The position numbers were made by a program, and so were the translations under genes. A stretch of DNA of 64,000 nt from a virus, in the IMG/VR virus record IMGVR_UViG_3300030389_003255, positions 1-64,000 of that record. The stretch is one strand, 5' to 3'. Within the stretch, counting starts at the first letter, position 1; each line of letters opens with the position of its first letter. The notes under the pieces are model-generated. The model worked only from the letters and a program-made list of their open reading frames with translations, did not search any database and had not been told where the DNA came from. Below, piece after piece: positions 1 through 64,000 of the stretch.

Positions 1-1
1 A

Positions 2-547
2 ATATTAGTAATTGGAGCAGGTGGTATTGGGAGTTTCTTGATACCGCTTTTAGACAAAGTAGAATTGTATGACATAACGGTAGCAGACCCCGATAAGGTA
101 GAAACAAAGAATCTACCATATCAAAATTTTCAAGTAACAGATGTTGGAAATAATAAGGCATTAGTAATGAAAGACCATTATTCATTAACCAAAGCCATAA
201 TATATCCTATTCTAACTGAAAAACAAATGCAAGGATATGATTTGGTTATTTGTTGTGTAGATAATTTAGGCCTTAGAAGAACAATGTATAACACAAAGAT
301 TAAGTGGTTAGACTTGCGGGCGCAAGGCAGGAATGCCGCACTTGTGAGCCATAAAGCCGACATTAAGATGTATGAAAGTTTATTGGCAGGTAAAGACGGG
401 TCATTCTCTTGTCAAGGAGATTCTTGGGATGGGAGTAACAAAGGAGTTCATTTTATGCAAGTTGCTATTGCGGGAATGGGCGCACAATGGATTCAAAGAT
501 ACTTCAATGATGAAGAAGTATGTGACTTCAAGGTGGTGAATGTATGA
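2..547 (+). CDS. ThiF/MoeB/E1-like ubiquitin-activating enzyme family protein (5' end truncated by window edge)
   Basis: Frame is open from position 2 and reads ILVIGAGGIGS (Rossmann GxGGxG), upstream of the tracked start. Also has D-x-D-x-V-E-x-x-N-L (ADPDKVETKNL), DLVICCVDN..R and a candidate catalytic Cys (FSCQ). Confidence 0.85.
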   Translation: MLVIGAGGIGSFLIPLLDKVELYDITVADPDKVETKNLPYQNFQVTDVGNNKALVMKDHYSLTKAIIYPILTEKQMQGYDLVICCVDNLGLRRTMYNTKIKWLDLRAQGRNAALVSHKADIKMYESLLAGKDGSFSCQGDSWDGSNKGVHFMQVAIAGMGAQWIQRYFNDEEVCDFKVVNV

Positions 548-1065
548 GTAAAATGAAAGATAGATATTTCGATGAAATAAATAATGATGATGATGGATAT
601 GAAAAATATATGGAGGAACTAAGTGAGAAGAGGTTTTTGGCTGAGAGGCATATCATAGATAATTATGACAAAACAAAAAATATCAAAGATTTGTTTGAAC
701 CTATTTGGCATGCTTCCACTACAATTCTACCTCATTTAGAAGTTCAAGTTGTTATTGATGCTAACAGGGATATCCATGTCTCAACCGGAACAGCAGGATA
801 TGTAGACTTTCAAATAAATCCTGTTGGTATGAAACTACCTGTCGAATGTTGGATTCATACTCATCCTTTCGGTGTTGCTTATTTTAGTGGAACGGATATA
901 GGAACTGTTAGAGTTTGGCAACCCATTATGAAAGAAGCCTATGTATTAGGCGGAGTAGAACATTATGGCCATTGGACTCAAGATAGACCTAATGCACTAG
1001 ATATTTTTCATGACAATGAATATGAAGAAACACAAGTTTGGAATAGAAGAGGTGAAGAAGAATGA
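544..1065 (+). CDS. JAB/MPN (JAMM) metalloprotease, prokaryotic deubiquitinase-like
   Basis: JAMM motif E...WIHTHPFGVAYFSGTD (HxH-x7-S-x2-D); overlaps the E1-like gene stop. Confidence 0.85.
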   Translation: MSKMKDRYFDEINNDDDGYEKYMEELSEKRFLAERHIIDNYDKTKNIKDLFEPIWHASTTILPHLEVQVVIDANRDIHVSTGTAGYVDFQINPVGMKLPVECWIHTHPFGVAYFSGTDIGTVRVWQPIMKEAYVLGGVEHYGHWTQDRPNALDIFHDNEYEETQVWNRRGEEE

Positions 1066-1292
1066 AAGCATATGGAGATTGGGTTGTTCTGGAAAGAACA
1101 ACAAAGAAACTAGCAAGTGGATTAATGATTGATGCAGGTAATGTTGGATTAGTAGTAGATTCAGCAGATAAGAAAATCATAGGAAAGCGTGTTTTGTTTT
1201 CACAAAAGCATGAACAACATACCTATGGTGATTATTTCATGGTTCACAAAAATTCAGTAATGGCAATAATACAGGAAAAGGATGACGAATGA
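1062..1292 (+). CDS. groES: GroES-like co-chaperonin
   Basis: 76 aa with MKAYGDWVVLE, mobile-loop-like KLASGLMI, and GKRVLF...VMAII; directly upstream of groEL. Confidence 0.75.
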   Translation: MKAYGDWVVLERTTKKLASGLMIDAGNVGLVVDSADKKIIGKRVLFSQKHEQHTYGDYFMVHKNSVMAIIQEKDDE

Positions 1293-2818
1293 TAATTAAA
1301 GGAACAGAAGTAAAAGAAAAACTATTGAAAGGAATAGACATAGTAGCAGAAACAGTAAAGCCTACACTTGGCCCACAAGCAAAAACAGTTATTCTTCAGG
1401 GCAAACCTCCTGTAATAATTAATGATGGAGTTACTATTACTAAATACATTAGTCACGATGACCCCTATATCAATATGGGAATTCAACTAGTTCAAAACTT
1501 AGCAAGTCAAGCACAAGATGAATCCGGTGATGGAACAACAACCGCTTGTGTTTTGGCTCAAGCAATATGTCATAAAATGCTAGAAGCAGATGTAAAGGAT
1601 GTTCACTCCTTCAACAAAACACTTAATGAACTTAGAGATACTATTGTTAGGAATTTAATGCACAGTGCCAAAGAAGTAAAAGATACAGATGTTTTAGATG
1701 TAGCCACAATAGCCGCTAATAATGATAGTGAAATGGGTTCATTGATTAATGAAGCAGTGGGTATGGTTGGAAGAAGCGGAATAATAACAGTAGAAGAATC
1801 TAATTCTTACAAAACGGAATTAGTCCTACGAGAAGGACTGGAAATCAATGAGGGATATCTAAGTCATCTAATGTGTAATACAGATGGTGGAAAGGTGGTG
1901 TATGAGAATCCTATCATCTTCCTATCTAATTTATCTTTTAATGCCTTCAAAGACCTAATACCTATGCTTGAGTATGCTAGTCAATCGGGTAGACCCCTAC
2001 TAATTTTATGTAAAGGTCTAGATAGTTCTGCCATGAATAATCTACTTATGAATATAATAAATAATACAGTTCAATGTTCAGCAATACTAGCACCTAACTT
2101 TGGTGATGAGCAATTGGATGAACTTCTAGACTTACAAACAGTGGTCGGAGGAAAGGTGTTTGCTTCAGAAGTAAAAGACGACCCTACTATATTTGTTGAT
2201 GAGTCCTTTGGAAGTTGTGAACGGGTAGTTATAACAAAAGAAAAGACCACCTTTATCGGAACTAGCGGGACAGAAGAAGCAGTAGAAAATAGAATACAGG
2301 AACTAGCGAAAACTCTAGAGGAAATAAAGGGACATAGAGCCGCTAGACTAAAGAGCAGAATTGCTAGACTTAAGGGAGGTATTGCTACCATTAAGGTTGG
2401 TGCATCTTCAACTATAGAAATGAGAGAAAAGAAAGAAAGATTAGACGATGCTCTTAATGCTACTAAAGCCGCTTTAGAAGAGGGAATTGTAGTTGGTGGA
2501 GGACTAACTTTAATTCAGGCTTGCGATACCATACCTTCTAAATATAATTGGTTCAAAGAGGCGTTACAAGCACCTTACTTAACTCTATTACAAAATAGCG
2601 GAAGAGACGACTTGATGGCTATAATTAAGGATAAGCATGTTAGAAAGGATATCGCCAAAGGTAATGGATTTAATGCCCTAACTAATAAAATAGAGAATCT
2701 ATCAAAAGCGGGTGTATTTGACCCAGTGAAAGTAACTAAGAGTAGTTTCTTAGCGGCTATGTCTATTGCTCAATTATTCTTTTCTACTGATGTAGCGGTT
2801 TTGTTACCGGAGGAATAA
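1289..2818 (+). CDS. groEL: Group I chaperonin GroEL
   Basis: TLGP, NDGVTI, GDGTTTA, APNFGD, RIARLKGGIA, DDALNATKAALEEGIVVGGG and DPVKV motifs. Confidence 0.97.
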   Translation: MIIKGTEVKEKLLKGIDIVAETVKPTLGPQAKTVILQGKPPVIINDGVTITKYISHDDPYINMGIQLVQNLASQAQDESGDGTTTACVLAQAICHKMLEADVKDVHSFNKTLNELRDTIVRNLMHSAKEVKDTDVLDVATIAANNDSEMGSLINEAVGMVGRSGIITVEESNSYKTELVLREGLEINEGYLSHLMCNTDGGKVVYENPIIFLSNLSFNAFKDLIPMLEYASQSGRPLLILCKGLDSSAMNNLLMNIINNTVQCSAILAPNFGDEQLDELLDLQTVVGGKVFASEVKDDPTIFVDESFGSCERVVITKEKTTFIGTSGTEEAVENRIQELAKTLEEIKGHRAARLKSRIARLKGGIATIKVGASSTIEMREKKERLDDALNATKAALEEGIVVGGGLTLIQACDTIPSKYNWFKEALQAPYLTLLQNSGRDDLMAIIKDKHVRKDIAKGNGFNALTNKIENLSKAGVFDPVKVTKSSFLAAMSIAQLFFSTDVAVLLPEE

Positions 2819-2820
2819 AT

Positions 2821-3018
2821 ATGGGATATAGAAAAATGAAAGATTTAGCCTGTTTTGTTGCTGTCAATCTCTATGATTGGGATAAGCAAGACATAGAAAA
2901 TATGGTGCAACAAGTAGGTTGTATTGAAACCGTAGTTGATTTTCTTACAGCGTATGAACACAGATTCGGCCTTGACTTGAAAGATAAAATCGAATGGGCT
3001 TTGCTAGCGGAGGAATAG
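2821..3018 (+). CDS. hypothetical protein
   Basis: 65 aa ORF with GGAGG RBS, in operon. Confidence 0.55.
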   Translation: MGYRKMKDLACFVAVNLYDWDKQDIENMVQQVGCIETVVDFLTAYEHRFGLDLKDKIEWALLAEE

Positions 3019-3109
3019 AATTGAAATGTCCGACTTGTTGGAGAAGAATGCAAGGATATTATGCTAGAAGATTTGGTAAGTGTAAATATTGTTTGGAGAG
3101 TGAAAAGAA

Positions 3110-3511
3110 ATGAAAAAAAGAGCAGTAACAGTAACATTACCCGCACCGCATAAAGCACAGATTAAATGTCCTATTTGTAAAGGAAATAAGTGTATAGTTT
3201 GTAACATGACTGGTAATCTAAAGATAGATGTTGCACCAAAGATACCTATTCAAAGAGCGCATATCATAAAGTATGTTGTTGAGAACATACATGATATTGC
3301 AGGAGAAATCACAAAGAAATATGGTTTAGTTCCTGAAATAAATACGAAAGAAGTAATACAAGTGAATAACGGTCAATATGAGATAGTCCAAATATCTTCT
3401 TTGGGTGGGGCTTGTTGGGTAGTAAACAGATTAGACGAACTAGATACACCTAGATACTTTACTTCTAGAAAGGAACTAGATACATTCAAGCAGGGGTGGT
3501 TAAGTGAGTGA
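3110..3511 (+). CDS. Zn-finger protein (DnaJ-type CxxCxG repeats)
   Basis: CPICKGNKCIVCNMTG. Confidence 0.55.
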   Translation: MKKRAVTVTLPAPHKAQIKCPICKGNKCIVCNMTGNLKIDVAPKIPIQRAHIIKYVVENIHDIAGEITKKYGLVPEINTKEVIQVNNGQYEIVQISSLGGACWVVNRLDELDTPRYFTSRKELDTFKQGWLSE

Positions 3512-3710
3512 AATGCCAATAGTAGGAAGAATAATTAGAGATGCAACACAAGAAGTCTTAGTAAAAAGAGGAGTCTATTGGAATATAGAAGTTATGGATA
3601 TTCGTTGGTTTAGAAACGATAAACCAACTAATAAAGGCATCAGGCTGAACATGGAAGAGGCTAAAACTCTTCTAAATATATTAAGGAGTGAATTAGATGA
3701 CGGGAACTAA
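3504..3710 (+). CDS. PC4/p15-like ssDNA-binding protein
   Basis: DIRWF...KPTNKGIRL followed by a C-terminal helix matches the PC4 domain pattern. Confidence 0.75.
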   Translation: MSEMPIVGRIIRDATQEVLVKRGVYWNIEVMDIRWFRNDKPTNKGIRLNMEEAKTLLNILRSELDDGN

Positions 3711-3972
3711 AGGAATAAGCAAAAAGTTTGCGAAGAGAAGTTTAGAGAAAGCAAATCAACTTAGGCAACATACGCCTAAAGCGTTAGAAGAATATTCTAA
3801 AAAGGCACATGAAATATTAGATTTGTTTTCTTGTTATTTAGAAAATAACATGAAAGTGCCACCAAACTCCGGCAGGGGTTGTCGAATGACAGAAGAACAT
3901 ATCGAATTACATTTCGGTAAGTTCTATTTAACAATGAGAAAAGCAATGGATAGTGAGAACAATGGATTTTAA
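3697..3972 (+). CDS. possible divergent histone-fold protein
   Basis: Helix pattern and C-terminal SGRGCRMTEEHIELHF resemble archaeal histone AGRKTIKAEDIELA. Confidence 0.4.
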   Translation: MTGTKGISKKFAKRSLEKANQLRQHTPKALEEYSKKAHEILDLFSCYLENNMKVPPNSGRGCRMTEEHIELHFGKFYLTMRKAMDSENNGF

Positions 3973-4312
3973 TAAATTATATTTAATATGCAATAACAAT
4001 AAGAAATTTGACAACTGGACTCTAAAGTTCAAGAAGAAATTAACTGGTTTAGCCTTAGACCACTTCAATCAAGGTTGGGTTGATGTAAAACAAGGTAATT
4101 ATTTAGCAAGGGCAATTTTCGTGTGCTACTGGGAAATTTATGCTAATGGTAATTTAGCAAAAGTAAGTCCTGCTATTACTCAAGCCACCTTAGTTCATTT
4201 AATGCACAGATTTCTAGAACAAGAAAGATTTGAAGAAGTCGAATTAATCCAACATATGATGACTAACTTCCTGAGACTATTGACTGTAGTAGAACAGGGG
4301 GAAGAAGAGTGA
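3953..4312 (+). CDS. hypothetical protein
   Basis: 119 aa ORF overlapping both neighbours. Confidence 0.6.
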   Translation: MRTMDFNKLYLICNNNKKFDNWTLKFKKKLTGLALDHFNQGWVDVKQGNYLARAIFVCYWEIYANGNLAKVSPAITQATLVHLMHRFLEQERFEEVELIQHMMTNFLRLLTVVEQGEEE

Positions 4313-5844
4313 CTGATAAATGGATAACAGTTTGCAGATTATTAGAACAAACAGAAAAAATATTTCCCTCGACTCAAGTAGTATTAGTATCAAGACAACT
4401 ATCTCACTTCGATAACAAGGTGAATTTGTTTAAATTACTCTCTTTAGAATTACAAGAAAACAATATAGGCAAAGCCAAAGTAGAATTGTGGGTATCTAAA
4501 ATATTTGATTTGTTTCCTGAAGAAGTTTCTAATGCAGTTTCTAATTACGGGGATATAGGTAGTGCTATCTATTTCTTAGAGATATCTAAGAAGGCATCAG
4601 ATTTTACTTTAAAACAAATTTTAGATGTTCTTCAACTAGATTGTGCAAAATCCTCCGGTTCTACCTTTGACTTGATTAAAGAAATGGTAACTAAAATGTC
4701 CGACATAGAGAGAAAGTGGTTCTTCAGATTTTTAGTTAGAAAAACTAGGAATAATATGGGAGAAGGACAACTTAAAAAGATATTAGCAAAGCATTACAAA
4801 CTAAAAGCAAAGGATGTAAAATCTCATTTAAACTTCAACTCATTCTCTGATGCTGTAAGTTATTATGAAATGAATGAAACGCCTCCGATGAATTTATCAC
4901 ATGGCTCTTTTGTAAAACCAATGTTAGCAAAAGAAGTTCCCATGAATAAGTGGCCGGAGAATAAAATCGTAGATTACAAGTATGATGGTAACAGATACCA
5001 AATACACAAGGAAGGGGATAATGTAATCATCTTTAATCGTAAAGGCTCTATTGTCACTCCACAGTTTCAAGATGTCGTGGAGCGAGTTAGAGAGTATGAA
5101 GTAGATTGTATTCTTGATGGTGAGATTTATCCAATCAATGATGATGGCTCACCTGCCGAACATAAACTAATGGGAACAAGAGTTCATTCTAAAAACCATG
5201 CAGAAGCAAGAGAGAAAGTCAAAGTCAAGTGGGTCATGTTTGATTGTTTGAAATATGATGGTGTCACTGTTATGAATTTACCCTACTGGCATAGATTAGA
5301 GTTCATTAAACGCTTACCCGACCAAGCACTTAGAATGAAAGGGGGTGGTGATGTTCTAGCATTCTATAATAGAGCGATTAACGATGGTTTTGAGGGTATT
5401 ATTGTTAAGGATGCTTCTTTACCCTATGAAGCAGGTAAAAGAAGCGCAGGATGGGCTAAATATAAACCTCCACGCATTGAATTAGATGTGGCAATATTAG
5501 CGGCTAAATATGGCCAAGGTGATAAGTGTGATGTCTTTGCTTCATTCAACATAGGAGTAAAAACAGATGTAGGCTTTCATCCGGTTGGGTGGGTTGGAAC
5601 AGGATTTTCGGATGATGAATTGTATGAATTAACTAAGTCTTTACGAAAGAATGTGGAGTATTTTTCTGGTGGAATTTACAAATTGCTTCCAAGAACAGTT
5701 TTAGAAGTTTCAGCAGATTTAGTGTCAATGGATGAAAAAGGAAACTATGGCCTTAGATTCCCTAGATGTAAAAGAATTAGAGAAGATAAATTCGTAGCAG
5801 ACACAAATACTCTAGATGACATAATTAGATTATATTCCGAATAA
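4309..5844 (+). CDS. lig: ATP-dependent DNA ligase
   Basis: KPMLA, KYDGNR (motif I), ILDGEI, MFDCL, EGIIVK, WAKYK, VGTGFSD and LRFPRCKRIREDK. Confidence 0.96.
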   Translation: MTDKWITVCRLLEQTEKIFPSTQVVLVSRQLSHFDNKVNLFKLLSLELQENNIGKAKVELWVSKIFDLFPEEVSNAVSNYGDIGSAIYFLEISKKASDFTLKQILDVLQLDCAKSSGSTFDLIKEMVTKMSDIERKWFFRFLVRKTRNNMGEGQLKKILAKHYKLKAKDVKSHLNFNSFSDAVSYYEMNETPPMNLSHGSFVKPMLAKEVPMNKWPENKIVDYKYDGNRYQIHKEGDNVIIFNRKGSIVTPQFQDVVERVREYEVDCILDGEIYPINDDGSPAEHKLMGTRVHSKNHAEAREKVKVKWVMFDCLKYDGVTVMNLPYWHRLEFIKRLPDQALRMKGGGDVLAFYNRAINDGFEGIIVKDASLPYEAGKRSAGWAKYKPPRIELDVAILAAKYGQGDKCDVFASFNIGVKTDVGFHPVGWVGTGFSDDELYELTKSLRKNVEYFSGGIYKLLPRTVLEVSADLVSMDEKGNYGLRFPRCKRIREDKFVADTNTLDDIIRLYSE

Positions 5845-5863
5845 CGCTAAAGGTGATTATTTA

Positions 5864-6232
5864 ATGACAACCATTAACATACCACAAGCACCTGAAATAC
5901 CTGAGTGGATTGAAAAATATGGGTATGTAGATATTTTTTCATTTTTTGCTTATGGTAAACTATCTCAAGATGATGTTGATTTACTAATCAAAGGATTGAT
6001 GATAGCGTCCGATTTCAATACCTTTGATAAAATAGCAATAGCGTTTGATTACATTGGAGAAGATGAAGCAAGGGCAGTGATGAAATACAGAGGAACTAGT
6101 ATCAAATTTATCTTCGCTGGAGGGTATGCAGTCGTAGAAGATATGCTAACCACTACAATACTAGATGGTATAGATTACTTAAGATTCAAGGGAGATTATG
6201 TGGGACATACAAGGGGAGAATCAAATGTATAG
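5864..6232 (+). CDS. hypothetical protein
   Basis: 122 aa ORF with AGGTGA RBS. Confidence 0.6.
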   Translation: MTTINIPQAPEIPEWIEKYGYVDIFSFFAYGKLSQDDVDLLIKGLMIASDFNTFDKIAIAFDYIGEDEARAVMKYRGTSIKFIFAGGYAVVEDMLTTTILDGIDYLRFKGDYVGHTRGESNV

Positions 6233-6623
6233 TAAAGAAACACTAGCAGGAATAATATTATCAAATGCTACTTTACAAATACAGGCTAACAAAGACTTAG
6301 CGTATAAACTAGGATACTCGTTTAAAGTAAAAGTGGTTTTGAGAGGCAGGTCTGAGTATCTAGAAGGCATACATAGAAGTCTGTTACAGCAACAGATTAA
6401 TTCTACTATTAGAGTAGTTGAAAGTAAAAATAGACCGAAACCAATACTGTTCATTAGTAGATTGAGTGATTTAATGAAACTTCAATTACTTATACCTAGA
6501 AACATACCCGCTAATAAATTTGATAGAAGAGTATTTGAACGACTAATAGAAATCCTAAGTAAAAAAGAACATCTAACTCTAAAGGGTTTAGATGAAATAT
6601 TAAAAATAAAAGAGGCCTTATAA
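6225..6623 (+). CDS. degenerate LAGLIDADG-family protein
   Basis: LAGIILSNA helix, YKLGYSFKVKV strand and C-terminal KKEHLTLKGLDEILKIK, typical of single-motif LAGLIDADG proteins. The catalytic acidic residue is absent. ATG at 6225 follows a GGGGAG RBS. Confidence 0.6.
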   Translation: MYSKETLAGIILSNATLQIQANKDLAYKLGYSFKVKVVLRGRSEYLEGIHRSLLQQQINSTIRVVESKNRPKPILFISRLSDLMKLQLLIPRNIPANKFDRRVFERLIEILSKKEHLTLKGLDEILKIKEAL

Positions 6624-7465
6624 TGGGACTAATAAATATAAATAAAGAAAAACCAATAATCATAGTAGGTAAAGTTGGAACGGGAAAAACAACTCAAGCC
6701 AAAAAGCAACTACCTAATGCTAGAGTAGTTTATGCAAATGATTGCGATATAGATATATTTTCTCTGTCTAGAGATAATGGATTAATAATAGAAGATGTTC
6801 ATTTTAAACCGGATACTAAAATTATCTTAACTATAATTAGAAATTTTAGAGGTAAACTGATTCTAACTTCAATAAATCAAAAATCTATTCCTAAGCAAAT
6901 AAAAACTATGTGTAAAATAAAAAGAGCAGGAAAAGAAAATTTTCTAAGAGAGAGTATAAATACTCTAGCACCGAGAAGTGTAGAACCCAACTCGTATGAA
7001 AGAGATACCTTTTCTCTAGTTCAGGACTATCTTAGAACAAAAGATAGAGAATTGATTTGTGAATTATTGAAGTTTAACAAACCAAGCGACATACAACTAC
7101 TATCATGGTTAGATAATAATATTCACCCCAACAAAATAATGTTCGTTGATAGGGTAGTAAAGAGAAGATGGAAGTTAGATTACTTCTACGAACTGCTTAG
7201 TTATAGCCACGATGGTAATCATTTTGGTAGAACTGAAATGCCGAAAAGGGGTTCTTATTCTAAGATACCTTACTTAGCAAGAAAGATGAAAATCAAAGAC
7301 TTCAGAGTTTTCAAACAATTGCTTACTGATGACGAATTCAAAGCATATGTCGGGACTAAGATGAGCAATTCAGATTATCGTAGTCTAGGCTTGGGTGAAA
7401 AAATAAAAATAAAAAAACAAAAAAGACCGGAACAATATCAAAAGACATTAGGTGATTATCTATGA
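6623..7465 (+). CDS. rfcL: Replication factor C large subunit-like AAA+ ATPase
   Basis: Walker A GKVGTGKTT, Walker B IIEDV and C-terminal PIP box QKTLGDYL; near the RFC small subunit. Confidence 0.65.
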   Translation: MGLININKEKPIIIVGKVGTGKTTQAKKQLPNARVVYANDCDIDIFSLSRDNGLIIEDVHFKPDTKIILTIIRNFRGKLILTSINQKSIPKQIKTMCKIKRAGKENFLRESINTLAPRSVEPNSYERDTFSLVQDYLRTKDRELICELLKFNKPSDIQLLSWLDNNIHPNKIMFVDRVVKRRWKLDYFYELLSYSHDGNHFGRTEMPKRGSYSKIPYLARKMKIKDFRVFKQLLTDDEFKAYVGTKMSNSDYRSLGLGEKIKIKKQKRPEQYQKTLGDYL

Positions 7466-7740
7466 AACACACGATACACGGACATCAATGCGTTAATTGT
7501 GGTAAAGGAATGAGGATAACTAAAAGAAGCAGAATGTCCTCGACAACAAAACTTTGTTTTTCCTGTCTCAAGAATAGAGACGACTTACCAGAAAAATACT
7601 TCTGTGAGGCAATTTCTAAATCAACTAAAAAAAGATGTAGAACGATAACAATGGAAAGATATTGCTCTCGGCATAAAAATGGAGATGAAAATAATGAAAC
7701 ACAAATTAGCAAGAAAAAGAATAACAAAAATGTTAGATGA
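7462..7740 (+). CDS. Cys-rich Zn-finger protein
   Basis: CVNC...CFSC and CEAISKSTKKRC...YCSRH. Confidence 0.6.
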   Translation: MKHTIHGHQCVNCGKGMRITKRSRMSSTTKLCFSCLKNRDDLPEKYFCEAISKSTKKRCRTITMERYCSRHKNGDENNETQISKKKNNKNVR

Positions 7741-7918
7741 AGATAATCTAACAACAGGACAAATAAAAGAAAAACTAATTAATGCAAAAACCGCAAAAGG
7801 CAGACCTTCTACAAAGGGAGTATTAACTAGTAACCAGTTACAAATGGTTCTAAGCCAAAACTATCGAAAGGTTAGTTTTTGCTCTAAAACAAGACAAGTA
7901 ATATGGGGGAATAAATAA
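7694..7918 (+). CDS. small basic, possibly winged-helix DNA-binding protein
   Basis: LTTGQIKEKL...TSNQLQMVL...VIW pattern; start probably MKHKL. Confidence 0.45.
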   Translation: MKHKLARKRITKMLDEDNLTTGQIKEKLINAKTAKGRPSTKGVLTSNQLQMVLSQNYRKVSFCSKTRQVIWGNK

Positions 7919-8037
7919 TGGGATTTGAAATAGTAGTATTATTATTTTTGGCAGGTTTTCTTTATTGGTTAGGAGGCCTACTGATGCCGGAATTTAAACC
8001 AATACAACAAGAACTGATTAAATATGAGGAGGAATAA
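7918..8037 (+). CDS. small membrane protein (39 aa, not in ORF track)
   Basis: MGFEIVVLLFLAGFLYWLGGLLMPEFK...; TAATG coupling to the upstream gene. Confidence 0.55.
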   Translation: MGFEIVVLLFLAGFLYWLGGLLMPEFKPIQQELIKYEEE

Positions 8038-8039
8038 AA

Positions 8040-8264
8040 ATGAAAAGTGAAGATTTAGAAAGAAAAAGTGAAGAACTAAAATCGAAAGCATACGAAGCCG
8101 AACAACTTGAACAACTACTTGAATGGGCTAATAGGGCAGAAGGCTACATTACTGATATTTTAGGTATGATAGAAGAGGTTAATATTCAAGAACCTCATGG
8201 TTGGTTAAGTGAAATTGTGTATAATTTAGTTAGCGAAATAGAATCTAAGTTGGAGGCTTTGTAA
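8040..8264 (+). CDS. hypothetical coiled-coil protein
   Basis: 74 aa, GAGGAGG RBS. Confidence 0.55.
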   Translation: MKSEDLERKSEELKSKAYEAEQLEQLLEWANRAEGYITDILGMIEEVNIQEPHGWLSEIVYNLVSEIESKLEAL

Positions 8265-9175
8265 TGTTATGGACAGAAAAATATAGACCAAGTAAATTAA
8301 CTGAAATAAGAGGACAAACTAATTTTACAACAGATGCGTATAATTGGATTGAAGAAAACAATATGCCTAACTTGTTAATCTATGGTCAATATGGAACGGG
8401 TAAAACTGCGGCAAGTATTGTTTTAGCAAAGTCTATTCTAAAAGATGATTTCAAAAACAACTACATTGAAATCAATGCTTCGGATGATAGGAAACTAGAA
8501 ACCGTTAGAACGACAATTAAGAATGTAGCACAAAGCATGACTTTGGGTGATGCACCATTTAGAATAATCCATTTAGATGAAATGGATGGTATGACAAGTG
8601 ATGCTCAAAATGCCTTGAAGAGAATCATGGAAAGATATGCTGACAATGTTAGATTCATTATAACCTGTAATGATAGGAACAAAATTATATTTGCTCTACA
8701 AAGCAGATGTGCAAACTACAACTTCAAGCCAGTATCTAATGAATCCATGCTCGAAGTGGTCAAGGATATTCTATCAAAAGAGAGAGTTACGACCTTTCAA
8801 GAAGAGGACTTGAAGGAGTTTATATATTCTATGAATGGTGATTTACGCAGGGCAATTACTGAATTACAGGCCGCCAAATCAAGCAAGACCACACTTAAGA
8901 AACAGGTAGAATCGGGTCTAGAAGAATATCAAAAAATACTAATAAAAATAACAGATAAAAATTCCAACACAATTACTGATATGCACAATTTAATTTACGA
9001 GGGTAGGTCTATGAAAGAAATTTGTAACGGATTACACGATGTCGTGTTAGGTTCTACCGGACTAGATACAGCGCAGAAGTTCAAACTACTGCGTGTTATA
9101 GGAGAAGCCGAGTGGCGTTCTTCGACAATGACTCCAAAGATATTAGCGTCATGGATGGTGGGGCAATTACTTTAG
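8264..9175 (+). CDS. rfcS: Replication factor C small subunit (clamp loader)
   Basis: WTEKYRP, GQYGTGKT, EINASD, LDEMDGM, AQNALKRIME, SRC and GDLRRAI. Confidence 0.95.
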   Translation: MLWTEKYRPSKLTEIRGQTNFTTDAYNWIEENNMPNLLIYGQYGTGKTAASIVLAKSILKDDFKNNYIEINASDDRKLETVRTTIKNVAQSMTLGDAPFRIIHLDEMDGMTSDAQNALKRIMERYADNVRFIITCNDRNKIIFALQSRCANYNFKPVSNESMLEVVKDILSKERVTTFQEEDLKEFIYSMNGDLRRAITELQAAKSSKTTLKKQVESGLEEYQKILIKITDKNSNTITDMHNLIYEGRSMKEICNGLHDVVLGSTGLDTAQKFKLLRVIGEAEWRSSTMTPKILASWMVGQLL

Positions 9176-9198
9176 AGAAAAATACAGGAGGTAAGTAA

Positions 9199-10440
9199 AT
9201 GAATACTGAAATAAGTGAAGAAATGAAAAACGAAATAATGAAAAGTTTGCCATACATTGGCATGAACGAAGAAGAGGCAACAGCCAAATTCCTAGAAATT
9301 TGTGCTGAAAATGGTATTGAGCCAACCAACCCTATTGCTAAGGGTCTTTGGCGAAACTATGTTGCCAACAAAAGAAGGATGGATAACTCCAATACTTCAA
9401 ATAGCGGAAACAATGATTTGTTTAAAACCGCTACAGGCTTCTTTGTTCTTCTAGAAGAACCTAGAGATATGATGGCGTGGAACAGGGCGCAGGCAAAAGA
9501 GCAGTTTATGAGAGATTCAGATAGTGCTTTAGAAAAGGGCTTTGTCGCAGTTGCAGAACAAAAAGAAAATGGGTATCTAGTTTCTAGATATCACGATGGC
9601 GAATACAGAGAGGCAACTTTGTCTAAATTACCTGAAGGTGCAGAAGAGAGTGATGATGGTCAAATCTTTATCCCTCTAGATAATACACCAGTCTACATGA
9701 ATGGCGGCAAGAATGCTAACTACGGCAAGCCATTACCCAAAGAACTAATGAGAAGAATAGGTATTTTCTATGGAACAGTTACAGGTCAGTTTGAAGATAT
9801 GAAACCATACTTCTTTTCCTACAAGAACAAAGGTGTAGACTTCAAACCAAAGACCTTTGATTGGGTTCAGTTTGTTTGTGTAGCAGGTTCTAATGGAACT
9901 GATATCTATGGAGCAACAGATACAACACTAAAGACATTAAGAAGATGTGAGGATGTTAATCCGGATGATGATAAATATGTTAATGTCAGCATGCTTGATA
10001 TGCAAGCACTTGTTCAAAACAATTTTGATGATAACAAATGCGACCTAGTAGACCTTGATAGAGTTCATATCCTAAACCAAAATCTACCAACAAGAGAAAG
10101 ATTTGTTATTACTCAAGGCTCTGTTGTTAGTCTAAACATGACACCAACATCTAATGGTAACAGAATACTAAACATAACAGATTTAACAGTAGAAATGGAT
10201 TCATCTTCCTTTGAAGATGGCAGTCTATCTACTACTTGTTGGATTCCTGAAGCAATTGACATTGACTTTGGCATAGGTTCAGAGATTTTAGTTGCAGGAA
10301 GAACAAGTCAAAGAGTCATTGACGGTGAAGCAGACCCAGTTACAATTAATGTATCGGGAATGTATTGTCTATCTAAAGTAGGTTTAGCACCGGAAATCAG
10401 TGAAAGACTAAGTGAGGAAAACTACGACGAGTGGCTTTGA
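9199..10440 (+). CDS. putative RPA-like/OB-fold ssDNA-binding protein
   Basis: Replication-cluster position, beta-rich C-terminal domain (ITQGSVVS...ILNITD...FGIGSEILVAGRT) and acidic-aromatic tail EENYDEWL. Confidence 0.55.
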   Translation: MNTEISEEMKNEIMKSLPYIGMNEEEATAKFLEICAENGIEPTNPIAKGLWRNYVANKRRMDNSNTSNSGNNDLFKTATGFFVLLEEPRDMMAWNRAQAKEQFMRDSDSALEKGFVAVAEQKENGYLVSRYHDGEYREATLSKLPEGAEESDDGQIFIPLDNTPVYMNGGKNANYGKPLPKELMRRIGIFYGTVTGQFEDMKPYFFSYKNKGVDFKPKTFDWVQFVCVAGSNGTDIYGATDTTLKTLRRCEDVNPDDDKYVNVSMLDMQALVQNNFDDNKCDLVDLDRVHILNQNLPTRERFVITQGSVVSLNMTPTSNGNRILNITDLTVEMDSSSFEDGSLSTTCWIPEAIDIDFGIGSEILVAGRTSQRVIDGEADPVTINVSGMYCLSKVGLAPEISERLSEENYDEWL

Positions 10441-10549
10441 TTACTTTCCAAGGGAATTAATTCCCCTCTTCAACAAGTGTAAGTGTGAACTTGTGGAAAA
10501 AGATTGATGCTCGAATGGGTGCGAAGCCTATTTTTAAGGAGAAATTAAA

Positions 10550-10813
10550 ATGAGTTTAATACAAGATAAATTACTAATAAAACCAAATAGTTATGTCATT
10601 TCTTTGGAGGATGTTACTTTTATTTCCTACAAGGAAAACGAATCAAAACATGAAGAATATTGGCTAAAATTATATTTTGGAGATATGGAATCTAGTAGAT
10701 TCGTTAGATATGTAGCAAGAACAAAAGACGAATTAAAAGAAATAGTGTATCAATGGGCGGGTCTAAAGGATATTGATATGACAGAGGATGACTTAGACAC
10801 ATTACAGAGGTGA
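10550..10813 (+). CDS. hypothetical protein
   Basis: 87 aa, AAGGAG RBS. Confidence 0.6.
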   Translation: MSLIQDKLLIKPNSYVISLEDVTFISYKENESKHEEYWLKLYFGDMESSRFVRYVARTKDELKEIVYQWAGLKDIDMTEDDLDTLQR

Positions 10814-11634
10814 TAAAAATGATGAATATAAAAACAAATACAGAACAAGCGAAGCAAATGACCAATAACGCTAGAGTTATTGCATTTGCGGATAAACTAA
10901 AAGAACAAACAAGCAAGAGGTTGTCTAGAAATAACAGACTACTTTGTGGCATTTGGGGAGAACCTAAAACCGTTAAGAGTGGTCTAGCATTAGATTTTCC
11001 TAATAAGCAGGTTTATGTTTTGGATTGGGATAATGGTTGCGAACCAACATGGAGACAAAACCACCAAATGACTGAAAGAATTACTTTGTGGAATCCCGAA
11101 GTAAGAAACCAAAATGGAGAACTAGATATACAGAAGTCTGAAGCCAATTCAGAGGACTTTGTATTGTTTGTTAAATCTAAGATAGAAGCAGGGGAGGATG
11201 TCTTGTTTGTTTTTGATGGAGTAGATAAATGGCTAGACTGTTGCACACTTCATGTAACAGGTTCTTCTAAAATCGGCAAGCCACAAAAGATGAAGTTTGA
11301 GTGGGGCAAAAGAAATGCACCATTTTATTCTTTATTGAAGATGTGCTTAAATCTAAATTGTGACCAAATCTACATTACTCATGCCAAAGCAGACTATGGG
11401 GCAACAGGTGAAGTTATTGGTTCTAAACCTAATTGGCACAATCTAGGAGACATGCTACACCAAATCATCTACACTAGAAGAACAAAAAGAAAGAATGATG
11501 TAGTCTACAAAGCAGAACTACAAAGCAGTAAGTCTAATACCAAACTAGTTGGAAAGGTTTGGGAGTCTCTAGAAATCTCTAATGGAGAAGTAAAGTGGAA
11601 CGGCCTTAAAGAACTAAAAGAGGGAAATATATGA
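10810..11634 (+). CDS. AAA_24/Sak4-like RecA-fold ATPase (putative recombinase)
   Basis: Variant Walker A GEPKTVKS, VLDWDNG, Walker B FVFDGVD and YITH. Confidence 0.65.
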   Translation: MIKMMNIKTNTEQAKQMTNNARVIAFADKLKEQTSKRLSRNNRLLCGIWGEPKTVKSGLALDFPNKQVYVLDWDNGCEPTWRQNHQMTERITLWNPEVRNQNGELDIQKSEANSEDFVLFVKSKIEAGEDVLFVFDGVDKWLDCCTLHVTGSSKIGKPQKMKFEWGKRNAPFYSLLKMCLNLNCDQIYITHAKADYGATGEVIGSKPNWHNLGDMLHQIIYTRRTKRKNDVVYKAELQSSKSNTKLVGKVWESLEISNGEVKWNGLKELKEGNI

Positions 11635-12437
11635 AATTTGAAATACAAACGCAGGAATTAAAGAATGCACTAGAAAGAATGGAAATGAAAGGTAAATATG
11701 TTACCGTTGGCGGTTTCTCATCTTCTACTTTGGGCGAGAGCGTTTTAGGTTTTCTAAATGAACATGAACTTCATTTTATGAATGGTGATGCAACCACTAT
11801 GGCTCTTTTATCCGTAGACATAGATAACCTAGAGGACGAAAGCGTTACACCATTTTGTTTTCAGTTTAAGGAATTAATGCCGTTTTTAAAGACCTTTAGT
11901 GGTAATCTAGTCTTAAAGATAGATGAAGGAAGAATGGAGATAGCAACCGAAGATGAAACTAATGTAGTAAAAATACCCTTAATACAAACTCCAGATAATT
12001 TACAAACAGTGTATAATATGAGAGCCATGCTAACTCAATTTACTAACTATAATAGAATAGTAGAATTTATTGATGGAGACGAACTACCAATGTTTAACAA
12101 AACAAAGTTAGAGTGCGCTTCTATATTTAATAATACAGAATTAACAAAGGCTCTAAAAACTTGTGAATTAATAGGCACGGGTATTTTTGAAATGGCTATA
12201 AATCATGAAAACGGAATGTTCGATATTCGTTCTACCTTACCAAATAAAGAATACATACACACTATGCAAGATGAGGAAGTAATAGTAGGTGAAGCATCAG
12301 TCAGTTTTACTTCTCCTGTATATTCTTTCTTTGAGAAAGACTCTGATTTAATTCTTCTAACAAAAGATGATTCACCAATAATATTAATTGCAGAAGATAG
12401 AGTTCTTCTTCGTGCGCCTAGAGTAAGAGGAGATTAA
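11631..12437 (+). CDS. pcn: PCNA-like DNA sliding clamp
   Basis: 268 aa with two repeated alpha/beta halves, N-terminal MKFEI..ELKNAL and C-terminal SPII...LLRAPRV; sits between the ATPase and PolB. Confidence 0.7.
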   Translation: MKFEIQTQELKNALERMEMKGKYVTVGGFSSSTLGESVLGFLNEHELHFMNGDATTMALLSVDIDNLEDESVTPFCFQFKELMPFLKTFSGNLVLKIDEGRMEIATEDETNVVKIPLIQTPDNLQTVYNMRAMLTQFTNYNRIVEFIDGDELPMFNKTKLECASIFNNTELTKALKTCELIGTGIFEMAINHENGMFDIRSTLPNKEYIHTMQDEEVIVGEASVSFTSPVYSFFEKDSDLILLTKDDSPIILIAEDRVLLRAPRVRGD

Positions 12438-12438
12438 A

Positions 12439-14100
12439 ATGATAATTAACGCCAGTAGAAATAAAAAACAAATATACAAATCATGGAGAGAAAATGGCGA
12501 AAAGAAGTTTGAAAGAGTAAACTTTAGACCTTACTTTTTCATTAAAGAAAATGAGCATAGACCTTCAAATTATCAAGTCACTAAATATGTTCAAGGTGAA
12601 TTTGAATATGAAGATGGAGAGTTTTACAACTTACAGAAAGAAAAATTAGTAAAAGTATATTACGAAAGCGGTGCAGATAGCAAGGCTAAAAACTGTTTCA
12701 GAGAAACCTTTGAGGCAGATGTTCCTTATCATTTTAGGTATGCAGTAGACTGTATAGATGAAATGCCTATTTATGAAATGCGTAAATGGTATTGGGATAT
12801 GGAATGGCAACAAGGCGGAGAACATGATGGTTGCATTACTACCATTGTGGTGTATGATAATTATGATAAGCAATACTATCAGTGGGCGTGGTTTCCAAAT
12901 GATACGCCATTAGATAGTGTTTTTGATACACCCGATTATCAACATACAGGAATTAGATATATTTTTAATTCTGAAAAAGATATGATTGATTCTTTTATAG
13001 AAACTATGATGTTAAAAGACCCCGATATGTTGATTGCATGGTTTGGTCTTAAGTTCGACTTACCTAAGTTACTAGATAGAGCCTGTGCATTAGATATAAA
13101 TCCATTATCAATGTCACCTATCAACCACATAAAGGGAATAAAACTAACTAAGAATAAATTTGTTTTTACCAAACAAGATGGCTACTCGCCAATAGAACAA
13201 CCAATAGCGGGCAGGATAACACTTAATCTAGATTTAGCATTTGAAAGACAATGGAATGACTCTCAAAGAGGAACATTACCCTCATTGAGTCTTGATTATG
13301 TTTCTAAGACTTTATTTGACGAAGGTAAAGAAATGAATACTAAGTTCGATGACCCTAATGAATTTTATCGTAGAGCATGGTTAGAAGATACGGAAGCATA
13401 CTTACATTATGCGTTAGTAGATGTAAAACTATTAGTTAAGATAGATGAAACTAACTTTTGTAGCGAAGCAATACTGTCACTACAAAGATTGCTGAAAGCA
13501 CCATTTGATGCTTGCTTTTACGCTTCTCACATGGGTTCTATTTACTTTATGAGAAATGCTTGGTGGAAAGCACCAACTGGCGATAGAAGTGTAGAAAGAA
13601 GAGAATATGATGGGGCTATGATTTATGACCCATTAAGTGAACAAACTCAAGGCTTACATCTTAATGTAGCCGCTTTTGATTTTGCAGGTCTATATCCTTC
13701 GATGATGGTTGCTAGAAATATATCTTGGGAAACTAAATCAAACGACCCTACTGCCTTTGCTGTAAATATATCTACTCCTAGAGATTTTAGCGAAGTAACT
13801 ACAACTAACATGATGTATTATTCTACAACTGAATTGGGTCTTTTACCTAAAGCAGTATTAGAATTAAAGGAGTTAAGAAACGACTACAAAAAGAGAATGA
13901 AGAACTCTGACAATAAATTAGAATATCAAAAGTGGTATAATAACCAAATGGCGGTCAAGAGATTAATGGCTTCCTTTTATGGTGTATTAGCATTTCAAGG
14001 GTTTGGTTGGGCTGATGTAGATTTAGCCGCTAGCATTACTGCTAGTGCTAGAGAGGCAATTAGATTAGCGGCGTTTAAAGCGAAGGAGTTGGAAGTATGA
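12439..14100 (+). CDS. polB: family B DNA polymerase, N-terminal part (3'-5' exonuclease, motifs A and B)
   Basis: FRPYFFI, FEADV, ExoI WDMEW, FDLP, ExoIII YALVD, motif A FDFAGLYPS and motif B KRLMASFYG; stops just before motif C. Confidence 0.95.
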   Translation: MIINASRNKKQIYKSWRENGEKKFERVNFRPYFFIKENEHRPSNYQVTKYVQGEFEYEDGEFYNLQKEKLVKVYYESGADSKAKNCFRETFEADVPYHFRYAVDCIDEMPIYEMRKWYWDMEWQQGGEHDGCITTIVVYDNYDKQYYQWAWFPNDTPLDSVFDTPDYQHTGIRYIFNSEKDMIDSFIETMMLKDPDMLIAWFGLKFDLPKLLDRACALDINPLSMSPINHIKGIKLTKNKFVFTKQDGYSPIEQPIAGRITLNLDLAFERQWNDSQRGTLPSLSLDYVSKTLFDEGKEMNTKFDDPNEFYRRAWLEDTEAYLHYALVDVKLLVKIDETNFCSEAILSLQRLLKAPFDACFYASHMGSIYFMRNAWWKAPTGDRSVERREYDGAMIYDPLSEQTQGLHLNVAAFDFAGLYPSMMVARNISWETKSNDPTAFAVNISTPRDFSEVTTTNMMYYSTTELGLLPKAVLELKELRNDYKKRMKNSDNKLEYQKWYNNQMAVKRLMASFYGVLAFQGFGWADVDLAASITASAREAIRLAAFKAKELEV

Positions 14101-14549
14101 GTATAACAACAGTATGTAGAGAATGTGGAGAAACTTTTAGAAAGTTCTCTATCAAATCAAGGGAAAGAATATGTCAAGATTGTAAAGGAAGTAAGGGAAG
14201 AAATAGATATAAAGTTATGACAAATAATACTTTGAATGCTATAGGAACTATAGAAACTTTAGATAAAAAGGTTGCAGACCTCGCTACTTCTATTGATGTA
14301 TTACATAGCACAATTGAAGTTGAAGTTCAGCATCAAATAACTAAGGGTCTTGAGCCAATTATAGAGAAACTAATAGAAGAAAAGAATAATCAACTAAAAG
14401 ATATTATTATTTCTTCTATGACCAAAGCACAGAAAGCCCAAGAAGAAGTTAAAGAATTAACTAAACTAATAAAGGGCTATAAGAGTTCTAACACCAGAAT
14501 GAAAAATAAAATAAAGAAGTTTGAGGAGATGCTAAACTATGAAGTGTAG
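14097..14549 (+). CDS. Zn-finger plus coiled-coil protein
   Basis: CRECG...CQDC followed by heptad-rich sequence. Confidence 0.6.
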   Translation: MSITTVCRECGETFRKFSIKSRERICQDCKGSKGRNRYKVMTNNTLNAIGTIETLDKKVADLATSIDVLHSTIEVEVQHQITKGLEPIIEKLIEEKNNQLKDIIISSMTKAQKAQEEVKELTKLIKGYKSSNTRMKNKIKKFEEMLNYEV

Positions 14550-14688
14550 AACACCTTTGAGATGCAGGCCGGAATTTGAAGGAAAAAATTATTGTAAAAG
14601 GTGTGCAGAAGAAACAAGGGCTGAGGCCGAAAAATTCTTAGATTTCATAGATAAAAGACAGTATCGTAAAGGAGATGAGGAAGAATGA
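14539..14688 (+). CDS. small Cys-containing protein (49 aa, not in ORF track)
   Basis: MKCRTPLRCRPEFEGKNYCKRCAEE...; GAGGAG RBS and ATGA overlap with the next gene. Confidence 0.5.
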   Translation: MKCRTPLRCRPEFEGKNYCKRCAEETRAEAEKFLDFIDKRQYRKGDEEE

Positions 14689-14894
14689 AATACAAAACTT
14701 ATGTTGGTGTTGAAATAGACCATGACAGTTTAGAAACACTAGAGATAACAATGCAAGAAGTCAAAGAAATTATGCAATACATGACTAACCTTAAGCGGAA
14801 GTTTAAGGTTTCTGTAGGCAGAACCGATGGAGAAGGAAGAACATTTTATACTAACATGAAGGAGTTGAATAGTAATGATGATGGACAAAACTAA
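14685..14894 (+). CDS. hypothetical protein
   Basis: 69 aa, coupled start. Confidence 0.5.
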   Translation: MKYKTYVGVEIDHDSLETLEITMQEVKEIMQYMTNLKRKFKVSVGRTDGEGRTFYTNMKELNSNDDGQN

Positions 14895-15006
14895 TGAACT
14901 CCTAGAAGATTTACTTGCTATGATAGCAAGAAGCAATAAGATATTGATGATGGTAAATATCGTGAACATCATAACCATCATAACTATAGTAACGGTGATA
15001 ATATGA
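14875..15006 (+). CDS. small tail-anchored membrane protein (43 aa, not in ORF track)
   Basis: MMMDKTNELLEDLLAMIARSNKILMMVNIVNIITIITIVTVII; AAGGAG RBS. Confidence 0.5.
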   Translation: MMMDKTNELLEDLLAMIARSNKILMMVNIVNIITIITIVTVII

Positions 15007-15212
15007 ATAAAGAAGAAATGAAAAAGAAAATTGAAAAACTAGAAATGGAGATTAAAGGATTGGAGAATGACTTAGATGACATGCAACAACAACTAGAAGA
15101 TGCTCTTAAGGTAAGAAAGGCAGTTGCAGAAATAGAAGAACACTTAGATAAACAACAAAAAGGTTTTGAAAGTCACTTTTTTCCTACGCTAAAATATTTC
15201 TTAAAGAAGTGA
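15003..15212 (+). CDS. small coiled-coil protein
   Basis: Heptad pattern; ATGA coupling. Confidence 0.55.
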   Translation: MNKEEMKKKIEKLEMEIKGLENDLDDMQQQLEDALKVRKAVAEIEEHLDKQQKGFESHFFPTLKYFLKK

Positions 15213-15216
15213 TAGC

Positions 15217-16101
15217 ATGAAAGTAGTTTATGGCCATACAGATTCTATTTATGTTCAAGTAGATTCTGTAGCAAAAGCGCAAATGATTTGTGCTGATATA
15301 CAAGATAGTGTAAGAGAACATTTTCCTAATGTTATGGGATTAGAGCAACACCCAGTTGTATTAGAGTTCGAGAAATACTATTCAGCATTAGGTGTCGGCA
15401 CAACTAAGAATAGAAACGCAGGAATGATTACATGGAAAGATGGCGAATGGCTAGATGAAGCAGAGTTCGTTATGACAGGCTTCACTGCTAAAAGAGTTAG
15501 TGAAACAAAGTTAGCCAAAGAAGTTCAAACAGATGTTTTGAAATGGTGGGTATCTCAAGAAACATTAGAGCAAATTAATTCTAAACTAAGTAGCACCTTT
15601 AATGATGTTCTTAGTGGTAATTACCCATTAGAGGATGTAATTAAAAGAAGTAGACTGAGAGAAGATAGGTTTACAGTTAAATGCCCTCAATGTAAAACCA
15701 AGTATGATTTAAGAAACATAAAAGAACTGAAATACTGTAAGAAGTGCAGTGTTAGTCCTTCTAAGTTTAGAACACTAGAGGGCAGAAACCCAAGTATCGG
15801 TTCAGGAATAGCGGGCGTAATTCATGCTTGTCAAAGCAATTCTAATACTTTTGATGATTCTTATCTTTATTTAAAAGTAATAAGTAAAGAAACATTTACT
15901 CATCCCTTAACTAAAGAGAACAAGCAAGTTCAGTATTTAGCAGGTTCTAATTATAAGGACTTTGAGGGTTCTTTGCCGGACTGGAAGCATTATGCAGAAC
16001 AAGTGATTAGAAAAGCAGAACCGATTTATCGAGCGATGGATTGGGACATATCTAACATAAGAACAGGAACAATACAAAAAACACTAGGAGACTGGTTTTA
16101 A
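15217..16101 (+). CDS. polB: family B DNA polymerase, C-terminal part (motif C, thumb)
   Basis: Begins MKVVYGHTDSIYV; LEFEK, KNRNAG, Zn-finger insertion CPQC...CKKC, DWKHY and C-terminal PIP box QKTLGDWF. Confidence 0.93.
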   Translation: MKVVYGHTDSIYVQVDSVAKAQMICADIQDSVREHFPNVMGLEQHPVVLEFEKYYSALGVGTTKNRNAGMITWKDGEWLDEAEFVMTGFTAKRVSETKLAKEVQTDVLKWWVSQETLEQINSKLSSTFNDVLSGNYPLEDVIKRSRLREDRFTVKCPQCKTKYDLRNIKELKYCKKCSVSPSKFRTLEGRNPSIGSGIAGVIHACQSNSNTFDDSYLYLKVISKETFTHPLTKENKQVQYLAGSNYKDFEGSLPDWKHYAEQVIRKAEPIYRAMDWDISNIRTGTIQKTLGDWF

Positions 16102-16994
16102 TGAATTATGAAAATGAAATTAAAAATATGAAAGAATACACATACCAATGGAAGCCCGAAAATTATGACAAACCAAACGAACCAATATTAAAGGTCAGTA
16201 AATCTTCATTGGGTTCTTTTGATTGGTGTCCTAAAAAATATGAATTTAATTACATACAAAGACTACCACAAGACACAACGGATGCGATGTTAAAAGGAAC
16301 AGTTCTACATAATCATAGAGAGGATTTCTTTAATGTCTTTGACATAAAGAAAGCCAACTCTATGAATGACTACGAAATACTTGAGTATTGCACTAGTCTT
16401 ATGCCAATAGATGATTACTATGACATATCCCTAACAGTGGCCGCCTTTGAAGCACAACGCTTCATTGATGCTAAGAAAGAAAATAAAGTGCATGAGTATC
16501 TACCTGCTGTAAATGAAGGTTTATTCGATGCTGAAATAACAGTAGAGGCGGACTGGAATGAAAAGTTTCCACTAAGCAGGGACTATGTAATACACATTCA
16601 AGGTATCATTGATAGAATATTTGTAGAAGATAATAAGATTATACTCTTTGAATACAAGACCGGTGGATGGAAAGACTACAAAGCAACTAGCATGCGTAAA
16701 GAAATGGCTTTCTATCAATTACTTTTAGAAAGTGCTAGTGATGCTGTATTAGAGAAATATGGTCTAAATAGAGATATGGAGATTTCCCATTGGGGTTGGT
16801 ATTACCCTGTATCTAATCATGTTCAAGTAGAGCCTATAAAAAAGCGAAGCATGACATCAGTAAAAAATAATCTTGCTAGGTTAATACATGCCTATGAGCA
16901 AGACCATTTCTCTACAAAATATTTCTACAAGACCTGCGCTCATTGTAGTTACTTTGGTATTTGTGAAGGTAATATGGAGAGTTGGATAGCATGA
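16101..16994 (+). CDS. Cas4-like PD-(D/E)XK exonuclease
   Basis: WCPKKY, GTVLH, GIIDRI...EYKTG and C-terminal CAHCSYFGIC (Fe-S cysteines). Confidence 0.85.
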   Translation: MNYENEIKNMKEYTYQWKPENYDKPNEPILKVSKSSLGSFDWCPKKYEFNYIQRLPQDTTDAMLKGTVLHNHREDFFNVFDIKKANSMNDYEILEYCTSLMPIDDYYDISLTVAAFEAQRFIDAKKENKVHEYLPAVNEGLFDAEITVEADWNEKFPLSRDYVIHIQGIIDRIFVEDNKIILFEYKTGGWKDYKATSMRKEMAFYQLLLESASDAVLEKYGLNRDMEISHWGWYYPVSNHVQVEPIKKRSMTSVKNNLARLIHAYEQDHFSTKYFYKTCAHCSYFGICEGNMESWIA

Positions 16995-17230
16995 AGTTGG
17001 AATTTAATAATGGTATTGTTGATGTTGAGTATGATGCTTCTCCTAGCGGAGATAAATTTGCTAGAATAAGATTATCACCAACGAAGAAAGGTTGCACCAT
17101 GAATCTATATGAAGAGATTAGTGATTGGGTTAAAACTCAAAAGATTGATGGCGAAGATTGTGAGCATACTGTATTACTTATGAAACATAAAGACCCCTAT
17201 ATGGTAGTATTCAAGAAGGTGACTGAATGA
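16991..17230 (+). CDS. hypothetical protein
   Basis: ATGA-coupled ORF. Confidence 0.55.
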   Translation: MKLEFNNGIVDVEYDASPSGDKFARIRLSPTKKGCTMNLYEEISDWVKTQKIDGEDCEHTVLLMKHKDPYMVVFKKVTE

Positions 17231-17601
17231 ATAATATGGATAAACTAATTCAAAACAAAGTGCTGTCTAGAGAGTGGACTTTCCAAGAGATTGCACAACT
17301 TCACTCTACTATTGACTCCCTATCAAATGAAATAGTAAGTGAAATATCTTTGAAAGAAAGATTTGAACTCATCAAAGAACTAAGAATAAAGGACGACCAT
17401 GTAGGTATTCCAATTGAACAAGTAATATCAGAATTAACTTTAATTAGCGTAAAGGTAGAAGTAGCGGAAAAAATAAGAATAATGCTTAATCAAGCAACAG
17501 TAAATTTTGGAGGTAATAAAAATGAAGTTTCCGAGAGAGATGTGGGCGGGCAGTCACATAAAAAACGCACCACAAATGAAAAGAATAATAGTAAAGAATA
17601 A
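17227..17601 (+). CDS. hypothetical protein
   Basis: 124 aa; overlaps the primase start. Confidence 0.55.
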   Translation: MNNMDKLIQNKVLSREWTFQEIAQLHSTIDSLSNEIVSEISLKERFELIKELRIKDDHVGIPIEQVISELTLISVKVEVAEKIRIMLNQATVNFGGNKNEVSERDVGGQSHKKRTTNEKNNSKE

Positions 17602-18556
17602 AAGACAATTTCAAAAGTTTGTTGCATCACACAATGGCAAAGCCAATGTATATACTACAGTGTATGACTTTGAAGAGTTTAGCGAAACTGCTAAGGTTGA
17701 TTCCTCTGTAGTGCTAAATAGAATATTCTTTGATTTTGATGCACACGAAGATGAACTGGCCGAAGCGTGGGAAGATACCAAATGTATGATTTCTTTTCTA
17801 AAAGATGCAAACTACAACTTATTTTTCTCTGGTAGAGGTTTTCATCTATTTGTGCATGGTGAGCCAACCGATACCATAAGAAATATTCAGTTCTATTTTA
17901 GAAAGGCTAAGAACTACTTAGAAAGTATAAGAGGTTACGATAACACTCTTGATGATAGAGTAGGGCAGACCACTAGACTTAGAAGAATGCCAAATACAGT
18001 TAATATGTCGGCAACTAATAGCAAAGGAGAAATGTTATTCTGCATTCCTTTATGCGAAGATGATTTAGACCTATCTATAGAAGAGATACTAAACCTTGCT
18101 ACCAAACCTAGAAGTCCTGCCAAAAAAATAAACGGAAGCAAAAAAATAATATTTCCTGTATCTCCTCCTTTGAGAGAAATTGAAGGTGAAGTAAATGTCC
18201 CTAAAACGATAGGCTCAATGCCTATATTGCCTTGTTTGTATAATGCAATAATGACAGAGAATCCATCCCATTTATCTAGAGCATATCTAGTATCTTGGTA
18301 TAGAGATTTAATATCCGGCTATCAAGATTTGAGAACGATGAAAGATAAGGAAGATACTCTGAATCTAATAGTAGATGAACTGGAAAGAGTCTTTGCTTCT
18401 TCTCAAGATGTATGGCTAGACTGGGATAAAATTACCACTAAAAATCATGCCAAGTTTACTGTTTATGGAAACTACAACACCCCCCACTGTGATAAGTTAA
18501 TTAACGAAGGATTGTGTATAGGAAAGTGTTGGAGGTATTCTAGTGCTAGTGATTGA
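17522..18556 (+). CDS. archaeo-eukaryotic primase, PriS catalytic domain fused to PriL-like Fe-S domain
   Basis: FFDFD (motif I), FSGRGFH (motif II) and RLRRMPNT; C-terminal PCL...SH..R..L...CDKLINEGLCIGKC. Confidence 0.85.
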   Translation: MKFPREMWAGSHIKNAPQMKRIIVKNKRQFQKFVASHNGKANVYTTVYDFEEFSETAKVDSSVVLNRIFFDFDAHEDELAEAWEDTKCMISFLKDANYNLFFSGRGFHLFVHGEPTDTIRNIQFYFRKAKNYLESIRGYDNTLDDRVGQTTRLRRMPNTVNMSATNSKGEMLFCIPLCEDDLDLSIEEILNLATKPRSPAKKINGSKKIIFPVSPPLREIEGEVNVPKTIGSMPILPCLYNAIMTENPSHLSRAYLVSWYRDLISGYQDLRTMKDKEDTLNLIVDELERVFASSQDVWLDWDKITTKNHAKFTVYGNYNTPHCDKLINEGLCIGKCWRYSSASD

Positions 18557-19232
18557 TTCTAGAGAAAAATCTCTGCTTGCAGATTTAGTTAAAAAGAAGG
18601 CTAAGTCGCTTAATATTAAAACTGATATTAAATGGATAGAAGTAGGTGATTATGTTTATGATGATGTATGCTTTGAGGCTAAATCAGCAGTAGATTTTCT
18701 AGGTTCAGTTCTTAGTAAAAGAATGTGGACTCAACTAGACAATATGGACAGATGTTATAAAAATAATATATTATTAATCTACGGTGATTTAGATAAGGCA
18801 ATAATGAAGGTAATAGAAAATAGTAAAAGTAAGTTACCAATACAAGGGAGAATAAAATTGTTTCACAATAAGTTTCTAGGGGGTTTATCTAGAATCATAT
18901 TAGACACAGATGTTAAACCTATTTGGGTAAAGTCTGAAGAAGAAGCCGCCCTTATTATTACTTCTGTTAGCAAGATAAAACCAGTATCAAGAGATACGAT
19001 ACAACCACAAGTGCATAAAAGATTATCAACCGACGACCTACGACTAGATTTACTAACTAGCATTAAAGGGGTGTCGATTAAAAAAGCAAAACTATTGATT
19101 AAAAACTTCGGTTCAATAATGGAAATAGGTGAATGTTCAGTAAGAGAACTATGCAAATTAGAAGGGTTTGGAGACACCCTTTCCAAAAGAATACTCTCCA
19201 CTTTAAACTCCGAAGATAAGGTGAAAATATGA
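18543..19232 (+). CDS. ERCC4/XPF-family structure-specific nuclease with HhH motifs
   Basis: VIDSRE, GDYVY..CFEAKS..DF..S, then IKGVSIKKA..L...FGS and LEGFG HhH repeats. Confidence 0.9.
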   Translation: MLVIDSREKSLLADLVKKKAKSLNIKTDIKWIEVGDYVYDDVCFEAKSAVDFLGSVLSKRMWTQLDNMDRCYKNNILLIYGDLDKAIMKVIENSKSKLPIQGRIKLFHNKFLGGLSRIILDTDVKPIWVKSEEEAALIITSVSKIKPVSRDTIQPQVHKRLSTDDLRLDLLTSIKGVSIKKAKLLIKNFGSIMEIGECSVRELCKLEGFGDTLSKRILSTLNSEDKVKI

Positions 19233-20806
19233 ATGAAAATGAAGAATATGAAATACAAGGATATCAGGAATTATATGAGGACATAGACGACTTCAAAGAG
19301 TATGATAATGCGCTTGTAGAAAGCGAGAAAGCCTACAAAGAATCTCTGCCTAAAGTAGTATTAGACTATGTTAAGTCAGCAGAAGAAGTTTCTCACTACA
19401 ATGCTATACCCGCAAGCATAAGTTATTTTACTATATTAGGAAACATATGCAAAGACTTTGTGCATATCCCAAACGGTAGAAACCATGAAGATGTTAGAGT
19501 TCACTTTTGTTGGGTTCAAACTTCAGGGACTGGAAAAACTACATTATGGAATTTTGTAGAGGGAGTATCGGATTCTGTTTTTAATAAGATAAATCAAGAA
19601 GGAACACACCCTCCCTTTATAGACCCCGATACTAAAATAGGAGGTAAAAGATTTAGTGAAGATAATCCTAATGGGTTGCCTCTAATGGATAATGATGGCT
19701 TTCCTATTAAGTTCAATACCTTTAGTGTTATAGATTATACCGATTCTTCTCTAATTGGTAAGTTTGACCAACACATGACAGAAGAAGGAGAGAAGGAATT
19801 TAAGCGTAGAGCAGGAGTATTAGAAGGGATGGGATTAGCCCATTGGGATGAGTTTGAATACTCTGGTATCTTCAAACAAAGTCAGCACAAAGAAAACTCA
19901 ATTGTGTATCTAAATACTCTTATGAACTCACTGGCAGGTAAGTCTTGGATAATCAGTAAAGCCTTAGATTCACAAGAAGGCAGAATAATGAATTGCTATG
20001 CTATGAGGTCAGTCTTTGCTACTACTTATCCTCCTAATAATATAAATCAAGTCATGGCAGAAAAGGGGGTTCTTCAAAGAATGCTTCTGTATATTTGGGA
20101 AGTTCCTGCATACAAACAACATGAAATGCGACTTAAGCAGTATGCAAAGTCCGGAACAATTGAAGATGTAGATACTCCGGTAGAAACATTCTCTGATGAA
20201 ATGTTCGAGATTTACAAGGAACTTAGAAAGAAATACTATCAAAACGGTGGCAATCCCCTTTTGACAATTGAATACACTGATGAATATCGTTCTAGTTTGA
20301 TGGAAGCATATAGACAGTTGCTAGGTGAAATGCGAGGAGTTCCGGAAAAAGTAACTAAGTTAGCATCTACTTTCCTATCTAGAATAATGGTAACTTTGAT
20401 GAAAGTGTCTACGCTATGTTGCATAGCAGAAACATTAGAGAGAAAAGAAGAAGATAGGTTCAAGGTTACTGGAGATAATGTTCGTTCAGCAGGGCTAATT
20501 GTGCGACAATGTTATAAGACATTGTTAGAGTGGTTGGAACGAAGCCTAAGAAGTAAGAAGCCGGTATCAGCAAAAGCAGGAGAAAACTACAAAACAATGT
20601 TTACAGAAGCATATGAGGGCATGAAGAAAGATGATAAAGGCTATGTAAACAAGAAAATGTATATGTTAGAGGCTAGAAATAAATTAAAATTATCAAGGTC
20701 ACAAACATATGAGGTTTACAACAAATACGGCAAAGACTACTTTGAAGAAATCAAAGAAGGAAGAAGTTTCTACATAAGAATAAAGAAAACAGGTGATGAA
20801 GAATGA
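19229..20806 (+). CDS. MCM-like AAA+ ATPase, probable replicative helicase
   Basis: Walker A TSGTGKT, Walker B HWDEFE, SVFATT (sensor 1), LQRM (Arg finger) and a C-terminal wHTH-like region; in the replication block. Confidence 0.6.
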   Translation: MNENEEYEIQGYQELYEDIDDFKEYDNALVESEKAYKESLPKVVLDYVKSAEEVSHYNAIPASISYFTILGNICKDFVHIPNGRNHEDVRVHFCWVQTSGTGKTTLWNFVEGVSDSVFNKINQEGTHPPFIDPDTKIGGKRFSEDNPNGLPLMDNDGFPIKFNTFSVIDYTDSSLIGKFDQHMTEEGEKEFKRRAGVLEGMGLAHWDEFEYSGIFKQSQHKENSIVYLNTLMNSLAGKSWIISKALDSQEGRIMNCYAMRSVFATTYPPNNINQVMAEKGVLQRMLLYIWEVPAYKQHEMRLKQYAKSGTIEDVDTPVETFSDEMFEIYKELRKKYYQNGGNPLLTIEYTDEYRSSLMEAYRQLLGEMRGVPEKVTKLASTFLSRIMVTLMKVSTLCCIAETLERKEEDRFKVTGDNVRSAGLIVRQCYKTLLEWLERSLRSKKPVSAKAGENYKTMFTEAYEGMKKDDKGYVNKKMYMLEARNKLKLSRSQTYEVYNKYGKDYFEEIKEGRSFYIRIKKTGDEE

Positions 20807-21030
20807 TGTGGGAAAATACATTTTTAGTGTTTGAAGTTAGTAAAGGGCCGAAAGTTATAATTGAATCTCTAGATAATTATGGTAAAGAGGGTTGGGAATT
20901 GTGTTCAATGCTTCTTGTTGCAGGCAATCAAATAGTAGCCTTTCTAAAAAGAAAGGTCGGAGATGAAGAACCTAAAGAAGATAAGGAAGAACAAAAGATT
21001 GCTAAACTTTGGTCTGCTGATGGTAAGTGA
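20803..21030 (+). CDS. DUF4177-like small protein
   Basis: LDNYGKEGWEL...AFLKR motif. Confidence 0.65.
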   Translation: MMWENTFLVFEVSKGPKVIIESLDNYGKEGWELCSMLLVAGNQIVAFLKRKVGDEEPKEDKEEQKIAKLWSADGK

Positions 21031-21034
21031 TAGA

Positions 21035-21628
21035 ATGTCAGTCTTAGCACTTGACATAGAAACAAAAAATATGTCTTATGAAATAGGGGGATTCTCAAAT
21101 ACCCATATGTTTCAAGTATCTACTGTTGCCACTTGGGATGGAAATACTGGAACTGTTTATGTTGATGAAAAAGTTGATTCTTTCGCTAAGTCAGGCCATA
21201 TTATAAAATCTCTTAGAGAGTTAAAATATGATTTAGATGACAGTTTTGAAAAGGGAGTCAAACTACTAGGACATAATATAGCGGCATTTGACCTACCTAT
21301 TCTTAGAGACTCTATGGACATATATTGTATTAATAAATATATTAAAAACAATCAATATATAGATACTTCCAAAATACTTCTAAAGGAACATAAAGAAAGA
21401 TTCCAGTTGAAGAATTTAGTAAAATGCACGATGAACGACGCTAAACTTATGGATAGTGCTGATGCTCCTAAGTTGTGGAAAATGGGTCAGTATGATGAAG
21501 TAGTAGAGTATTGTATGAAAGATACTCAATTAGTTTATGACCTATGGCAGATAGGTAAGAGTCAAGGAAAAGTAAAAGCATTTTCAATAGATAAAGGAGA
21601 ACATAAAGAACTGGAGGTGAATTGGTAA
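21035..21628 (+). CDS. DEDD-family 3'-5' exonuclease (RNase_H_2/YprB-like)
   Basis: LDIET, GHNIAAFDLP and YCMKD. Confidence 0.85.
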   Translation: MSVLALDIETKNMSYEIGGFSNTHMFQVSTVATWDGNTGTVYVDEKVDSFAKSGHIIKSLRELKYDLDDSFEKGVKLLGHNIAAFDLPILRDSMDIYCINKYIKNNQYIDTSKILLKEHKERFQLKNLVKCTMNDAKLMDSADAPKLWKMGQYDEVVEYCMKDTQLVYDLWQIGKSQGKVKAFSIDKGEHKELEVNW

Positions 21629-21777
21629 TGGATGGTTGGGATTGGTTCGGCCTTATTGCCTTTCTAATCGTTCTTATGCTTCTGTTCTTCGCCGCTTTTG
21701 GTGGTTCTAATATCACTGACCAAAGCGTAGAAGATTACATGAGGCGTTTGATGCGAGAAGATAAAGGCGTTAAGTGA
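21628..21777 (+). CDS. small membrane protein (49 aa, not in ORF track)
   Basis: MDGWDWFGLIAFLIVLMLLFFAAFGGS...; TAATG coupling. Confidence 0.55.
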   Translation: MDGWDWFGLIAFLIVLMLLFFAAFGGSNITDQSVEDYMRRLMREDKGVK

Positions 21778-21923
21778 TGGCATTAAAAGAAGTTTGTAGA
21801 TACTGTGATGAATTAACAATACCTAGAAGAATCAGAGGATTCTATTTAGGTTCGGATGAGCAAGTTAATTTATGGGAATGTAGGCATTGTTTTGTTGTTT
21901 GGTCTGACAAGACTAGGCGGTAG
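21777..21923 (+). CDS. small Zn-ribbon protein (48 aa, not in ORF track)
   Basis: CRYC...WECRHCFVVW; TGATG coupling. Confidence 0.55.
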   Translation: MALKEVCRYCDELTIPRRIRGFYLGSDEQVNLWECRHCFVVWSDKTRR

Positions 21924-21960
21924 AGGAGAAATAAAAATCTCCTCTGCCGCCCTTTTTTTT
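21916..21960 (+). terminator. hairpin plus oligo-T terminator ending the replication block
   Basis: GGCGGTAGAGGAGA-aataaaaa-TCTCCTCTGCCGCC stem followed by C and T8, at the convergence of the two gene blocks. Confidence 0.85.
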
Positions 21961-22012
21961 GGTTTTTTAAAAATCATCAATTTTTAGATTAAGGAAAAGT
22001 GAGCCTGCAAAA

Positions 22013-22147
22013 TTAATTTTTTTCATCTAGTATAATAAATCCTATATCTTCTTTTTTATCGTAAGTTAAATAAATAGTAACAAAGCCTAAAATAAAACCA
22101 ACTAGAAAAAACACAAAGAGTTGGCACAAAATGTAATTTAAAATCAT
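22013..22147 (-). CDS. small membrane protein (44 aa, not in ORF track)
   Basis: MILNYILCQLFVFFLVGFILGFVTIYLTYDKKED... Confidence 0.4.
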   Translation of the reverse strand: MILNYILCQLFVFFLVGFILGFVTIYLTYDKKEDIGFIILDEKN

Positions 22148-22162
22148 ATAAAATCAAAGCAT

Positions 22163-22663
22163 CTACATTTCAGGAAGGTCGTGCAAAATATTCCAAAAGC
22201 CTATTTTGTTACAATAAGAATCATATTTGTGTTTCATAGCGGCAATGTAGCCATTATAAGATAATGGATTCCCACCGACCCATGAATCAAACCAACCAAT
22301 ATCCCAGTGCAAACCTGCGGGAACATTCCAAGTTTCTATATCCTCTTTAATCAGAGTAAATCTACTATCCTTTGCACAATAAGGCCAAACTAAATCTATT
22401 ACATCCTGTGAGTTTTCTATAATTGTAACTGAATTAAAAGTATGATTATTTATTAGTTCTTTATTTAGAAAACCTATTCCCAAACCTGCTACCAATATAT
22501 CTCCAGTTGCGTTATTCCAAAGCCACTTGTGCGTATGATATTCCCATGCACTATCCTTCATAATAGAACTGCCGAGGTCTAACTTAACCAATGAACACTC
22601 TCCATTATCCATTTCTACTTTCCAGTTTCCCTGCTCACCTTCCGGTATATTTATTCCCAACAT
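22163..22663 (-). CDS. SAM-dependent methyltransferase/spermidine-synthase-like fold protein
   Basis: Motif I ILVAGLGIG, VTIIE..DVIDLV and WDIGWFDSW. Confidence 0.7.
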   Translation of the reverse strand: MLGINIPEGEQGNWKVEMDNGECSLVKLDLGSSIMKDSAWEYHTHKWLWNNATGDILVAGLGIGFLNKELINNHTFNSVTIIENSQDVIDLVWPYCAKDSRFTLIKEDIETWNVPAGLHWDIGWFDSWVGGNPLSYNGYIAAMKHKYDSYCNKIGFWNILHDLPEM

Positions 22664-22672
22664 AATAAAACC

Positions 22673-23482
22673 TCATGTCAAAGTAATTTCTACATCATGA
22701 AATGCTTGTTCTTGATTACCTGCGGTATTTGTGCTTACTGATTTATATGATATTTCAAACACTTCGCCTGCCGAGGGATTAGAACCAGTCCTTGCTCTCA
22801 AATCAAGTAAATTAATCAAATTTATATTAAAACTTGCGGGGGTGTTTGCTAGTCCTCCCGTTCCTAAAATTCCCCAATTGCTATTATTTGCGGCAGAGGG
22901 GGTCAGAAAATTATTAGCAAAATAGGGATAATCAACTGACTTTGCTAAGGAATTCTGTAGTGGAAAATTAGGTGTTTTTGTTGCCCCAAAAGGATTAAAA
23001 GTTTGTGTTCCCGACCAACCATTATTGATTGTAAGTATTTCATAAGAAACTAATGAACCTAATCCGTTAGGAACTTGTAAGAACATAGCAATATTAAGAA
23101 ATACCTCTTCCGGCTCACTTAAAAATGGAAAATACGGGCTTGTTTGTCCTGTATTTGCTGAATTTAAAAAGGTATTAAGGGTAGAAGCAGGAAGAGTATA
23201 AGCACTTTTTATTTTATTTGTCCCAATTGCGGTTATTGTTGGAGAACTAAAACCCGTTATAGCCGTTCCTGTTCCTTGTTGTCTAGTTCCATTAATAAAA
23301 TCAAAGAATAAAACATTTCGCCACATATACAAGTCTACTCCCCCACCCGCACCACTTACAGAACTATCAGAAAAATATGCTTGATTTAATGTAACTCCCG
23401 CAGGAATAGCGTTAGCCTCATCTTCGGCACAAGAACCCGCAATAGCGTTATACAAAATAATCAAACTCCTAGTGCAATCCAA
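22673..23482 (-). CDS. putative tail-fibre-associated virion protein
   Basis: S/T/N/G-rich and beta-rich; follows the tail fibre gene. Confidence 0.45.
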   Translation of the reverse strand: MDCTRSLIILYNAIAGSCAEDEANAIPAGVTLNQAYFSDSSVSGAGGGVDLYMWRNVLFFDFINGTRQQGTGTAITGFSSPTITAIGTNKIKSAYTLPASTLNTFLNSANTGQTSPYFPFLSEPEEVFLNIAMFLQVPNGLGSLVSYEILTINNGWSGTQTFNPFGATKTPNFPLQNSLAKSVDYPYFANNFLTPSAANNSNWGILGTGGLANTPASFNINLINLLDLRARTGSNPSAGEVFEISYKSVSTNTAGNQEQAFHDVEITLT

Positions 23483-25041
23483 TTATTACTACCGATAGCA
23501 ATACAAGTGACCGCATTATAAGTTGTTACCGTTATAGCCGCACCATTACTACCACCATTAATATTAGTAGAAACACTTGGGCTAACAGTAATACTACCGC
23601 CTGTTACATTTAGAATAGTATAATGTTCTCCCTCTGTGGAAGTAGCAGGTAAAGTTACATTTCCATTACATTTTAGATATGCTCCTGCGTGAGTTGCTTC
23701 TGTTAAAGTAGTGCTTGCTGAAACAGAAACCATTGGTAGTCTTGGGCTTCTAAATGTTCCTCCAGTAGCAACTTCTAATGTAGCAGTAGGATTTGTAGTT
23801 CCAATACCAACCTTGCCGTTTTCATCAATACGCATACTTTCCTTAACAGTCCAAGTATCATCATTAGAATCATTTTGTCTTAAAAATCTTATTTGTCCAT
23901 CATCGCTTGATGATGTATTAGTAAAAATAATACCTGCTCCTCCTCTAGCATTTGTTCCCGATGCAAAACCATCATGCGTCCCTCCACTAACTGAATCATC
24001 TAATCTTAAATTTCCACCAACCATAGCATCTCCATTATCAATTGATAAGAAAGCGTATGCTCTACTGGAAGGAGAAGTAACCTCAACAGAATTTTCTACT
24101 GCTATTGCACCGGAGGCCATTATTGATACCGTATTATCATTAGCCCCCCTTACATCTAATTTAGCATCCGGCCCATCTGTTGCATTAGAAGTAGATTGCC
24201 CTATTCTAACACTAGATAATTCACCATCTATTTTTATTACTTCTGTATCGCTTCCACCATCATTAACATTAAAATTAATATCTTTGTTAGAAACAGTATT
24301 TTTAATGGTAATATTATCGCTAGATTCTGTTATTGTAAGTTCAGCCGCAGTTCCCAAACTTAATGACTTCACGCTAGTTACTCCTGTTCCGTCTACCGAA
24401 AATACTTCCGTTAGGGTATCAGTTAAATCTCCATCAGCGTCATCATCGGTTACTATCTCAAACTTTTCATCAGCCGTATTATCGCCCAATACAAATCTAA
24501 CATCTGCATCTGCTATTTTATTATGAAAAGTAGTCTTAGTTGCACTTCCCTCAATTGACATGGCTTCTGTGTATCCTGAATTATCGTAGCCTACACTAAC
24601 GGAATGTTCAGTCTTATTTACGGTAAGATACTGAATAGGCATAGGATTACTACCGTTATGTGTAACTACTGCTATAATAGTATCTCCTGTGGTATAGTCG
24701 GGAACTTTATCCTTTGCACTAGGGCTTCTAATAACAATGGCATTATTACTAGCCACTGACACTAAATGATAGGAGTTCTCACTAGCAGTAGTTCTACCTA
24801 AAGCCAAATTATTTACTGCTGAAATACTCACCCTTTTTCCATCTCTAAAAATAACTCCTGCTCCAACATCTATTTGTGTAGCACTATCAATGGTAATGTC
24901 AAAACCGCTAATTGCATAGTTTTGACCTAATCCATCGGATAGTGATTTTATTATTCCAGTATGAGGAAAATCTACACCATCCTCTATTTGATTAAAACTC
25001 GATGTCGTGCTTTGACTATAGTAATTAGGATTGCTTACCAT
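23461..25041 (-). CDS. tail fibre protein
   Basis: Fibre repeats such as MRIDENGKVGIGTTNPTATLEV; C-terminal VTLP...G..YTILN...NNWIALG domain. Confidence 0.75.
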   Translation of the reverse strand: MVSNPNYYSQSTTSSFNQIEDGVDFPHTGIIKSLSDGLGQNYAISGFDITIDSATQIDVGAGVIFRDGKRVSISAVNNLALGRTTASENSYHLVSVASNNAIVIRSPSAKDKVPDYTTGDTIIAVVTHNGSNPMPIQYLTVNKTEHSVSVGYDNSGYTEAMSIEGSATKTTFHNKIADADVRFVLGDNTADEKFEIVTDDDADGDLTDTLTEVFSVDGTGVTSVKSLSLGTAAELTITESSDNITIKNTVSNKDINFNVNDGGSDTEVIKIDGELSSVRIGQSTSNATDGPDAKLDVRGANDNTVSIMASGAIAVENSVEVTSPSSRAYAFLSIDNGDAMVGGNLRLDDSVSGGTHDGFASGTNARGGAGIIFTNTSSSDDGQIRFLRQNDSNDDTWTVKESMRIDENGKVGIGTTNPTATLEVATGGTFRSPRLPMVSVSASTTLTEATHAGAYLKCNGNVTLPATSTEGEHYTILNVTGGSITVSPSVSTNINGGSNGAAITVTTYNAVTCIAIGSNNWIALGV

Positions 25042-25042
25042 T

Positions 25043-25390
25043 CTACTCTACCTCCATAATAATAAAAATTTCTAATGTAGCATCATTAGCAATCGGGCCA
25101 ATTGCATCAAAGTTAATCCTTTGAATCATGTTTTGATTTCCCGAAGCATGATTAAATAAACCAACTTCTCTTATTGTGTTTCCATTCAAAGAAGTTCCCG
25201 CAATAGAAATTTTAGCCTCTATTACATTACTAGTAGAACTACTAGTAGTGGGGGTAATATTTAGGTTAAGAGGCACATCCAATGTGTCGCTTATCGGATT
25301 AGTAGAATTACCACCCTGTCCTACATCTGCTTTCAGCATTAATGTCTTGATATGTGTCGCCACTAATTCCTGCAATTTTTCTGTTATCAT
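25043..25390 (-). CDS. tail collar/fibre-anchoring protein (DUF3751-like)
   Basis: VGQGG...IREVGLFN motif; position in the tail module. Confidence 0.55.
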   Translation of the reverse strand: MITEKLQELVATHIKTLMLKADVGQGGNSTNPISDTLDVPLNLNITPTTSSSTSNVIEAKISIAGTSLNGNTIREVGLFNHASGNQNMIQRINFDAIGPIANDATLEIFIIMEVE

Positions 25391-28300
25391 AGTAAATCTT
25401 CCTCTAGCAAAGTGGTGAGTGTGATGCTTCCTTCTGCAAACCCAAATGTATTGGTGTTTGTATTTAGTGTTGCCGCAAAGCCTAGATGGAAAGTCCCCGT
25501 TGCTGACCTAGTTCTAATTAAGAGAGAAATTTCTTTTAAGTTTACTTTCTCCAATAGGTCTACCGAAGAGGATTTTTCATTGAAAGACAATGCTCTCAAA
25601 GTGTTTGATGTAGCCTGTGTTTGTAACAGTAGTTCAGCAAACACATCTTCTAGTCTCTTAGAATATTTACCCATCTCTACTGTAACAAAACCACTGATGG
25701 GGTGAGCCACATCTAAAACGATGTAATTATCTAAACCAACATTCTCTTGCTTGGACTCGAATTGGATTATATCTCCAGCCCTTAATTGTTCGTGGCCTGT
25801 TGGTATAACTCTAACCTTTATTTTTTTACTTAGAGTTCCATGTATTCTTAGCAGTTTACTTGCTCTATCGTCCACATCTTGTTGGGTTATTAAGGTAGAA
25901 TCAATCTCTTCAAGAGTTTTTCTTCCGATTTTCTGTATGCTACTCAGGTTCTTTTTATCTGCCTTGTGCGATGAGCCATAGACTATTACTTGATTATAAA
26001 AGTCAAAACCGCTATCAACAGTTTCATAATCTACTATTTTATCGTCATCTATTAGAATATTAGTTCTAAAAATAGTATCATCTCTGGGTTTAACACTAAA
26101 TGAATTTTCATTAATTATTAAAGACAAATCCTTTCTTTCTAATACATAATTGATTGCAGAAAACAAAGAAGCCCCTATAAATTTAGGGGCAATAAACAAC
26201 GGAAATGTTGGAGAAGTATTATCAAAAGTCAAACCTTCTTCTTCAAAAAGTTCATTTATTAGAGACTCAGATTCATCTGCTATTGTAGCCGTAGAACCTA
26301 TACAAGCCCTGTTTGGATTTATTTTTAACTCTTCTAATGAATTAACTATAAATGTCTCTGAAACTGAGACTACTCCATTTAGTTTCTTTTTGTCTTTAAT
26401 TACTAAACTATGAACATTTGTTGCTAAGGTCTTTGATGAGGTGTTACTCTTAAAAGAATTATCTCCATCACTATAAAATAATTCATATTCTCCTAATGGC
26501 AAAACACCGGTAGAAGAGGTTGTAATTAAATTGGTTGAGGATGTCTGTTCGTGTGCATCTAACATAACATACATGGATAATACTGCTTCGTTTGTAGTTT
26601 GATATTCTCTACCACCTTCGTTAAAAAAGTAATTATCTTTTTGCTTTCCATACATCTCTTCAGAATTGGCTTTTTTAGTATATTCCGGTCTTGGAACAAA
26701 TAATTGTATATTATCGGGAGATTCTTCATAGAAGCAAACTGGATTAGGTTGCATTATTCTATATGCCTTTCCGTTAGTTAGGGCTACTTCTGTGTATAAT
26801 TCTACTTGATTACTACCGTCTGTTACTTCTTGAGCATAAACATATATTGGTTGAACCTTATTACCTATTATAGAATCTACTGAACTGACACTAGGAGAAC
26901 CACTCTCTTCTATCAAATAGCACCCTGTTAAATCAACAAATTTTAACCAAGCAGTTTTATCAGGATGATGAGGAGTAATTATTGTTTTGTAGATTTGGCT
27001 TCCGGAAGAACGATGCAAAACCCCTCCACTTATTTTACTAGAACCTGTATTATAAAATAACCTAAGTTTGAATCCAATAAATGCTCCATCCGCAGGAGAT
27101 TCAATTGAGGTGTAATCTTTGGTTGAAGAATCATTAGTTCTAAAGAACTCTTTAAAATGATTTAATGAACATACATTTATTATTTCTCTACTGCCTATTG
27201 TTGTCCCGCCGGTTTCAATACCGCCAGCATTAGTTCCTAATACCCCTGTGCAGTTTCCCGCTTCTAGATTGTGATGAGAATCTTCAATGTCATATACATC
27301 TAAAATAACACCAATAGTTCCTCCATAAGAATTATTTTCTACGGCTTTTACAGTTTCTTGTGATGGAACTGTAAAAGCCCCATCTAAGGTCGCTACATAA
27401 AGACTATTATTAAACAACTTATCTCTGTAAATACTAGGTAAAACTACTTCCGCATCAGTAGGCATAGTTATAGCACCGCTATTTTTAGTGAAGGCATAAT
27501 CAGCACTTTGTTCACCATAATTGTATTTAGTTGTTTTAGGAATAATAGCACCCTTTAAAGGATGATACCGGCTAGTAGCAGTTCCATCTATACTATCTAT
27601 TTTATGCCTTCCGCCAATACCAGAGGAAAAGATATTCGTTATTCTAATAGGATTAGAATGAGTGCTAGAAAAGTCAGGAGTTCTAACAGTTCCAGTAATT
27701 CCGTGAACATCAGTTGTCCCGTTACTTGCTATTGTAGCAATATATTTATTATCACTAGTATATATGTCATCTCCTGCAACTAATGTTAAGGAGTTTTGAA
27801 ATGTAATAGTATTACTAACACCGTTGATAGCGGTAATACTATTGCCTGTCAAGGCTATTCTTTGAAAGAAAGTATTCACCATTGAATTAGGATTTTCTCC
27901 ATAAAATTCATCTGTGGCTTTTTCGGGGTTAATTAGATTAAAATTTTCATCATAAACACATTCAGTTAATCTCATTAAATTAAATCTCTTCAAATCAGAA
28001 AGTGTTTGTTCAGTGTTAAAGGATAGTGTCTGAAAGTTAGAATCTTTTAGAATAATATTTGCATTGTCTGTTTTTTTCGCATTATCTATCATTAGTAATT
28101 TATAATCATTAATCGTCTTAAGATTAGAAAATATACTACTACATCTATTTACATCATGCGGAAGAATATCACAAGTAATATACAGAAACAATCTAGGAAA
28201 AGAATAGTCCTTTCCTTCAAATATTAAACTCTGAGCAGAAGTAGAACTGTTAAAACCTAAAGCACTGATAGGGCTAGCAGAAAGAATACCGCTATTTCTT

Positions 28301-31300
28301 TTCATTCTTCTTTGATGTGTTATATTAGAACCGTAAGCACTAGTCATTCCTCTCATATCATATGGTATCTTTCTATTCGAGTCTGTTTTACCTTCTTCTA
28401 TAACATTTGAAATACCAGAATTAACATTTGGTTTAAACTGATAAGAGGTAAAGTTTCTACTAAAATTATTTTTTCTAACACTGTAAAGTCCAGCAGTTAT
28501 GTTATTAGAACCGTCATCAACTGTAAATTGCTCATCTCCTAATCTTTTAGTATCAGAGTTGAAGGACTTGTATATTGGCATCCCAAATTCTTTATTCATA
28601 TCAGTAGTTCCTAGATGCATATTAAAGGGAACTAAACTAACATTACCATCAGAGGAGAAAGTATGGTGGGGTATTGTTACTATTTTTCCTCCCCATAGGT
28701 GTGCTGAATTGATAACATTTAGATGACTTCTTTTTCTAGTTGATAGAAAAATAACACTTCCTATATCAAAATCTAAAATATTGTTTGCGCTAGTTTGAGT
28801 TCTATCAAGCATCACTGATATTAGCGATGTGTTACTAGATGGGTTTCCGCTACCATATAAGTTAGCAACAGAATCTTGTTGGAATATATCTAAAACATAA
28901 CCAATAAATCCTTTTGTTTCAGTAGCAGAACTAGCAAAGGTTTCGCAATATAATGGGTCGCCAATATTTACATTAGTCAGTGAAGAAGTTTGAAAGACTG
29001 CTTGACCGGAACTTGCATTAACTGTAACAACTGCGGCTTGAGTATAAGTCGTTTCTACTCTCTCAGCGTTAATACCTTCATATTGTATTTTCCTACCTAA
29101 AGTCAAAGGAATATAAGGGGCTAGTTCTATTTCCGTAATATTATCTTTTTTAGATGTAGATACCACTTCAAAGTCAATCAGCGTATCAACTGTGTCAAAT
29201 GCAGTTTCCCCATTACTACCGATTTCATCCTTTAACTTACATTGAAAGGCATTATCGTTTGCTATACTAGAGGGACTATTTATGTGATAGCCAATTGCCG
29301 ATTCATCATTATCATCGTATGCTCCGGTTGTAAGACTAAAAGAACCAAATGATGATGTCCCTACCAGACTTCCTCCTTCTGCCGCATCAAAGCCTAATCC
29401 TAAGTTCATATTGCCCGCAGTAAAGATAACTCCTTTACCGGCAGAACCTACTAAAGAAGTGGGGGAAGAAGAGGCAATATGAGAAGAACCAAGAGCCTTT
29501 GTAAAAATATAATTTTTCTCATTTTGTTTGTATATTGTTTCTCCTGCACTTACTCTAGTTATAGCCCTAGTTATCCCAACTTGGACTAAACTTCCGCTAT
29601 AAGTGCTAACAGAAGTAACTCTGCCAATATATCCATTAATAGAAAATAACAAATCACCAACGACAGGCATTGAAGCAAAACTGGAAGAAGAAACTCCAAA
29701 CTGAATAAGATTATCAAAACACTCTACTTCGTTAGGTGCAGAAGAACCATTACCTGCATATGTTATTGTTAATTTATTATACGGGCTAAATGAAGAATAG
29801 ATAATATCTTCACTAAATGTAGTATCTTTATTGATAACAGGTGATAGTAACTTACTTAGTTTATCTCTACCTTTAATGTCTAAAAAAGTCTGAGAACCCT
29901 CTTTTGCCGTATCTATTTGCTCTACTTCTCCTTCAAACTTAAGAGAATATACAGTATATTCTCCCCTAATAAATTCTAAAGGATTAGTATAGTAACTATC
30001 TCCTGTATAAGATACGGTCATCATAGACTTATCTTTATCAACTGCTGAAATAGTAGCAAATAATTTATTTTCATTTGTGGAATTAAATACAATTTCTAAG
30101 TTGTCTGTTCTATTGATTAAGTTCATTGTGGTTATAATTGTATTATCTGTAGGATTATACGCCCTTCTCGAAAGAATATCATCAGCAGTAGGAGTAAAAC
30201 TTAACGAAGTAAATGATTGAGCATTCTCTGTTCTTTTTTCTGCTCTAACTGTTAAAGTTTGTAGAGTTGCCGGATTAGTAAAAGAACCTATGCTAGACAC
30301 TAACATTATCTTATCTTGTATTTTTACTTCATCTCCTACATTAAGAACCGTTCCTAAATCGTATTCAGTTCTAATGTTAAAGGTATTTGCTGATGCTTCG
30401 GAAACAAAAGAAGCCTTAAGTTCTATAAAATCATCTAGGTTAGCCCTATGTAATAAATTTCTAACCTTATATGGGTCAAAGACATTTATCTTTTTGTTCA
30501 TTATTCTCCCATTATCTACTATTCTACTTTCGGAAAAACTACCTTGATTAATAGAATCTCTGGTTTCATTCTCTATTACTGCTGTAGCCAAATTACTTTT
30601 TTCGGGAGAATGACTGTAATGTAAGTATCTAGTCTGCCCTAGAGTATCTCTAGTTGTTATAGAATTATCACTACTTCTTCTAGCGTTTATGTAAGAATCT
30701 TTATACACATTATAGTCAAGAGAAACTGTTCCTCCTTCATTAGAAGTTGTGTTCCCACCTGCTCCGATATCTAATGTTCTAAGTTTATCAGTCATATTAA
30801 CTACTAAAGAATATTTACTATAGTCAATTATTCTTTTACCAAAGTCTGAGACTGTTCTAAAAGTTATACCGTCCGAAGCGTGTTGTGCTATTGTTACAGT
30901 GGTAGAACTTCCTGCTTTTCCTAAAGCATAATACTTAGTGTTGTGGTCTAGTTCATTTTTTTTGTCTAATCTTTCATTAAAGAAATAAAATAAAGGTCTA
31001 GCGCAAACCAAGTTATCTTTTAAATTAGCACTAGAGGCATCTTGTTTTAACCCAACCGACAAAGCGACAATTTTATTGTTGGTATCATTTATTCCAGTAA
31101 TGATTCTGTATTTTGTTCCTTTTGGTATTTCATTTCCTAATTTTGGCTCAAATTCAAACGCGTCACAGGTGCTAGTCCCATTACCATTATCTTCAACAAT
31201 AAGATTAGTTACTTTAGCAAAATGGTGTTTCTTATCATCATCAGAATGAATTAATACAAAGTAATCTACTGTATCAAAATTATTAAATGTTAAAGTAGAT

Positions 31301-31497
31301 TCACTTTTTATTCTAAAGCCTTTTGTCGTAGCCCCGTTGTTTAGTTCTGAACCTATTGTCATACTAGTGCTAAGGCTATCATCAGCCATAACAATAACAG
31401 AAATAAAATGTCCATCTGTAACACTACTTGTTTCTTGAAACTTTACATTAGTAGGTGCATCATCCTTTGCCGCAGTTGGGTTTGTATTGAAAGCCAT
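25387..31497 (-). CDS. large central tail tip/baseplate hub protein (2036 aa)
   Basis: FEGEVEQI...IKGRDKLSKL hub-like segment, C-terminal NQVIVYG...SIQKIG...LRAGDII; downstream of the tape measure. Confidence 0.7.
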   Translation of the reverse strand: MAFNTNPTAAKDDAPTNVKFQETSSVTDGHFISVIVMADDSLSTSMTIGSELNNGATTKGFRIKSESTLTFNNFDTVDYFVLIHSDDDKKHHFAKVTNLIVEDNGNGTSTCDAFEFEPKLGNEIPKGTKYRIITGINDTNNKIVALSVGLKQDASSANLKDNLVCARPLFYFFNERLDKKNELDHNTKYYALGKAGSSTTVTIAQHASDGITFRTVSDFGKRIIDYSKYSLVVNMTDKLRTLDIGAGGNTTSNEGGTVSLDYNVYKDSYINARRSSDNSITTRDTLGQTRYLHYSHSPEKSNLATAVIENETRDSINQGSFSESRIVDNGRIMNKKINVFDPYKVRNLLHRANLDDFIELKASFVSEASANTFNIRTEYDLGTVLNVGDEVKIQDKIMLVSSIGSFTNPATLQTLTVRAEKRTENAQSFTSLSFTPTADDILSRRAYNPTDNTIITTMNLINRTDNLEIVFNSTNENKLFATISAVDKDKSMMTVSYTGDSYYTNPLEFIRGEYTVYSLKFEGEVEQIDTAKEGSQTFLDIKGRDKLSKLLSPVINKDTTFSEDIIYSSFSPYNKLTITYAGNGSSAPNEVECFDNLIQFGVSSSSFASMPVVGDLLFSINGYIGRVTSVSTYSGSLVQVGITRAITRVSAGETIYKQNEKNYIFTKALGSSHIASSSPTSLVGSAGKGVIFTAGNMNLGLGFDAAEGGSLVGTSSFGSFSLTTGAYDDNDESAIGYHINSPSSIANDNAFQCKLKDEIGSNGETAFDTVDTLIDFEVVSTSKKDNITEIELAPYIPLTLGRKIQYEGINAERVETTYTQAAVVTVNASSGQAVFQTSSLTNVNIGDPLYCETFASSATETKGFIGYVLDIFQQDSVANLYGSGNPSSNTSLISVMLDRTQTSANNILDFDIGSVIFLSTRKRSHLNVINSAHLWGGKIVTIPHHTFSSDGNVSLVPFNMHLGTTDMNKEFGMPIYKSFNSDTKRLGDEQFTVDDGSNNITAGLYSVRKNNFSRNFTSYQFKPNVNSGISNVIEEGKTDSNRKIPYDMRGMTSAYGSNITHQRRMKRNSGILSASPISALGFNSSTSAQSLIFEGKDYSFPRLFLYITCDILPHDVNRCSSIFSNLKTINDYKLLMIDNAKKTDNANIILKDSNFQTLSFNTEQTLSDLKRFNLMRLTECVYDENFNLINPEKATDEFYGENPNSMVNTFFQRIALTGNSITAINGVSNTITFQNSLTLVAGDDIYTSDNKYIATIASNGTTDVHGITGTVRTPDFSSTHSNPIRITNIFSSGIGGRHKIDSIDGTATSRYHPLKGAIIPKTTKYNYGEQSADYAFTKNSGAITMPTDAEVVLPSIYRDKLFNNSLYVATLDGAFTVPSQETVKAVENNSYGGTIGVILDVYDIEDSHHNLEAGNCTGVLGTNAGGIETGGTTIGSREIINVCSLNHFKEFFRTNDSSTKDYTSIESPADGAFIGFKLRLFYNTGSSKISGGVLHRSSGSQIYKTIITPHHPDKTAWLKFVDLTGCYLIEESGSPSVSSVDSIIGNKVQPIYVYAQEVTDGSNQVELYTEVALTNGKAYRIMQPNPVCFYEESPDNIQLFVPRPEYTKKANSEEMYGKQKDNYFFNEGGREYQTTNEAVLSMYVMLDAHEQTSSTNLITTSSTGVLPLGEYELFYSDGDNSFKSNTSSKTLATNVHSLVIKDKKKLNGVVSVSETFIVNSLEELKINPNRACIGSTATIADESESLINELFEEEGLTFDNTSPTFPLFIAPKFIGASLFSAINYVLERKDLSLIINENSFSVKPRDDTIFRTNILIDDDKIVDYETVDSGFDFYNQVIVYGSSHKADKKNLSSIQKIGRKTLEEIDSTLITQQDVDDRASKLLRIHGTLSKKIKVRVIPTGHEQLRAGDIIQFESKQENVGLDNYIVLDVAHPISGFVTVEMGKYSKRLEDVFAELLLQTQATSNTLRALSFNEKSSSVDLLEKVNLKEISLLIRTRSATGTFHLGFAATLNTNTNTFGFAEGSITLTTLLEEDLL

Positions 31498-32735
31498 TAC
31501 TCATCAACCTCCTCGAATCTAAGATACACCAAAGCATCACTATAAGTCGGAGTAAGATTAGTTAAAGTAGAGAACACATCTTTTCTTTTATTCACTATTG
31601 ACAACTCATGAAATTCTCCCATAAATTGTTTATTTGTGCTTGCTGAACCTGCTCCTGTATTTCCTTGACCATTAGCCCCTAAGAATAAATCCTCTCTAGC
31701 AAAGATAAAATCACCAGTATCTTGATGAGTTTCTTTCAGTATTCTAGAACCGTTTAAGTAAATAGAAACTTCTCTACTAGTATTATCAAATGAACATGCT
31801 ATATGAAATGAATTATTTACATAAGCAGGGTCAGCCCTTCCCTTAACAAATACCTCACAACCCGCATTTATTATCGCTTCGTTCTCCGAAGAAATGCTAT
31901 TGTTAGGAAAGTTCAACCTAGTAGTGCCTTTAGCAACAACAAATCCTATGTTTATGTATTGTGAATTTTGCCTTATGAATATATCTGTCTTGCCGTCACT
32001 AGCAAGAGAAACTTCTGTATTATCTAATGAAGAGAAGTTTATCTGTTCTGTTCCACCAAAGCCTAAAGCGGGGTCGTTTACTCCACTAGCCGCAATAGAA
32101 GTAGCGTCACCGATTTTAATATATTCAGTTCTACCATTTACTAACCCAGTTAAATCGTCATCACTAGAATATTTAACAAAAGAAGAACGATTTGGTTCTA
32201 TAACAACAGGGCTAGTAAATGTTCTAACTGCATTACTTCCTATTTTTATCTTAGCCATAATCTTGTATCTAGCAGGATTATTCCTAGTTCTACCTGTCGT
32301 AGAATTAGGATGTGTCCCAGTAAAATCCGAATTCAATGCTTCATTTACTAGAAATAAAGAAAAATTAGTGCTGTGAAAAAGAGCCATTTCATGAGTATCT
32401 CTTTCTGTTTTATCTAGATATGTCTCTCCTTGAAGAACTGCATCGTTGGTTTCTGTAACTAAATGAGCAGGAAATATTTTTTTTGAGGTTAATCTATTAG
32501 GAACTGCCGCTTGACCACTAACATTAGTTCCTGCCCCCATTATATCGTAAGGTGTCACTACTGCCTCTATTGTAAACGAACCAGTATGCGCCCATATTCC
32601 ATAAGTAATATCATCAGTAGTATCGCTAGATGTTCCAGCATCGGGTATATTTTCGGCATAGTCAATAGTAGCAAAACCATTACACATTACAGGAAATACC
32701 AAACTTCTTTGTTTTCCTACGAACACATTATACAT
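31497..32735 (-). CDS. LamG/concanavalin-like tail protein
   Basis: FTIEAVV, FHIACSFD...IYLNG, LFLGA, FMGEFHEL and LVYLRFEE. Confidence 0.7.
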   Translation of the reverse strand: MYNVFVGKQRSLVFPVMCNGFATIDYAENIPDAGTSSDTTDDITYGIWAHTGSFTIEAVVTPYDIMGAGTNVSGQAAVPNRLTSKKIFPAHLVTETNDAVLQGETYLDKTERDTHEMALFHSTNFSLFLVNEALNSDFTGTHPNSTTGRTRNNPARYKIMAKIKIGSNAVRTFTSPVVIEPNRSSFVKYSSDDDLTGLVNGRTEYIKIGDATSIAASGVNDPALGFGGTEQINFSSLDNTEVSLASDGKTDIFIRQNSQYINIGFVVAKGTTRLNFPNNSISSENEAIINAGCEVFVKGRADPAYVNNSFHIACSFDNTSREVSIYLNGSRILKETHQDTGDFIFAREDLFLGANGQGNTGAGSASTNKQFMGEFHELSIVNKRKDVFSTLTNLTPTYSDALVYLRFEEVDE

Positions 32736-32744
32736 CTATTCACC

Positions 32745-33380
32745 TCAAGGCAATACATCTGCAATAGTAAACTCCATACTAAATTCAATTTCAACTGTTT
32801 CGGCCGCTAAAGTAAAACTAAAACTAGATACAAATCCTTTCAGCCCTGTGCTTGTAAGACTAGTGGGAAAATTGTCCCTAGCCAAAAAAGCACCCTGATT
32901 ATCTAGTTCTCCCGCCCCACCTCTAGCCTTGAAGGTAAAAGGTATCTGGGTTGTGCTTGTTCTCTGATTGTAATCCTTATCTACCTTAGAGTCCATTAGA
33001 ATAGTTATTTCTTGAAACGCCTGATATTCATTTATTCCTGTAGCATCTACACCCGAAGCAATGAGTTGTGCAATCTCTTGTGCTGTAAACTCTAACGATT
33101 TAACAGCAGAAGCACTATCATTAGGGTCTATTCTCGTATGACTTCTTTTGAGAGTATCGTCCACAATAAAACCTGTCAAGGACAATCTTCTCTCGGCTTT
33201 ACCAGTATCTAGAGCAATTGTTCTAGACTGACCTAATCCAATTCCGCCAAAGGGAATAGTAAAATTTGGAATATTTTTATCTACACTAAAAGCCGCAGAA
33301 GTTATTTTTAGCGGTATAGTGTCTACCGTTAAATCACTACCACTGAATTTTTGTAATTTTAAGTAAACATAATCTGACAT
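32745..33380 (-). CDS. putative distal tail protein
   Basis: Immediately after the tape measure; RRLSLTGFI and GFVSSFSFT strands. Confidence 0.5.
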   Translation of the reverse strand: MSDYVYLKLQKFSGSDLTVDTIPLKITSAAFSVDKNIPNFTIPFGGIGLGQSRTIALDTGKAERRLSLTGFIVDDTLKRSHTRIDPNDSASAVKSLEFTAQEIAQLIASGVDATGINEYQAFQEITILMDSKVDKDYNQRTSTTQIPFTFKARGGAGELDNQGAFLARDNFPTSLTSTGLKGFVSSFSFTLAAETVEIEFSMEFTIADVLP

Positions 33381-33388
33381 CTAATCAC

Positions 33389-35137
33389 CTATATAGAATT
33401 CCTAAAAGAAGAACGCCTATTTATTTTAGTGCTAACCATTCTTCCTATTTCATCAGCAACCTTTCTCATTTCATCTCTTGATGTATCTTTAGCGTTAATG
33501 GTTATGTTGAAGTTATTTACAGTCGAACCCATCATACTTTTAGTATCTTTATCATTGTAAACTCTAGAACCTGCATTCAATCTAACTAATTCTGCCCCTC
33601 TTTCTCCGACTAATTGCATACCAGTCTTTCTAACTAAACCACCATCAGCATAAGAACCTGCTATATTTATTCCAGAACCTAATTCAATTCCTCCTCCGAT
33701 TTGTTTATTGAAGTTATTAACGGCCTTTGAAAACTTATCTCCAATACCTCCGAAAAAGTCCTTTGTTTTATCAACTGCCGCCCTCACTATGCTCACTCTA
33801 AGAATAGCGTCCTTTAGTCCCTTTAAACCATCTTGTAACAATATACTACCTACTTTGTATACCGCAATACCTATCAAAGCGACTAACCAAACCGGAGCAC
33901 CTAATATGAACGATGTTACTGCAATTAACGCACCTGCGGCTAGAGCAATTTTACCCTTAGTAGATAATTCTGATATTTTCTCTATTATTGTGGCAAATAA
34001 TCCAAATCCTACTCCCGCAACAAAGGTAATTATCGCTCCTCCTAATGTTATTAGTAGGCCTACTGCTAATTGTAATATTCCCCACGATAGCGTTATTATG
34101 CTATTTATGAAATCAGTTAAAGTGCCGTCTCCGAAAAATACATTAAATATTCCTTTTAATCCATTAAAGATATCTTTCATGGCAGGTAAAATTAAACTCA
34201 AACCAAATAAAACTACAGCCTTAGTAGCCGTAAGTGCTTTTTTAATAGTTGGCCCTAATAATTTTAAGATAATATATAATCCTGAAACAAAAGCAAGGAA
34301 GGCTGTAAAAAAGAAAGCCACTCTTCTTCCTATTAATGTAATAGTATTGCCTATTGATTTCATGACATCTGCAAATTTAATATTTTTTAGTTTTTCTAAA
34401 AATTCTTCTCTTTTCTTTTGAAATGGAGTTAGTTGTTTTACAAACCTTCCTGCCCTTTCTCCTTCTCTAAGACCTCTACTAATTCTTCTTCCTGCTATAT
34501 TTTTTCTAGTGTCTAAACCAAAGAATGTTCCTAACTTGCTAGTTCGTATATCCTTTATCATTTTCTTACCTAAGAATCCTCCGCTATAACTTAAGAATTT
34601 GCCGACATTTCCTAATGCTTTCGATAATTTACTGACCTCTTCGGTTGTCTCTGTTATTTCTTTTTTTGCTCTTGGAAATGCAGTTCTTAATGTTCCTCCG
34701 ATAAATTGGAAAGTCAATGCAATCTTATTTAATACAGCGAAAGAACCCGGAACAAAGCCGAAAAAGAACCTTCTAAATTTAGACGCTTCAAAACCTAATA
34801 TTCTAACATCTTCTTCTGTTTTTGTCAAAAACTCGGCAAAGTATTCTAATACTGTTCCGCCTTGTTTCCTATAAGACATTAATGTTCTAGGACTAAACAA
34901 CTCAAATCTTTTGGGGTCTGCTCTTTCCGATAAGTCTTTTAGTGTGTCTTTAAAGATTTGAGTTCTTTTGTTTGCTCTTGTTATGGCTACTCCAAAAGCA
35001 TTTACTTTATTTCCAAATTTGTCTACTTTATCTCCGGCCTCATCAACAAGTGGTGCGGTTTTTTCTAATAGAGATTTAATGTCGTTTAACAACCGCATAG
35101 TAGCGTTATTTGCCATTTGACCTACCATATTAAACAC
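33389..35137 (-). CDS. tail tape measure protein
   Basis: Helical with hydrophobic segments; C-terminal YADGGLV...VGERGAELV...NITIN; follows the tail chaperones. Confidence 0.8.
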   Translation of the reverse strand: MFNMVGQMANNATMRLLNDIKSLLEKTAPLVDEAGDKVDKFGNKVNAFGVAITRANKRTQIFKDTLKDLSERADPKRFELFSPRTLMSYRKQGGTVLEYFAEFLTKTEEDVRILGFEASKFRRFFFGFVPGSFAVLNKIALTFQFIGGTLRTAFPRAKKEITETTEEVSKLSKALGNVGKFLSYSGGFLGKKMIKDIRTSKLGTFFGLDTRKNIAGRRISRGLREGERAGRFVKQLTPFQKKREEFLEKLKNIKFADVMKSIGNTITLIGRRVAFFFTAFLAFVSGLYIILKLLGPTIKKALTATKAVVLFGLSLILPAMKDIFNGLKGIFNVFFGDGTLTDFINSIITLSWGILQLAVGLLITLGGAIITFVAGVGFGLFATIIEKISELSTKGKIALAAGALIAVTSFILGAPVWLVALIGIAVYKVGSILLQDGLKGLKDAILRVSIVRAAVDKTKDFFGGIGDKFSKAVNNFNKQIGGGIELGSGINIAGSYADGGLVRKTGMQLVGERGAELVRLNAGSRVYNDKDTKSMMGSTVNNFNITINAKDTSRDEMRKVADEIGRMVSTKINRRSSFRNSI

Positions 35138-35138
35138 C

Positions 35139-35351
35139 TTAAGTTTTCATTTGTCTTTTAGCCTTCTCCATCTCTTCTGCTTCAAGTTCCTTAACTGTTT
35201 GATGTATAAATAACATTTCCTTAACTAAACTAGCGGGCATTCTATAAACTTCCAACGGACTTATAGAAAAAGTAGTTGCTAAAGTATAAACTACTATTTT
35301 AGATAAGACTTGAGGAGAGCCATTTCCTGTCCTAATTGCTCTCCTCATCAT
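35139..35351 (-). CDS. tail assembly chaperone, T-like (-1 frame extension)
   Basis: Between the G-like gene and the tape measure; SPLEVYRMP; in the -1 frame after a slippery site. Confidence 0.7.
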   Translation of the reverse strand: MMRRAIRTGNGSPQVLSKIVVYTLATTFSISPLEVYRMPASLVKEMLFIHQTVKELEAEEMEKAKRQMKT

Positions 35352-35710
35352 TCGTTTTTTTCTTCATCACCACTTTCTGCTAATGGATTTGGCAAAATCT
35401 CTTTTATTTGGTCGCCAACATAAGGAGTTAATCTAAGAATATCAATTGCTGAAAGACTTGGTTCTGTTTTTACAATAAAGTTTTCAACCATGTATTTGAA
35501 CATGCCATTTATATCAATGTCCATACTTTGCGTTTTAGCATCTATTTTCATTAATGTATTAATGGCTCTATCGACTTCTATCCATGTAGGTTCTTTTACC
35601 CATATTTTTAGATATTCATCGCTTTCAGGTGCTACTTTAATATAATGTAGCGTAGGCTCACTTGGCGCAAATAGCGCACTCTTATCACTTATTATTTTCT
35701 TTTCAGTCAT
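35348..35710 (-). CDS. tail assembly chaperone, G-like
   Basis: Between the tail tube and tape measure; ends in the slippery sequence; start at MTEKK after a GGTGG RBS. Confidence 0.7.
   Translation of the reverse strand: MTEKKIISDKSALFAPSEPTLHYIKVAPESDEYLKIWVKEPTWIEVDRAINTLMKIDAKTQSMDIDINGMFKYMVENFIVKTEPSLSAIDILRLTPYVGDQIKEILPNPLAESGDEEKNE
35354..35360 (-). other. -1 programmed ribosomal frameshift heptamer A AAA AAC
   Basis: Coding strand GAA AAA AAC GAA TGA; a -1 slip gives AAA AAA CGA ATG ATG, in frame with 35139..35351. Confidence 0.7.
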
Positions 35711-35763
35711 ATTATCCACCTTCAAAACCAACAAACAAACAAACGGTGTTGGTGGAATGTAAC

Positions 35764-35901
35764 TTATTCAGACTTTGGTTCTTCTTTTTTCTCCTCAGTC
35801 TTTTTAGTTTCAGTTTTTTTAGCCCTAGACTTCTTAGGCTTTGATTTAGATTCTAACTCTTCTTGCATTCTCTTTAAATTCTTTTGAAATTTAGAACCCA
35901 T
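35764..35901 (-). CDS. small Lys/Glu-rich protein (45 aa, not in ORF track)
   Basis: MGSKFQKNLKRMQEELESKSKPKKSR...; GGGTGA RBS. Confidence 0.5.
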   Translation of the reverse strand: MGSKFQKNLKRMQEELESKSKPKKSRAKKTETKKTEEKKEEPKSE

Positions 35902-35906
35902 TTGAA

Positions 35907-37514
35907 TCACCCTTGTAACATCCAATGAGTTCTAACTTTACATTCTTGTAAGTCTCTTGGCATAATAGTAGCACTAACTTCTATTGGGCCTTTATCGTCG
36001 GGCATTGGAAATTCATTAGCACTTAAGAAATAGTTTTTGAACTTGAGAACTATATTTTCTCCAGTTGATTTAGTAAAAATTAATTCAACATGATTACTTC
36101 CAGTGTTTTCTGTATTATTGATTAGTTCTTTGTATAGTTGATTGTCAGTAACATATCCATTGAATTGTATCTCATATGTTCTTTGAGCAGGCAGAGCCTC
36201 TTGTATAGACTTATTGCCGACTCCCAAATATCTTTTATCTGTTAGAGAGTTATTCATGGTAAGAGTAAGACTAGTTACTTTCAAGAAGTCTACATTGAAT
36301 GCTTTTAAACTTCCATCAGAAAAGAAAAATGGTTCTCTAAGTTCGGAGGCTGATGTAAAATTAAAGAAACTAGTCTCATCTGCTACTCCTCTTCTTGCTG
36401 TATATTCTTCATTAGATTCTAGGTTGTGAACATTTCTAGTATTAGCATTAACTGTCATCTTTACTTCTTCATTTTCGTTAGCAGTCATAGTTAGAGTATT
36501 GACCCTACATCCTCTAGCAATCTTAACGAAGTTAAATGACTCATTTGTTTCTACTGTTTCAGTTTCATAGATATCAGTTCCTCCATCATGGTCTACCAAT
36601 TTACTAAATACTTGTTCTAGTGCAAACGATGGTAATAAATCTCCATCTTGTTCTGCAAAGGTATATTCTATTGCATCTTCAATTTTGCCATTTGTTCCAA
36701 CAGTAGGCAAAGTTACAATATGTAGTCCAGAAATAGCATCTTGAGCAGGATTAACATAGGGAGTCATGACCGTTCCAATTGACCTATGAAAAATTGGCCC
36801 AGTTTCTTCTACATCATCATAATTAATGTATATGCCATTCTCACTAGCGGGAACAGCCCTATTAGCAGGATTGCTACCGCTAAGACCTGCTTCAACTAAT
36901 ACATCACTAGCATTTACATTTCCAATATCTACATTAGTGCATTTACCAAAGAAATAATAGAGCCATGTTCCTTGATTAGCGACAAGGTTGATATCTGCCG
37001 CACCTGCGGTTTCTATTCCCTTGTATTGATAAGTAAAGTTTCTTTTGCCACCTAATGAAATATTTGTTTGTTTCATTTCCACTTCCGTTGTTGGAAAGGT
37101 CAAAGATTCTACTATTCCCAACCAAGTATCGGCTAAGAGTGTTTTCTTATCAGTATTAATTTTTGGAGCAGGACAAGGCGCACCATAATTGTCTATTACA
37201 AAATAGTCCCCGCTACTTAGAGTAGCAGATGGAGTAAATGAGATTGTAGTTGCTGTGTTAGCAGTAATCCTATGGGTGGTTTGTAGAGCATTTCCCGAAC
37301 TATATTTTCTAAATAAACAGCCGACATAAAGGTTATTTACTAAAGAAAAATCTGCTCCAAATACCACATCTGCTACTGTGGTAGTAGTAGACCCGTTAGC
37401 AGTAACCGTAGTTACAGTTCCACTAGTTTCTTGAATTGGAAAATAAATATCCAATTCCGGTATTTTCGTTATGCTTGCTCCACTTCCTAAAAATATATCT
37501 GTATTTTTTACCAT
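35907..37514 (-). CDS. major tail tube protein
   Basis: LPSFALEQ, GCRVNTLTMTA, LTLTMNNSL and RTYEIQF motifs; upstream of the chaperones and tape measure. Confidence 0.75.
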   Translation of the reverse strand: MVKNTDIFLGSGASITKIPELDIYFPIQETSGTVTTVTANGSTTTTVADVVFGADFSLVNNLYVGCLFRKYSSGNALQTTHRITANTATTISFTPSATLSSGDYFVIDNYGAPCPAPKINTDKKTLLADTWLGIVESLTFPTTEVEMKQTNISLGGKRNFTYQYKGIETAGAADINLVANQGTWLYYFFGKCTNVDIGNVNASDVLVEAGLSGSNPANRAVPASENGIYINYDDVEETGPIFHRSIGTVMTPYVNPAQDAISGLHIVTLPTVGTNGKIEDAIEYTFAEQDGDLLPSFALEQVFSKLVDHDGGTDIYETETVETNESFNFVKIARGCRVNTLTMTANENEEVKMTVNANTRNVHNLESNEEYTARRGVADETSFFNFTSASELREPFFFSDGSLKAFNVDFLKVTSLTLTMNNSLTDKRYLGVGNKSIQEALPAQRTYEIQFNGYVTDNQLYKELINNTENTGSNHVELIFTKSTGENIVLKFKNYFLSANEFPMPDDKGPIEVSATIMPRDLQECKVRTHWMLQG

Positions 37515-37548
37515 ATCAAACTCTCTCCCACTACTTACTTACAAACTA

Positions 37549-38076
37549 CTACGGGATGCTTAGTCCAAATCTCTTTACCTCAAGCGATACTTTATATCCA
37601 TATAATCTTTTTGTCCTATCATTACTCTCAGTTCTAGAACCTAAAAACAATTGACTAAACTTAGAGCCATCACTTGCGGTAAATCCTTTTCTATTATCCT
37701 CTATTACTTTTTTTAAAATAGCATATAAATCTCTTAGTCTATCTCTTCCATAATTTAGATTGTTATTTGCTCTTTCGTCATGTATAACCCTAAGATGTAA
37801 AGTAAAAGAATAAGTTTCATTTCTAATATCGTAATGAATTGTTGGGTAGTCTATGCTTTGAGAATCTTCAAAGACTAATATGGTTGCCCCACCACCACTG
37901 TTACTCATATCATATCTATTTCCCTTATTAGGTTGTAAAGTCCTAACATCAATTATAGTAGGTATTGTTATAGTATTATCTAAAGATAAAGCATCTCTAG
38001 CCCTACTCCATCGAGAAGAACTTTGCCCTGCATCAGTCCCCGTTAGTAATTCTACGATAATACTGACTTCATCCAT
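37549..38076 (-). CDS. putative tail terminator/completion protein
   Basis: Size and position between the adaptor and tail tube. Confidence 0.5.
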   Translation of the reverse strand: MDEVSIIVELLTGTDAGQSSSRWSRARDALSLDNTITIPTIIDVRTLQPNKGNRYDMSNSGGGATILVFEDSQSIDYPTIHYDIRNETYSFTLHLRVIHDERANNNLNYGRDRLRDLYAILKKVIEDNRKGFTASDGSKFSQLFLGSRTESNDRTKRLYGYKVSLEVKRFGLSIP

Positions 38077-38276
38077 GCTTCTACCTCTTCTTTAATTGAA
38101 TTATTGACTTTTTTTAATATCTCTTCTTGTGCAAATTTGGCAACCTCTTCATCACTAAAACTGATATCAATACCTAATTGCTCTGATAGTTGTTGCGTTA
38201 CCAATTGCCTTTCTTTCTGTATTCTAATTAATTCATCAATTTCTTTCATATCAATATAGAAGGCCATAGTAATCAA
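38052..38276 (-). CDS. hypothetical protein
   Basis: 74 aa ORF in the neck region. Confidence 0.5.
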   Translation of the reverse strand: MITMAFYIDMKEIDELIRIQKERQLVTQQLSEQLGIDISFSDEEVAKFAQEEILKKVNNSIKEEVEAWMKSVLS

Positions 38277-39655
38277 TCCAAGAAATAAACTAAATCCTTT
38301 TTTCCATTCAAGGTTTCCATAGCCTCTTTTCTAAGAATATCATATTTTTCCTTAGTTGAAATATTAGCCCCTGTGTCTGTCACCAATATGCTTTGGTCAT
38401 CATGTCTTAATATTTCAGCCGCCACTAATTTAGTAGTTGCTTCGTGGATTTGTGCAGGAACTCTACTATCTCCTGCCTCATAAGTTACTATGATAGAATT
38501 CTTGCTATGGAAAGGATACTCTTGCATGAAAAATATTCTTCCTTCTTCGGCAATAGTCCAAAAATCTCCTAGCCTTCTAACATCCTCTTTGTCAGTAAAT
38601 CGAGATACCGAACATACACTAGGAACATCTTGATTTACTGAAACAAAATTAAGTGTATTTGTTCCAGCAGTTATTCCTGAGCCACTGTCTAAGACAACGG
38701 TATTAGTATCAGTAATAGAACTAATTGTTTTACTACCTGTTATACCTGCTCCACTTACCGTCATACCAACAGCAAGTTTTGAAGAATCTTCAACTGTAAG
38801 ATTTGCAGAAGATAAAGTAGTAGTGCATGACTGTTGAGTAGTTATCTCAACAACACAATCCGAGCCGTCATCTCCTGCTAATAGAGAGGATATCAAGATA
38901 TTACTTCCACTGCTTTTATCTTTTGAAGCGTAAAAGAAATCAGAAATAGATAATTGATTAGTTGTATCTAATAGTGCTTTGTGGTTTCTAGCCTTTGTAA
39001 ATGATTGAGTTTTACTGGGCTTTTCTTCATTAATTAAAGAAATAATTTCATTAACAGTAGTCTTTATTCCAAACGCATTATTAAATTCACTATCTAATAG
39101 TCTTGGTGAAGAGGTCGTAACTATTTTATTTGAGGATTCTAAATTAAAAGAATAAGTGCTATTTGGTGTTTTAAGAGTTATTATTTTTATGTCCGTATGA
39201 TTCTCTAACAGTCTTATTTGTGCTTGAGCCGATGCTAATTCTTCATAATGGCTACCTTGCCAAACTTGTAGAGATACAATCTTTCTAACTTTTAATGTAG
39301 GCAACTGAATAAAACCAACATACCCACCGTAGTAAGTATTCATTGGTAGGTTTTTAAATTGAAAATCATGAAACTCATCTCTAGTAATAATAGGCCGATA
39401 AGAACGCTTAGTTGTTTCATCAACAGTTCCTTCTATTCTTTTTATTATTTTACCTACTTGCGCCCTACTAGGATAGGTTGTATCGGTAAAATGTGCTATC
39501 TGTAACATATCTGCTACAGAGGCAAAGTCGGTATAAAATCCAACACCTTTATCATAAGCCCCTGTAAAAAAACCCAATGCTACAGTGTATGTAGCAACAC
39601 CGTTTAGTTTCTCATCAAAAGAATAGTCGCTTGGATATCCAGTTGTTCCCATCAA
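38273..39655 (-). CDS. head-tail adaptor-like protein with inserted domains
   Basis: N-terminal YTDFASVADML...IEGTVDETTKRSY and C-terminal IIVTYEAG...VPAQIHEATTKLVAA. Confidence 0.6.
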   Translation of the reverse strand: MMGTTGYPSDYSFDEKLNGVATYTVALGFFTGAYDKGVGFYTDFASVADMLQIAHFTDTTYPSRAQVGKIIKRIEGTVDETTKRSYRPIITRDEFHDFQFKNLPMNTYYGGYVGFIQLPTLKVRKIVSLQVWQGSHYEELASAQAQIRLLENHTDIKIITLKTPNSTYSFNLESSNKIVTTSSPRLLDSEFNNAFGIKTTVNEIISLINEEKPSKTQSFTKARNHKALLDTTNQLSISDFFYASKDKSSGSNILISSLLAGDDGSDCVVEITTQQSCTTTLSSANLTVEDSSKLAVGMTVSGAGITGSKTISSITDTNTVVLDSGSGITAGTNTLNFVSVNQDVPSVCSVSRFTDKEDVRRLGDFWTIAEEGRIFFMQEYPFHSKNSIIVTYEAGDSRVPAQIHEATTKLVAAEILRHDDQSILVTDTGANISTKEKYDILRKEAMETLNGKKDLVYFLD

Positions 39656-42003
39656 TATCCCTCTATTGTTTCTCTAATATCTAGTATTCTATTACTTAGG
39701 TCATCTAAGTATTCTCTCATGGCTTTATTTTGCCCTCTTCCTCTTAGTGGGCTTAGATTAAAAGAGGCGTATTTTTTAAGATAGACGCTATAAAATACTG
39801 CAACATCTTCTTCATTATCTTCCATTATTGGCTTACCGTCTTTATCTTTTTTATCGCCTTCTACTTGCATTAAATCTTCAACAGTAAATGCTGTTGCTTC
39901 ATATTTATCTTTACCGAACTCACTACCTTCTATTATCTTAGAACCCTCAACAACCGCAGTTTCCGAAACTAAAGGAAGAAGAATGTATATTTGAGCCGCT
40001 TTCTTATTAGTTTCATAGAGTTTAATCCATCTCTTAGTTTTCATTTTTTTCTCTACGCTAATATCATCTAAGTCTTGTTTATTTAATTCATCTCTACTAA
40101 GCCTTCTTCTAGAATCTGCTCCGCCTTCTGCTGGAGTTATCTTAGGAGTTGGAACATTAGCGCCCGTAGGCCTAATTACATCTTTATCACTATAAGAAAT
40201 TCCCAATACATCTAATAGTTTTTGGGAGGCAGTTTGGGGAGAACCAAGAATACTAGGTAATTTTACATTTGCTTTACCTGTTAGAATATAGTAATAAAGG
40301 TCTGCCCTTTGTTCTTCATTAAGACCCAAATCAGCATATTTACCGATATCGGTTTGTTTAACCTTATCTTTTCTATAAAACACATAATCGGAAAATGCTT
40401 CTCCATACTCTTCTTGCACTACTCTAAAGTCACCTTGTTCTATTTGTCTTGCTTCTGCTTCTGTAATGGGTTCGTCTCTTCTATCTATATATGCATACTT
40501 TAGTCTTTCTTGGCCTTGAAAATCTGAATCAAACAGAGCCTTATCTTTGAATTTACTAGTTCCTTCCTTTTTTATCATTTCAAATTTTTCATCGAAGAAA
40601 CTATGAATTATCATTCTTATCTTATTGTTACCAAACCCAAACTTATCGTATGCTTTTTCTGCCTTTTTGTAAACAGGATTGTCACTAAAAATCAACAAAT
40701 ATTTATTTCCATCTACTTCTATTTCAGTTGTAGCGGCTCTCAATTCATTATATTCAGCAGTTATTTTTTGTCTCTCTTCTTTTAATTTATTGTAGATTTT
40801 TTGCCTAGCATTTTTATTTTCTTCACTATCTCCCTTTAGTCTATCGGGTATTCTGTATTCTTTCATAGGTATCAATGGATATTCTTCTTCCGCAGTAACA
40901 TCAAAGTTTGGATTAATAGCAAACGCTTTTGGTATTCTATACTTTAAGGCAGTGAATTTACTATATTTATCTTTTATTTTAGCATCATCATCCGGTAGTG
41001 TTTCTTTTACTCTCTGTGTTAGTGTTTTTGTTTTCTTTTGTTCTCTAACAAATGAGGCCTCTACCATTAATTGATAGAGCGTTCCGTCTTGAACCATAGT
41101 GTTAAAATATTCGTCACCAATTGTCCTATCGAACCACTGTTCTAATTTTAAATTAAGTTCATCTATGAATTTGTAATCAAACTGTAGACCATCTTTAATT
41201 TCACCTTCTTCTATATATTTATTCATTGATGAAAATTTAATTGCGTTTTTAATCCCCTCTTTATCTATTGCACTATCAATTAGAATTTTTCCTCTCTTTG
41301 GTAGGAAGGTAACTTCTGCACCTGTATATCTAACAATTATGTTTTGTGCCTTTGCAATTAATTCCTCCATACCGTCATCTGTTGGAAAAGTCATAACAGA
41401 GTGTGCATTCTTAAACCCTCTATTGTTGCTTTTTGAAAAACTTAATTTGTTTTCGCCTGTTATAGTTTTAGCAGTTTTAAATCTTATTTCTGACTCTATT
41501 CCTAACGATAAAGAATCACTCTCAAATTCTTCATCTGACATATCTGCTTGTGATATTACCGCAACAATATCCTTTCTAATTTGTTCTCCTACATTAGCAA
41601 TATCGCTGACCACTGTTCCACTTAACTGAGCAACTAATTTTTCATCAAACTCAGGATTATCTTCTTCTATGTTTTTAAGACTCGCCTCTGCCAGCATTTT
41701 TTCATCTTCTTCTTTTCTTTTTTCAGGCCGTCTCTTGACAAAACTACTATATGCTTGTCTGTTAGATTTTAAGTATAAAGTAAGAGGACTCTCTAATAAT
41801 TCTTTAAAAACACCTTTTAGTTGTTCTGTTAATTGTTTAGGGTCATTATCTCTTGCCTCTATTAAATTTATTGACTGCTCGATGAGTTCAACGAAACCCT
41901 CGTCTTTACTAGTTCCTAAAATGTATTTTTCCATCTGTTCACTAATAAAATTTGATGCGGCAGGAAATCTTCTAGTTACTCCATCATAATCAAAAGCAAC
42001 CAT
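39652..42003 (-). CDS. hypothetical protein (783 aa, charged)
   Basis: Long ORF in the late operon; no motif recognised. Confidence 0.7.
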   Translation of the reverse strand: MVAFDYDGVTRRFPAASNFISEQMEKYILGTSKDEGFVELIEQSINLIEARDNDPKQLTEQLKGVFKELLESPLTLYLKSNRQAYSSFVKRRPEKRKEEDEKMLAEASLKNIEEDNPEFDEKLVAQLSGTVVSDIANVGEQIRKDIVAVISQADMSDEEFESDSLSLGIESEIRFKTAKTITGENKLSFSKSNNRGFKNAHSVMTFPTDDGMEELIAKAQNIIVRYTGAEVTFLPKRGKILIDSAIDKEGIKNAIKFSSMNKYIEEGEIKDGLQFDYKFIDELNLKLEQWFDRTIGDEYFNTMVQDGTLYQLMVEASFVREQKKTKTLTQRVKETLPDDDAKIKDKYSKFTALKYRIPKAFAINPNFDVTAEEEYPLIPMKEYRIPDRLKGDSEENKNARQKIYNKLKEERQKITAEYNELRAATTEIEVDGNKYLLIFSDNPVYKKAEKAYDKFGFGNNKIRMIIHSFFDEKFEMIKKEGTSKFKDKALFDSDFQGQERLKYAYIDRRDEPITEAEARQIEQGDFRVVQEEYGEAFSDYVFYRKDKVKQTDIGKYADLGLNEEQRADLYYYILTGKANVKLPSILGSPQTASQKLLDVLGISYSDKDVIRPTGANVPTPKITPAEGGADSRRRLSRDELNKQDLDDISVEKKMKTKRWIKLYETNKKAAQIYILLPLVSETAVVEGSKIIEGSEFGKDKYEATAFTVEDLMQVEGDKKDKDGKPIMEDNEEDVAVFYSVYLKKYASFNLSPLRGRGQNKAMREYLDDLSNRILDIRETIEGY

Positions 42004-42012
42004 TTAACCAAC

Positions 42013-42666
42013 TCACATTAACCATTTAGCCCAAGCCGCACCTTTCTGTATTGCACTACCTAAACCTAAACCGCTTTGTGGTGGTTCATAACTCATTTGT
42101 CCTTGAGCATCTATCCAATATGGTCTACCATATCCATCTGTTCCGCTAGGTGGAATAGGATATCCACTACCATTATTCATAGCACCCTGCATTTGATTAT
42201 ATTGTTGCATATTGCCAGTTAATCCTGCTATTGCCGCAGTAGCAGTAGGTTGAGCCATTTGTCCTCCACCACTGAATCCTTGAGACTCTAAGTATTGTTG
42301 CTTTGCTAATTTTCTTTGATTTACTACTTCTGTGTTGATAGCGGAATTAAGGAGTTTTTGAATATCCAAGTCTATATTTTCTTGAGTAATTTTCTCATAT
42401 TCTCTAAGAGAATCCGCATTCACTATAATATTGCTACCATTAGAAGTAAGTTTTAGTTTTGATAGCATTTGGCTAACTACTCTTTCTATGACATCTTCCA
42501 TCATTTGTTCTAAAGCCGTCAAAAACATTTCTCCATGATATTGGAAAAATTCTTCTACATGATTATCTTGTAGAGAAAGTAAGTTGTTCATTGACTTGAA
42601 GTTGTTTTGCTGACCTTGTTGAACAGCCCCTAAAACCGTTCCATTACTTGTTCCTAGTATTCCCAT
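42013..42666 (-). CDS. hypothetical protein with Q/G/N-rich region and C-terminal amphipathic helix
   Basis: Helical core, Q/G/Y/P-rich tail, ends GLGLGSAIQKGAAWAKWLM. Confidence 0.65.
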   Translation of the reverse strand: MGILGTSNGTVLGAVQQGQQNNFKSMNNLLSLQDNHVEEFFQYHGEMFLTALEQMMEDVIERVVSQMLSKLKLTSNGSNIIVNADSLREYEKITQENIDLDIQKLLNSAINTEVVNQRKLAKQQYLESQGFSGGGQMAQPTATAAIAGLTGNMQQYNQMQGAMNNGSGYPIPPSGTDGYGRPYWIDAQGQMSYEPPQSGLGLGSAIQKGAAWAKWLM

Positions 42667-42668
42667 AT

Positions 42669-43346
42669 CTATTCCTCCACGACTTCTTCAATAATTTCTT
42701 CTTTTACTTTTTTAATATCATCAACTTTAACTTCTTTATTTATCATTAAATAATTCAATCTATCTGTTAGTATATTTATTTCTCCAATTATCTCTACGGC
42801 TTCATTGGTCGCTGACCTGTTATCTCCTAAAGTTGGTGGCTTTATTAAATAACCGTTTGCTGTTAGTGCTACAATATCATCCTTTGTTAGATTAGATACT
42901 GGGCCGCTTTTTAAAATCTTAGGCATTTTAGGCTTAAATGCCTTAAAATCTAAGCCATGCTTATCTGCTAATATTTGCTGTTGTAGCATTTCTAATTGCA
43001 TATACATTGAAGCATGTTTAGGGCAGTAAGTTCCCATTAATGGACGACCCTTTGTTACCTTATCTAGAGGAATAGGTGGCCTAAGATAATCTCCTGCTTC
43101 CCAAATATGATGCATTCCACATACAACACATCTATCCTTAAGATTAAATTTCTTTCCATATCTTAGAAATAGTAATTTCTTAGGTTCTGCTTTTAGGACA
43201 GCAGTTAATTCTGCTAATTGCTTTTTAGGTTTGATAGCCATAAAGTGATATTCTGTTACTGCCCCACTTGCTCTAGCCTGTTTAATAGGCGATAGGCCTA
43301 AATTCATATTATTCGTTTGTGCTAATATTTGCTGGTTTTGATACAT
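42669..43346 (-). CDS. putative Zn-binding protein
   Basis: CVVCGMHH...YCPKH. Confidence 0.6.
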   Translation of the reverse strand: MYQNQQILAQTNNMNLGLSPIKQARASGAVTEYHFMAIKPKKQLAELTAVLKAEPKKLLFLRYGKKFNLKDRCVVCGMHHIWEAGDYLRPPIPLDKVTKGRPLMGTYCPKHASMYMQLEMLQQQILADKHGLDFKAFKPKMPKILKSGPVSNLTKDDIVALTANGYLIKPPTLGDNRSATNEAVEIIGEINILTDRLNYLMINKEVKVDDIKKVKEEIIEEVVEE

Positions 43347-43356
43347 CTTTTATTCC

Positions 43357-44019
43357 TCAATAATCCTTTATCATAGTAGTTATTCCTTTATACACCATTT
43401 CGGGGTCTGATTTTGCTGATACAATATATTTGAAACAAGGTATTCCCTTATCATTAAGTTGCCTCATACCATAAGAGAACGGCTCGAATATCTCATGTTT
43501 ATCTATCGGCTTTTCACTTTTATATTTATCTCCCCAAATGTCATATTTATTAGCCCAAATAGCAACTGCCATTGGATAATCAGAATCTTTTTTCTTTCTT
43601 CCGGTAGGCCAACGACTAGCAGTAATAGTATCTACTAGAAATTTCCAAGCAACTTGATGGTCTAAATTAGAAGGATTATCTAAATGCCTATGGTCTACCA
43701 TAAATATAACATATTTTACTCTACGAGTTTGCATATCTTTTACCCATTCTTTCCAGTAGATGGCTTCTCCTCCAATATCAGCACTCTTTATTGTATGCGA
43801 ATCTCCGTCTAATTTTATCGTTTTTCTAGAAGCCCTATGCAACCCCACCGTTCTTTCATTTATCTGAGGAACTTCTCCTCTAGTTCTTAATTGATGACTT
43901 AAGGTTGTTTTACCAACCATAGTAGCGCCATAAACACCAAAGTTTATTGCATGAATTTTTTTGTAAAAACCTATTATGGCTTCACCAACTAATATGGCAA
44001 AGCCTGTCATTATTGACAT
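43357..44019 (-). CDS. Arf/Sar1-like small GTPase
   Basis: G1 GATMVGKTT, G2 RTVG, G3 DIGGE, VIFMVD, G4 ANKYD, G5 SAK and an N-terminal hydrophobic helix. Confidence 0.85.
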   Translation of the reverse strand: MSIMTGFAILVGEAIIGFYKKIHAINFGVYGATMVGKTTLSHQLRTRGEVPQINERTVGLHRASRKTIKLDGDSHTIKSADIGGEAIYWKEWVKDMQTRRVKYVIFMVDHRHLDNPSNLDHQVAWKFLVDTITASRWPTGRKKKDSDYPMAVAIWANKYDIWGDKYKSEKPIDKHEIFEPFSYGMRQLNDKGIPCFKYIVSAKSDPEMVYKGITTMIKDY

Positions 44020-44020
44020 A

Positions 44021-44239
44021 TTAATGACTCCAAATATCTTTAACCCTCTCTATAATCCAACCCATTATATTGATGTCAAAGACTCCCATAATATTACCAA
44101 TTAAGAACATAGACAAAGTAGAAAAGCCTCCCCAAAACCATGCTCTCATTTTCAAAAAGAAAATGTCTGCTGAGTGCGCTCTAGATTGATTATAGGCGTA
44201 GTCAGAATCAGAAAAACCCATTATATCTCCGAGAACCAT
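44021..44239 (-). CDS. small membrane protein
   Basis: Hydrophobic segment WFWGGFSTLSMFLIGNIMGVF. Confidence 0.65.
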   Translation of the reverse strand: MVLGDIMGFSDSDYAYNQSRAHSADIFFLKMRAWFWGGFSTLSMFLIGNIMGVFDINIMGWIIERVKDIWSH

Positions 44240-44250
44240 TTAGCCACCCC

Positions 44251-44640
44251 TCATTGAAGGACTGCTAAAAACTCATTACTAACGGTATTTTCATCGTTTT
44301 CATTCTGATTCGCTGAATAGGTAAAACTAGTATTATATTGCTTTGCGCTTTCAGCCATCTTTCTTCTCTGTTGGTCATCTCTAGCCTTTCTTTCCCAAAA
44401 CGCAGAAATCTTTCTATCTAGTAGCCAAATTTCTATCTTGTCATTTAGGGCTAAATCAAACAAAGCCTTCATTACCATAATTGCTCCGATTGTTCCTAGT
44501 CCAAATAATACGGAATGTGCTAAAGCACCATAGGGAAAACCAGTTCCTATTTTAGCATAAGCAAAGACATTAGCCCCACTTACTGCTCCAACAAAAAGTA
44601 TAGTCATTACTAATCTAGTATCTTGATTTAAAACTGCCAT
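44251..44640 (-). CDS. two-TM membrane protein with soluble C-terminal tail
   Basis: Two hydrophobic helices (LVMTILFVGAVSGANVFAYA; ALAHSVLFGLGTIGAIMVM), then a charged helix. Confidence 0.7.
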   Translation of the reverse strand: MAVLNQDTRLVMTILFVGAVSGANVFAYAKIGTGFPYGALAHSVLFGLGTIGAIMVMKALFDLALNDKIEIWLLDRKISAFWERKARDDQQRRKMAESAKQYNTSFTYSANQNENDENTVSNEFLAVLQ

Positions 44641-44649
44641 TGTAAAACC

Positions 44650-44931
44650 TCATGAGAACTCAATAGAACAAGCCACTGCACCACTTACTTCCTCGAAAAA
44701 TAATCCATTTTCACAAAGAACAGAATGCATATCAAACTCTATCGTTTGTCCCGAAGATAGTTTTAATCTTGCTATTTCTTTTCCGGAGTTACTAGTTCCA
44801 TCAAATACTTTTACTTCTGCTGTGCTACCACCTACTTCACAAACATGGATAGAAACTAATCTACAACTGCCAGTAAAAACAGTTGCCGATGCAGTCAAAA
44901 CTCCACTTGTTCTACAACCACCGCTAGGCAT
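44650..44931 (-). CDS. small beta-rich virion protein
   Basis: 93 aa, beta-strand pattern, GAGGAG RBS. Confidence 0.5.
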   Translation of the reverse strand: MPSGGCRTSGVLTASATVFTGSCRLVSIHVCEVGGSTAEVKVFDGTSNSGKEIARLKLSSGQTIEFDMHSVLCENGLFFEEVSGAVACSIEFS

Positions 44932-44987
44932 AATATCTCCTCAAACAGCGTTAGTTACAATACCTATTATAACTTTCCTAAGTCAAT

Positions 44988-45332
44988 CTACTCCTTTTTT
45001 GGAGTTTTTGCCTTAGTAGTTTTAGGTTTTGTAGACTTAGGTTTGGTATTTCTAGTCTTTTTTACAGTCTTTGGTATTAGCAAATCCACTAAATCTTGAT
45101 GGGTCTTTATCGCTTGTTTGGTCTCAAAAGCGGCCACTTTTAGTTTAGCCTCTTCTAAGTCAAGTATGGCTTTTTCATCTTCTTTAGTAAATGTAAACAT
45201 AAAGTCTGGGTGTCCCAACATAGATATTGCAGACCTCAAAGGAAACTCAACGGGTGTATCTTTTGTTATCAATACACCCGCTAAGTTCTTTTTTTGTATT
45301 TCTGCTTTTTCTGTTAGTATAACAGTAGGCAA
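44988..45332 (-). CDS. hypothetical protein with Lys/Thr/Pro-rich tail
   Basis: 114 aa, downstream of capsid genes. Confidence 0.55.
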   Translation of the reverse strand: MPTVILTEKAEIQKKNLAGVLITKDTPVEFPLRSAISMLGHPDFMFTFTKEDEKAILDLEEAKLKVAAFETKQAIKTHQDLVDLLIPKTVKKTRNTKPKSTKPKTTKAKTPKKE

Positions 45333-45341
45333 TAAATCACC

Positions 45342-45917
45342 TCAAAGGTTTCCAAAGACCTTTAGTTTTACAGTTCCCAAATCACCGGATTGTAGAGAAG
45401 CCGACAACAAAGCGGCTGAACCTGTGGTATATGCATAAAGGTAAAAGAAAGTCTTATCCGCAGAGATATCTCCTATAATGTAGTGGCAGTCGTGGTCAGA
45501 TTGACCCACTAATTCAACAGAAGTTATAGTGTCTAATCCAAAACTAGATGCTAAGATTTTTTCACCTGCATGAGTAAACTTTTCATTTCCTCCACCAGTA
45601 TCGGCCGTAACTGTTTGAGCAGTAGTTAAACCAGTAGCGGTTAGCGCAGTTATTTTAATAACATCGTCATTGTTATTTGCGGCTGAACCTTCTACAACAA
45701 CATGGTCGCCAACAACAAATCCATCATCCAAATAACTACCCGCATCTCTTGTGTAAGTTTGTAAAGCGGCAGTAATAGTTTGACTTGCCGCAGTAGCGGT
45801 TGTTCCTGTTCTGTAAGAAGAAATGGCTACACTACCCAATGCTATGTATTCATCACCAACGGCTCTAGGTTTAGTAAATCCCTTATGGTCGGGTAAAAGT
45901 GTTACAGTATTAGTCAC
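45342..45917 (-). CDS. putative capsid decoration/minor head protein
   Basis: Immediately after the major capsid gene; T/A/G-rich beta protein. Confidence 0.5.
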   Translation of the reverse strand: MTNTVTLLPDHKGFTKPRAVGDEYIALGSVAISSYRTGTTATAASQTITAALQTYTRDAGSYLDDGFVVGDHVVVEGSAANNNDDVIKITALTATGLTTAQTVTADTGGGNEKFTHAGEKILASSFGLDTITSVELVGQSDHDCHYIIGDISADKTFFYLYAYTTGSAALLSASLQSGDLGTVKLKVFGNL

Positions 45918-45927
45918 TTAAACCACC

Positions 45928-47310
45928 TCAAAGTAGATTTGTAATCTTACCCTGTCCTCTAAAGTATGAACAACCAACCTCACCAATAGTTCGGTAAAGT
46001 GCTTGGTTTCCTAGAGTTCCAACACCGAATGGGTTTCCGTTACTAATACCATCTTCAAAGTATTGAGTTGGTTTCATAACTGATAGCCACAAATGGTCAG
46101 TATCTAGAATCAACATATCAGAAAGTCCAGTAGATAGAGAGTGGTGCTTTGTTGATGGCATAGCCGCAACAGGAATTAGTGGGATATCGTAATAAGTAGA
46201 AACTCTAAATCCGACTTCTTGACCCTTTACACCACGAACACCATTTACGGTTGGCACAATTTCTTTACCATCCATGAATCTTTCTTGTGCTTGTAGCAAA
46301 TCACTCAATGTTTGTAGAGTATCATATCCAGTTAGTATAACCTTTGGAGAACCACCGTTTTGTCGAATTTCTCTTAGAGTTTGGTTAATCAAACTTAGAG
46401 TCAAAGACCTTTGGCCACTTGCTGAGTAAGTTCCATCATTTACAACTGCGTTCATGAAAGAAGAAGTTGTAGCGGCTCTATCACTGTTACCGAATAGAGT
46501 AGAAACTTCTGCTACACCATTTGTAGTGTCTGTATCATCGTATGTTCCGTTCTTAATCAAATCATTTGCTTTCATGTTCTGTAGTTCTTCGTTACTAGAA
46601 ATAACCTTTAGTAATGAAGTATAGTTTCTTTCAATTGTAGCAATTGTTGTTGTTACTCCGCCATCGAAGTCATAAACTTCTAGAGGCATAACTAGCATTT
46701 GGTTCTGAACTTCTGCATGGTGCTTACCCATATCTTCACGCATTTGCGCTCTAATGTCGCCAATACCATCATCAATTTGTGCAAGTTCCATAGCAAGTTC
46801 GCTGAACTCAAATTGATGTGCAATAATCTTTGGGCTTGTAAATAGTGTAGAATACTTTGGTGCAATAGAAAACAACCCATCAGCGTTAGTTCCTAGTTTA
46901 GCATTTTCAGGAACACCACCAATCAAATCGGGTCTTAGTGTGCTTGCTCCAATAAAGGCATCAGAATTAGCCCCTGTTCTTGCGCTTACATCTAGTGAAT
47001 TTCCACTACCACCAGCAGGTCTTTCTACCAATACTCTCCAACCACTTGAAACATATGGTCTCTTTGAAATAACTGAAAGTGCATTACATTCTCTGTTTAG
47101 CATTGACCAAACCTTTTGACCAAATACTCGGTTATATAAAGCGGCTCTATCTCCTATTGATGAAGTTCCGCTTCCTACTCCTAGTGTGGTATCATGGCCA
47201 CTGTGTAGTGCTTGAACTGCACCACTTTGTTTTAGCAATTGACCGCTAATGCCCGATAGTCCGTATGTCTGTCTTTCTAAATCTGCTATTGTGTTAATAT
47301 ATCCTGTCAT
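45928..47310 (-). CDS. major capsid protein (HK97 fold)
   Basis: 460 aa directly after the protease/scaffold; GGVPEN, PKIIAHQFEFSE, GGSPKVILTG, YYDIPLIP and ILDTDHL. Confidence 0.85.
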   Translation of the reverse strand: MTGYINTIADLERQTYGLSGISGQLLKQSGAVQALHSGHDTTLGVGSGTSSIGDRAALYNRVFGQKVWSMLNRECNALSVISKRPYVSSGWRVLVERPAGGSGNSLDVSARTGANSDAFIGASTLRPDLIGGVPENAKLGTNADGLFSIAPKYSTLFTSPKIIAHQFEFSELAMELAQIDDGIGDIRAQMREDMGKHHAEVQNQMLVMPLEVYDFDGGVTTTIATIERNYTSLLKVISSNEELQNMKANDLIKNGTYDDTDTTNGVAEVSTLFGNSDRAATTSSFMNAVVNDGTYSASGQRSLTLSLINQTLREIRQNGGSPKVILTGYDTLQTLSDLLQAQERFMDGKEIVPTVNGVRGVKGQEVGFRVSTYYDIPLIPVAAMPSTKHHSLSTGLSDMLILDTDHLWLSVMKPTQYFEDGISNGNPFGVGTLGNQALYRTIGEVGCSYFRGQGKITNLL

Positions 47311-47311
47311 C

Positions 47312-48607
47312 TTAATAACCTCCTACCATTTTGTGAATCTCTGACCAATCCATTTCAGCCAAATCTTCCATACTTGGGAGTTCTTCTTCTGCCGCCTTTT
47401 GTGCCTTTAGAATTGTTTCTTTTTCAGCAGTCAAAGACTTTCTTAATTGAGTAAACTCATCTTTTAGAGATGCTATTTCGGCTTGAGCATCATATTGTGA
47501 CTTTGCCAAAATATTTTCTCGATTTGCTCTTTCTGCGTTAAATCTTGCATTAAATTGCTTTTCTAAATTACTTAGAGCAATTTCTTCTAGTTGCTCTTGT
47601 CGATAAGACTCATATGCTTTCTCGATATTTAGGTTAGAAAGGTTTAGTGTATCTAATTCATCATTGTTAAATGCTTTAACAACAGGAAGTCCACTTGGCT
47701 TAGGATTGCCATTATCAATAACAATTCTATCAGCAGGTTCTCCAATTTCGACACCTGCTCCGTCCAATGTAGCAACATAGGCTTTATCTGCCATTTTGTC
47801 ACCATATGCACCTCTTTCCATGTCATCAGTAGGGACATCTTGCATTCTTTCCATGTTTTTCATCCTTTCCATGTCTTTCATCCTTTCCATGTCCTTCATA
47901 GATTCCTTTTCTTCATCCATGTTTTCCATCATATTCTCATCTTCCATAGACTCTTTCATGGATTCTTTATCCTCCATCATTTCAGTGTCCATCATTTCGG
48001 CTTCTTCTTTTCGTAGCGTATTGACTTGCTCCATTAGAGTGTCAAGTTCCGCCAATGCTTTTTCTAACTTGCTCATATTTTTCACCTGTTTATCTTGCTT
48101 TAAAATATCAAATCTTGCTTCGGGATTTATTCCTTTTTCACAAATTGTTACCTCATGCAATTCCAGTTTGCTTATTTCATTGTAATCTCCTAACTCCGGA
48201 TGACTTTTCTTTACTTTTTGTAATGCCTGTCCTCCTATGCTAAATGACCTCAATGAACCTTTTCTTACGCCTCTTCCTATTTCTTTGGCTTTTTCTATAT
48301 CATCTCTTAACTTAATTACTACGAAGAAACCAACATCATCTACTTCTGTTTTCCACAATCTCCCCGTTTTATCTCGATATGATTTTACTACTTCTCCAAC
48401 TTGAACATTTGAGTGATTTGTCATTACATTTCTAAACTTTGGATTTTGCATATACTTCTCTACTGCTTCTTCTAAAGCCTTTAGTGTAATTAAATCGTTT
48501 TGTTTATCCACGATTTCTATGCTTGCATATCCTCCAATCATCAAGTCTTGATTACTTTTTAAGATGCTAAAGTCGTTGGCTCTATTACTTATCACCGCAG
48601 AACTCAT
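47312..48607 (-). CDS. prohead protease fused to scaffolding domain
   Basis: GGYASIEIVDKQND, MTNH (His), SFSIGG (Ser) and EVTICEKGINPEA; acidic/Met-rich and coiled-coil C-terminal half. Confidence 0.88.
   Translation of the reverse strand: MSSAVISNRANDFSILKSNQDLMIGGYASIEIVDKQNDLITLKALEEAVEKYMQNPKFRNVMTNHSNVQVGEVVKSYRDKTGRLWKTEVDDVGFFVVIKLRDDIEKAKEIGRGVRKGSLRSFSIGGQALQKVKKSHPELGDYNEISKLELHEVTICEKGINPEARFDILKQDKQVKNMSKLEKALAELDTLMEQVNTLRKEEAEMMDTEMMEDKESMKESMEDENMMENMDEEKESMKDMERMKDMERMKNMERMQDVPTDDMERGAYGDKMADKAYVATLDGAGVEIGEPADRIVIDNGNPKPSGLPVVKAFNNDELDTLNLSNLNIEKAYESYRQEQLEEIALSNLEKQFNARFNAERANRENILAKSQYDAQAEIASLKDEFTQLRKSLTAEKETILKAQKAAEEELPSMEDLAEMDWSEIHKMVGGY
47843..47899 (-). repeat. 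3 x 18 bp tandem repeat encoding (MK[D/N]MER) in the scaffold linker
   Basis: + strand units cattctttccatgttttt / catcctttccatgtcttt / catcctttccatgtcctt. Confidence 0.85.
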
Positions 48608-48638
48608 ACCTCTCGTTTTAATGATTTTAAACTTTCAC

Positions 48639-48647
48639 TATTTAAAG
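48639..48647 (-). promoter_or_regulatory. candidate archaeal TATA box for the protease-capsid operon
   Basis: CTTTAAATA on the coding strand about 30 nt upstream of the protease ATG, in an intergenic gap. Confidence 0.4.
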
Positions 48648-48664
48648 AACACGGTATTTTCTAT

Positions 48665-51154
48665 TTATTTTGGTATTTTCACAGAATTAAATTTATCTTC
48701 GTAAATATCCCAAATACCCTCATCTCCGGCTTTATCGGCAGGTTTTTGTTTATATCCAGTCCATGCTAGCCACATCTTTTTATCTTCAACAGGTAAATAT
48801 CTAATATGTAACTTAGTCTCAAATTTGTTACCTTCTAAGAAATATTCGTGATATCCATTTCTTTGTATTCCTAATTTTATCTTACCGTAATCAATGGTTT
48901 TTTTGTTTTGAACATTTTCTGAAACCTCAGCAGGGTATTTTCCCGCCGCACCAAATAAATCAAACAGTTCTTTTTCATCGTCAATCTCAATAGTCCAATG
49001 TAAATTTTTATCTTTTAATCTAATTGAAAATTGTATATTATTATCTTCTCTAAGTGATATTTTGAATTCACCCTCTCTATATTTTTCAGGAGTTTCATAT
49101 TTTTTAATTTCGTCTGCACCAAATTTAAATTCGGGGTCTGCTTTTATTTTATTATTCTGTCCTTCTAATATCGGTTCTCGCTGAACAGCCCAATCTCTTA
49201 GTTTGTTTTGTTTAGCATCTAGTATATCTTGATACAAACTCCTATGATTAGTTATTAAGAATTCATGTAGTTGTCGAGTTGTCTGCTCTCCCTTCTTAGT
49301 TAGGAATTGATGAATAGCCGCAGTAAGTTCTCCCTGTTTTGTTTTCATTATCTCTATTGCCTTGCTTTTCCACATATCTAAATCTGCTAAAGCATTCTTT
49401 GACATTAAATTGTTTTCTTCAAAGCCATACAGGGTAAAACCATTCATATCGTATTTGAGAATAGCAGTAGTTTCTCCATGAACATAATCTGTTACCTTGA
49501 TTCCTTTTTCCAATGCTGAAACATCATAGTTCAAAGACTTCTTTGTGTCTTTAGCAAGCATGGCTAAAGTAACTAATTTATCCGGATATTCTACTTCCGG
49601 AACTTCGATTACCTTAGCAGAAAATAAAGAGTAGCCGTTAGCCGTTTTCTTAACTTCATCTACCTTTACTCTAATAATATCCCCAACATCAACCGCTATC
49701 TTAGTGTTTAGTGCTTTACCTACATTTAGATATCTTGTATCATCTATTTCAACAGTATTAGGTATATCATCTAGTATTGGGCCAACTCCTACACTATAAG
49801 AATGCAAGCCACTTTTTGTCTTAGTTTTGCTAAGAACCACTACATCTAAATCTACAAACTTCTTCCATTTGACCCACTTAGGATTCTTTTTAGTTCCCAC
49901 ATAATATATTGAAGTAATGTCTTTTATCATGACTCCTTCCGCAGTAGGAATATCCATTATGTCTTTAGAGTATTCTGCTACCTCCTTAATTGAATCAGCA
50001 AAGCGAGTATCTTTCTTTGAGGGGAAAAGCAGAACATCAGAAGAGTGCTGTGAATAATTATTAAACAAAGTCCTAATTCTACTATCTAATTCTTCTTCTA
50101 ATAACATTTGAGAATCGTGTCTCATAATATCAAAGACATGGGCTTTTAGAGTGGCTTCAGGATATTTATTTTTAAACACATGAGCAATTGTATCAGCCCG
50201 ATGCAGTGCTTCTTTACCATCAAATAAAATCAATTCTGCATCTAAAATACACTCTCCGAAGTGTTTTGCTTTTAATTCTTTAACTATGTCTTTACACTTT
50301 TCAGTAATATCCTTTTCATTATATGAGTATATCTTTACATTACCGTCTATCTTATGCAGTTGTATTCTCATACCGTCATACTTTTCTTGAACAATATATT
50401 CTCCACTAAATCCTTTTAGTTCGTTCATATCATTTATCTCAAATATTCTATACATTGGTTTGTTGGGAATAATAAAGTCGCTTTGGGCTTTTTCTGCTTT
50501 CTTCATATCAATATCTAAAAGTTCATCCCAATCTTCTTCACTGTGTTGTGAAAAGTAAATTAACTCTAACATATCCATAGCGGCTTTAACTTTGGATTTG
50601 ACTTTTTTAGAATCTTTATCATCACCATAGTTTTCTATTATGTATAGTGCTACATCATCCGGTTCTAAATCTAGTCCTGCTAGTCCATCGGTTAAAGTAT
50701 CCTCTTCCATATCTTTTATTTGTAGGGTTTCTTTTCCTAGCGCATGAGTGTTATCTCTGATAGCATAATGAACAAACTTAACCATAGATTCAGGATTATC
50801 TAGTAACTCTTCTAAGACACCCTCTCCAAATCTTTTGGCAAATGGGTCTATAACGACATCCGATTTATATCTAATAAGTTTAATATCTTCATAAAGTTCT
50901 CTTGCTTGAGGAGATGTGGGGTCACTAACATCTTGATGTTCTAATAGATTTCTTTCTATAAAGTTCTTTAATTCTCTGCCTGCTATATCTAAGTCATCAT
51001 AAGATTCTCTAACTTGCTCTACAGCCTTTCTCCATTTGTGACCGTATTCTTTAGGGTCACTATTAGCCGATAAGAAAGCAACTCTAGATATCTCAAATAA
51101 TTTTACTAACTCTACCGAAGGACGCTTATCCTTTTCTAAAGAGCCGAGTTTCAA
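48665..51154 (-). CDS. second ATP-dependent DNA ligase with N-terminal helical extension and LigD phosphoesterase-like C-terminal domain
   Basis: QEKYDGMR, ILDAEL, VFDIM, EGVMIK and WVKWK; C-terminal DYGKIKLG...EYFLEGNKF...WLAW. Confidence 0.85.
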   Translation of the reverse strand: MKLGSLEKDKRPSVELVKLFEISRVAFLSANSDPKEYGHKWRKAVEQVRESYDDLDIAGRELKNFIERNLLEHQDVSDPTSPQARELYEDIKLIRYKSDVVIDPFAKRFGEGVLEELLDNPESMVKFVHYAIRDNTHALGKETLQIKDMEEDTLTDGLAGLDLEPDDVALYIIENYGDDKDSKKVKSKVKAAMDMLELIYFSQHSEEDWDELLDIDMKKAEKAQSDFIIPNKPMYRIFEINDMNELKGFSGEYIVQEKYDGMRIQLHKIDGNVKIYSYNEKDITEKCKDIVKELKAKHFGECILDAELILFDGKEALHRADTIAHVFKNKYPEATLKAHVFDIMRHDSQMLLEEELDSRIRTLFNNYSQHSSDVLLFPSKKDTRFADSIKEVAEYSKDIMDIPTAEGVMIKDITSIYYVGTKKNPKWVKWKKFVDLDVVVLSKTKTKSGLHSYSVGVGPILDDIPNTVEIDDTRYLNVGKALNTKIAVDVGDIIRVKVDEVKKTANGYSLFSAKVIEVPEVEYPDKLVTLAMLAKDTKKSLNYDVSALEKGIKVTDYVHGETTAILKYDMNGFTLYGFEENNLMSKNALADLDMWKSKAIEIMKTKQGELTAAIHQFLTKKGEQTTRQLHEFLITNHRSLYQDILDAKQNKLRDWAVQREPILEGQNNKIKADPEFKFGADEIKKYETPEKYREGEFKISLREDNNIQFSIRLKDKNLHWTIEIDDEKELFDLFGAAGKYPAEVSENVQNKKTIDYGKIKLGIQRNGYHEYFLEGNKFETKLHIRYLPVEDKKMWLAWTGYKQKPADKAGDEGIWDIYEDKFNSVKIPK

Positions 51155-51168
51155 AACAACCCCGCCCT

Positions 51169-51417
51169 TTAGAACTCATATGTATCTCCGGCTTGGCCGT
51201 AACCTACATTTGTTCCTTCTTTTTGACTTTCTGGAACATTTTCCTCTTCTTTTGCTTTAGGTCTTTTTAGTTTCACTGCTTCATTTTTATCTTCAGAGGG
51301 AAGCCTATTATTATCTGTAAGAGATTGATGTAGTATTTCTTTAACCTCTTTAGCCTTCTCTATGGTCATAGAAATGACTCTTTCTTCCTTTGTTACTCTT
51401 TCCGGCATATACATCAT
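51169..51417 (-). CDS. hypothetical protein
   Basis: Coupled ORF in the head region. Confidence 0.55.
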   Translation of the reverse strand: MMYMPERVTKEERVISMTIEKAKEVKEILHQSLTDNNRLPSEDKNEAVKLKRPKAKEEENVPESQKEGTNVGYGQAGDTYEF

Positions 51418-51653
51418 CCCATACTGTCTACCATTTTATGAATTTCGCTCCATTCCATGCCACTTACTTCTTCCTTAGTATCTATTACTTTCATTGTAGG
51501 AGATGGGCTATCAACAACAACAAAACCGGATTTCATTAATAGATTATCGTCATTGTAAACCGTTCTTTCTAAGTTTTCTATCTTAGCAGTAAGGGCTTTT
51601 ATTATTTCAAGTAGTTCTTTATTAATTGATTCTTCTTCACTCATCTTTCTCAC
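51414..51653 (-). CDS. small scaffold-like protein
   Basis: Coiled coil, then C-terminal MEWSEIHKMV, nearly identical to the scaffold C-terminus MDWSEIHKMV. Confidence 0.65.
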   Translation of the reverse strand: MRKMSEEESINKELLEIIKALTAKIENLERTVYNDDNLLMKSGFVVVDSPSPTMKVIDTKEEVSGMEWSEIHKMVDSMG

Positions 51654-52002
51654 CTTTTCTTTTTGGATAAACTAAATCTCTAATCTGTCTATAAAGCAGT
51701 TCATACTCTTTACGAAGTTTCGTAGCAGTGGCGACTATATCAATATTCCTTTCATCCATTGACTTAACCTTTTTATTTAATTTTTTATCGGCTTTGGTAA
51801 AATCTAAGCCATCAATCATCTCTAATAAATCGCCTAATTTGGTAAAATCTTGACCAAAAAATTCAGTTGGTTCAGCCGCTTGTAATGTTTTCTTTAATTT
51901 CTTTTTCTGTTTAGGGTTCAAAGAGTCTAATATATTTTGAGACTTCTTTTCCTCTTTAGATATATCGAATGTTTTTCCCTCTTCATAATAATCCCATGTC
52001 AT
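51637..52002 (-). CDS. hypothetical head-region protein
   Basis: 121 aa, starts MTW. Confidence 0.6.
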   Translation of the reverse strand: MTWDYYEEGKTFDISKEEKKSQNILDSLNPKQKKKLKKTLQAAEPTEFFGQDFTKLGDLLEMIDGLDFTKADKKLNKKVKSMDERNIDIVATATKLRKEYELLYRQIRDLVYPKRKGEKDE

Positions 52003-52370
52003 TTTATCAATCTCCTTTTAGCCTTCTTTAATTCATCTTCGCAAGTTCTCTTAACTGAACTAATAACGGATTAAAATCATTTTGTAGTTTATTTTGTAAT
52101 TTCGACTCATCTCCCATATAGGAATTTTCATAATAGTCTATTAGGTCATATGCCTCTTCAAGAACTTCTTGAAATTTTCTTCCACGCTCAGTTTGAAAAA
52201 ATCCCTCTTTTTCCTCATTTACAAAATCTCCATAATCATCTAATATGGCTCTTTTTTTAGAGAATAATTTATTCCTTTTTCCTGCCACTTCGGGCATAAA
52301 TCTCCTTGCATCTGATATTGCGTCTCTTGTGCTTATTTTTATAATATCTTTCCATGTCATTTTATCAATC
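51994..52370. repeat. 19 bp direct repeat (51994-52012 and 52352-52370) bracketing ORF 52028..52360
   Basis: ccatgtcattttatcaatc is exact at both sites; it covers the start region and M-T-W codons. Confidence 0.85.
52028..52360 (-). CDS. WxxILK-tag protein
   Basis: Starts MTWKDIIK. Confidence 0.65.
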   Translation of the reverse strand: MTWKDIIKISTRDAISDARRFMPEVAGKRNKLFSKKRAILDDYGDFVNEEKEGFFQTERGRKFQEVLEEAYDLIDYYENSYMGDESKLQNKLQNDFNPLLVQLRELAKMN

Positions 52371-54068
52371 CCTTTTATCTAACATATTTCTAACTATATT
52401 TATCTGTTCTTGTAAAGAATCAAATCTAGTATTTACTCTGTCTACTAACTCTCCAATAAGTCTAACTTCTTTAGGGGTAGTATCTCCTATTCCTGCTCCT
52501 ACTTTTCCATACATATTCAGGTCTAGACTTACACTCTTTTCGGCGTTTCCTATCCACTCTTCTAAAGACTGTTCATTTTCTTTGTTTAGTTGTCTTAATA
52601 TTCTGTCTATTTCCTTTATTCCCTGTGCGGCAAGTTTTACTTTGTTGCCTAAAGTCACTTGGGCTTGGAATATCTCTTGGTCTCCTGTATATTCTCCAAT
52701 CAGACCCCTAGCGTTACGAAATAGTGGCCTATATTTTTCTACAGTTTTTAATTTAGTTTCTATTTCTGCAAGTCTTTCTTTTTCTATTTTCAACTGACCT
52801 TCTATTTCTCTTTGAATGTCTTTTCTTGCTTCCTGTAATATTTCCGGCTGTGCAGACTGAAGTTCTTCCAACATATCTTCTATCTGTTTTTTGGTTAATC
52901 TTCTAGAAGTGCCTCCTAATTTTACTCTAACTGCTCCCTCGGCCTCTTCAACTAACTGTCGCCTTGGGTCTGATTTTCTCAACTCCCTTTTTTTCTTAGC
53001 ATCTCTTTTGTATCTCTCTAATCTAGCAGTTTCTTTTTTTCTTTCTCGTTCAATGCTTTCTGCTATCTTTCGTTGCTGTTCTTCTTCTTCAGGAGTTTTA
53101 TCCCTCTTAGGTTTTTTACCAAGGGCTTCTCTAAACTTACTATCATCTACTAATGTCCTATCTGTATCATCGGAAGCAATATCCGGTAGTCTCTGCGCCA
53201 CATATTCAGCAACTTTTCTTTGAACAGTAGAATAGGCTAAGGTCAGAGCCTTCATTCTTCTTTCAATTAGTATTTCTAAGTCAGCGTCCTTTAGAGTATC
53301 TAAATCATCAATCTGTTTAGTTAGTAATTCTTTAGCACTCATAAGTTCACTAAAAGCAAACATGCTCCTATTTAACGAATTAAGCATGTCCTGTTGTATT
53401 TCCCTTTGTCTAACTATTCCACCGGTAGGGTCGCCAATAACTATGGAACTAAGAAGTCTATTCAGTTGTTGTCTACTTTTAGGTTTATCAATTAAAGAAG
53501 GAGGTATTTCACCGTTAAATCTTCTAGTATATAGCCCCTGTAAAAAAGTTAGAAAATCTTCGTCTGCACCTAGTTCGGTATATTCCCGTTGTAGTTTTTT
53601 AACATCTACTAATTCAGAACTATCGCCTTCTCCCAATCTAAACTTTCCATCAATAATAAATTCTTCATAAGGTTGCTCCATCAAAAGATTTCTTCTACTC
53701 TGTAAAAATACCAACTTGTCGATAATGATATTTATATTGGCCTTACTTATTTTCTTGAAAGTATTTCTAGACATTATATCATAAATTCCATCTTCTACTG
53801 TTCCTCTTTCCTTTATATTTTTCATGTCTTGTAGATATTGATTAAGGACTCTAATATCTCTAGCGGGTTTTCTTCTCCGCTTTTTAGCCATATCGGTCTT
53901 TAGCCTTTCAGCCGCTTCCTCTACCTCAGTTTGTTTAGTTCTATCTTCTAAAGGGTCGAGTCCCTCACTAAAATCTTCTTCTAATTTTTTATCTTCTTCT
54001 AAGTCTCTTGCTATTTCGTCAGGTATGAAGTCATCATCCTCATCTTCCTGTTTGAAAAACAAAGTCAT
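52365..54068 (-). CDS. large coiled-coil head-region protein
   Basis: 567 aa, highly charged and helical. Confidence 0.7.
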   Translation of the reverse strand: MTLFFKQEDEDDDFIPDEIARDLEEDKKLEEDFSEGLDPLEDRTKQTEVEEAAERLKTDMAKKRRRKPARDIRVLNQYLQDMKNIKERGTVEDGIYDIMSRNTFKKISKANINIIIDKLVFLQSRRNLLMEQPYEEFIIDGKFRLGEGDSSELVDVKKLQREYTELGADEDFLTFLQGLYTRRFNGEIPPSLIDKPKSRQQLNRLLSSIVIGDPTGGIVRQREIQQDMLNSLNRSMFAFSELMSAKELLTKQIDDLDTLKDADLEILIERRMKALTLAYSTVQRKVAEYVAQRLPDIASDDTDRTLVDDSKFREALGKKPKRDKTPEEEEQQRKIAESIERERKKETARLERYKRDAKKKRELRKSDPRRQLVEEAEGAVRVKLGGTSRRLTKKQIEDMLEELQSAQPEILQEARKDIQREIEGQLKIEKERLAEIETKLKTVEKYRPLFRNARGLIGEYTGDQEIFQAQVTLGNKVKLAAQGIKEIDRILRQLNKENEQSLEEWIGNAEKSVSLDLNMYGKVGAGIGDTTPKEVRLIGELVDRVNTRFDSLQEQINIVRNMLDKRD

Positions 54069-54077
54069 TTAATCACC

Positions 54078-54302
54078 TTAGAATGGAATATTTTCTTTTT
54101 TTCCTCTCTGTTTAGGTGGAAGAGTTATCACATCGGGGATATCCGCACTACTAGGCCTTGGTTTTGGTGTAGTGTCTTTTGGCAGTCCTACACTAAAATC
54201 TCTATTTTTAGTAGTCTTTCTACTTTCGTTGTTATTAGCGGCTCTCACCTGTGCCAACTCTTTTCTTAGTCTTATTTCTTTTTGTCTATTATCTTCGGTC
54301 AT
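54078..54302 (-). CDS. hypothetical protein
   Basis: ATGA-coupled to the portal gene. Confidence 0.55.
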   Translation of the reverse strand: MTEDNRQKEIRLRKELAQVRAANNNESRKTTKNRDFSVGLPKDTTPKPRPSSADIPDVITLPPKQRGKKENIPF

Positions 54303-55933
54303 GGTATTCTCCTCTCACTTCTTCTATCTACATTTTGATTGCCAGCATCTTCGGGTAATCCTGTTAGTCGCTTATCCGGCCCTACACTCATAGAAGGTTT
54401 ATTTCTTGTGGTTGCTGGATTTTCTTGTTTCTTTGAACCTTGTAGTTGTTGTTCTTGCATTTGTCCCAATTGACTTGCATCAATATTAGTTCCCGCATAA
54501 GGGTCTAGTTCGACTTTATTCTCACTAGAACCTTCTTGTGGGGGTTCTTCAACAGGTTCGGGCTTTTTGAAAGTAAAGTTTCCGTCCTCATCCATTTCAA
54601 CTTCAAAGCCTAGATTCTTAGTAGAGGCCGCAATATTAACTTCGATTTCTCTTTTTCTTAATACTGCTATTTCATCTTCTTCTTCGCTCGGTGGTAGTTT
54701 TAGATTCCAGTCAGTAATGCCGAATTGCTTAACTAAAAATGGAAATACATAATTGTTGTAAACATTCTGTGCCATTTGAACGGCTCTATTAGTTACTAAT
54801 ATCTGCATGCCTTCATTATTCAATCCACCACTAGTAGTATTATCTGCCATAAACACTTTACTAACTCCAAAGAAAGCAGAAATTCTATCTCTCAAATCAT
54901 CCTTAACAGAAACATATTCCATTTCTTTTAGACTATCCATAAATTTAATCCATTCTACAGAACCTTTGCCCTCTGCTTCTATACCCATAATAGGAATAAA
55001 GTGAGGGTCTTGTTCCATCTTTTCTTTTACGGCTTTCCAAAAAGATTGCATAGAATCCATATTTCTAGTCTGAACTGCTAATAATCCTCTAGGCATACGG
55101 CTTTTAGTATAGGAAGAATTGACATAATTTTCCATAGCAATAAGTGTCATTATGTTATTAAATAAGGTAACAATAGGAGATTGACCATATAATCTAGAAG
55201 GACTATACTTACTAAAATGTAATACTTCTCCTTTCAAGAAATACTGTTCTTCTCCAGTTGCCCTATTAACATAATGAACAGGAAATGTCTTAGCACCGCA
55301 ATGTTCACAAGGAACATGAGCGTCTTTTGAGAAAAATTCTCTATGATTAACACAAGTAAAAGCAGTATTTCCTCTTTCTCCATATTCATCAGTATAGATA
55401 TACATTGTTGCAGGGTCGCCACGATACACTTCTTTGATTCGATGCATTCTAATATCGCCATTACCATCTAAAAAGTATTCTTTTACCAATACGATGTAAG
55501 CGTCATCCATAACATTTAGGTCATCTTCTAATTGTTTTAGCACATCAATAAACAACTGCTCTGATTTATTGACATATCCCTCGATAAACTCCTCTGCATA
55601 TTTTAATTGGTCTACATCCGGAACTTTTAGTTTTTCACTACCACATCTAGAACATTCAGAGACAGGCCTTTGGTGTTTCTTTTTACAGTCTAAACACATA
55701 GCCTCGTATGCCTTTTCCCAAACATACCCTCTACGAAATATCTCTTGTTTTAATTGAGTGATACAAGTTCTAACAATTACCGACTGATTTACTATGTGGT
55801 AAATTAGAGGGGCAGTCATATGATAGGTATTTGGCCTCTCTTGTATTCCTATATTGTAGATTTGCCTATCAGCAGGTTTTGGAGTAGTTCTTCTAAATAA
55901 ATTCCTAATTGAGAATCGTCTTTGCTCAACCAT
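54299..55933 (-). CDS. portal protein with Zn-ribbon insertions
   Basis: VRTCITQL, EVLHF...LYGQSPI, MPRGLL, DMEY-like KEMEY and RISAFFGVS; between terminase and protease. Confidence 0.85.
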   Translation of the reverse strand: MVEQRRFSIRNLFRRTTPKPADRQIYNIGIQERPNTYHMTAPLIYHIVNQSVIVRTCITQLKQEIFRRGYVWEKAYEAMCLDCKKKHQRPVSECSRCGSEKLKVPDVDQLKYAEEFIEGYVNKSEQLFIDVLKQLEDDLNVMDDAYIVLVKEYFLDGNGDIRMHRIKEVYRGDPATMYIYTDEYGERGNTAFTCVNHREFFSKDAHVPCEHCGAKTFPVHYVNRATGEEQYFLKGEVLHFSKYSPSRLYGQSPIVTLFNNIMTLIAMENYVNSSYTKSRMPRGLLAVQTRNMDSMQSFWKAVKEKMEQDPHFIPIMGIEAEGKGSVEWIKFMDSLKEMEYVSVKDDLRDRISAFFGVSKVFMADNTTSGGLNNEGMQILVTNRAVQMAQNVYNNYVFPFLVKQFGITDWNLKLPPSEEEDEIAVLRKREIEVNIAASTKNLGFEVEMDEDGNFTFKKPEPVEEPPQEGSSENKVELDPYAGTNIDASQLGQMQEQQLQGSKKQENPATTRNKPSMSVGPDKRLTGLPEDAGNQNVDRRSERRIP

Positions 55934-55985
55934 ATAACTTACCCCTAATCATTCTCAATCTACTACACATTATAGTATCTTTGGC

Positions 55986-56324
55986 TCAACTTCCCTTTCG
56001 CCATTTTTTATTTTTCTTTTCTTTTGTTTTTCTAGGACTCCATTTTACTTTATCAGCCCAATAAGCCGCAGACATTTTACCCCTCTTAATATTCTTCTTA
56101 TGTCTACTTTTGAAAGCCCTTCGCTGTCCTGCGGTTTGATTTGTTTTTACTCCTTGTTGTCCAAACCTAATTGTTTTTACTTTATCACCATCTTTTACAA
56201 CAACAATGTGAGATTTACTTGGGTGCTTTGGAGTTCTTTTTGGCTTGCTAAATCCACTTACTCCGGCTCTAGCAAGAGCAGGATGTTTCTTCTTCTTTTT
56301 GAGAATATCCATCCAATTACTCAT
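55986..56324 (-). CDS. basic WxxILK-tag protein (KTIRFGQQG...RH...SAAYWA family)
   Basis: Starts MSNWMDILKK; very Lys/Arg-rich. Confidence 0.7.
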   Translation of the reverse strand: MSNWMDILKKKKKHPALARAGVSGFSKPKRTPKHPSKSHIVVVKDGDKVKTIRFGQQGVKTNQTAGQRRAFKSRHKKNIKRGKMSAAYWADKVKWSPRKTKEKKNKKWRKGS

Positions 56325-56884
56325 AAGCATCACCTAACATATATCCTATTTTTTTTCCCGCCTCTATATCGCTTGGATAGTGGCTTCCCATCTGTATTCT
56401 AGATAATGATATTCTATCGGCCATTTGTTTTAATTGTTTCTTCTTTTTCGGAAACTTTCTACCTAACACTCTTTCTAACCCATGTGCTAGCATAGAATGA
56501 CCACTAGGGAAAGCAGGAGTATCATCGGTTGTTGTTTTCGTTGTGGGTATTTTATTACTCACTTGAAATGGTCTAGGTCTTTTATATTTCATTTTTTCAG
56601 TGATAGCGTAGTGATTCACATCTAACATAAAATCTTCATAGTCATCCCTATTCTCTCCAACGATTTTAAACATCTCTATATCAGGCTTTAAATCAGCATC
56701 TTTCATTTCTGTTGGTTCAAGTTTCTTTTCTTTCATAACCTTTAGAACTTCAGGTATTTCTTTTTCTTCTTTAGGGTAACTCATTTCAGGTATCTTTATT
56801 TTTATTGATGGAGTTCTCTTTAAGGATTCTTTTCTATTAGCGGCAAGTTCTCCCTGCCACTTTCTTTTGAGAATATCCATCCAA
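56297..56884. repeat. 20 bp direct repeat (56297-56316 and 56865-56884) bracketing the PAP2 gene body
   Basis: ttttgagaatatccatccaa is exact at both sites; it encodes W-M-D-I-L-K on the - strand. Confidence 0.85.
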
Positions 56885-56889
56885 CTCAT
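56317..56889 (-). CDS. PAP2-family phosphatase/haloperoxidase-like protein with WxxILK tag
   Basis: K-x4-RPRP, PAFPSGH and SRIQMGSHYPSD; starts MSWMDILKR. Confidence 0.85.
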   Translation of the reverse strand: MSWMDILKRKWQGELAANRKESLKRTPSIKIKIPEMSYPKEEKEIPEVLKVMKEKKLEPTEMKDADLKPDIEMFKIVGENRDDYEDFMLDVNHYAITEKMKYKRPRPFQVSNKIPTTKTTTDDTPAFPSGHSMLAHGLERVLGRKFPKKKKQLKQMADRISLSRIQMGSHYPSDIEAGKKIGYMLGDAYE

Positions 56890-56893
56890 GCTA

Positions 56894-57097
56894 TCACTTT
56901 GGTTTATGAGTGTAAATATCTCCATCTTTATGCATGAATATCTTACCGTCTTTTTCTAATTCGGCTAAGGCTCGTTTTATTTCCGCTTCTTCACCAAATT
57001 GTTTTAGATTCTTCATACCCAATGCCCCGCCTTCTTTTTTAATTTCAGCAAGAATTTTTGCTTTTATGTCTTGTTTTATTATGTCCTTCCATGTCAT
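56894..57097 (-). CDS. small winged-helix-like protein with WxxILK tag
   Basis: MTWKDIIK...IKRALAELEKDGKIFMH. Confidence 0.6.
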   Translation of the reverse strand: MTWKDIIKQDIKAKILAEIKKEGGALGMKNLKQFGEEAEIKRALAELEKDGKIFMHKDGDIYTHKPK

Positions 57098-57549
57098 GCT
57101 TTCATCCTCTTTGTTTTTTCCTTGCTTGATTCTCTTCTTGCTAATGCTACTTTATGTGCCGCATTCAATCTCTTTTTTGCTTCAGGGTCTTTAGCCCTTC
57201 TAGCCGCAACTCTCGCTCTTTGTTCTACTAAATTAATTATTTGTGATTGTCTTTTGTGAGGTTTATCTTTAAACGCAGAACTTGAGAAGGTTTCTCTTAC
57301 ATCTTGTGCTGTTCTAAATTTTACGGGAACAGTATCTTTTGGATTCTCATCTGTATATAGCCTTCTAGCAGAACCCTTTGGTTTTTTACCAGTTCCTTTT
57401 TTGGGGTCTTTCTTTAGAATATCTTGCCAACTCTTTTTTACATAACCGCTAGCATAAGCCGCTTGAGCGACTTGAACCGCTTTCTTTCTTGTTTTAAATG
57501 GCCCTCTAGAACCCCAATAATAACCATCTTTCTTTTTAGTAATAGGCAT
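57094..57549 (-). CDS. basic two-module protein with internal WQDILK
   Basis: MPITKKKDGYYWG...ASGY-VKKSWQDILKK-DPKKGTGKKP... Confidence 0.65.
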   Translation of the reverse strand: MPITKKKDGYYWGSRGPFKTRKKAVQVAQAAYASGYVKKSWQDILKKDPKKGTGKKPKGSARRLYTDENPKDTVPVKFRTAQDVRETFSSSAFKDKPHKRQSQIINLVEQRARVAARRAKDPEAKKRLNAAHKVALARRESSKEKTKRMKA

Positions 57550-57554
57550 ATTAA

Positions 57555-57863
57555 TCACTTTCTAGTAAATTCAGTAGTTTTTTTATATCTCTCAGCAATA
57601 TTAGCCCCTACCACTATACGCATTCCCACTTGACCCATCCAATTATTAAGTTTAGAATATATTGACCTTCTATTTCTAAAAATATTTGAAGGAACATTAT
57701 TTATTTTCATATTCTGTATGAACTTATCAATAAATTTTTTATCCTTTAAATTAAACTTTTGACCTGTAGGTATTTCTTCAACTGTTTGTATCAAAGACTT
57801 CTTAACTTTTTTAAAATGCTTGCTTAAAAAATTAGAAGATTTCAAAATACTAATCCATTTCAT
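57555..57863 (-). CDS. WxxILK-tag protein
   Basis: Starts MKWISILKS. Confidence 0.6.
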   Translation of the reverse strand: MKWISILKSSNFLSKHFKKVKKSLIQTVEEIPTGQKFNLKDKKFIDKFIQNMKINNVPSNIFRNRRSIYSKLNNWMGQVGMRIVVGANIAERYKKTTEFTRK

Positions 57864-57869
57864 GGTTAA

Positions 57870-58358
57870 TCACCTGCCTCTATCAAAAGATTGTTCTAAA
57901 TCTTTAGCATATCTAAGCATATTCCTACCTTCTCTGATTCTTTTTCTACTACCAGTCATTAACAACTCGCCAGTTAGTTTCATCATCTTTATTGTTTTTT
58001 GAAACATGGCTTCTGTTCCTTCATCTAACTTATCGGAATATTTTCTACGCTGTGTATATTTTCCCCTTTCAAAATCTTTCAAAACATTCTCAACTATTCC
58101 ATTAGTAATCGCTTGTTGTAGACTACCTTGCGATAATTCAAACCATCTACCATCAGCATAAAATTCAGCAAGAAAATTATAATACTCTTGAAATTTTTCC
58201 TGTGGAACTTGTATCGGTATTGAAGAAAGATTTTGAGGTTTAGATGTAAAGACATTACCTATATTTTGTTTAGTTCCTTTTCTTTGTAACCAAAGATTAG
58301 CATTAGTGGCCATTCTGCCAACTATTGCTGTTTGTTTGATTACACTTAACCAAGACAT
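57870..58358 (-). CDS. WxxILK-tag protein
   Basis: Starts MSWLSVIKQ. Confidence 0.6.
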   Translation of the reverse strand: MSWLSVIKQTAIVGRMATNANLWLQRKGTKQNIGNVFTSKPQNLSSIPIQVPQEKFQEYYNFLAEFYADGRWFELSQGSLQQAITNGIVENVLKDFERGKYTQRRKYSDKLDEGTEAMFQKTIKMMKLTGELLMTGSRKRIREGRNMLRYAKDLEQSFDRGR

Positions 58359-58363
58359 TTCAA

Positions 58364-58645
58364 TCACTTTTGACTAAACTTTTTTCCTGTTGGAACATGC
58401 TGTTTTCCTTTCTTTCGGCCTTTTCTTTTCTTAGCATCTTGATACCTTAGAGTTTTTTTATCTGTTCTTTTGTAAGTTGCTCTTGGCATGTATCTTCCTT
58501 TAGTTTTAGATTTAGGTTTTTTACCCTTATCTTTGGCTCTATGCTGTTCAGCACTTCCCCAATCCTCATCAGTCCATGTGGATAAATCCCGTTGCCTTTT
58601 TGTTTTGGCTTTGAGGATATTACGCCAATTAATTCTTATAGCCAC
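58364..58645 (-). CDS. basic protein (DUF5872 C-half-like) with WxxILK tag
   Basis: Likely GTG start; INWRNILKA...LSTWTDEDW...GRYMP...GKQHV. Confidence 0.55.
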   Translation of the reverse strand: MAIRINWRNILKAKTKRQRDLSTWTDEDWGSAEQHRAKDKGKKPKSKTKGRYMPRATYKRTDKKTLRYQDAKKRKGRKKGKQHVPTGKKFSQK

Positions 58646-58841
58646 CACCAGCCCTTTTATATGCTTGAGCCAACATTTGTGCTTTTCTTGCAGACCATTG
58701 ACCTGCCGCACCACCCTTAGTTCCTCTTTTTATTCTATTGAATATTCTTTTACGCATAGCGGGTTTAGTGTAATTACCCGACTGATTAACAGTTGATTTT
58801 CGCTTTTTCTTTTTCTTTTTCAATACATCTTGCCAACTCAT
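58629..58841 (-). CDS. DUF5872-like basic protein with WxxILK tag
   Basis: MSWQDVLKK...NYTKP...GGAAGQWSARKAQMLAQAYKRAGGGY. Confidence 0.7.
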   Translation of the reverse strand: MSWQDVLKKKKKKRKSTVNQSGNYTKPAMRKRIFNRIKRGTKGGAAGQWSARKAQMLAQAYKRAGGGYKN

Positions 58842-58857
58842 CTTTTATCACCTTTAA

Positions 58858-59625
58858 TTATATCTTGCCTCTTTGCCTTAACAGTTGTATTGCTTGTTTA
58901 TATGCCTCATCTGCTCTATAATCCCAGTTTTGATTGATATTTATTCCCATCTCTTCTGCAACATCTTGTTTCAATGGAATTTCTTTATTCATATTAACTA
59001 GCATGTTTACGGTTTCTTTAACCACATTAGGGTCAATTTTTCTTTCATCTGTTTTTTGCCCCACACTACCTGCTAATTTAACTGCACCCTCGACGGGTTC
59101 TAAGCCCTCTACTCTCATAGTTTCCATAAATAGTCGTAGTGTTTCGGGGTCAGTTAAATCAATATAGTATTTATCATTAGCATATTCAGTTAATTTAACA
59201 GGGTCATTGAATATTTCTAATTTTTCATCAACAGACATATATGTATTTAATCTTCTTTGTAAGTTATTTTCTTTCTTAATTAATTTTCTAAGTTGCCGTT
59301 CTAATTGTTTATTTCTTTTAGCGTTATATTTTATATCTTCATCATAATAACTGCTATTGTCCCAACTATAGTTTTCTTTTTTAGAATTTTCATAATCTTC
59401 TTTAGTTTGAAAGATTACAATTTTATTATTGTATAAGTCTATTTCTCCTAAATTATTTTGATTAACATTGTCTATTATTTCGTTAATTTGTTTTACTACT
59501 TTTTTTAACTCGTTTGAAGTTTTTGTGACCATGCCTTTAAAGTTCTGCACAAAAAAAGGTTTAATTTCTTCTACAAAAGTTCTAACCCTACCAAGACTAC
59601 TTTTTAATATATCCTGCCATCTCAT
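58858..59625 (-). CDS. WxxILK-tag protein
   Basis: Starts MRWQDILKS; possible C-terminal HTH. Confidence 0.65.
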   Translation of the reverse strand: MRWQDILKSSLGRVRTFVEEIKPFFVQNFKGMVTKTSNELKKVVKQINEIIDNVNQNNLGEIDLYNNKIVIFQTKEDYENSKKENYSWDNSSYYDEDIKYNAKRNKQLERQLRKLIKKENNLQRRLNTYMSVDEKLEIFNDPVKLTEYANDKYYIDLTDPETLRLFMETMRVEGLEPVEGAVKLAGSVGQKTDERKIDPNVVKETVNMLVNMNKEIPLKQDVAEEMGININQNWDYRADEAYKQAIQLLRQRGKI

Positions 59626-59764
59626 ACCTTTACCTCCTGCGGACTACCTTTTCTTACCCAACACTCTTTACAAAATCCAAACGCATACGCTATATCTGCT
59701 ATATAACAGCATCCAAAATACTTGAATTGTGTGGATTGTTTATATCTCACCCACTCAATTAATG

Positions 59765-61123
59765 TCAAGCCAAAATTCCTCCTATGTTTTCTAATTCATC
59801 CATTACTGACATTTTACAATTGTCCTTGTATTTCTGTATGTCATCTAAATATATTCCTTCTTTTAGCCAATCAAAACCAACATGGTCTTTGTGATTTTCC
59901 CACTTCATCAATTTGAAAATTTCATCACAACGGCTCTTATACCAGTCAGCCTTCTTGTAAGATTTTTTCATGCGTATCAATTCTAATAGTAGTTCAGCAT
60001 TACCTTTCTTTAGCCTAAAATGAGGTAAACATTTTGTTAGTAGTTCACTAACATCTGCCTGAGAATAAAAGTTTAAGCGGTTAATTAGTCTAGTATCTTG
60101 CGGTGATTTTTGGTCTAAGTGCATACGACCAAATCCTATTGACTTGTGCATTTCTTTCATGAATACCTTTCCTCTTTCACCAGTAGCAACTAGTCCGACT
60201 CTAGGATTCATATTTCTATCTAAAGTAATATAACCATCTGAATCAATAAATGCGGCAGTATAAGCCCAAATATTCTTTTTGATGAGAGATGGGACTTTGT
60301 AGTAAGAACCATTATGTGAAGCAACATCTAACTTTCTTATTGTTTTGGAAATCATATTTGGATTTGTTATATTAAACATATCAACAGGCATCTTTTCATG
60401 TATACCTTTAGCCGTAATGCCTTGATGTTTTGTTATAGTATTTTCAATAAATTCTAGTTGTCTTTCTTTTTTGCTTTTGTTTAGAGTCTGAGTCTTGACT
60501 GCTTTAAGACACTCCCTAAATTCCTTTTTTGCTTGCGACATTTCCTTAGATAATCTACTATATTCTTTTGAATAAGCCATTCCCTCTCTATCTAATTCAG
60601 CCTCCCAGTATTTACAAAGCGAATCTACTATGCCTCTCCTAGACTCAATATCTTTCATTTTATTTAGTCTCGATAAATCTTTTTCAGTAAATCTCATTTT
60701 CCTAAAAGGTTGTTTGTAAGGTGCTAACCAAAAGATACTATCAATTGATTTCTCTAAATGCTCACTATAAGCATCTATTACTACATCAATGGCCTTAGAC
60801 ATATTTTCTCTAAGACTCCCCTTTAATTCTCTACGATTGCTTCTCATTTTTTTAACAAGTTCTGGAACAGTTTGCTCATGAATAATATATTGTTTTGGAA
60901 AAACATCTAGCATCTTTCTTGCTTCACTAGCATTGATAGAATATGTTTTAGAAACCAGTGCCAATTCATCTACTTCTGACATAACATAATCCGTTACTAA
61001 CAGTTTTTTAACTTCTATATTTTCGGGTAAGTCATCTAGTATTTCTTCTTCTTGTTGTGCTAACTCTTTGATTCTTCTAAACTGTTCTTCTGCTTCCCCT
61101 GCCTCTTCTACAGTTAGACTCAT
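59765..61123 (-). CDS. helical N-terminal domain plus wHTH plus LAGLIDADG endonuclease domain
   Basis: AYTAAFIDSDGYI motif, GFGRM and LPHFRLKKGNA in the C-terminal third. Confidence 0.8.
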   Translation of the reverse strand: MSLTVEEAGEAEEQFRRIKELAQQEEEILDDLPENIEVKKLLVTDYVMSEVDELALVSKTYSINASEARKMLDVFPKQYIIHEQTVPELVKKMRSNRRELKGSLRENMSKAIDVVIDAYSEHLEKSIDSIFWLAPYKQPFRKMRFTEKDLSRLNKMKDIESRRGIVDSLCKYWEAELDREGMAYSKEYSRLSKEMSQAKKEFRECLKAVKTQTLNKSKKERQLEFIENTITKHQGITAKGIHEKMPVDMFNITNPNMISKTIRKLDVASHNGSYYKVPSLIKKNIWAYTAAFIDSDGYITLDRNMNPRVGLVATGERGKVFMKEMHKSIGFGRMHLDQKSPQDTRLINRLNFYSQADVSELLTKCLPHFRLKKGNAELLLELIRMKKSYKKADWYKSRCDEIFKLMKWENHKDHVGFDWLKEGIYLDDIQKYKDNCKMSVMDELENIGGILA

Positions 61124-61132
61124 ATAAACACC

Positions 61133-62557
61133 TCAAAAATTTAACCCTAATAATCCTGCATTATTTCGTGTTGGCTTAGGGTCATCAAATAGTCCCATAT
61201 TATCTAATAGTATGAATTTATCTGATATTTGGTAAGTGGCCGCATTTGCTAAGGCTAGGCTCATAACCATGTCGTCATGCGCCCCTACACCCTCAAACTT
61301 ACCTCTTTCAGTAATAGCAAACATAGATAATTCTTCTATCAATGTTGAAGTAACTCTTCTACTTTCTTCATTACCATAAGGAAAATTTATCTTATTGTTT
61401 TCTAAACTCATTTGTAGATTAAGAATTATCTCCTGTTTCTTTTTTCGAGTAGTATTAAAATCATATAAGTTTAAATCAGCAACCTGCCGTAACTCTTGAG
61501 TAAATGATTTAGCAAAAGTGTTCGTTTCAAATAAGATTACCTCCGGCCTAAATACTTGATTAATTAGTTTTACTTTCTGTATATTTTCTCTAAACTCTAC
61601 ATTTTTTGCTCTGTCTACATAAACTATTGATTTATTTTCTTCTTCATCCATCTCGATTACTGTGATTACATTATAATCTCCATCAGTAGAAATAGCAGGG
61701 TCAATTCCAACATAATATTTGTAGCCCTCTCTTTTCATAGGCTTCAAAACTAAACTACTATTTTTTGCCGACTCTAAATATTCCGGATTAAATAAAGAAG
61801 TCCCTGTAGAAATAGGAACACACATATATTCTCTTGTAAACATTAGTGAACCCACTTCTGCCTTTCTAGCCATAAGAGAATCATAATCCCATCTATTAGG
61901 CCATAGCGGTTCATTAAGAGCATTAAGGCATGGATATGTTCTAAGAGTGTATGCAGGATTTTCTGATAGTTGAGCATAAATGTCGGTATAACTAAATGGA
62001 GTTCCGATAACTCTTAGCGATGCTGAGTGATGAAGTGTCGGTATCATATCGCCATAAAACCAATCAGTTACCTTTTGAATACCACTTATACTAAACTCTT
62101 TTAGAGGGTCGTCAATGATAATTTCTTGCGGGTGAAGTCCACGAATCTGTGAACCGACAGAACGCTCTAAGATTTGATTACCATTAGTCAATGTAATATT
62201 TCCTATCGCCCAACCTCTAGGCGGCTTGAATTTTTTAAGTAGAGGATTATTGAATAGTTTATCTATATCTCTCATGTGAACCATAGTCTGTTTTTGGTTA
62301 GAAGAAATATATAGCATTTGATATGGTGGTTCTTGAAATACCAAATTCCATACTACCCAAGCATGCATAAATACTGATTTACCGTGACCTCTTGAACAAA
62401 TTATGACAGTTCTTTGAGTATCATTCATAAGTTCTAACCATTCTTCTTGATGTTTAGCGAACTCCCAACCTAATACATTTTGAAAGAAGTATGGAAATGA
62501 GTTTTTAGATAACTCCATATCCATTTGATGTTCAAAGTTTAACGCCTCTATATCCAA
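61133..62557 (-). CDS. terL: terminase large subunit
   Basis: Walker A SRGHGKS, Walker B IIIDD, VIGTP, nuclease GIDPA and HDDMVMSLALA. Confidence 0.95.
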   Translation of the reverse strand: MDIEALNFEHQMDMELSKNSFPYFFQNVLGWEFAKHQEEWLELMNDTQRTVIICSRGHGKSVFMHAWVVWNLVFQEPPYQMLYISSNQKQTMVHMRDIDKLFNNPLLKKFKPPRGWAIGNITLTNGNQILERSVGSQIRGLHPQEIIIDDPLKEFSISGIQKVTDWFYGDMIPTLHHSASLRVIGTPFSYTDIYAQLSENPAYTLRTYPCLNALNEPLWPNRWDYDSLMARKAEVGSLMFTREYMCVPISTGTSLFNPEYLESAKNSSLVLKPMKREGYKYYVGIDPAISTDGDYNVITVIEMDEEENKSIVYVDRAKNVEFRENIQKVKLINQVFRPEVILFETNTFAKSFTQELRQVADLNLYDFNTTRKKKQEIILNLQMSLENNKINFPYGNEESRRVTSTLIEELSMFAITERGKFEGVGAHDDMVMSLALANAATYQISDKFILLDNMGLFDDPKPTRNNAGLLGLNF

Positions 62558-62558
62558 A

Positions 62559-63077
62559 TTAATACCTCTTTAAAATTAAATGCCAAGACTTTTCTATCTT
62601 GTCAGCCGGTTTGATTCCCCAAGCCGCACCCTTTTCTTCAGCATAATCCGTTATTTTTTTAATTATATTTTTAGGAATAGAATTTAACAGGTTAGGTTCT
62701 ATATTTGTTATTTGCCAACCTGTTTTTTCATTAGCCGCTATCCAACTTGGCGCATTAACAAATGTAGCAAGTAGGGGCTTATTGGGTATGACTTCAGCAC
62801 GAAAAGGAACTAGGTCACTCATATGTCCTCTAGGAGAACCTTGAATAGATTGAGTTCCCCCGACTATTACATAATCGGGATGCTCTGTCCAGCCAGTAGT
62901 AGAGATTGTTTTATCATTATCATCAACTCTAATAATCCATTTATTTAAATCATAAAAAGAGGGAGGAGAGCCTGCTCTAACATAAGGTTCATTTGGATTA
63001 TCAGTATTCCATCTTTCCTTCATCTCCTCGAAAGAAAAAATCTCATCCAAAACTTTCGGCATAATTATCCCTACCAA
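62559..63077 (-). CDS. hypothetical protein (possible GNAT-like fold) with C-terminal WxxILK
   Basis: Ends KIEKSWHLILKRY. Confidence 0.6.
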   Translation of the reverse strand: MVGIIMPKVLDEIFSFEEMKERWNTDNPNEPYVRAGSPPSFYDLNKWIIRVDDNDKTISTTGWTEHPDYVIVGGTQSIQGSPRGHMSDLVPFRAEVIPNKPLLATFVNAPSWIAANEKTGWQITNIEPNLLNSIPKNIIKKITDYAEEKGAAWGIKPADKIEKSWHLILKRY

Positions 63078-64000
63078 ACTCTTTGTCTAAATCTAGCCTT
63101 GATTAAATACACATGGTCAGTAGTTATGCCATAGTCTCTACCTATAGATTCATGAGAATCAATTGATTTAACAATGTTCTCTACTTCCATATGACTCAAA
63201 TCCAAGTTTTCTTCTTTGTGCATTTTTTCTATTACCAAATCTATGTTATCAAAAGTCAATGGTAAGAATCCATACACGGTTTCTTTTCCTAAAGATTTTC
63301 TTATAACATCGTGCGCTTTCAATAATTTTTTATTAACCATTTTACCGATAGTTAAAGGAGAATCTTTCTTAACACTATCTCTTAATAGTTGTATTAGTTC
63401 AAAGTAGGCTTCTCTTTTATCTCCTTCATCTTGGCCGCCTCCAGCAAACAGACTTTGTTTCTCCTCTAGTGTATTAATAAAATCTAACTTAAATGAAGAA
63501 CTACCCGTTTTTGTTTCGTTAGCCCTATCTTCTATCGTTTTTCCTTTTATCTTCCTATCCTTTTTAGAAAAGTCTTGTGTTTCATCCATTATATTAAACA
63601 ATAAAAGTGAAATAAAACCAAAGGCATCATTATCTTCTACTCCAAATTTCTTCAGAGAGGTTGCGGCTCTTTTGCCTGAAGCAATAAGTTGGTCATTTAC
63701 ATTAGTGTCAATGTCTTGGTAGTCTCTTAGATAATCTATAATGTTTCTAAAATCTACTGAACTTATATTTCTAAATCTCCTACTTCCCCTAAAAAACGGA
63801 CTAGTAATCCCAGTCTTATTACCTAGTAACTTATTTATTTCCTTAACTACCTTTCCGCCAACAGCATTGTAGAAAGAGGGGACAGAAACAGGTAACATAC
63901 CTCTATTCATAGGCTCGTAGTAATATTCCTCAGCAGACTTAAAGAACTTTTTAAGAACTCTTTTTGCCTCGGCTTCGTCAAAGGTTTCATTGAATTTAGG
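63071..64000 (-). CDS. hypothetical protein, 5' end truncated by window edge
   Basis: Frame stays open from 63910 to 64000 (PKFNETF...); C-terminal LLKAHD..RKS...ESIGRDYGI..DHVYLIKARFR. Confidence 0.7.
   Translation of the reverse strand, partial: PKFNETFDEAEAKRVLKKFFKSAEEYYYEPMNRGMLPVSVPSFYNAVGGKVVKEINKLLGNKTGITSPFFRGSRRFRNISSVDFRNIIDYLRDYQDIDTNVNDQLIASGKRAATSLKKFGVEDNDAFGFISLLLFNIMDETQDFSKKDRKIKGKTIEDRANETKTGSSSFKLDFINTLEEKQSLFAGGGQDEGDKREAYFELIQLLRDSVKKDSPLTIGKMVNKKLLKAHDVIRKSLGKETVYGFLPLTFDNIDLVIEKMHKEENLDLSHMEVENIVKSIDSHESIGRDYGITTDHVYLIKARFRQRVW

Follow-up and report, generated by a model that had tools for sequence, protein, structure and literature searches.

Genes for a putative ubiquitin-like conjugation system in a magrovirus and a matching operon in host Poseidoniales

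The stretch of DNA analysed here (the window, 64,000 nucleotides) is the start of a 92,771 bp magrovirus record. The virus is tailed, and its hosts belong to Marine Group II, the archaeal order Poseidoniales. It opens within a gene for an E1-like adenylating enzyme, followed by genes for a JAMM metalloprotease (JAB), a GroES-like protein and a GroEL-type chaperonin, all four chained by ATGA overlaps (Table 1). The initial annotation had proposed an E1-like gene with the loop GAGGIGS and a candidate catalytic cysteine, coupled to a JAMM-motif protease, and both genes are present as it described them. The last 284 bases of the record overlap with bases 1-281 (86% match), so that the sequence preceding the window is found at the far end of the contig. 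The E1 gene starts there, at record position 92477, and is preceded by a GGAGG site; only four codons (MKRK, record 92477-92488) are thus missing from the window. The far end also carries genes for a small protein with a C-terminal Gly-Gly, referred to here as the Ubl, and for a conserved cysteine protein. The Ubl, E1 and JAB genes lie in one co-directional early/replication gene block of the virus and occur together in every informative magrovirus contig, the distance from Ubl to E1 being 2.5-7 kb in the viruses. In most relatives (66 related loci) a gene that by eye is Myb/SANT-like is found between E1 and JAB. GroEL is downstream of JAB in 77 of 80 related loci, and the GroES-like gene, whose product has no match in Pfam, was found by tblastn in 45 of 80. 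GroES is among the genes listed for the magrovirus family (PMC10768690).

Table 1. Features of the E1-JAB locus and of the associated genes at the far end of the record (window positions unless marked as record positions).
Feature	Position	Strand	Basis or remark
ThiF/E1-like adenylating enzyme, ~185 aa full length	2..547, open at window start	+	Pfam ThiF
Nucleotide-binding loop GAGGIGS of E1	14..34	+	Invariant in virus and host homologues
E1 motif VDN..R (Asp87, Asn88, Arg92)	260..277	+	Invariant; aligns with CVDNFEAR of UBA5
Cys137 (S-C-Q motif) of E1, candidate thioester cysteine	410..412	+	Invariant
JAMM/MPN+ metalloprotease, 173 aa	544..1065	+	Motif and AlphaFold model
JAMM catalytic motif E66, H105, H107, S115, D118	739..897	+	Invariant in 15 homologues
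Codon of Glu66	739-741		JAMM residue
Codon of His105	856-858		JAMM residue
Codon of His107	862-864		JAMM residue
Codon of Ser115	886-888		JAMM residue
Codon of Asp118	895-897		JAMM residue
GroES-like gene, 76 aa	1062..1292	+	ATGA overlap with JAB, translationally coupled, same operon
GroEL-type chaperonin	1289..2818	+	Pfam Cpn60_TCP1 2.7e-46; same operon
Beta-grasp Ubl precursor (predicted), 68 aa	record 88583-88789		3.9 kb upstream of E1 across the overlapping ends; AlphaFold and GG tail
Conserved 413-aa protein, single invariant cysteine	record 89550-90791		E2 candidate

An HMM search had been proposed as a check on both genes, and the E1 passes it, with a match to Pfam ThiF (PF00899) at E 1.3e-14 and 54.4 bits against a cut-off of 28.1. 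Marine metagenomes contain 683 homologues of the E1 (184-192 aa in length) and 280 of the JAB, many of them on contigs of about 90-99 kb, which indicates that the pair is not a product of chance. In a profile alignment the GAGGIGS loop lines up with the ATP loop of UBA5, UBA1 and MoeB. The motif D29xD31..N37..Q41 is invariant both in 15 virus homologues and in an alignment of virus and host proteins, and the VDN..R motif, to judge by its position, holds the putative Mg/ATP-binding aspartate of E1-like enzymes. Cys137, 50 residues past Asp87, is the sole cysteine that is invariant across virus and host E1s. The profile alignments end near residue 100, so it cannot yet be equated with the catalytic cysteine of known E1s, and its role is unproven since the C-terminal half of those enzymes is missing from the viral one.

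Placement of this enzyme among sulfur-transfer or tRNA-modifying proteins would have spoken against the initial annotation, and no such placement was obtained. The viral E1 falls below every curated cut-off of the named NCBIfam models (ThiF, MoeB, MoeZ, TcdA, UbaA and PRTRC ThiF); the best score is to ThiF (40.5 bits against 275), while UbaA and TcdA reach 23.9 against 450 and 14.8 against 304, respectively. With the E1 profile, the protein-conjugating UBA5, UBA1 and UBA3 score no lower than MoeB, ThiF and TcdA. The top sequence matches of the viral E1 include Cap2, and with PADLOC models system components match only over the Rossmann part of E1-E2 proteins. In the 'phages' collection the E1 finds only distant matches of 26-40% identity, in crAss-like Bacteroides phages and in Moraxella, Vibrio and Bacillus phages, with no magrovirus record among them, and the JAB finds none.

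The catalytic motif of the JAB (E66 ... H105-T-H107-x7-S115-x2-D118) is complete, and the 15 homologues in which it is invariant are 52-68% identical. The other half of the HMM check failed for this protein, its Prok-JAB match in Pfam being weak (E 0.0086, 16.4 bits) and below the cut-off of 25; searches of NCBIfam, PHROG and PADLOC gave no match. The AlphaFold model (pLDDT 84) has an N-terminal extension of three helices (residues 4-61). Its top Foldseek matches are the archaeal JAMM proteins AF2198, PfJAMM1 and the Caldiarchaeum Rpn11 (probability 0.98-1.0, E about 7e-3), PfJAMM1 with a TM of 0.58 by target and a probability of 1.0. Rpn11, CSN5 and AMSH are also in the list, with E-values from about 7e-3 to 1e-1, and cytidine deaminase and RadC folds appear at low ranks. 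On the strength of this model the JAB has an MPN fold, with fold-match E-values that are modest.

A beta-grasp Ubl ending in GG had been anticipated upstream, and the 68-aa ORF at the far end of the record fits this expectation. Its product ends ..AIVGG-NL, and wherever a related virus contig reaches far enough upstream (62 of 62) the Ubl ends in AIVGG or AVVGG plus 0-2 variable residues, the GG being invariant in the 48 distinct sequences from these contigs. Such an ending, GG plus 0-2 variable residues, is the hallmark of a ubiquitin-like precursor. The AlphaFold model (pLDDT 88.8) has the order beta-beta-alpha-beta-beta-alpha-beta and a disordered tail. The best 50 Foldseek matches are all ubiquitin, NEDD8, ISG15 or SUMO entries, and the top VIA-align matches, at Z 5.1-5.3, are MoaD (Z 5.3, 27% identity), the Ubl of a bacterial E1-E2-Ubl complex, MOCS2A and ISG15, with ThiS, CysO, TtuB and SAMP1 also in the list. 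The Ubl is equally close to the sulfur carrier MoaD and to ubiquitin. The predicted fold is beta-grasp, with scores that are modest, as expected for a domain of only 66 residues; for Ubl and JAB together the fold matches lie at E about 3e-3 to 7e-3 and Z about 5. Neither the viral Ubl nor ten distant family members matched Pfam ThiS, MoaD, ubiquitin or Prok_Ub, and the viral Ubl has no named Ubl-family match in NCBIfam or PHROG. Pfam also offered the Lon-protease inhibitor PinA (E 6.4e-4, below cut-off), which we judged less likely than a beta-grasp protein.

An E2 beside the Ubl had also been suggested. The UQ_con and Prok-E2_A/B/D/E models detected no UBC-type E2, either in the virus or in the four host genomes searched. 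An E2 was also sought among the genes that intervene between E1 and JAB in relatives, where the conserved gene is the Myb/SANT-like one. What remains is an untested candidate, the 413-aa cysteine protein, whose motif C-I-D-x8-10-P-L-G-D-Q..L-N-D is common to host proteins fused to Ubl; its resemblance to an E2 active-site region was seen by eye and lies in the motif alone. In hhalign the protein pairs with the host family concerned (Y) at a probability of only 6.5% (E 0.0056). Pfam, PHROGs, a PDB profile search and the ESM Atlas returned nothing usable for either, and the Ubl profile has no similarity to the N-terminus of the 413-aa protein.

A search of 1.84 billion proteins with a Ubl profile yielded 134 relatives. 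They include double and triple tandem Ubl proteins in which each repeat ends in GG (in a few, AG), as do the members of the wider family. In others the Ubl is fused to an E1 domain (P0252 and P0284, Pfam ThiF at about 1e-17); these E1 domains span positions 21-223 of the 238 in the ThiF profile, and the viral E1 aligns with them over its full length at 31-38% identity. These tandem and fusion proteins are named Candidatus Poseidoniales in NCBI and are located on contigs of up to 2 Mb. Since the host proteins fuse both directly, the Ubl family is tied to the E1 family. A scan of genome contigs found the gene order Ubl(-fusion), E1, JAB in 40 genome loci, JAB follows E1 directly in about 35 host loci, and the genes of this operon are annotated only as hypothetical proteins. 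The host JAB homologue is 38-42% identical to the viral one over residues 66-136. The mini-E1 is present in 87 of 151 sampled, incomplete Poseidoniales genomes, mostly as a single copy. A scan of viral contigs with the host proteins P0284 and P0251 and the alignment A4 found no match. In the E1 tree a single, very long branch with full support lies between virus and host, and as the tree has no outgroup the direction of transfer is undecided. The initial annotation had looked to the SAMP/UbaA system of archaeal hosts for a counterpart; the host set is instead a separate, Poseidoniales-specific system. Because the hosts carry a matching gene set, virus and host probably share a protein-tagging system, although this is untested.

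We read the genes, their motifs and conservation, the predicted folds, the Ubl fusions and the host operon as signs of a divergent protein-conjugation system of Ubl, E1 and JAB, and the viral set as a diverged copy of the one in the host Poseidoniales. We put the probability of this reading at roughly 60%, its function being inferred. Under it, the JAMM protease would most likely trim the 0-2 residues past the Gly-Gly of the Ubl; in the hosts it would cut the poly-Ubl and Ubl-fusion precursors, and it may also strip the tag off targets. The mini-E1 would bind ATP, adenylate the exposed C-terminal glycine and probably load the Ubl onto Cys137, from which it would pass to lysines of target proteins, either directly, as in archaeal sampylation, or via the 413-aa cysteine protein. 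The purpose may be to reshape the stability of host or viral proteins together with the co-transcribed GroES and GroEL. With no biochemical or expression evidence, each catalytic step is an inference, and so are the targets and the purpose. A bolder version, which we hold only tentatively and would not bet on, is that Poseidoniales and magroviruses share a complete, lineage-specific ubiquitination-like pathway whose parts current family models do not recognise. These parts would be a 'TGHT..GG' Ubl made from poly-Ubl or fusion precursors, a minimal E1 of 185-210 aa, a new cysteine enzyme acting as E2 and the JAMM protease. The virus would have a copy of its own at work, transcribed together with GroES and GroEL, and so re-programme protein fate.

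The host operon also admits the possibility that it is a working system, perhaps antiviral like Bil, CBASS or Bub, and that the virus copies are decoys or erasers, the viral JAB stripping host Ubl from viral proteins while the virus's own Ubl and E1 act as competitors of the host enzymes or divert them. The presence of homologous Ubl, E1 and JAB in both partners is compatible with this, the long E1 branch fits a long separate evolution, and a role in antiphage immunity is reported for bacterial Ubl-E1-E2-JAB operons (PMC11601596). However, a gene this widespread in the hosts, and mostly single-copy, looks more like lineage-wide housekeeping than a patchy defence island, and an eraser would need the JAB alone, yet the informative magrovirus contigs keep all three genes. 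We consider interference unlikely, although it cannot be set aside. Still weaker is the case that the three genes are unconnected neighbours, the E1 serving, for example, nucleotide-activating chemistry, the JAB being a general protease or a RadC-like protein and the GG protein having no part in either. The Myb/SANT-like gene that splits E1 from JAB, the kilobases between these and the Ubl and the presence of cytidine deaminase and RadC low in the JAB fold list would allow it, but the Ubl-E1 fusions, the adjacency of JAB to E1 in the hosts, the co-occurrence of all three genes in the viruses and the invariance of the full JAMM motif leave it very improbable indeed.

A conjugation system must also be weighed against sulfur transfer, in which the E1 would adenylate a ThiS/MoaD-type protein that then forms a thiocarboxylate for a thio-cofactor, cysteine or a thiolated tRNA base, and the JAMM protease would only mature the carrier, as QbsD does QbsE, or release the product, as Mec+ does on CysO. 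MoaD is the best single structural match of the Ubl, ThiS, CysO and TtuB are listed too, and the top NCBIfam matches of the E1, all sub-threshold, are ThiF models. QbsE reportedly also has a GG followed by two removable residues, a pattern that the viral Ubl recalls. Against this, the complete virus record lacks rhodanese, PP-loop ATPase/thiolase (ATP_bind_3), MoaE and ThiG, in a search whose controls responded in 12-14 of 14 genomes, although enzymes of the host might fill in. No rhodanese domain is present in the E1, which lies far below all ThiF, MoeB and MoeZ cut-offs, the set comes with a conserved protein that has an invariant cysteine, and the triple tandem arrays and N-terminal fusions to other proteins in the hosts are the pattern of polyubiquitin, not of a carrier. 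Sulfur transfer is, in our view, quite unlikely, and conjugation remains the preferred reading.

So far, the prokaryotic examples of ubiquitin-like tagging come from sampylation in haloarchaea, from a few ubiquitin operons of archaea and from antiphage systems of bacteria, and we know of no earlier tailed archaeal virus with Ubl, E1 and JAMM protease together. If the bolder version above is true, the virus would re-programme what becomes of proteins in a microbe that ranks among the most abundant of the surface ocean. Marine Group II, uncultured and among the most abundant ocean archaea, has a widespread, previously undescribed operon that includes polyubiquitin-like precursors, and the very small E1 could define a minimal activating enzyme. 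The proteins are small and look soluble, and in vitro tests of them need no culture of host or virus. The magrovirus papers searched (PMC5434244, PMC5332604, PMC10160649, PMC11706807, PMC10768690, PMC8651126) make no mention of ThiF, JAB or ubiquitin.

Among known systems, archaeal sampylation (SAMP1-3, UbaA and HvJAMM1 of Haloferax volcanii; PfJAMM1-SAMP2 of Pyrococcus) resembles the viral set in its beta-grasp Gly-Gly modifier, single ThiF-type E1 and JAMM protease, and in the lack of an E2 or E3 that can be recognised; the fold searches place PfJAMM1 with the best matches of the JAB and list SAMP1 for the Ubl. The viral E1, however, has 185 aa rather than about 270, lacks the CxxC zinc motifs and remains far from the UbaA model. 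The genes are borne by a virus, the Ubl has no ThiS/MoaD Pfam match, the hosts have poly-Ubl and Ubl-E1 fusions, and there is the additional invariant-cysteine protein. QbsE/QbsC/QbsD of Pseudomonas and CysO/MoeZ/Mec+ of Mycobacterium share with the virus a small protein ending in GG and a short removable tail, a JAMM protease and an E1-like adenylase, the latter two encoded together. The E1s of these systems are said to carry rhodanese domains and to adjoin biosynthetic enzymes, whereas the virus has neither.

The bacterial operons of Iyer, Burroughs and Aravind (2006) were reportedly studied later as Bil, or type II ubiquitination-like, defence systems (PDB 8tyz/8tyx). The Ubl of PDB 8tyz is the second-best VIA-align match of the viral Ubl. 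The E1-E2-JAB-Ubl operons described in bacteria (PMC1779556) combine an E1-like protein and a JAB with a new Ubl family, including tandem Ubls (two or three), an N-terminal fusion of Ubl to ThiF and a zinc-finger protein. The system described here has the same E1-like, JAB and new Ubl components, the tandem Ubls and the N-terminal Ubl-ThiF fusion, but differs in its lack of a detectable UBC-type E2, its archaeal and archaeal virus lineage and its much smaller E1. CBASS, with Cap2 (an E1-E2 fusion) and Cap3 (a JAB), is alike in the E1 adenylation domain, the JAB deconjugase and the setting of virus-host conflict; Cap2, however, conjugates the cGAS-like enzyme itself, with no separate Ubl and with the E2 fused to the E1, none of which applies here. 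In tailed viruses an earlier Ubl with a conserved C-terminal glycine beside a JAB is found in the tail assembly proteins TAPI (Ubl) and TAPK (JAB and NlpC) of lambda and T1. That pair belongs to a tail module without an E1 and its Ubl is not thought to be conjugated, whereas the magrovirus genes stand in an early/replication block together with an E1.

The 64 kb analyzed here are positions 1-64 kb of a 92,771-bp IMG/VR record rated complete by CheckV. We identify the record as a magrovirus because of its gene content (a TFIIB-like factor, GroES/GroEL and an ATP-dependent DNA ligase), its GC content of ~34% and its size, the typical magrovirus genome being taken as 90-100 kb. The order Magrovirales comprises tailed viruses whose assigned hosts are the Marine Group II archaea, now named Poseidoniales (PMC5434244, PMC10768690). 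Bases 1-281 of the record match its last 284 (record 92488-92771) at 86% identity. This indicates a record that closes on itself via two strain variants, and a putatively circularly permuted or terminally redundant genome. The overlap looks like two co-occurring strain variants merged by the assembler, with no true terminal repeat. The E1 amino-acid differences between the two ends are concentrated in residues ~45-68 and the motifs are identical. Since the ends overlap, the sequence preceding E1 has to be read from the far end of the record, and a block of plus-strand genes runs from ~84.9 kb across the contig end to ~22 kb. Of the 123 ORFs in the whole record, ten have Glu-Glu as their last two residues and four others Asp-Glu, and 29 of 123 stop codons overlap the next start as ATGA. 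The acidic C-termini are probably a by-product of purine-rich ribosome-binding sequences lying inside the upstream gene.

Coordinates of the viral and host features (L003, locus of this record; L091, L095 and L117, host loci)
Feature	Position	Strand	Remarks
E1, ThiF family	window 2-547	+	open at window edge
JAB protease	window 544-1065	+	ATGA overlap with E1
GroES-like gene, 76 aa	window 1062-1292		between JAB and GroEL, ATGA overlap with each
113-aa protein	record 87896-88237 (L003 7897-8238)		just upstream of Ubl
Ubl ORF, 68 aa	record 88583-88789 (L003 8584-8790)	E1 strand	3.9 kb before E1
413-aa protein	record 89550-90791		between Ubl and E1; in 69/80 loci
ORF ends with acidic tail or ATGA overlap, examples	window 1050-1065, 1277-1292, 2804-2818, 3004-3018, 4298-4312
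Host operons with extra flanking proteins	L091 2865-6938, L095 1834-5733, L117 249-4115

The coupling of an E1-like gene to a JAMM protease, proposed in the initial annotation, was borne out by a Pfam ThiF score of 54.4 bits (cut-off 28.1), a complete JAMM motif and the ATGA overlap of the two genes. Because the opposite contig end supplies the gene start (MKRK then ILVIGAGGIGS, seven bases past GGAGG), the full length of the E1 is ~185 aa, the same as in 683 database relatives. Its invariant residues are the ATP loop, D29xD31, N37, Q41, D87-N88, R92 and a single cysteine, Cys137, in S-C-Q. ThiF-like sequences also occur in crAss-like and Moraxella phages, some annotated as 'thiamine biosynthesis protein'; those of MT074136 (Bacteroides phage DAC15), DAC17 and the Moraxella phages KR093641/KR093646 match 92-98% of the E1 at ~26-27% identity, and that of MH675552 (crAss001) matches 57%.

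The JAB matches Pfam Prok-JAB only weakly (16.4 bits, below the cut-off). Its JAMM motif (E66, H105xH107, S115, D118) is invariant in 15 homologues with 52-68% identity. The matches of its AlphaFold model (pLDDT 84) are led by the archaeal JAMM proteins AF2198, PfJAMM1, which deconjugates SAMP2, and the Caldiarchaeum Rpn11 homologue, followed by Rpn11, CSN5 and AMSH, with modest E-values from ~7e-3 upward. The GroES-like gene that follows matched no Pfam or NCBIfam model; magroviruses were assumed to be without GroES by Philosof et al. 2017, and the 2023 ICTV profile lists it for them. E1 and JAB are separated in 66 related loci by a gene (100-438 aa) whose N-terminus looks Myb/SANT-like by eye; it is absent from this genome and its closest relatives (loci L004, L005 and L007), where E1 abuts JAB.

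The initial annotation also predicted a GG-ended Ubl upstream of E1, and one was found there as a 68-aa ORF ending in VNAIVGGNL. We gathered 80 related IMG/VR loci with an E1 profile and searched them by tblastn. Wherever 4.9 kb or more of upstream DNA is available (62 loci) the ORF occurs, always on the E1 strand and 2.5-7.2 kb upstream. The 48 distinct sequences have AIVGG (AVVGG once) followed by 0, 1 or 2 variable residues, including NL, SL, SE, HC, SY, CY, QQ and Q. Such an invariant Gly-Gly with a short variable tail is the signature of a Ubl precursor that needs trimming by a peptidase. The AlphaFold model (28 sequences, pLDDT 88.8) is beta-beta-alpha-beta-beta-alpha-beta with a tail disordered from residue 66, and its best 50 PDB matches in Foldseek are all ubiquitin, NEDD8, ISG15 or SUMO (E from 2.6e-3, probability up to 0.99). 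An all-against-all structural search ranked MoaD first (Z 5.3, 27% identity); next came the Ubl from a bacterial E1-E2-Ubl complex, then human MOCS2A and ISG15. Such modest scores are normal for a protein of 66 residues, and for the predicted structure they settle the beta-grasp fold, not the subfamily; no family in Pfam, NCBIfam or PHROG matched. The protein is very acidic and has three invariant histidines, H12 (T-G-H-T) and H29 and H32 (H-P-T-H-W) in alignment A3, and the G-H-T/S turn is retained throughout the wider Ubl family. The histidines possibly form a metal- or partner-binding site, and we have no explanation for them yet. The neighboring 113-aa protein, with the pattern C-x2-C ... 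C-x2-C, gives a weak DnaJ zinc-finger-like match (E 0.08) and is conserved in 47 of the 80 loci.

A profile of the viral Ubl matched 134 of 1.84 billion representative proteins. In NCBI the members of these protein clusters are named after Candidatus Poseidoniales MAGs, with contigs up to 2 Mb; they are host genes. They include tandem proteins with two or three Ubl copies, each closed by GG (AG in a few), fusions of the Ubl to an unknown C-terminal domain, X or Y, and two proteins (P0252, P0284) with an E1 domain (Pfam ThiF ~1e-17) immediately after one or two Ubl domains. Along its whole length this E1 domain can be aligned with the viral E1 (31-38% identity), and it has every one of the invariant residues, the S-C-Q cysteine among them. 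Screening a single genome for each species gave 40 loci, nearly all Poseidoniales. In these a mini-E1 comes after the Ubl, which may be free, in tandem, or joined to E1 or to X/Y; the gene directly behind the mini-E1 is usually a JAB homologue (38-42% identity to the core of the viral JAB), and ordinary chromosomal genes flank the set. The mini-E1 is present, mostly in single copy, in 87 of 151 sampled Poseidoniales genomes, and many of the negative ones are among the smaller assemblies. The host set looks lineage-wide and not like a patchy island; MAG incompleteness bars a firm statement. In Poseidoniaceae a ~1300-aa protein and one or two ~440-aa zinc-ribbon proteins precede the operon and a conserved ~77-aa protein follows it; these proteins of unknown function may be part of the same system. 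In an E1 tree 31 viral and 34 host rows are split by a very long branch (support 100/100), and the virus and host copies are thus old and separate; the tree has no outgroup, so the direction of transfer is undecided. Among the viral rows are three contigs that resemble magroviruses and had been placed in bacterial MAGs. Loci L118, L120 and L122, from MAGs labelled Maricaulis and Altibacter, encode the 413-aa protein, TFB, E1 (50-57% identity), JAB and GroEL and represent a more distant magrovirus group; L108, labelled Gammaproteobacteria, has a host-type E1. All four placements are most likely binning errors.

It had also been suggested that an E2 may adjoin, and of this only a candidate with a cysteine motif remains, since the Pfam models UQ_con and Prok-E2_A, B, D and E gave no match to the virus or to any of four host genomes. 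The gene between E1 and JAB in the related loci was rejected as an E2, as it looks like a Myb/SANT DNA-binding protein. The only invariant cysteine of the candidate, the 413-aa protein, lies in W-x-G-P-I-C-I-D-N ... L-G-D-Q ... A-L-L-N-D ... S-T-I-K/R. The motif, C-I-[DEHQ], 6-10 residues, P-[LIM]-G-D (P-S-[IL]-D in X) and a helix ending N-D, is common to three host groups: the X domain, the Y domain and the ~440-aa zinc-ribbon proteins, which are encoded just upstream of Ubl. The statistical support for a shared motif is thin (blastp of the viral protein against a host zinc-ribbon protein, E 3e-5; hhalign against Y, probability 6.5%, E 0.0056). By eye, the region is like the E2 active site H-P-N..G-x-I-C-L-D-I-L..W-S-P-A..L-L..P-N, and X has V-H-P-K-D 12 residues ahead of the cysteine. 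None of the tools used confirmed that the fold is UBC, and we put the odds that this putative E2 is one at roughly even; if it is not, transfer could do without an E2, as in sampylation.

We infer from this anatomy, with a probability of about 60%, that the Ubl, E1 and JAB carry out protein conjugation. The main rival is a sulfur-carrier function, for which the top structural match, MoaD, speaks, as do QbsE and CysO, sulfur carriers with a GG-xx tail that are trimmed by JAMM proteases. However, rhodanese, PP-loop ATPase, MoaE and ThiG were not found in the complete virus record, in which controls responded, and an arrangement as tandem poly-Ubl or as an N-terminal Ubl fusion is typical of protein modifiers. 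The E1 itself has no rhodanese domain and falls far under all ThiF, MoeB, MoeZ, TcdA and UbaA cut-offs; with a Ubl present, this supports the Ub-like conjugation module originally proposed. A profile of host and virus E1s also scores UBA5 (1.9e-11), UBA1 and UBA3 at least as well as MoeB (2e-9), ThiF (4e-8) and TcdA (3e-7); the score differences are small and the alignment is limited to the first ~100 residues. The same conjugation chemistry might serve another purpose, with the virus copies interfering with a host system that is perhaps antiviral, like the bacterial Bil, CBASS and Bub pathways; a part in antiphage immunity is reported for bacterial Ubl-E1-E2-JAB operons in PMC11601596. Tagging for the virus cannot be separated from untagging or competing on present evidence.

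At superfamily level the set qualifies (ThiF domain, JAMM motif, beta-grasp with GG), and it failed all named subfamily tests that we ran. The magrovirus and archaeal-virus papers searched, without their supplementary gene tables, do not mention ThiF, JAB or ubiquitin, and a bare annotation somewhere is not excluded; a full-text literature search for Poseidoniales and ubiquitin gave nothing relevant. What is new is a Ubl-E1-JAB system carried by a tailed archaeal virus, its widespread unannotated counterpart in Poseidoniales and the unusually small E1. The bacterial operons first reported by Iyer et al. 2006 (PMC1779556) already had tandem Ubl proteins, fusions of a Ubl to ThiF and a zinc-finger protein alongside. 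The virus and host set most likely works in the same way as these E1-(E2)-JAB-Ubl operons or as archaeal sampylation.

Follow-up and report, generated by a model that had tools for sequence, protein, structure and literature searches.

SR-beta has an Arf-related G domain that is anchored by an N-terminal hydrophobic helix, and its GTP state sets partner binding rather than membrane binding; archaea are not known to have SR-beta. Virus-borne Arf-like switches are rare except in the eukaryotic giant viruses. In Euryarchaeota, the ArvABC (OapABC) system, in which an Arf-like GTPase has a Zn-ribbon partner, drives membrane vesiculation (PMC10927574). ArvA has an N-terminal helix, and the Zn-ribbon protein of the operon was proposed to be a GAP (PMC10927574). 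The egress of head-tailed archaeal viruses has been stated to be uncharacterised, and the criteria given for holins are a small size, one or more TM helices and a C-terminus that is charged and hydrophilic (PMC10791045). Here, we describe a five-gene viral cassette that is a candidate for viral action on, or exit through, the host membrane. We read it, at somewhat less than an even chance, as a membrane module that is autonomous, is encoded by the virus and has an Arf-like GTP switch at its centre, most likely for virion release.

The cassette lies at 42013-44640 of the window, i.e. the stretch of 64,000 nucleotides that was analysed, and its source is a magrovirus, a tailed virus whose hosts are the Marine Group II archaea that abound in the ocean. 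An ORF check of the window found five minus-strand genes (here g1 to g5) separated by intergenic gaps of 1-11 nt, and thus all ORFs of the tightly packed group reported in a preliminary description are present at their coordinates. From g1 to g5, their products are a 2-TM and a 1-TM membrane protein, a small GTPase that is complete, a Cys/His protein and a protein rich in Gln and Gly (Table 1). The two genes for small integral membrane proteins are immediately upstream of the GTPase gene, with start and stop codons almost in contact; the g2 stop codon is one base away from the GTPase start codon. The cassette is inside a long co-directional block that carries virion genes, with which it shares the strand, and it is the sole cluster of small membrane proteins within the 92.8-kb genome.

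Table 1. Features of the five-gene cassette, in window positions
Feature	Position	Strand	Basis
g1, 129-aa membrane protein	44251..44640	-	hydropathy
g2, 72-aa single-pass membrane protein	44021..44239	-	hydropathy
g3, 220-aa Arf-like small GTPase	43357..44019	-	G1-G5 motifs, fold
GTPase residues 1-22, hydrophobic N-terminal helix	43954..44019	-	model helix 2-22, hydropathy
GTPase G1/P-loop, G31-T39	43903..43929	-	alignment, 102 sequences
GTPase G3, D81-IGG-E85	43765..43779	-	alignment
GTPase polybasic loop, G140-RKKK144	43588..43602	-	virus-specific insert, both clades examined
GTPase G4, N157-KYD160, then invariant W162	43540..43551	-	alignment
g4, 225-aa soluble Cys/His protein, directly downstream of GTPase	42669..43346	-	jackhmmer, hhalign
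g4 residues 73-111, putative metal site	43014..43130	-	invariant residues across lineages
g5, 217-aa Gln/Gly-rich protein	42013..42666	-	hhalign, jackhmmer

The product of g3 has the G1-G5 motifs and the six-stranded G-domain fold that define the Ras superfamily, with G1 as GATMVGKTT, R56-T57 in switch I, D81-IGG-E85 as G3 together with W89/W92, G4 within WANKYD, and S201-AK203 as G5. Among 102 distinct sequences from four lineages, identity is 95% or higher at G31, G36, K37, T38, T39 and L40. The nearest known proteins appear to be the small GTPases of the Arf family, which include eukaryotic Arf1, Arf6, Arl1, Arl3, Arl6, Arl8 and Sar1 and Asgard ArfR (e.g. PDB 8OUN, 8OUM and 8OUK; bioRxiv 10.1101/2024.02.28.582541). 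The best solved profile match is Asgard ArfR 8OUN, followed by Arl3, and in the structure search the top 34 rows are all Arf/Arl, tied with the first Rab and with Rab/Ras within one Z unit. The protein scores below the curated cut-off of the Pfam Arf model (PF00025), with no Arf match at E<=1, and in NCBIfam only a sub-threshold small_GTP match was found; distant relatives are above the Pfam Arf cut-off (P0164, 57 bits; P0182, 36.5; P0161, 27). The Pfam model is not specific because it also has matches in 14/14 control prokaryotes. Motifs, profile and fold agree with the small GTPase with Arf-like features of the preliminary description, and by family profile and modelled fold the viral GTPase is a very divergent, Arf-like protein.

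The viral GTPase differs from the Arf family in several respects. Firstly, its G5 motif is SAK, resembling Ras and Rab. Secondly, it has two virus-specific inserts, i.e. a polybasic loop between helix 3 and strand 5, where each of the two clades examined has 4-6 Lys/Arg per 10 residues, and an H-x-I-F-x-P-F segment in which His175 is invariant; fold topology would place the polybasic loop on the N-terminus side of the G domain. Thirdly, Glu85 of the window GTPase occupies the position of the Arf catalytic Gln. The motif D[ILV]GGE is present in 72/72 clade-1 loci, while this position across the four lineages is Q in 44, E in 43, H in 8 and D in 7 of the 102 sequences, with Gln in most P0134-like sequences. 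Fourthly, the N-terminal helix is hydrophobic, while the Arf helix is amphipathic. This helix, MSIMTGFAILVGEAIIGFYKKI, has Gly at 6, 12 and 17 and is directly followed by KK. In clade 1, its mean hydrophobicity is 0.72 with a moment of 0.19, and KD values are 1.66-2.15 over 18-19 residues; for comparison, Arf1 residues 2-17 give 0.15 and 0.27. Thus, the Arf/Sar1 mechanism invoked in the preliminary description, in which GTP switches an amphipathic helix, does not fit a helix that is plainly hydrophobic and TM-like, and it is also mismatched by the Glu that clade 1 has where Arf has the catalytic Gln. Instead, the helix is a putative constitutive hydrophobic anchor with N-out/C-in orientation. 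In clade 2, the helix is shorter and less hydrophobic (0.45-0.67) and could, therefore, be monotopic, which counts against the module reading, as does the Glu of clade 1 at the catalytic position.

With its Arf-like G domain and putative N-terminal hydrophobic anchor, the viral GTPase would have an SR-beta-like architecture. The Pfam SRPRB score of the viral GTPase is 12 bits, against a cut-off of 25, and no SR-alpha-like partner was found in the Pfam and NCBIfam searches. It is quite improbable, in our estimate, that the cassette has another membrane role, such as SR-beta-like recruitment of the host translation or secretion machinery, energy sensing or interference with cell division. This reading would account for the architecture and the sub-threshold SRPRB matches, and the strong constraint on the cassette would suggest a conserved host partner; however, no SRX, longin or SepF-like partner is detectable, and the reading is wholly speculative.

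Directly downstream of the GTPase gene, g4 encodes a protein with the motif C73-x2-C76 ... C108-x2-H111 (consensus C-x2-C ... G-R-x4-G-T-Y-C-P-x-H). C73, G77, W82, G100, T106, Y107, C108, P109 and H111 are invariant in all lineages, R101 is near-invariant (at least 90%), and C76 is replaced by Asp in other lineages; the pattern marks a putative metal site, possibly for zinc. Using jackhmmer, g4 was located in 153/160 loci, and between clades hhalign aligns it with a probability of 92.9% (E 3.8e-7). The AF2 model has a pLDDT of 68. No match in fold or sequence was found in the PDB, and no GAP, longin or roadblock fold is recognisable, which counts against the module reading. The N-terminal half of g5 is helical, its middle is rich in Gln, Gly, Asn and Met, and its C-terminal helix is conserved and Gly-rich. 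The mean identity of g5 is 0.82. Its counterparts were detected in all lineages with jackhmmer, and the clades align at E 8.8e-5 across 85 columns in hhalign. The preliminary description of g5 as a Q/G-rich protein ending in an amphipathic helix is borne out for the composition (22% Gln+Gly), but the conserved terminal GLGLGSAIQKGAAWAKWLM is only weakly amphipathic (muH 0.27). Neither g4 nor g5 had matches in Pfam or leads in the ESM Atlas. A predicted complex of GTPase residues 22-220 and g4 residues 28-225 with GTP and Mg had a score of 0.00, which is uninformative in either direction.

By description, the archaeal vesiculation operon ArvABC is the nearest cellular analogue of the cassette. 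In the archaeal operon, the GTPase gene is followed by those of its partners, and the viral order of GTPase and Cys/His protein is parallel. By contrast, the viral Cys/His protein, which occupies the partner position, is different from the ArvC Zn-ribbon, and the viral unit has integral membrane proteins as well as a protein rich in Gln and Gly in addition. This parallel, together with an ArvA that is itself Arf-like with an N-terminal helix and a Zn-ribbon partner, raises the alternative that the cassette causes ArvA-like vesiculation or remodelling of the host surface without lysis, by a switch brought to a host that possibly lacks one. The possible ends would be decoy vesicles, receptor removal (superinfection exclusion) or vesicle-borne virions. 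Among the rows listed from the ArvA survey, at least 51 are Thermoplasmatota and none is Poseidoniales (PMC10927574), and one Asgard genome carries Arf GTPases in a region that resembles a mobile element (PMC11529989); both speak for this alternative. Against it, the models of ArvB (Pfam OapB, PF09846) and the ArvC Zn-ribbon (Pfam OapC, PF09845) matched nothing at E<=1 when the window's genome was searched in six frames, and the viral GTPase helix is not amphipathic. Overall, we consider vesiculation without lysis rather unlikely.

The two membrane proteins bring the cassette close to holin cassettes, with which it shares small 1-2 TM proteins, a charged C-terminal tail on g1 and a location within a late-gene block; the viral unit differs in that it adds a GTPase and two soluble partners, and there is no sequence relation. 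By hydropathy, g1 has hydrophobic segments at residues 8-29 and 38-65 followed by a Lys/Arg/Glu/Gln-rich helical tail, and its predicted topology is N-in/C-in. As a 129-aa protein that has two TM helices and a tail rich in Lys, Arg and Glu, g1 has what is expected of a holin in architecture only, and holin-like architecture is a weak criterion. The protein occurs in 78 clade-1 loci (mean pairwise identity 0.72); it has no sequence match to its positional counterpart in other lineages, although the layout is identical. g2 has one hydrophobic segment, at about residues 42-63, and occurs in 79 clade-1 loci. At its position, other lineages have a 73-87-aa ORF with one predicted TM in most of the loci listed and none in some P0135-like loci. 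No enzyme family was detected in the cassette or in the genes directly beside it, and so there is no adjacent endolysin or other lytic enzyme; the host of the virus has no murein.

About 230 viral loci carry the cassette and there are 390 GTPase homologues, a recurrence far above chance. The co-conservation of the five genes, on which the preliminary description made its proposal depend, holds: TM, TM, GTPase, g4 and g5 follow one another in this order in four deeply divergent magrovirus lineages (window-type, P0134-, P0147- and P0135-like), in which the GTPase, Cys/His protein and Gln/Gly protein remain linked and small membrane proteins flank them. The mean pairwise identity of the GTPase is 0.87 versus 0.73 for the capsid protein. 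In the window, the cassette comes after the major capsid gene (45928-47310), and the tail tube gene (35907-37514) is on its other side; thus, the location between capsid and neck genes given earlier holds on the capsid side, while a neck gene was not identified. Nor is this location conserved: in three complete genomes mapped from another lineage (G001, G002 and G003), the cassette is 11-13 kb upstream of the portal gene. Its position differs between lineages while the gene order is kept, i.e. it moves as a unit, and in the other lineages, too, it is on the structural-gene strand.

T4 gp40 aids the portal in starting head assembly at the inner membrane, and the cassette could similarly be a membrane-bound assembly platform for head, tail or packaging intermediates, which it would tether or nucleate at the host membrane, with GTP gating the hand-over. 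Its place in the virion block, here in the capsid-tail tube interval and elsewhere on the strand of the structural genes, as well as its very strong conservation, would fit such a platform. We nevertheless regard it as unlikely, given that the placement relative to the structural genes varies, that the cassette is missing from relatives whose portal, protease and capsid core are the same and that no cassette protein has a structural-family match. Podovirus and P22 ejection proteins are a precedent for packaged membrane-channel delivery, and ejection proteins are often small, membrane-active and encoded among structural genes; the cassette proteins could thus be carried in the virion, with the packaged membrane proteins and the GTPase forming or controlling a channel in the next host during DNA delivery. 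The location upstream of the portal gene in other lineages is in line with this idea, and in locus L157 a neighbouring ORF (4288-4713) shares 57% identity over 53 residues with a small window ORF at 56894-57097, which is within a stretch marked earlier for N-terminally tagged proteins. However, the N-terminal tag W-x-x-[IV]-[LI]-K is present in 0/5 cassette proteins, a GTP switch requires cytosolic GTP and integral 2-TM proteins are difficult to package, making entry proteins very unlikely.

Because the five genes are co-conserved and under strong constraint, their position shifts and portal-sharing haloviruses lack them, the cassette is better understood as an autonomous accessory membrane module than as a core assembly part. 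In this model, the GTPase would be permanently in the cytoplasmic membrane, N-out and with the G domain inside, in an SR-beta-like arrangement. As a consequence of this permanent seat, GTP would set the partners held and not membrane residence. In the GTP state, the GTPase would collect g4, possibly its GAP or effector, and g5 at membrane patches set by g1 and g2, and at a late stage of infection the assembled complex would deform the host membrane or open it, most likely freeing virions. Egress is a plausible candidate role. The more specific proposal that the cassette is the magrovirus egress machine, with GTP-gated membrane-breaching or vesicle-type release on an Arf-like switch in a host lineage possibly without ArvA, is possible but doubtful. 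The cassette cannot be a general egress device of archaeal tailed viruses because halovirus relatives lyse their hosts without it. If the egress reading is true, head-tailed archaeal viruses would have their first identified egress system, and Arf-type membrane remodelling would have an instance in a virus of prokaryotes. As a defined five-gene unit, the cassette is amenable to cloning and to tests in a model archaeon.

Outside the four lineages, HVTV-1 and other Druskaviridae have the portal in common with the virus (28% identity), but the GTPase, g4 and g5 are absent from them. For P0149, P0161, P0164, P0182 and P0184, no locus was found in the viral and metagenome contigs scanned, and P0164 had no relatives in a word search. 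No match to the cassette or GTPase was found in the 'phages' collection by blastn and tblastn, PADLOC gave no matches and PHROGs none for the cassette, the flanks of the cassette in another lineage (L119) had no family matches, and the searchable literature contains no description of the five-gene unit. In contigs of a marine metatranscriptome, there are 88-98% identical pieces that cover the genes for the protease, the capsid protein, p191 and p114 (45.1-48.0 kb). No piece covers the cassette in the same contigs, which, as assembled contigs only, are uninformative on expression; a second RNA run is probably DNA. The viral GTPase broadens the known Arf-type range past Asgard archaea and the ArvA family, and it bears on the origin and spread of GTPase-driven membrane remodelling, possibly via mobile elements. 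Among GTDB genomes, there is one match, on a 12-kb contig binned as Maricaulis that we read as a misbinned virus.

The five genes of the cassette (g1 to g5, of which g3 encodes the GTPase) make up a real, strongly constrained and undescribed accessory membrane module, in which an Arf-like GTPase is combined with a putative anchor resembling that of SR-beta, the signal recognition particle receptor beta subunit. The five ORFs of the preliminary description are real, and intergenic gaps are 1 to 11 bases. The g1 protein has a charged tail after two hydrophobic helices, g2 a single hydrophobic helix, and g5 (22% Gln+Gly) a conserved Gly-rich helix at its C-terminal end. The window covers 64 kb of the 92,771-base virus record. 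Genome-wide, hydrophobic segments occur otherwise in the tape measure protein, in a few large proteins and in three small ORFs that stand alone (Table), the latter being the sole small membrane-protein candidates beyond the cassette. Thus, nowhere else in this 92.8-kb genome do small membrane proteins form a cluster.

The GTPase has the motifs GATMVGKTT (G1), a switch-I Arg-Thr, DIGGE (G3), Trp89/Trp92, NKYD followed by Trp162 (G4) and SAK (G5). Searched against Pfam as a single sequence, it matched MMR_HSR1, Roc, Ras and SRPRB, all sub-threshold, and did not match Arf. A profile of 16 family members had the Asgard Arf-related GTPase 8OUN as its best match (1.2e-9), then Arl3, and then Rab33B and KRas at ~1e-7; three distant relatives passed the Pfam Arf cut-off. 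Because of these matches, we describe the GTPase as Arf-like and not as a proven Arf-family member. Two defining Arf features, the amphipathic helix and the catalytic Gln, are lacking here. The N-terminal helix is plainly hydrophobic: its mean hydrophobicity is 0.72, its moment is low at 0.19, and Lys-Lys follows it, a signature that suggests a membrane anchor like that of SR-beta and not an amphipathic helix of the switchable kind. The position of the catalytic Gln is occupied by Glu in all 72 of 72 loci of clade 1, the window-type lineage, and by Gln, Glu, His or Asp across lineages. A conserved polybasic loop lies in an insert preceding strand 5; from the fold topology, it would share a face with the N-terminus, consistent with that face being close to the membrane.

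Public metagenomes contain 390 homologues of this GTPase, several JGI copies of which carry the automatic name "GTPase SAR1 family protein". The homologues include gp088 of Poseidoniales virus YSH_150918 (76% identity, annotated as hypothetical protein), and the window virus is, therefore, a magrovirus. The sole match among 185,579 species genomes, NZMJ01000024.1 (12.2 kb, "MAG: Maricaulis sp."), is a short contig in an alphaproteobacterial MAG with a magrovirus GTPase at 84% identity, and is probably a misbinned viral contig.

To compare cassettes, about 230 viral loci were fetched and ORFs called on the GTPase strand. They include four GTPase lineages (window-type, P0134-like, P0147-like and P0135-like; 31-36% identity to the window protein), and all four keep the order membrane protein (130-280 aa), 73-87-aa ORF (with a single predicted TM helix in most of the loci listed), GTPase, g4 homologue and Gln/Gly-rich protein (21-28% Gln+Gly). 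Two of the four have an extra 80-aa two-TM protein at the end of this order. Between lineages, homology is supported for the GTPase (hhalign, 99.9% probability), g4 (hhalign, 92.9%, E 3.8e-7) and g5 (E 8.8e-5; jackhmmer converges on all lineages), while the membrane proteins share the layout with no detectable sequence similarity. Given this shared order and homology, the genes are co-conserved, and the preliminary description withstands its own refuting condition of absent co-conservation. In 17 of 72 clade-1 loci, one ORF lies between the GTPase and g4 genes, and in the clade-1 relative L005 the GTPase gene has an additional ORF on each side (178 aa, 6459-6995, and 191 aa, 7660-8235); thus, insertions are tolerated and the order is not lost.

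The g4 protein contains C73-x2-C76 and C108-x2-H111. Cys73, Cys108 and His111 are invariant, the latter two within the motif G-T-Y-C-P-x-H, Arg101 is near-invariant, and Cys76 is replaced by Asp in other lineages. Its predicted structure, of middling confidence, matched no known fold. Our guess that g4 might be a GAP or an effector is drawn from a parallel with ArfGAP zinc fingers and ArvC.

Table. Location of the cassette, virion genes and isolated small ORFs (window positions unless marked G000, the whole virus record)
Feature	Coordinates	Position	Strand
Portal	54299-55933		minus
ATP-dependent ligase	48665-51154		minus
Prohead protease	47312-48607		minus
Major capsid protein	45928-47310		minus
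Three small genes		between major capsid gene and cassette	minus
Cassette genes g1-g5	42013-44640	after three small genes, before 783-aa protein gene	minus
783-aa protein	39652-42003	directly after g5	minus
460-aa protein		after 783-aa protein gene	minus
Two small genes		between 460-aa protein and tail tube genes	minus
Tail tube	35907-37514		minus
Tape measure	33389-35137		minus
Isolated small ORF with hydrophobic segment	21622-21777		plus
Isolated small ORF with hydrophobic segment	G000 92128-92403	outside window	minus
Isolated small ORF with hydrophobic segment	G000 92436-92687	outside window	minus

The placement between capsid and neck genes holds here in that the cassette follows the capsid gene and precedes tail genes. 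However, in three nearly complete or complete P0134-like genomes (capsid protein 42-47% and portal 48-50% identical to the window), it shares the strand of the portal gene and is found 11-13 kb upstream of it, not between capsid and tail genes; its flanking genes in that lineage have no similarity to the window and no family matches. By tblastn, the GTPase was not found in the cultured relatives with a shared portal (HVTV-1, HCTV-1, HCTV-5 and HCTV-16; 28% portal identity), and profile searches of the HVTV-1 portal-to-tail region found no GTPase, g4 or g5. For these reasons, the cassette falls outside the morphogenetic core that these viruses share and is a unit of its own. Within clade 1, no protein of the region is better conserved than the GTPase (mean pairwise identity 0.87), which is followed by g5 (0.82), protease (0.77), g2 (0.75), capsid protein (0.73), g1 (0.72) and g4 (0.66).

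Close relatives encode versions of the 783-aa protein with lengths between 377 and 861 aa, and in the P0135-like lineage a 760-846-aa protein without detectable similarity to it follows the Gln/Gly-rich protein. Residues 266-436 of the tape measure protein include four hydrophobic segments, a feature shared with some siphovirus tape measures. In a marine metatranscriptome run, contigs from related strains match window 45124-47999, with the genes for p114, p191, the capsid protein and the protease, at 88-98% identity; no contig of the same run lies over the cassette, and contigs are no measure of absence.

A candidate role in egress is the leading reading of the cassette, and egress of head-tailed archaeal viruses has been called uncharacterised (PMC10791045); vesiculation, assembly at the membrane and entry are less likely alternatives. 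The closest cellular analogue is ArvA-ArvB-ArvC (OapABC) of Euryarchaea and DPANN, which drives the formation of extracellular vesicles and pairs an Arf-like GTPase with a SepF-like protein and a Zn-ribbon protein (PMC10927574). Because the ArvB and ArvC Pfam models have no match in this virus genome and ArvA was compared by its published description, this is an analogy and not membership; the available part of the ArvA survey list has no Poseidoniales entry. The magrovirus papers PMC5434244, PMC10160649, PMC11706807, PMC8651126 and PMC10768690 do not mention a GTPase, and full-text literature searches found no description of the cassette. In an Asgard genome, Arf GTPases lie inside a mobile-element-like region (PMC11529989).

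What the first reader, a model, noticed from the sequence alone, without database searches (positions are those of the whole stretch)
52028..63077. Shared W-x-x-[IV]-[LI]-K tag on eleven unrelated head-region proteins: candidate capsid cargo-addressing system
Seen: N-terminal tags MTWKDIIK (52360), MSNWMDILK (56324), MSWMDILK (56889), MTWKDIIK (57097), MKWISILK (57863), MSWLSVIK (58358), INWRNILK (58645), MSWQDVLK (58841) and MRWQDILK (59625); an internal KSWQDILK joining two modules (57094..57549); and a C-terminal KSWHLILK (62559). The bodies are unrelated (PAP2 phosphatase, wHTH, DUF5872-like and other basic proteins). All lie around terminase and portal, and I saw no such tag in replication or tail genes. 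The tag resembles the scaffold end (WSEIHK), and [IL]-L-K sites flank the protease domain (SILKS, DILKQ) and occur near the capsid N-terminus (LLKQ). Established analogy: the T4 capsid-targeting sequence and encapsulin cargo peptides. Inference: a portable signal that loads diverse effectors into the prohead, possibly cleaved after Lys, for delivery at infection.
Basis: partly seen in the sequence, partly recalled or inferred. Interest (0 to 1): 0.92.

Follow-up and report, generated by a model that had tools for sequence, protein, structure and literature searches.

The report
Shared address tag on archaeal-virus proteins
About 30 otherwise unrelated proteins of this marine archaeal virus (a magrovirus) carry the same eight-residue tag, which looks like the virus's own scaffold end and protease cutting sites, so it most likely addresses them into the forming capsid for delivery into the next host cell.

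Summary
All 11 W-x-x-[IV]-[LI]-K sites sit in real minus-strand genes at 52028-63077. The full 92.8-kb genome has 28 strict sites against 0.5 expected, all in a minus-strand zone at 52-78.6 kb.

The tag is selected at protein level: Leu uses six codons. It recurs in 80 relatives (400 coding-strand hits against 3 opposite), on 90 unrelated sequence clusters. It is usually M-[ST]-W-x-[DE]-I-L-K at the N-terminus, sometimes at fusion joints or C-termini. Marine bacteriophage homologues of three bodies lack it.

[IL]-L-K lies at both edges of the prohead-protease domain in 166 sequences from four divergent magrovirus groups, and near the capsid protein's N-terminus. The scaffold ends in W-S-[DE]-I-H-K. 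A profile built from the tags ranks these five sites among its 13 best non-tag hits.

Best reading (about 0.55): a capsid-addressing propeptide trimmed after Lys, analogous to the T4 capsid targeting sequence but not homologous to it. Packaging and cleavage are inferred, not shown. The held magrovirus papers do not mention the motif.

The parts
52028..52360 (-). 110-aa acidic protein with N-terminal tag MTWKDIIK
   Evidence: profile score 18.6
55986..56324 (-). 112-aa very basic protein (pI 11.8), tag MSNWMDILK plus K-rich linker. The body is 67% identical to Celeribacter phage P12053L gp37, which has no tag.
   Evidence: (phrog_7595 match begins at residue 10)
56317..56889 (-). 190-aa PAP2-family phosphatase with N-terminal tag MSWMDILK
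   Evidence: Pfam PF01569, E 4.4e-12, residues 99-185
56894..57097 (-). 67-aa protein, tag MTWKDIIK; possible Z-alpha-like winged helix (weak)
57094..57558 (-). 154-aa fusion: 40-aa module ending in AYASGYVKK, then internal tag SWQDILK, then a basic body. In relatives the same 40-aa module plus tag precedes four different bodies.
57555..57863 (-). 102-aa basic protein, tag MKWISILK
57870..58358 (-). 162-aa basic protein, tag MSWLSVIK
58364..58633 (-). 89-aa basic protein, tag INWRNILK. An Ile codon (ATT) sits where Met normally does and overlaps the upstream TAA. The body is homologous to Puniceispirillum phage HMO-2011 gp59.
   Evidence: (phrog_14910)
58629..58841 (-). 70-aa very basic protein (pI 11.9), tag MSWQDVLK. 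The body is 79% identical to part of HMO-2011 gp63, which has no tag.
   Evidence: (phrog_17747 from residue 9)
58858..59625 (-). 255-aa protein, tag MRWQDILK; no family found
62559..63077 (-). 172-aa GNAT-fold protein just upstream of the terminase, with C-terminal tag KSWHLILK-RY-stop. In relatives the tag at this position is followed either by 2-6 residues and a stop or by a further module of 70-440 aa.
   Evidence: AF2 pLDDT 80.7 with a flexible terminal helix at 165-171; all top Foldseek hits are GNAT acetyltransferases; relatives hit Pfam GNAT families
47312..48607 (-). Prohead protease (S78) fused to a scaffold domain. Invariant D-F-x-I-L-K|S at 12-18, F-D-I-L-K|Q at 166-171 and I-L-K-A at 399-402; C-terminal M-D-W-S-E-I-H-K-M-V.
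   Evidence: Pfam PF04586, residues 19-172
45928..47310 (-). Major capsid protein with an invariant L-L-K at residues 25-27 (candidate maturation site)
   Evidence: Pfam PF17236
51414..51653 (-). 79-aa protein ending in the same M-E-W-S-E-I-H-K-M-V motif as the scaffold; second scaffold or adaptor
54299..55933 (-). Portal protein (context; anchor for finding relatives)
   Evidence: Pfam PF04860
61133..62557 (-). Terminase large subunit (context)
   Evidence: Pfam PF03237 and PF17289

Best explanation
The tag is a short, portable capsid-addressing propeptide. Its W, I and L residues would lie on one face if it folds as a helix, and it copies the motif at the C-terminal end of the virus's own scaffold (W-S-[DE]-I-H-K). 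That scaffold end is presumed to dock on the inner face of the capsid protein while the prohead assembles. Any protein carrying the tag, at its N-terminus, its C-terminus or a domain joint, is therefore co-assembled into the prohead. The last three residues, I-L-K, are the recognition site of the S78 prohead protease. The protease cuts after Lys, as it would at the two edges of its own domain and near the capsid protein's N-terminus. This frees the cargo, and splits fused modules, inside the shell. The cargo stays with the DNA and enters the next host cell. It includes small very basic proteins, a PAP2 phosphatase, a GNAT-fold protein, a family of eight acidic paralogues and many unknowns.

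Shown: the tag, its protein-level selection, its portability, its restriction to one genome zone, and its similarity to the scaffold end and the protease-domain borders.

Inferred: binding to the capsid protein, cleavage after Lys, presence in virions, and delivery.
For: - Enrichment: 28 strict motifs against 0.54 expected in the genome. In 80 relatives, 400 on the coding strand against 3 on the opposite strand, 298 of them with Met 1-3 residues before the W.
- Synonymous codon variation at every tag position. The longest shared DNA between any two tag sites is 22 nt.
- 90 of 240 sequence clusters carry the tag in at least half of their members.
- Close homologues of three bodies in marine bacteriophages lack the tag, and PHROG profiles start right after it.
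- It works in any position: internal at fusion joints, and C-terminal followed by 1-6 residues.
- [ILV]-[LI]-K|[SAG] before the protease domain and [FY]-x-I-L-K|[EQM] after it are invariant in 166 non-redundant sequences from four groups whose portals are only 39-46% identical to the window's. The scaffold C-terminal W motif is conserved in the same set. An [IL]-L-K site near the capsid protein N-terminus was seen in two of the groups: invariant L-L-K in 52 window-group sequences and D-I-L-K or E-L-L-K in three loci of the P0128 group.
- A profile trained only on relatives' tags scores 27 genome sites at 11.5 or more. After a gap, 5 of its 13 best non-tag sites are the three protease I-L-K sites and the two W-S-E-I-H-K ends, although these two proteins hold 1.7% of all residues.
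- Across ten other families of the module, eight (including portal and terminase) have no [IVL]-[IL]-K conserved in 90% or more of members. The other two, the 829-aa ligase and the 79-aa scaffold-like protein, have one each.
- HK97, the type S78 system, has Lys103-Ser104 at the position I recall as the capsid maturation cut (residues read).
- Five complete relatives show the same one-strand, one-zone clustering.
- Analogy: T4 internal proteins are diverse and share only a capsid targeting sequence (PMC3012670).
Against: - No virion proteomics, N-terminal data or structure exists for any magrovirus; none has been cultured.
- About 32 tagged genes, roughly a quarter of all genes, is a very large cargo list for a 93-kb virus.
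- Two thirds of the tagged genes lie next to the divergent control region, where host-takeover genes made early would also be expected.
- The aromatic residue is at P6 in tags and the scaffold end, but at P5 in the two protease-border sites and absent in the capsid-protein site. One recognition rule does not fit all of them.
- [IV]-[LI]-K outside tags is not depleted in structural proteins, so the tripeptide alone cannot be sufficient for cutting.
- C-terminal tags would lose only 1-6 residues on cleavage.
- The W-tag expansion is specific to the window's group. It is weak in one group and not detected in two of the three other magrovirus groups sampled, and absent from the head region of the nearest cultured relative, HVTV-1.
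Confidence: 0.55

Rival explanations
1. Processing signal only. The tag is simply a cleavage site for the prohead protease or another Lys-specific protease and carries no addressing information. The proteins are matured or activated by removal of eight residues, or fused modules are separated, either in the cytoplasm or after entering the capsid by other means.
For: I-L-K is shared with the conserved protease-domain borders and the capsid protein N-terminal site. Internal tags sit exactly at module joints. The library holds a 2026 preprint titled 'Phage protease enzymes activate CBASS antiphage immunity' (PMC12991175, listed; abstract only, not read further).
Against: The invariant W at P6 is missing from the protease and capsid-protein sites but matches the uncleaved-looking scaffold end (W-S-D-I-H-K). 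Removing 8 residues from an N-terminus, or 1-6 from a C-terminus, has no obvious activating effect. Prohead proteases are normally active only inside proheads (general knowledge), which would in any case require the substrates to be there.
Confidence: 0.15
2. Docking motif for some other common partner. The tag is a short linear motif that brings many viral effectors to one hub unrelated to the capsid interior, for example the portal or terminase, a chaperone, the GNAT-fold enzyme (the invariant Lys or the N-terminus as its substrate), or a host complex.
For: It works in any position, as short docking motifs do. Two thirds of the tagged genes lie in an early-looking block of small fast-evolving genes next to the divergent region. 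A GNAT-fold protein is itself always tagged.
Against: This does not explain why the five best look-alike sites in the proteome are all in the protease-scaffold and the second scaffold-like protein. It also does not explain why I-L-K marks the protease borders in all four groups. No candidate receptor was identified.
Confidence: 0.15
3. Turnover signal. The tag is an N-terminal degron that times the destruction of early proteins by a host or viral protease.
For: Mostly N-terminal; found on many small accessory proteins.
Against: C-terminal and internal copies exist. The motif is present on the scaffold end. No link to any degradation machinery was found.
Confidence: 0.05
4. Nucleic-acid element. 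The conserved sequence is really a DNA or RNA signal at gene starts (a translation-initiation region, or a recombination site for gene cassettes), and the peptide is a by-product.
For: Some neighbouring tag-coding stretches share 20-22 identical bases, for example those bracketing the PAP2 gene. The terminase-portal island is highly variable, with 0-9 tagged genes in 53 relatives. The tags may therefore secondarily ease cassette exchange.
Against: Leu is encoded by six different codons, Ile by three and Lys by two across the sites. Conservation follows the amino acids, not the bases. Tags also occur inside and at the ends of ORFs.
Confidence: 0.03

Closest known systems
Phage T4 capsid targeting sequence (CTS) of internal proteins IPI-III, Alt and others, removed by the gp21 prohead protease
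   Same: A short N-terminal peptide is the only thing shared by otherwise diverse, fast-evolving proteins. It ends in the prohead protease's consensus site. The cargo includes small basic proteins and enzymes and is delivered with the DNA (PMC3012670; details of IP and Alt biology from general knowledge).
   Different: There is no sequence relationship. T4 cuts after Glu in [LI]-x-E (general knowledge), here after Lys in I-L-K. The T4 protease belongs to family S77 (from memory); this one matches Pfam Peptidase_S78, the HK97-type family. This tag also works at C-termini and domain joints, resembles the scaffold's own end, and marks about 30 genes per genome rather than a handful. The host is an archaeon.
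Encapsulin cargo-loading (targeting) peptides
   Same: A short conserved peptide at either terminus of unrelated cargo proteins, encoded next to an HK97-fold shell protein and docking on the shell's inner face (PMC10960027 and PMC11866011 abstracts).
   Different: Encapsulins have no portal, DNA, protease or scaffold, their peptides are not cleaved, and each system usually loads one or a few cargo types. Here the shell is a true virus capsid and the peptide carries a protease site.
C-terminal capsid-binding tails of scaffolding proteins and of the HK97 maturation protease (Duda, Oh and Hendrix 2013, J Mol Biol 425:2765; title seen, content from memory)
   Same: The protease-scaffold here ends in a conserved W-S-[DE]-I-H-K-M-V motif, duplicated on a 79-aa protein. 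The tag matches it at W, the acidic residue, I and K.
   Different: In HK97 and P22 the tail serves only the scaffold or protease itself. Here the same kind of motif appears to have been copied onto dozens of accessory proteins.
Ejection and inner-body proteins of giant phages (phiKZ, SPN3US) processed by the prohead protease
   Same: Many head-internal proteins per virion are cut at one consensus site by the prohead protease (PMC7411985 and PMC10052503 abstracts).
   Different: Those genomes are 240-280 kb, the site is [SAG]-x-E (general knowledge), and propeptides are long and not a uniform 8-residue tag.
Polyvalent head proteins (PHROG 220 'minor head protein and DNA pilot'; HVTV-1 gp113 and gp115)
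   Same: One tagged body matches a segment of the PHROG 220 profile (E 6e-5). Related viruses place giant multi-domain proteins at the same place in the head module.
   Different: Here the modules are separate small genes, each with its own tag, rather than one long chain.

Membership tests
T4-type capsid targeting sequence system (functional class) | A short terminal peptide is the only similarity among otherwise unrelated proteins of one virus | tested here: met
   All-against-all BLASTP puts tagged proteins in 90 separate clusters; logo
T4-type capsid targeting sequence system (functional class) | The peptide ends in the cleavage consensus of the virus's own prohead protease, shared with capsid and scaffold processing sites | tested here: inconclusive
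   I-L-K is shared with the invariant sites at both protease-domain borders and near the capsid protein N-terminus. No cleavage site has been determined experimentally.
T4-type capsid targeting sequence system (functional class) | The tag is sufficient to encapsidate a foreign protein, and cargo is found trimmed in virions | not testable with these tools
   Needs expression or virion proteomics; magroviruses are uncultured
T4 CTS / gp21 (homology) | S77 protease and an [LI]-x-E cleavage motif | tested here: not met
   The protease matches Pfam Peptidase_S78. The conserved sites end in Lys, not Glu.
Encapsulin cargo-loading peptide | Terminal peptide on cargo encoded beside an HK97-fold shell protein | tested here: met
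   Tagged genes share a strand with the capsid protein gene and lie 5-32 kb upstream of it (Pfam SU10_MCP)
Encapsulin cargo-loading peptide | The shell is a DNA-free compartment without portal, terminase or maturation protease | tested here: not met
   Portal, terminase and prohead protease are present
Scaffold or protease capsid-binding tail | A conserved motif at the extreme C-terminus of the scaffold or protease | tested here: met
   M-x-W-x-[ED]-[IV]-H... is conserved in 166 sequences of four groups and duplicated on the 79-aa protein
Scaffold or protease capsid-binding tail | The motif binds the inner surface of the capsid protein | not testable with these tools
   Only single-chain prediction is available, and the capsid-protein model itself failed (pLDDT 43.8)
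GNAT acetyltransferase (for the 172-aa protein at 62559-63077) | GNAT fold | tested here: met
   AF2 pLDDT 80.7. All top Foldseek PDB hits are GNAT enzymes, probability 1.0, TM 0.45-0.53.
GNAT acetyltransferase (for the 172-aa protein at 62559-63077) | Recognisable acetyl-CoA-binding sequence motif or family-level sequence match | tested here: not met
   No Pfam hit for the window's copy. Only the positional counterparts in loci L036 and L057 pass Pfam GNAT thresholds, and pairwise BLASTP to them gives E 0.08.

The most novel reading that the evidence does not exclude
Magroviruses, among the most abundant archaeal viruses in the surface ocean, load an arsenal of roughly 30 different effector proteins per genome into their capsids. 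Across the lineage these come from at least 90 sequence families, many taken from bacteriophages. They do so with one universal eight-residue address tag that evolved by copying the scaffold's capsid-binding end and joining it to the protease site. If so, the set of proteins injected by an uncultured virus group can be read directly from sequence. The tag would also be a ready-made, position-independent handle for packaging foreign proteins into an HK97-fold shell.
Probability: 0.45. Interest if true: 0.85.

Novelty: new variant of a known kind. Interest (0 to 1): 0.78.

Why it matters
Magroviruses infect Marine Group II archaea, which are abundant but uncultured, and most of their genes have no known function (PMC5434244).

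- **Annotation.** A tag that marks a quarter of the genes as probable virion cargo gives a first functional handle on about 90 orphan families. It points to which proteins act at the moment of infection.
- **First archaeal example.** I know of no capsid-addressing sequence described for an archaeal virus, or for an S78-protease system at this scale.
- **Origin.** It suggests how such signals arise, by copying the scaffold's own capsid-binding end.
- **Gene flow.** Genes taken from bacteriophages are fitted with the tag, which shows how foreign genes can be recruited into a virion.
- **Testability.** The idea can be tested with three or four cloned genes, without culturing host or virus.

Tried and rejected
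- **DNA-level repeat or start-region signal:** rejected because of synonymous variation.
- **Chance or composition:** rejected by shuffles and the opposite-strand control.
- **Avoidance of I-L-K elsewhere in structural proteins:** tested and not found. Counts match shuffles, so this gives no support either way.
- **Co-variation test:** I hoped the tag and the protease site would change together in distant groups. I-L-K is invariant in all four groups, so no such test was possible.
- **AlphaFold model of the capsid protein**, to place the L-L-K site: failed (pLDDT 43.8) and was not used.
- **ESM Atlas search for the eight-paralogue family:** nothing usable.
- **Pfam and PHROG on 20 further tagged or neighbouring proteins:** almost all blank.
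Distant relatives were reached through the search for related loci instead.
- **HVTV-1 head region:** no comparable tags.
- **Duda et al. 2013** could not be read, so its content is cited from memory.
- **LIR/AIM-like [W]-x-x-[IL] motif:** considered and dropped as a mere resemblance. To my knowledge no Atg8-type partner exists in these archaea.

Full report
**What the window is.** It is part of a 92,771-bp tailed archaeal virus genome. The portal is 28% identical to those of haloviruses HVTV-1 and HCTV-1/5 and 78-99% identical to hundreds of marine IMG/VR contigs of 90-96 kb. This fits the magroviruses of Marine Group II archaea (PMC5434244). Genes at 1-21.9 kb and 82.7-92.8 kb are almost all on the plus strand (replication). 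Genes at 22-82.6 kb run on the minus strand. In transcription order they are a block of small genes, the terminase, the portal, scaffold-like proteins, a ligase, the protease-scaffold, the capsid protein and the tail.

**Observation.** All eleven reported sites are present and in frame. The remaining strict W-x-x-[IV]-[LI]-K hits in the six-frame translation of the window are in junk ORFs of at most 48 codons or span a stop codon. In the whole genome, 28 strict motifs fall in called genes, against 0.54 expected from within-protein shuffles (maximum 4 in 1000). Counting degenerate copies (W-Q-D-E-I-K, W-K-N-M-I-R, and a C-terminal W-I-D-I-L-R-N-stop), about 32 of 131 genes are tagged. All are on the minus strand between 52,028 and 78,605. 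None lies in the tail genes, the capsid gene or the replication genes. The rest includes eight paralogues at 71.1-75.9 kb that share the tag plus an acidic 35-residue head.

**Protein signal, not DNA signal.** Across 29 sites Leu is written with six codons, Ile with three and Lys with two. The longest identical DNA shared by any two sites is 22 nt.

**Relatives.**
- In 80 loci around portals 78-99% identical, the strict motif occurs 400 times on the coding strand and 3 times on the other. In 298 cases Met lies 1-3 residues before the W.
- The consensus is M-[STN]-W-[KQE]-[DEN]-I-L-K, often followed by Lys or Ala.
- Five complete 94-96-kb relatives show the same picture with a DNA pattern for W-x-x-I-L-K: 7-13 hits on one strand against 0-2 on the other. 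Most of the major-strand hits cluster in a 15-27-kb zone around the portal, and 0-2 hits are found for the reversed control pattern.

**Portability.**
- Single-linkage BLASTP clustering of 1,736 ORFs gives 240 clusters. In 90 of them at least half the members carry the tag; 36 of these have two or more members.
- The stretch between terminase and portal holds 0 to 9 tagged genes in 53 relatives, in many combinations.
- Three bodies have close homologues in marine bacteriophages that lack the tag. Celeribacter phage P12053L gp37 is 67% identical to 55986-56324. HMO-2011 gp63 is 79% identical to 58629-58841. HMO-2011 gp59 is homologous to 58364-58633. The corresponding PHROG profiles begin immediately after the tag. 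The tag therefore looks like something added to acquired genes.
- The tag also works away from the N-terminus. A 40-residue module ending in AYASGYVKK is joined through the tag to four different bodies.
- The protein just upstream of the terminase carries the tag after about 165-190 residues, followed either by 2-6 residues and a stop (as in the window) or by extra modules of 70-440 residues. That protein has a GNAT fold (AF2 pLDDT 80.7; all top PDB matches are GNAT enzymes). Positional counterparts in two relatives pass Pfam GNAT thresholds.

**Link to head assembly.** The protease gene encodes an S78 domain (Pfam residues 19-172) fused to a scaffold-like tail.
- Among 65 close homologues, D-F-x-I-L-K|S (12-18) and F-D-I-L-K|Q (166-171) are invariant while the residues before them vary. 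I-L-K-A at 399-402 and the C-terminal M-D-W-S-[DE]-I-H-K-M-V are nearly so.
- A 79-aa protein ends in the same W-S-[DE]-I-H-K-M-V motif, and the capsid protein has an invariant L-L-K at 25-27.
- I then fetched three further magrovirus groups through portals only 39-46% identical to the window's. In 166 non-redundant protease sequences from all four groups, the sites [ILV]-[LI]-K|[SAG] before the domain and [FY]-x-I-L-K|[EQM] after it are invariant. The scaffold end keeps W-x-[EDA]-[IV]-H.
- Capsid proteins from three loci of the P0128 group have D-I-L-K|A-D or E-L-L-K|A-D at the equivalent place.
- A position matrix trained only on relatives' N-terminal tags scores 27 sites in this genome at 11.5 or more, then drops to 7.0. 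Among its 13 best non-tag sites, five are the three protease I-L-K sites and the two W-S-E-I-H-K ends. These two proteins hold 1.7% of the residues.
- As a control, I scanned ten other families of the module. Eight, including portal and terminase, have no [IVL]-[IL]-K conserved in 90% or more of members. The 829-aa ligase and the 79-aa protein have one each.
- HK97, the reference S78 system, has Lys103-Ser104 at the position I recall as the capsid maturation cut. The residues were verified; the cut site itself is from memory.

**Mechanism proposed.** The tag joins two functions. The W-x-[DE]-I part copies the scaffold's capsid-binding end and takes the protein into the assembling prohead. The I-L-K part is then cut by the protease, releasing cargo and separating fused modules. 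The scaffold end has His where the tag has Leu, which may keep it uncut until later; this is speculation. HVTV-1, the nearest cultured relative, has a T=13, 88-nm head for 102 kb, while T5 packs more DNA in a T=13 head of similar size (head data from PMC12810830; T5's genome of about 121 kb is from memory). A 93-kb genome in a like-sized shell would leave room for protein, but the magrovirus capsid size is unknown.

**Where the other groups differ.** The mass expansion of W-tags is a feature of the window's group: 516 coding-strand hits against 16 with a relaxed pattern. One other group has a weaker signal (134 against 45) and two have none. In those groups the protein before the terminase still starts with A-W-x-[IV]-[LV]-K or ends with ...I-L-K-G-x-stop. 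A single 1,860-1,900-residue protein sits between portal and protease, with a few positionally conserved I-L-K sites and an embedded ligase-like domain. HVTV-1 has two giant proteins there and no tags. The window's group thus seems to have replaced long multi-domain head proteins with many separately tagged genes.

**Weak points.**
- Nothing shows that any tagged protein is in a virion or is cut.
- Thirty-odd cargo species is a lot for this genome size.
- Most tagged genes lie where early takeover genes are also expected.
- The aromatic residue sits at P6 in tags but at P5 at the protease borders.
- [IV]-[LI]-K elsewhere is not depleted.

These points keep alive two rivals, a pure processing signal and a docking motif for another hub. 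A degron and a nucleic-acid element are unlikely.

**Novelty.** The four magrovirus papers I queried for the relevant terms do not mention an N-terminal motif, propeptides or cargo. The principle is known from T4, giant phages and encapsulins. The motif, the protease family, the position independence, the apparent origin from the scaffold end, the scale and the archaeal host are new.

Noticed in passing
genome 64001-78605 (outside the window; locus L081 1000-15605): About 21 further tagged genes, including a 707-aa protein and eight tandem paralogues (genome 71083-75890). The paralogues share the tag plus an acidic E-D-I-D-I-D-I-E-D-D-D-C head and have divergent C-terminal halves. No family or fold match was found for them.
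   Followed up: partly
window 55986-56324, 58364-58633, 58629-58841: Three small, very basic proteins have homologues in marine bacteriophages of Roseobacter, Pelagibacter, Puniceispirillum, Synechococcus and others. For 55986-56324 and 58629-58841 the best matches are mostly 52-79% identical. This suggests recent gene flow between bacterial and archaeal viruses sharing the same water.
   Followed up: partly
window 58629-58636: The gene at 58364-58633 has a conserved Ile codon (ATT) where the tag's Met normally sits, overlapping the upstream gene's TAA (ATTAAT). This means either a non-canonical start with termination-reinitiation, or a frameshift fusion with the upstream tagged gene. The arrangement is conserved in many relatives.
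   Followed up: partly
window 62559-63077: The protein just upstream of the terminase, where a small terminase subunit would be expected, has a GNAT acetyltransferase fold. In relatives it is fused through the tag to varied extra modules. No small terminase was identified.
   Followed up: partly
window 48665-51154: An 829-aa protein with an ATP-dependent DNA ligase domain lies inside the head module. Its ligase part is homologous (25% identity, E 1e-16 to 1e-19) to a segment of the 1,860-1,900-aa protein that other magrovirus groups encode between portal and protease. It may be a virion-carried ligase.
   Followed up: partly
window 59765-61123: A 452-aa protein between terminase and portal is conserved in the three P0128-group loci compared (28-29% identity) and has no Pfam match. 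It occupies the place where HVTV-1 has an HNH endonuclease.
   Followed up: no
window 56298-56316 and 56866-56884: Twenty identical bases of tag-coding DNA bracket the PAP2 gene. Together with the very variable gene content of the terminase-portal island, this suggests that tags double as microhomology for swapping gene cassettes.
   Followed up: partly
genome about 81500-81700 (locus L081 about 18560-18720): A short run of masked or unknown bases interrupts a 205-aa ORF (X residues in the translation).
   Followed up: no
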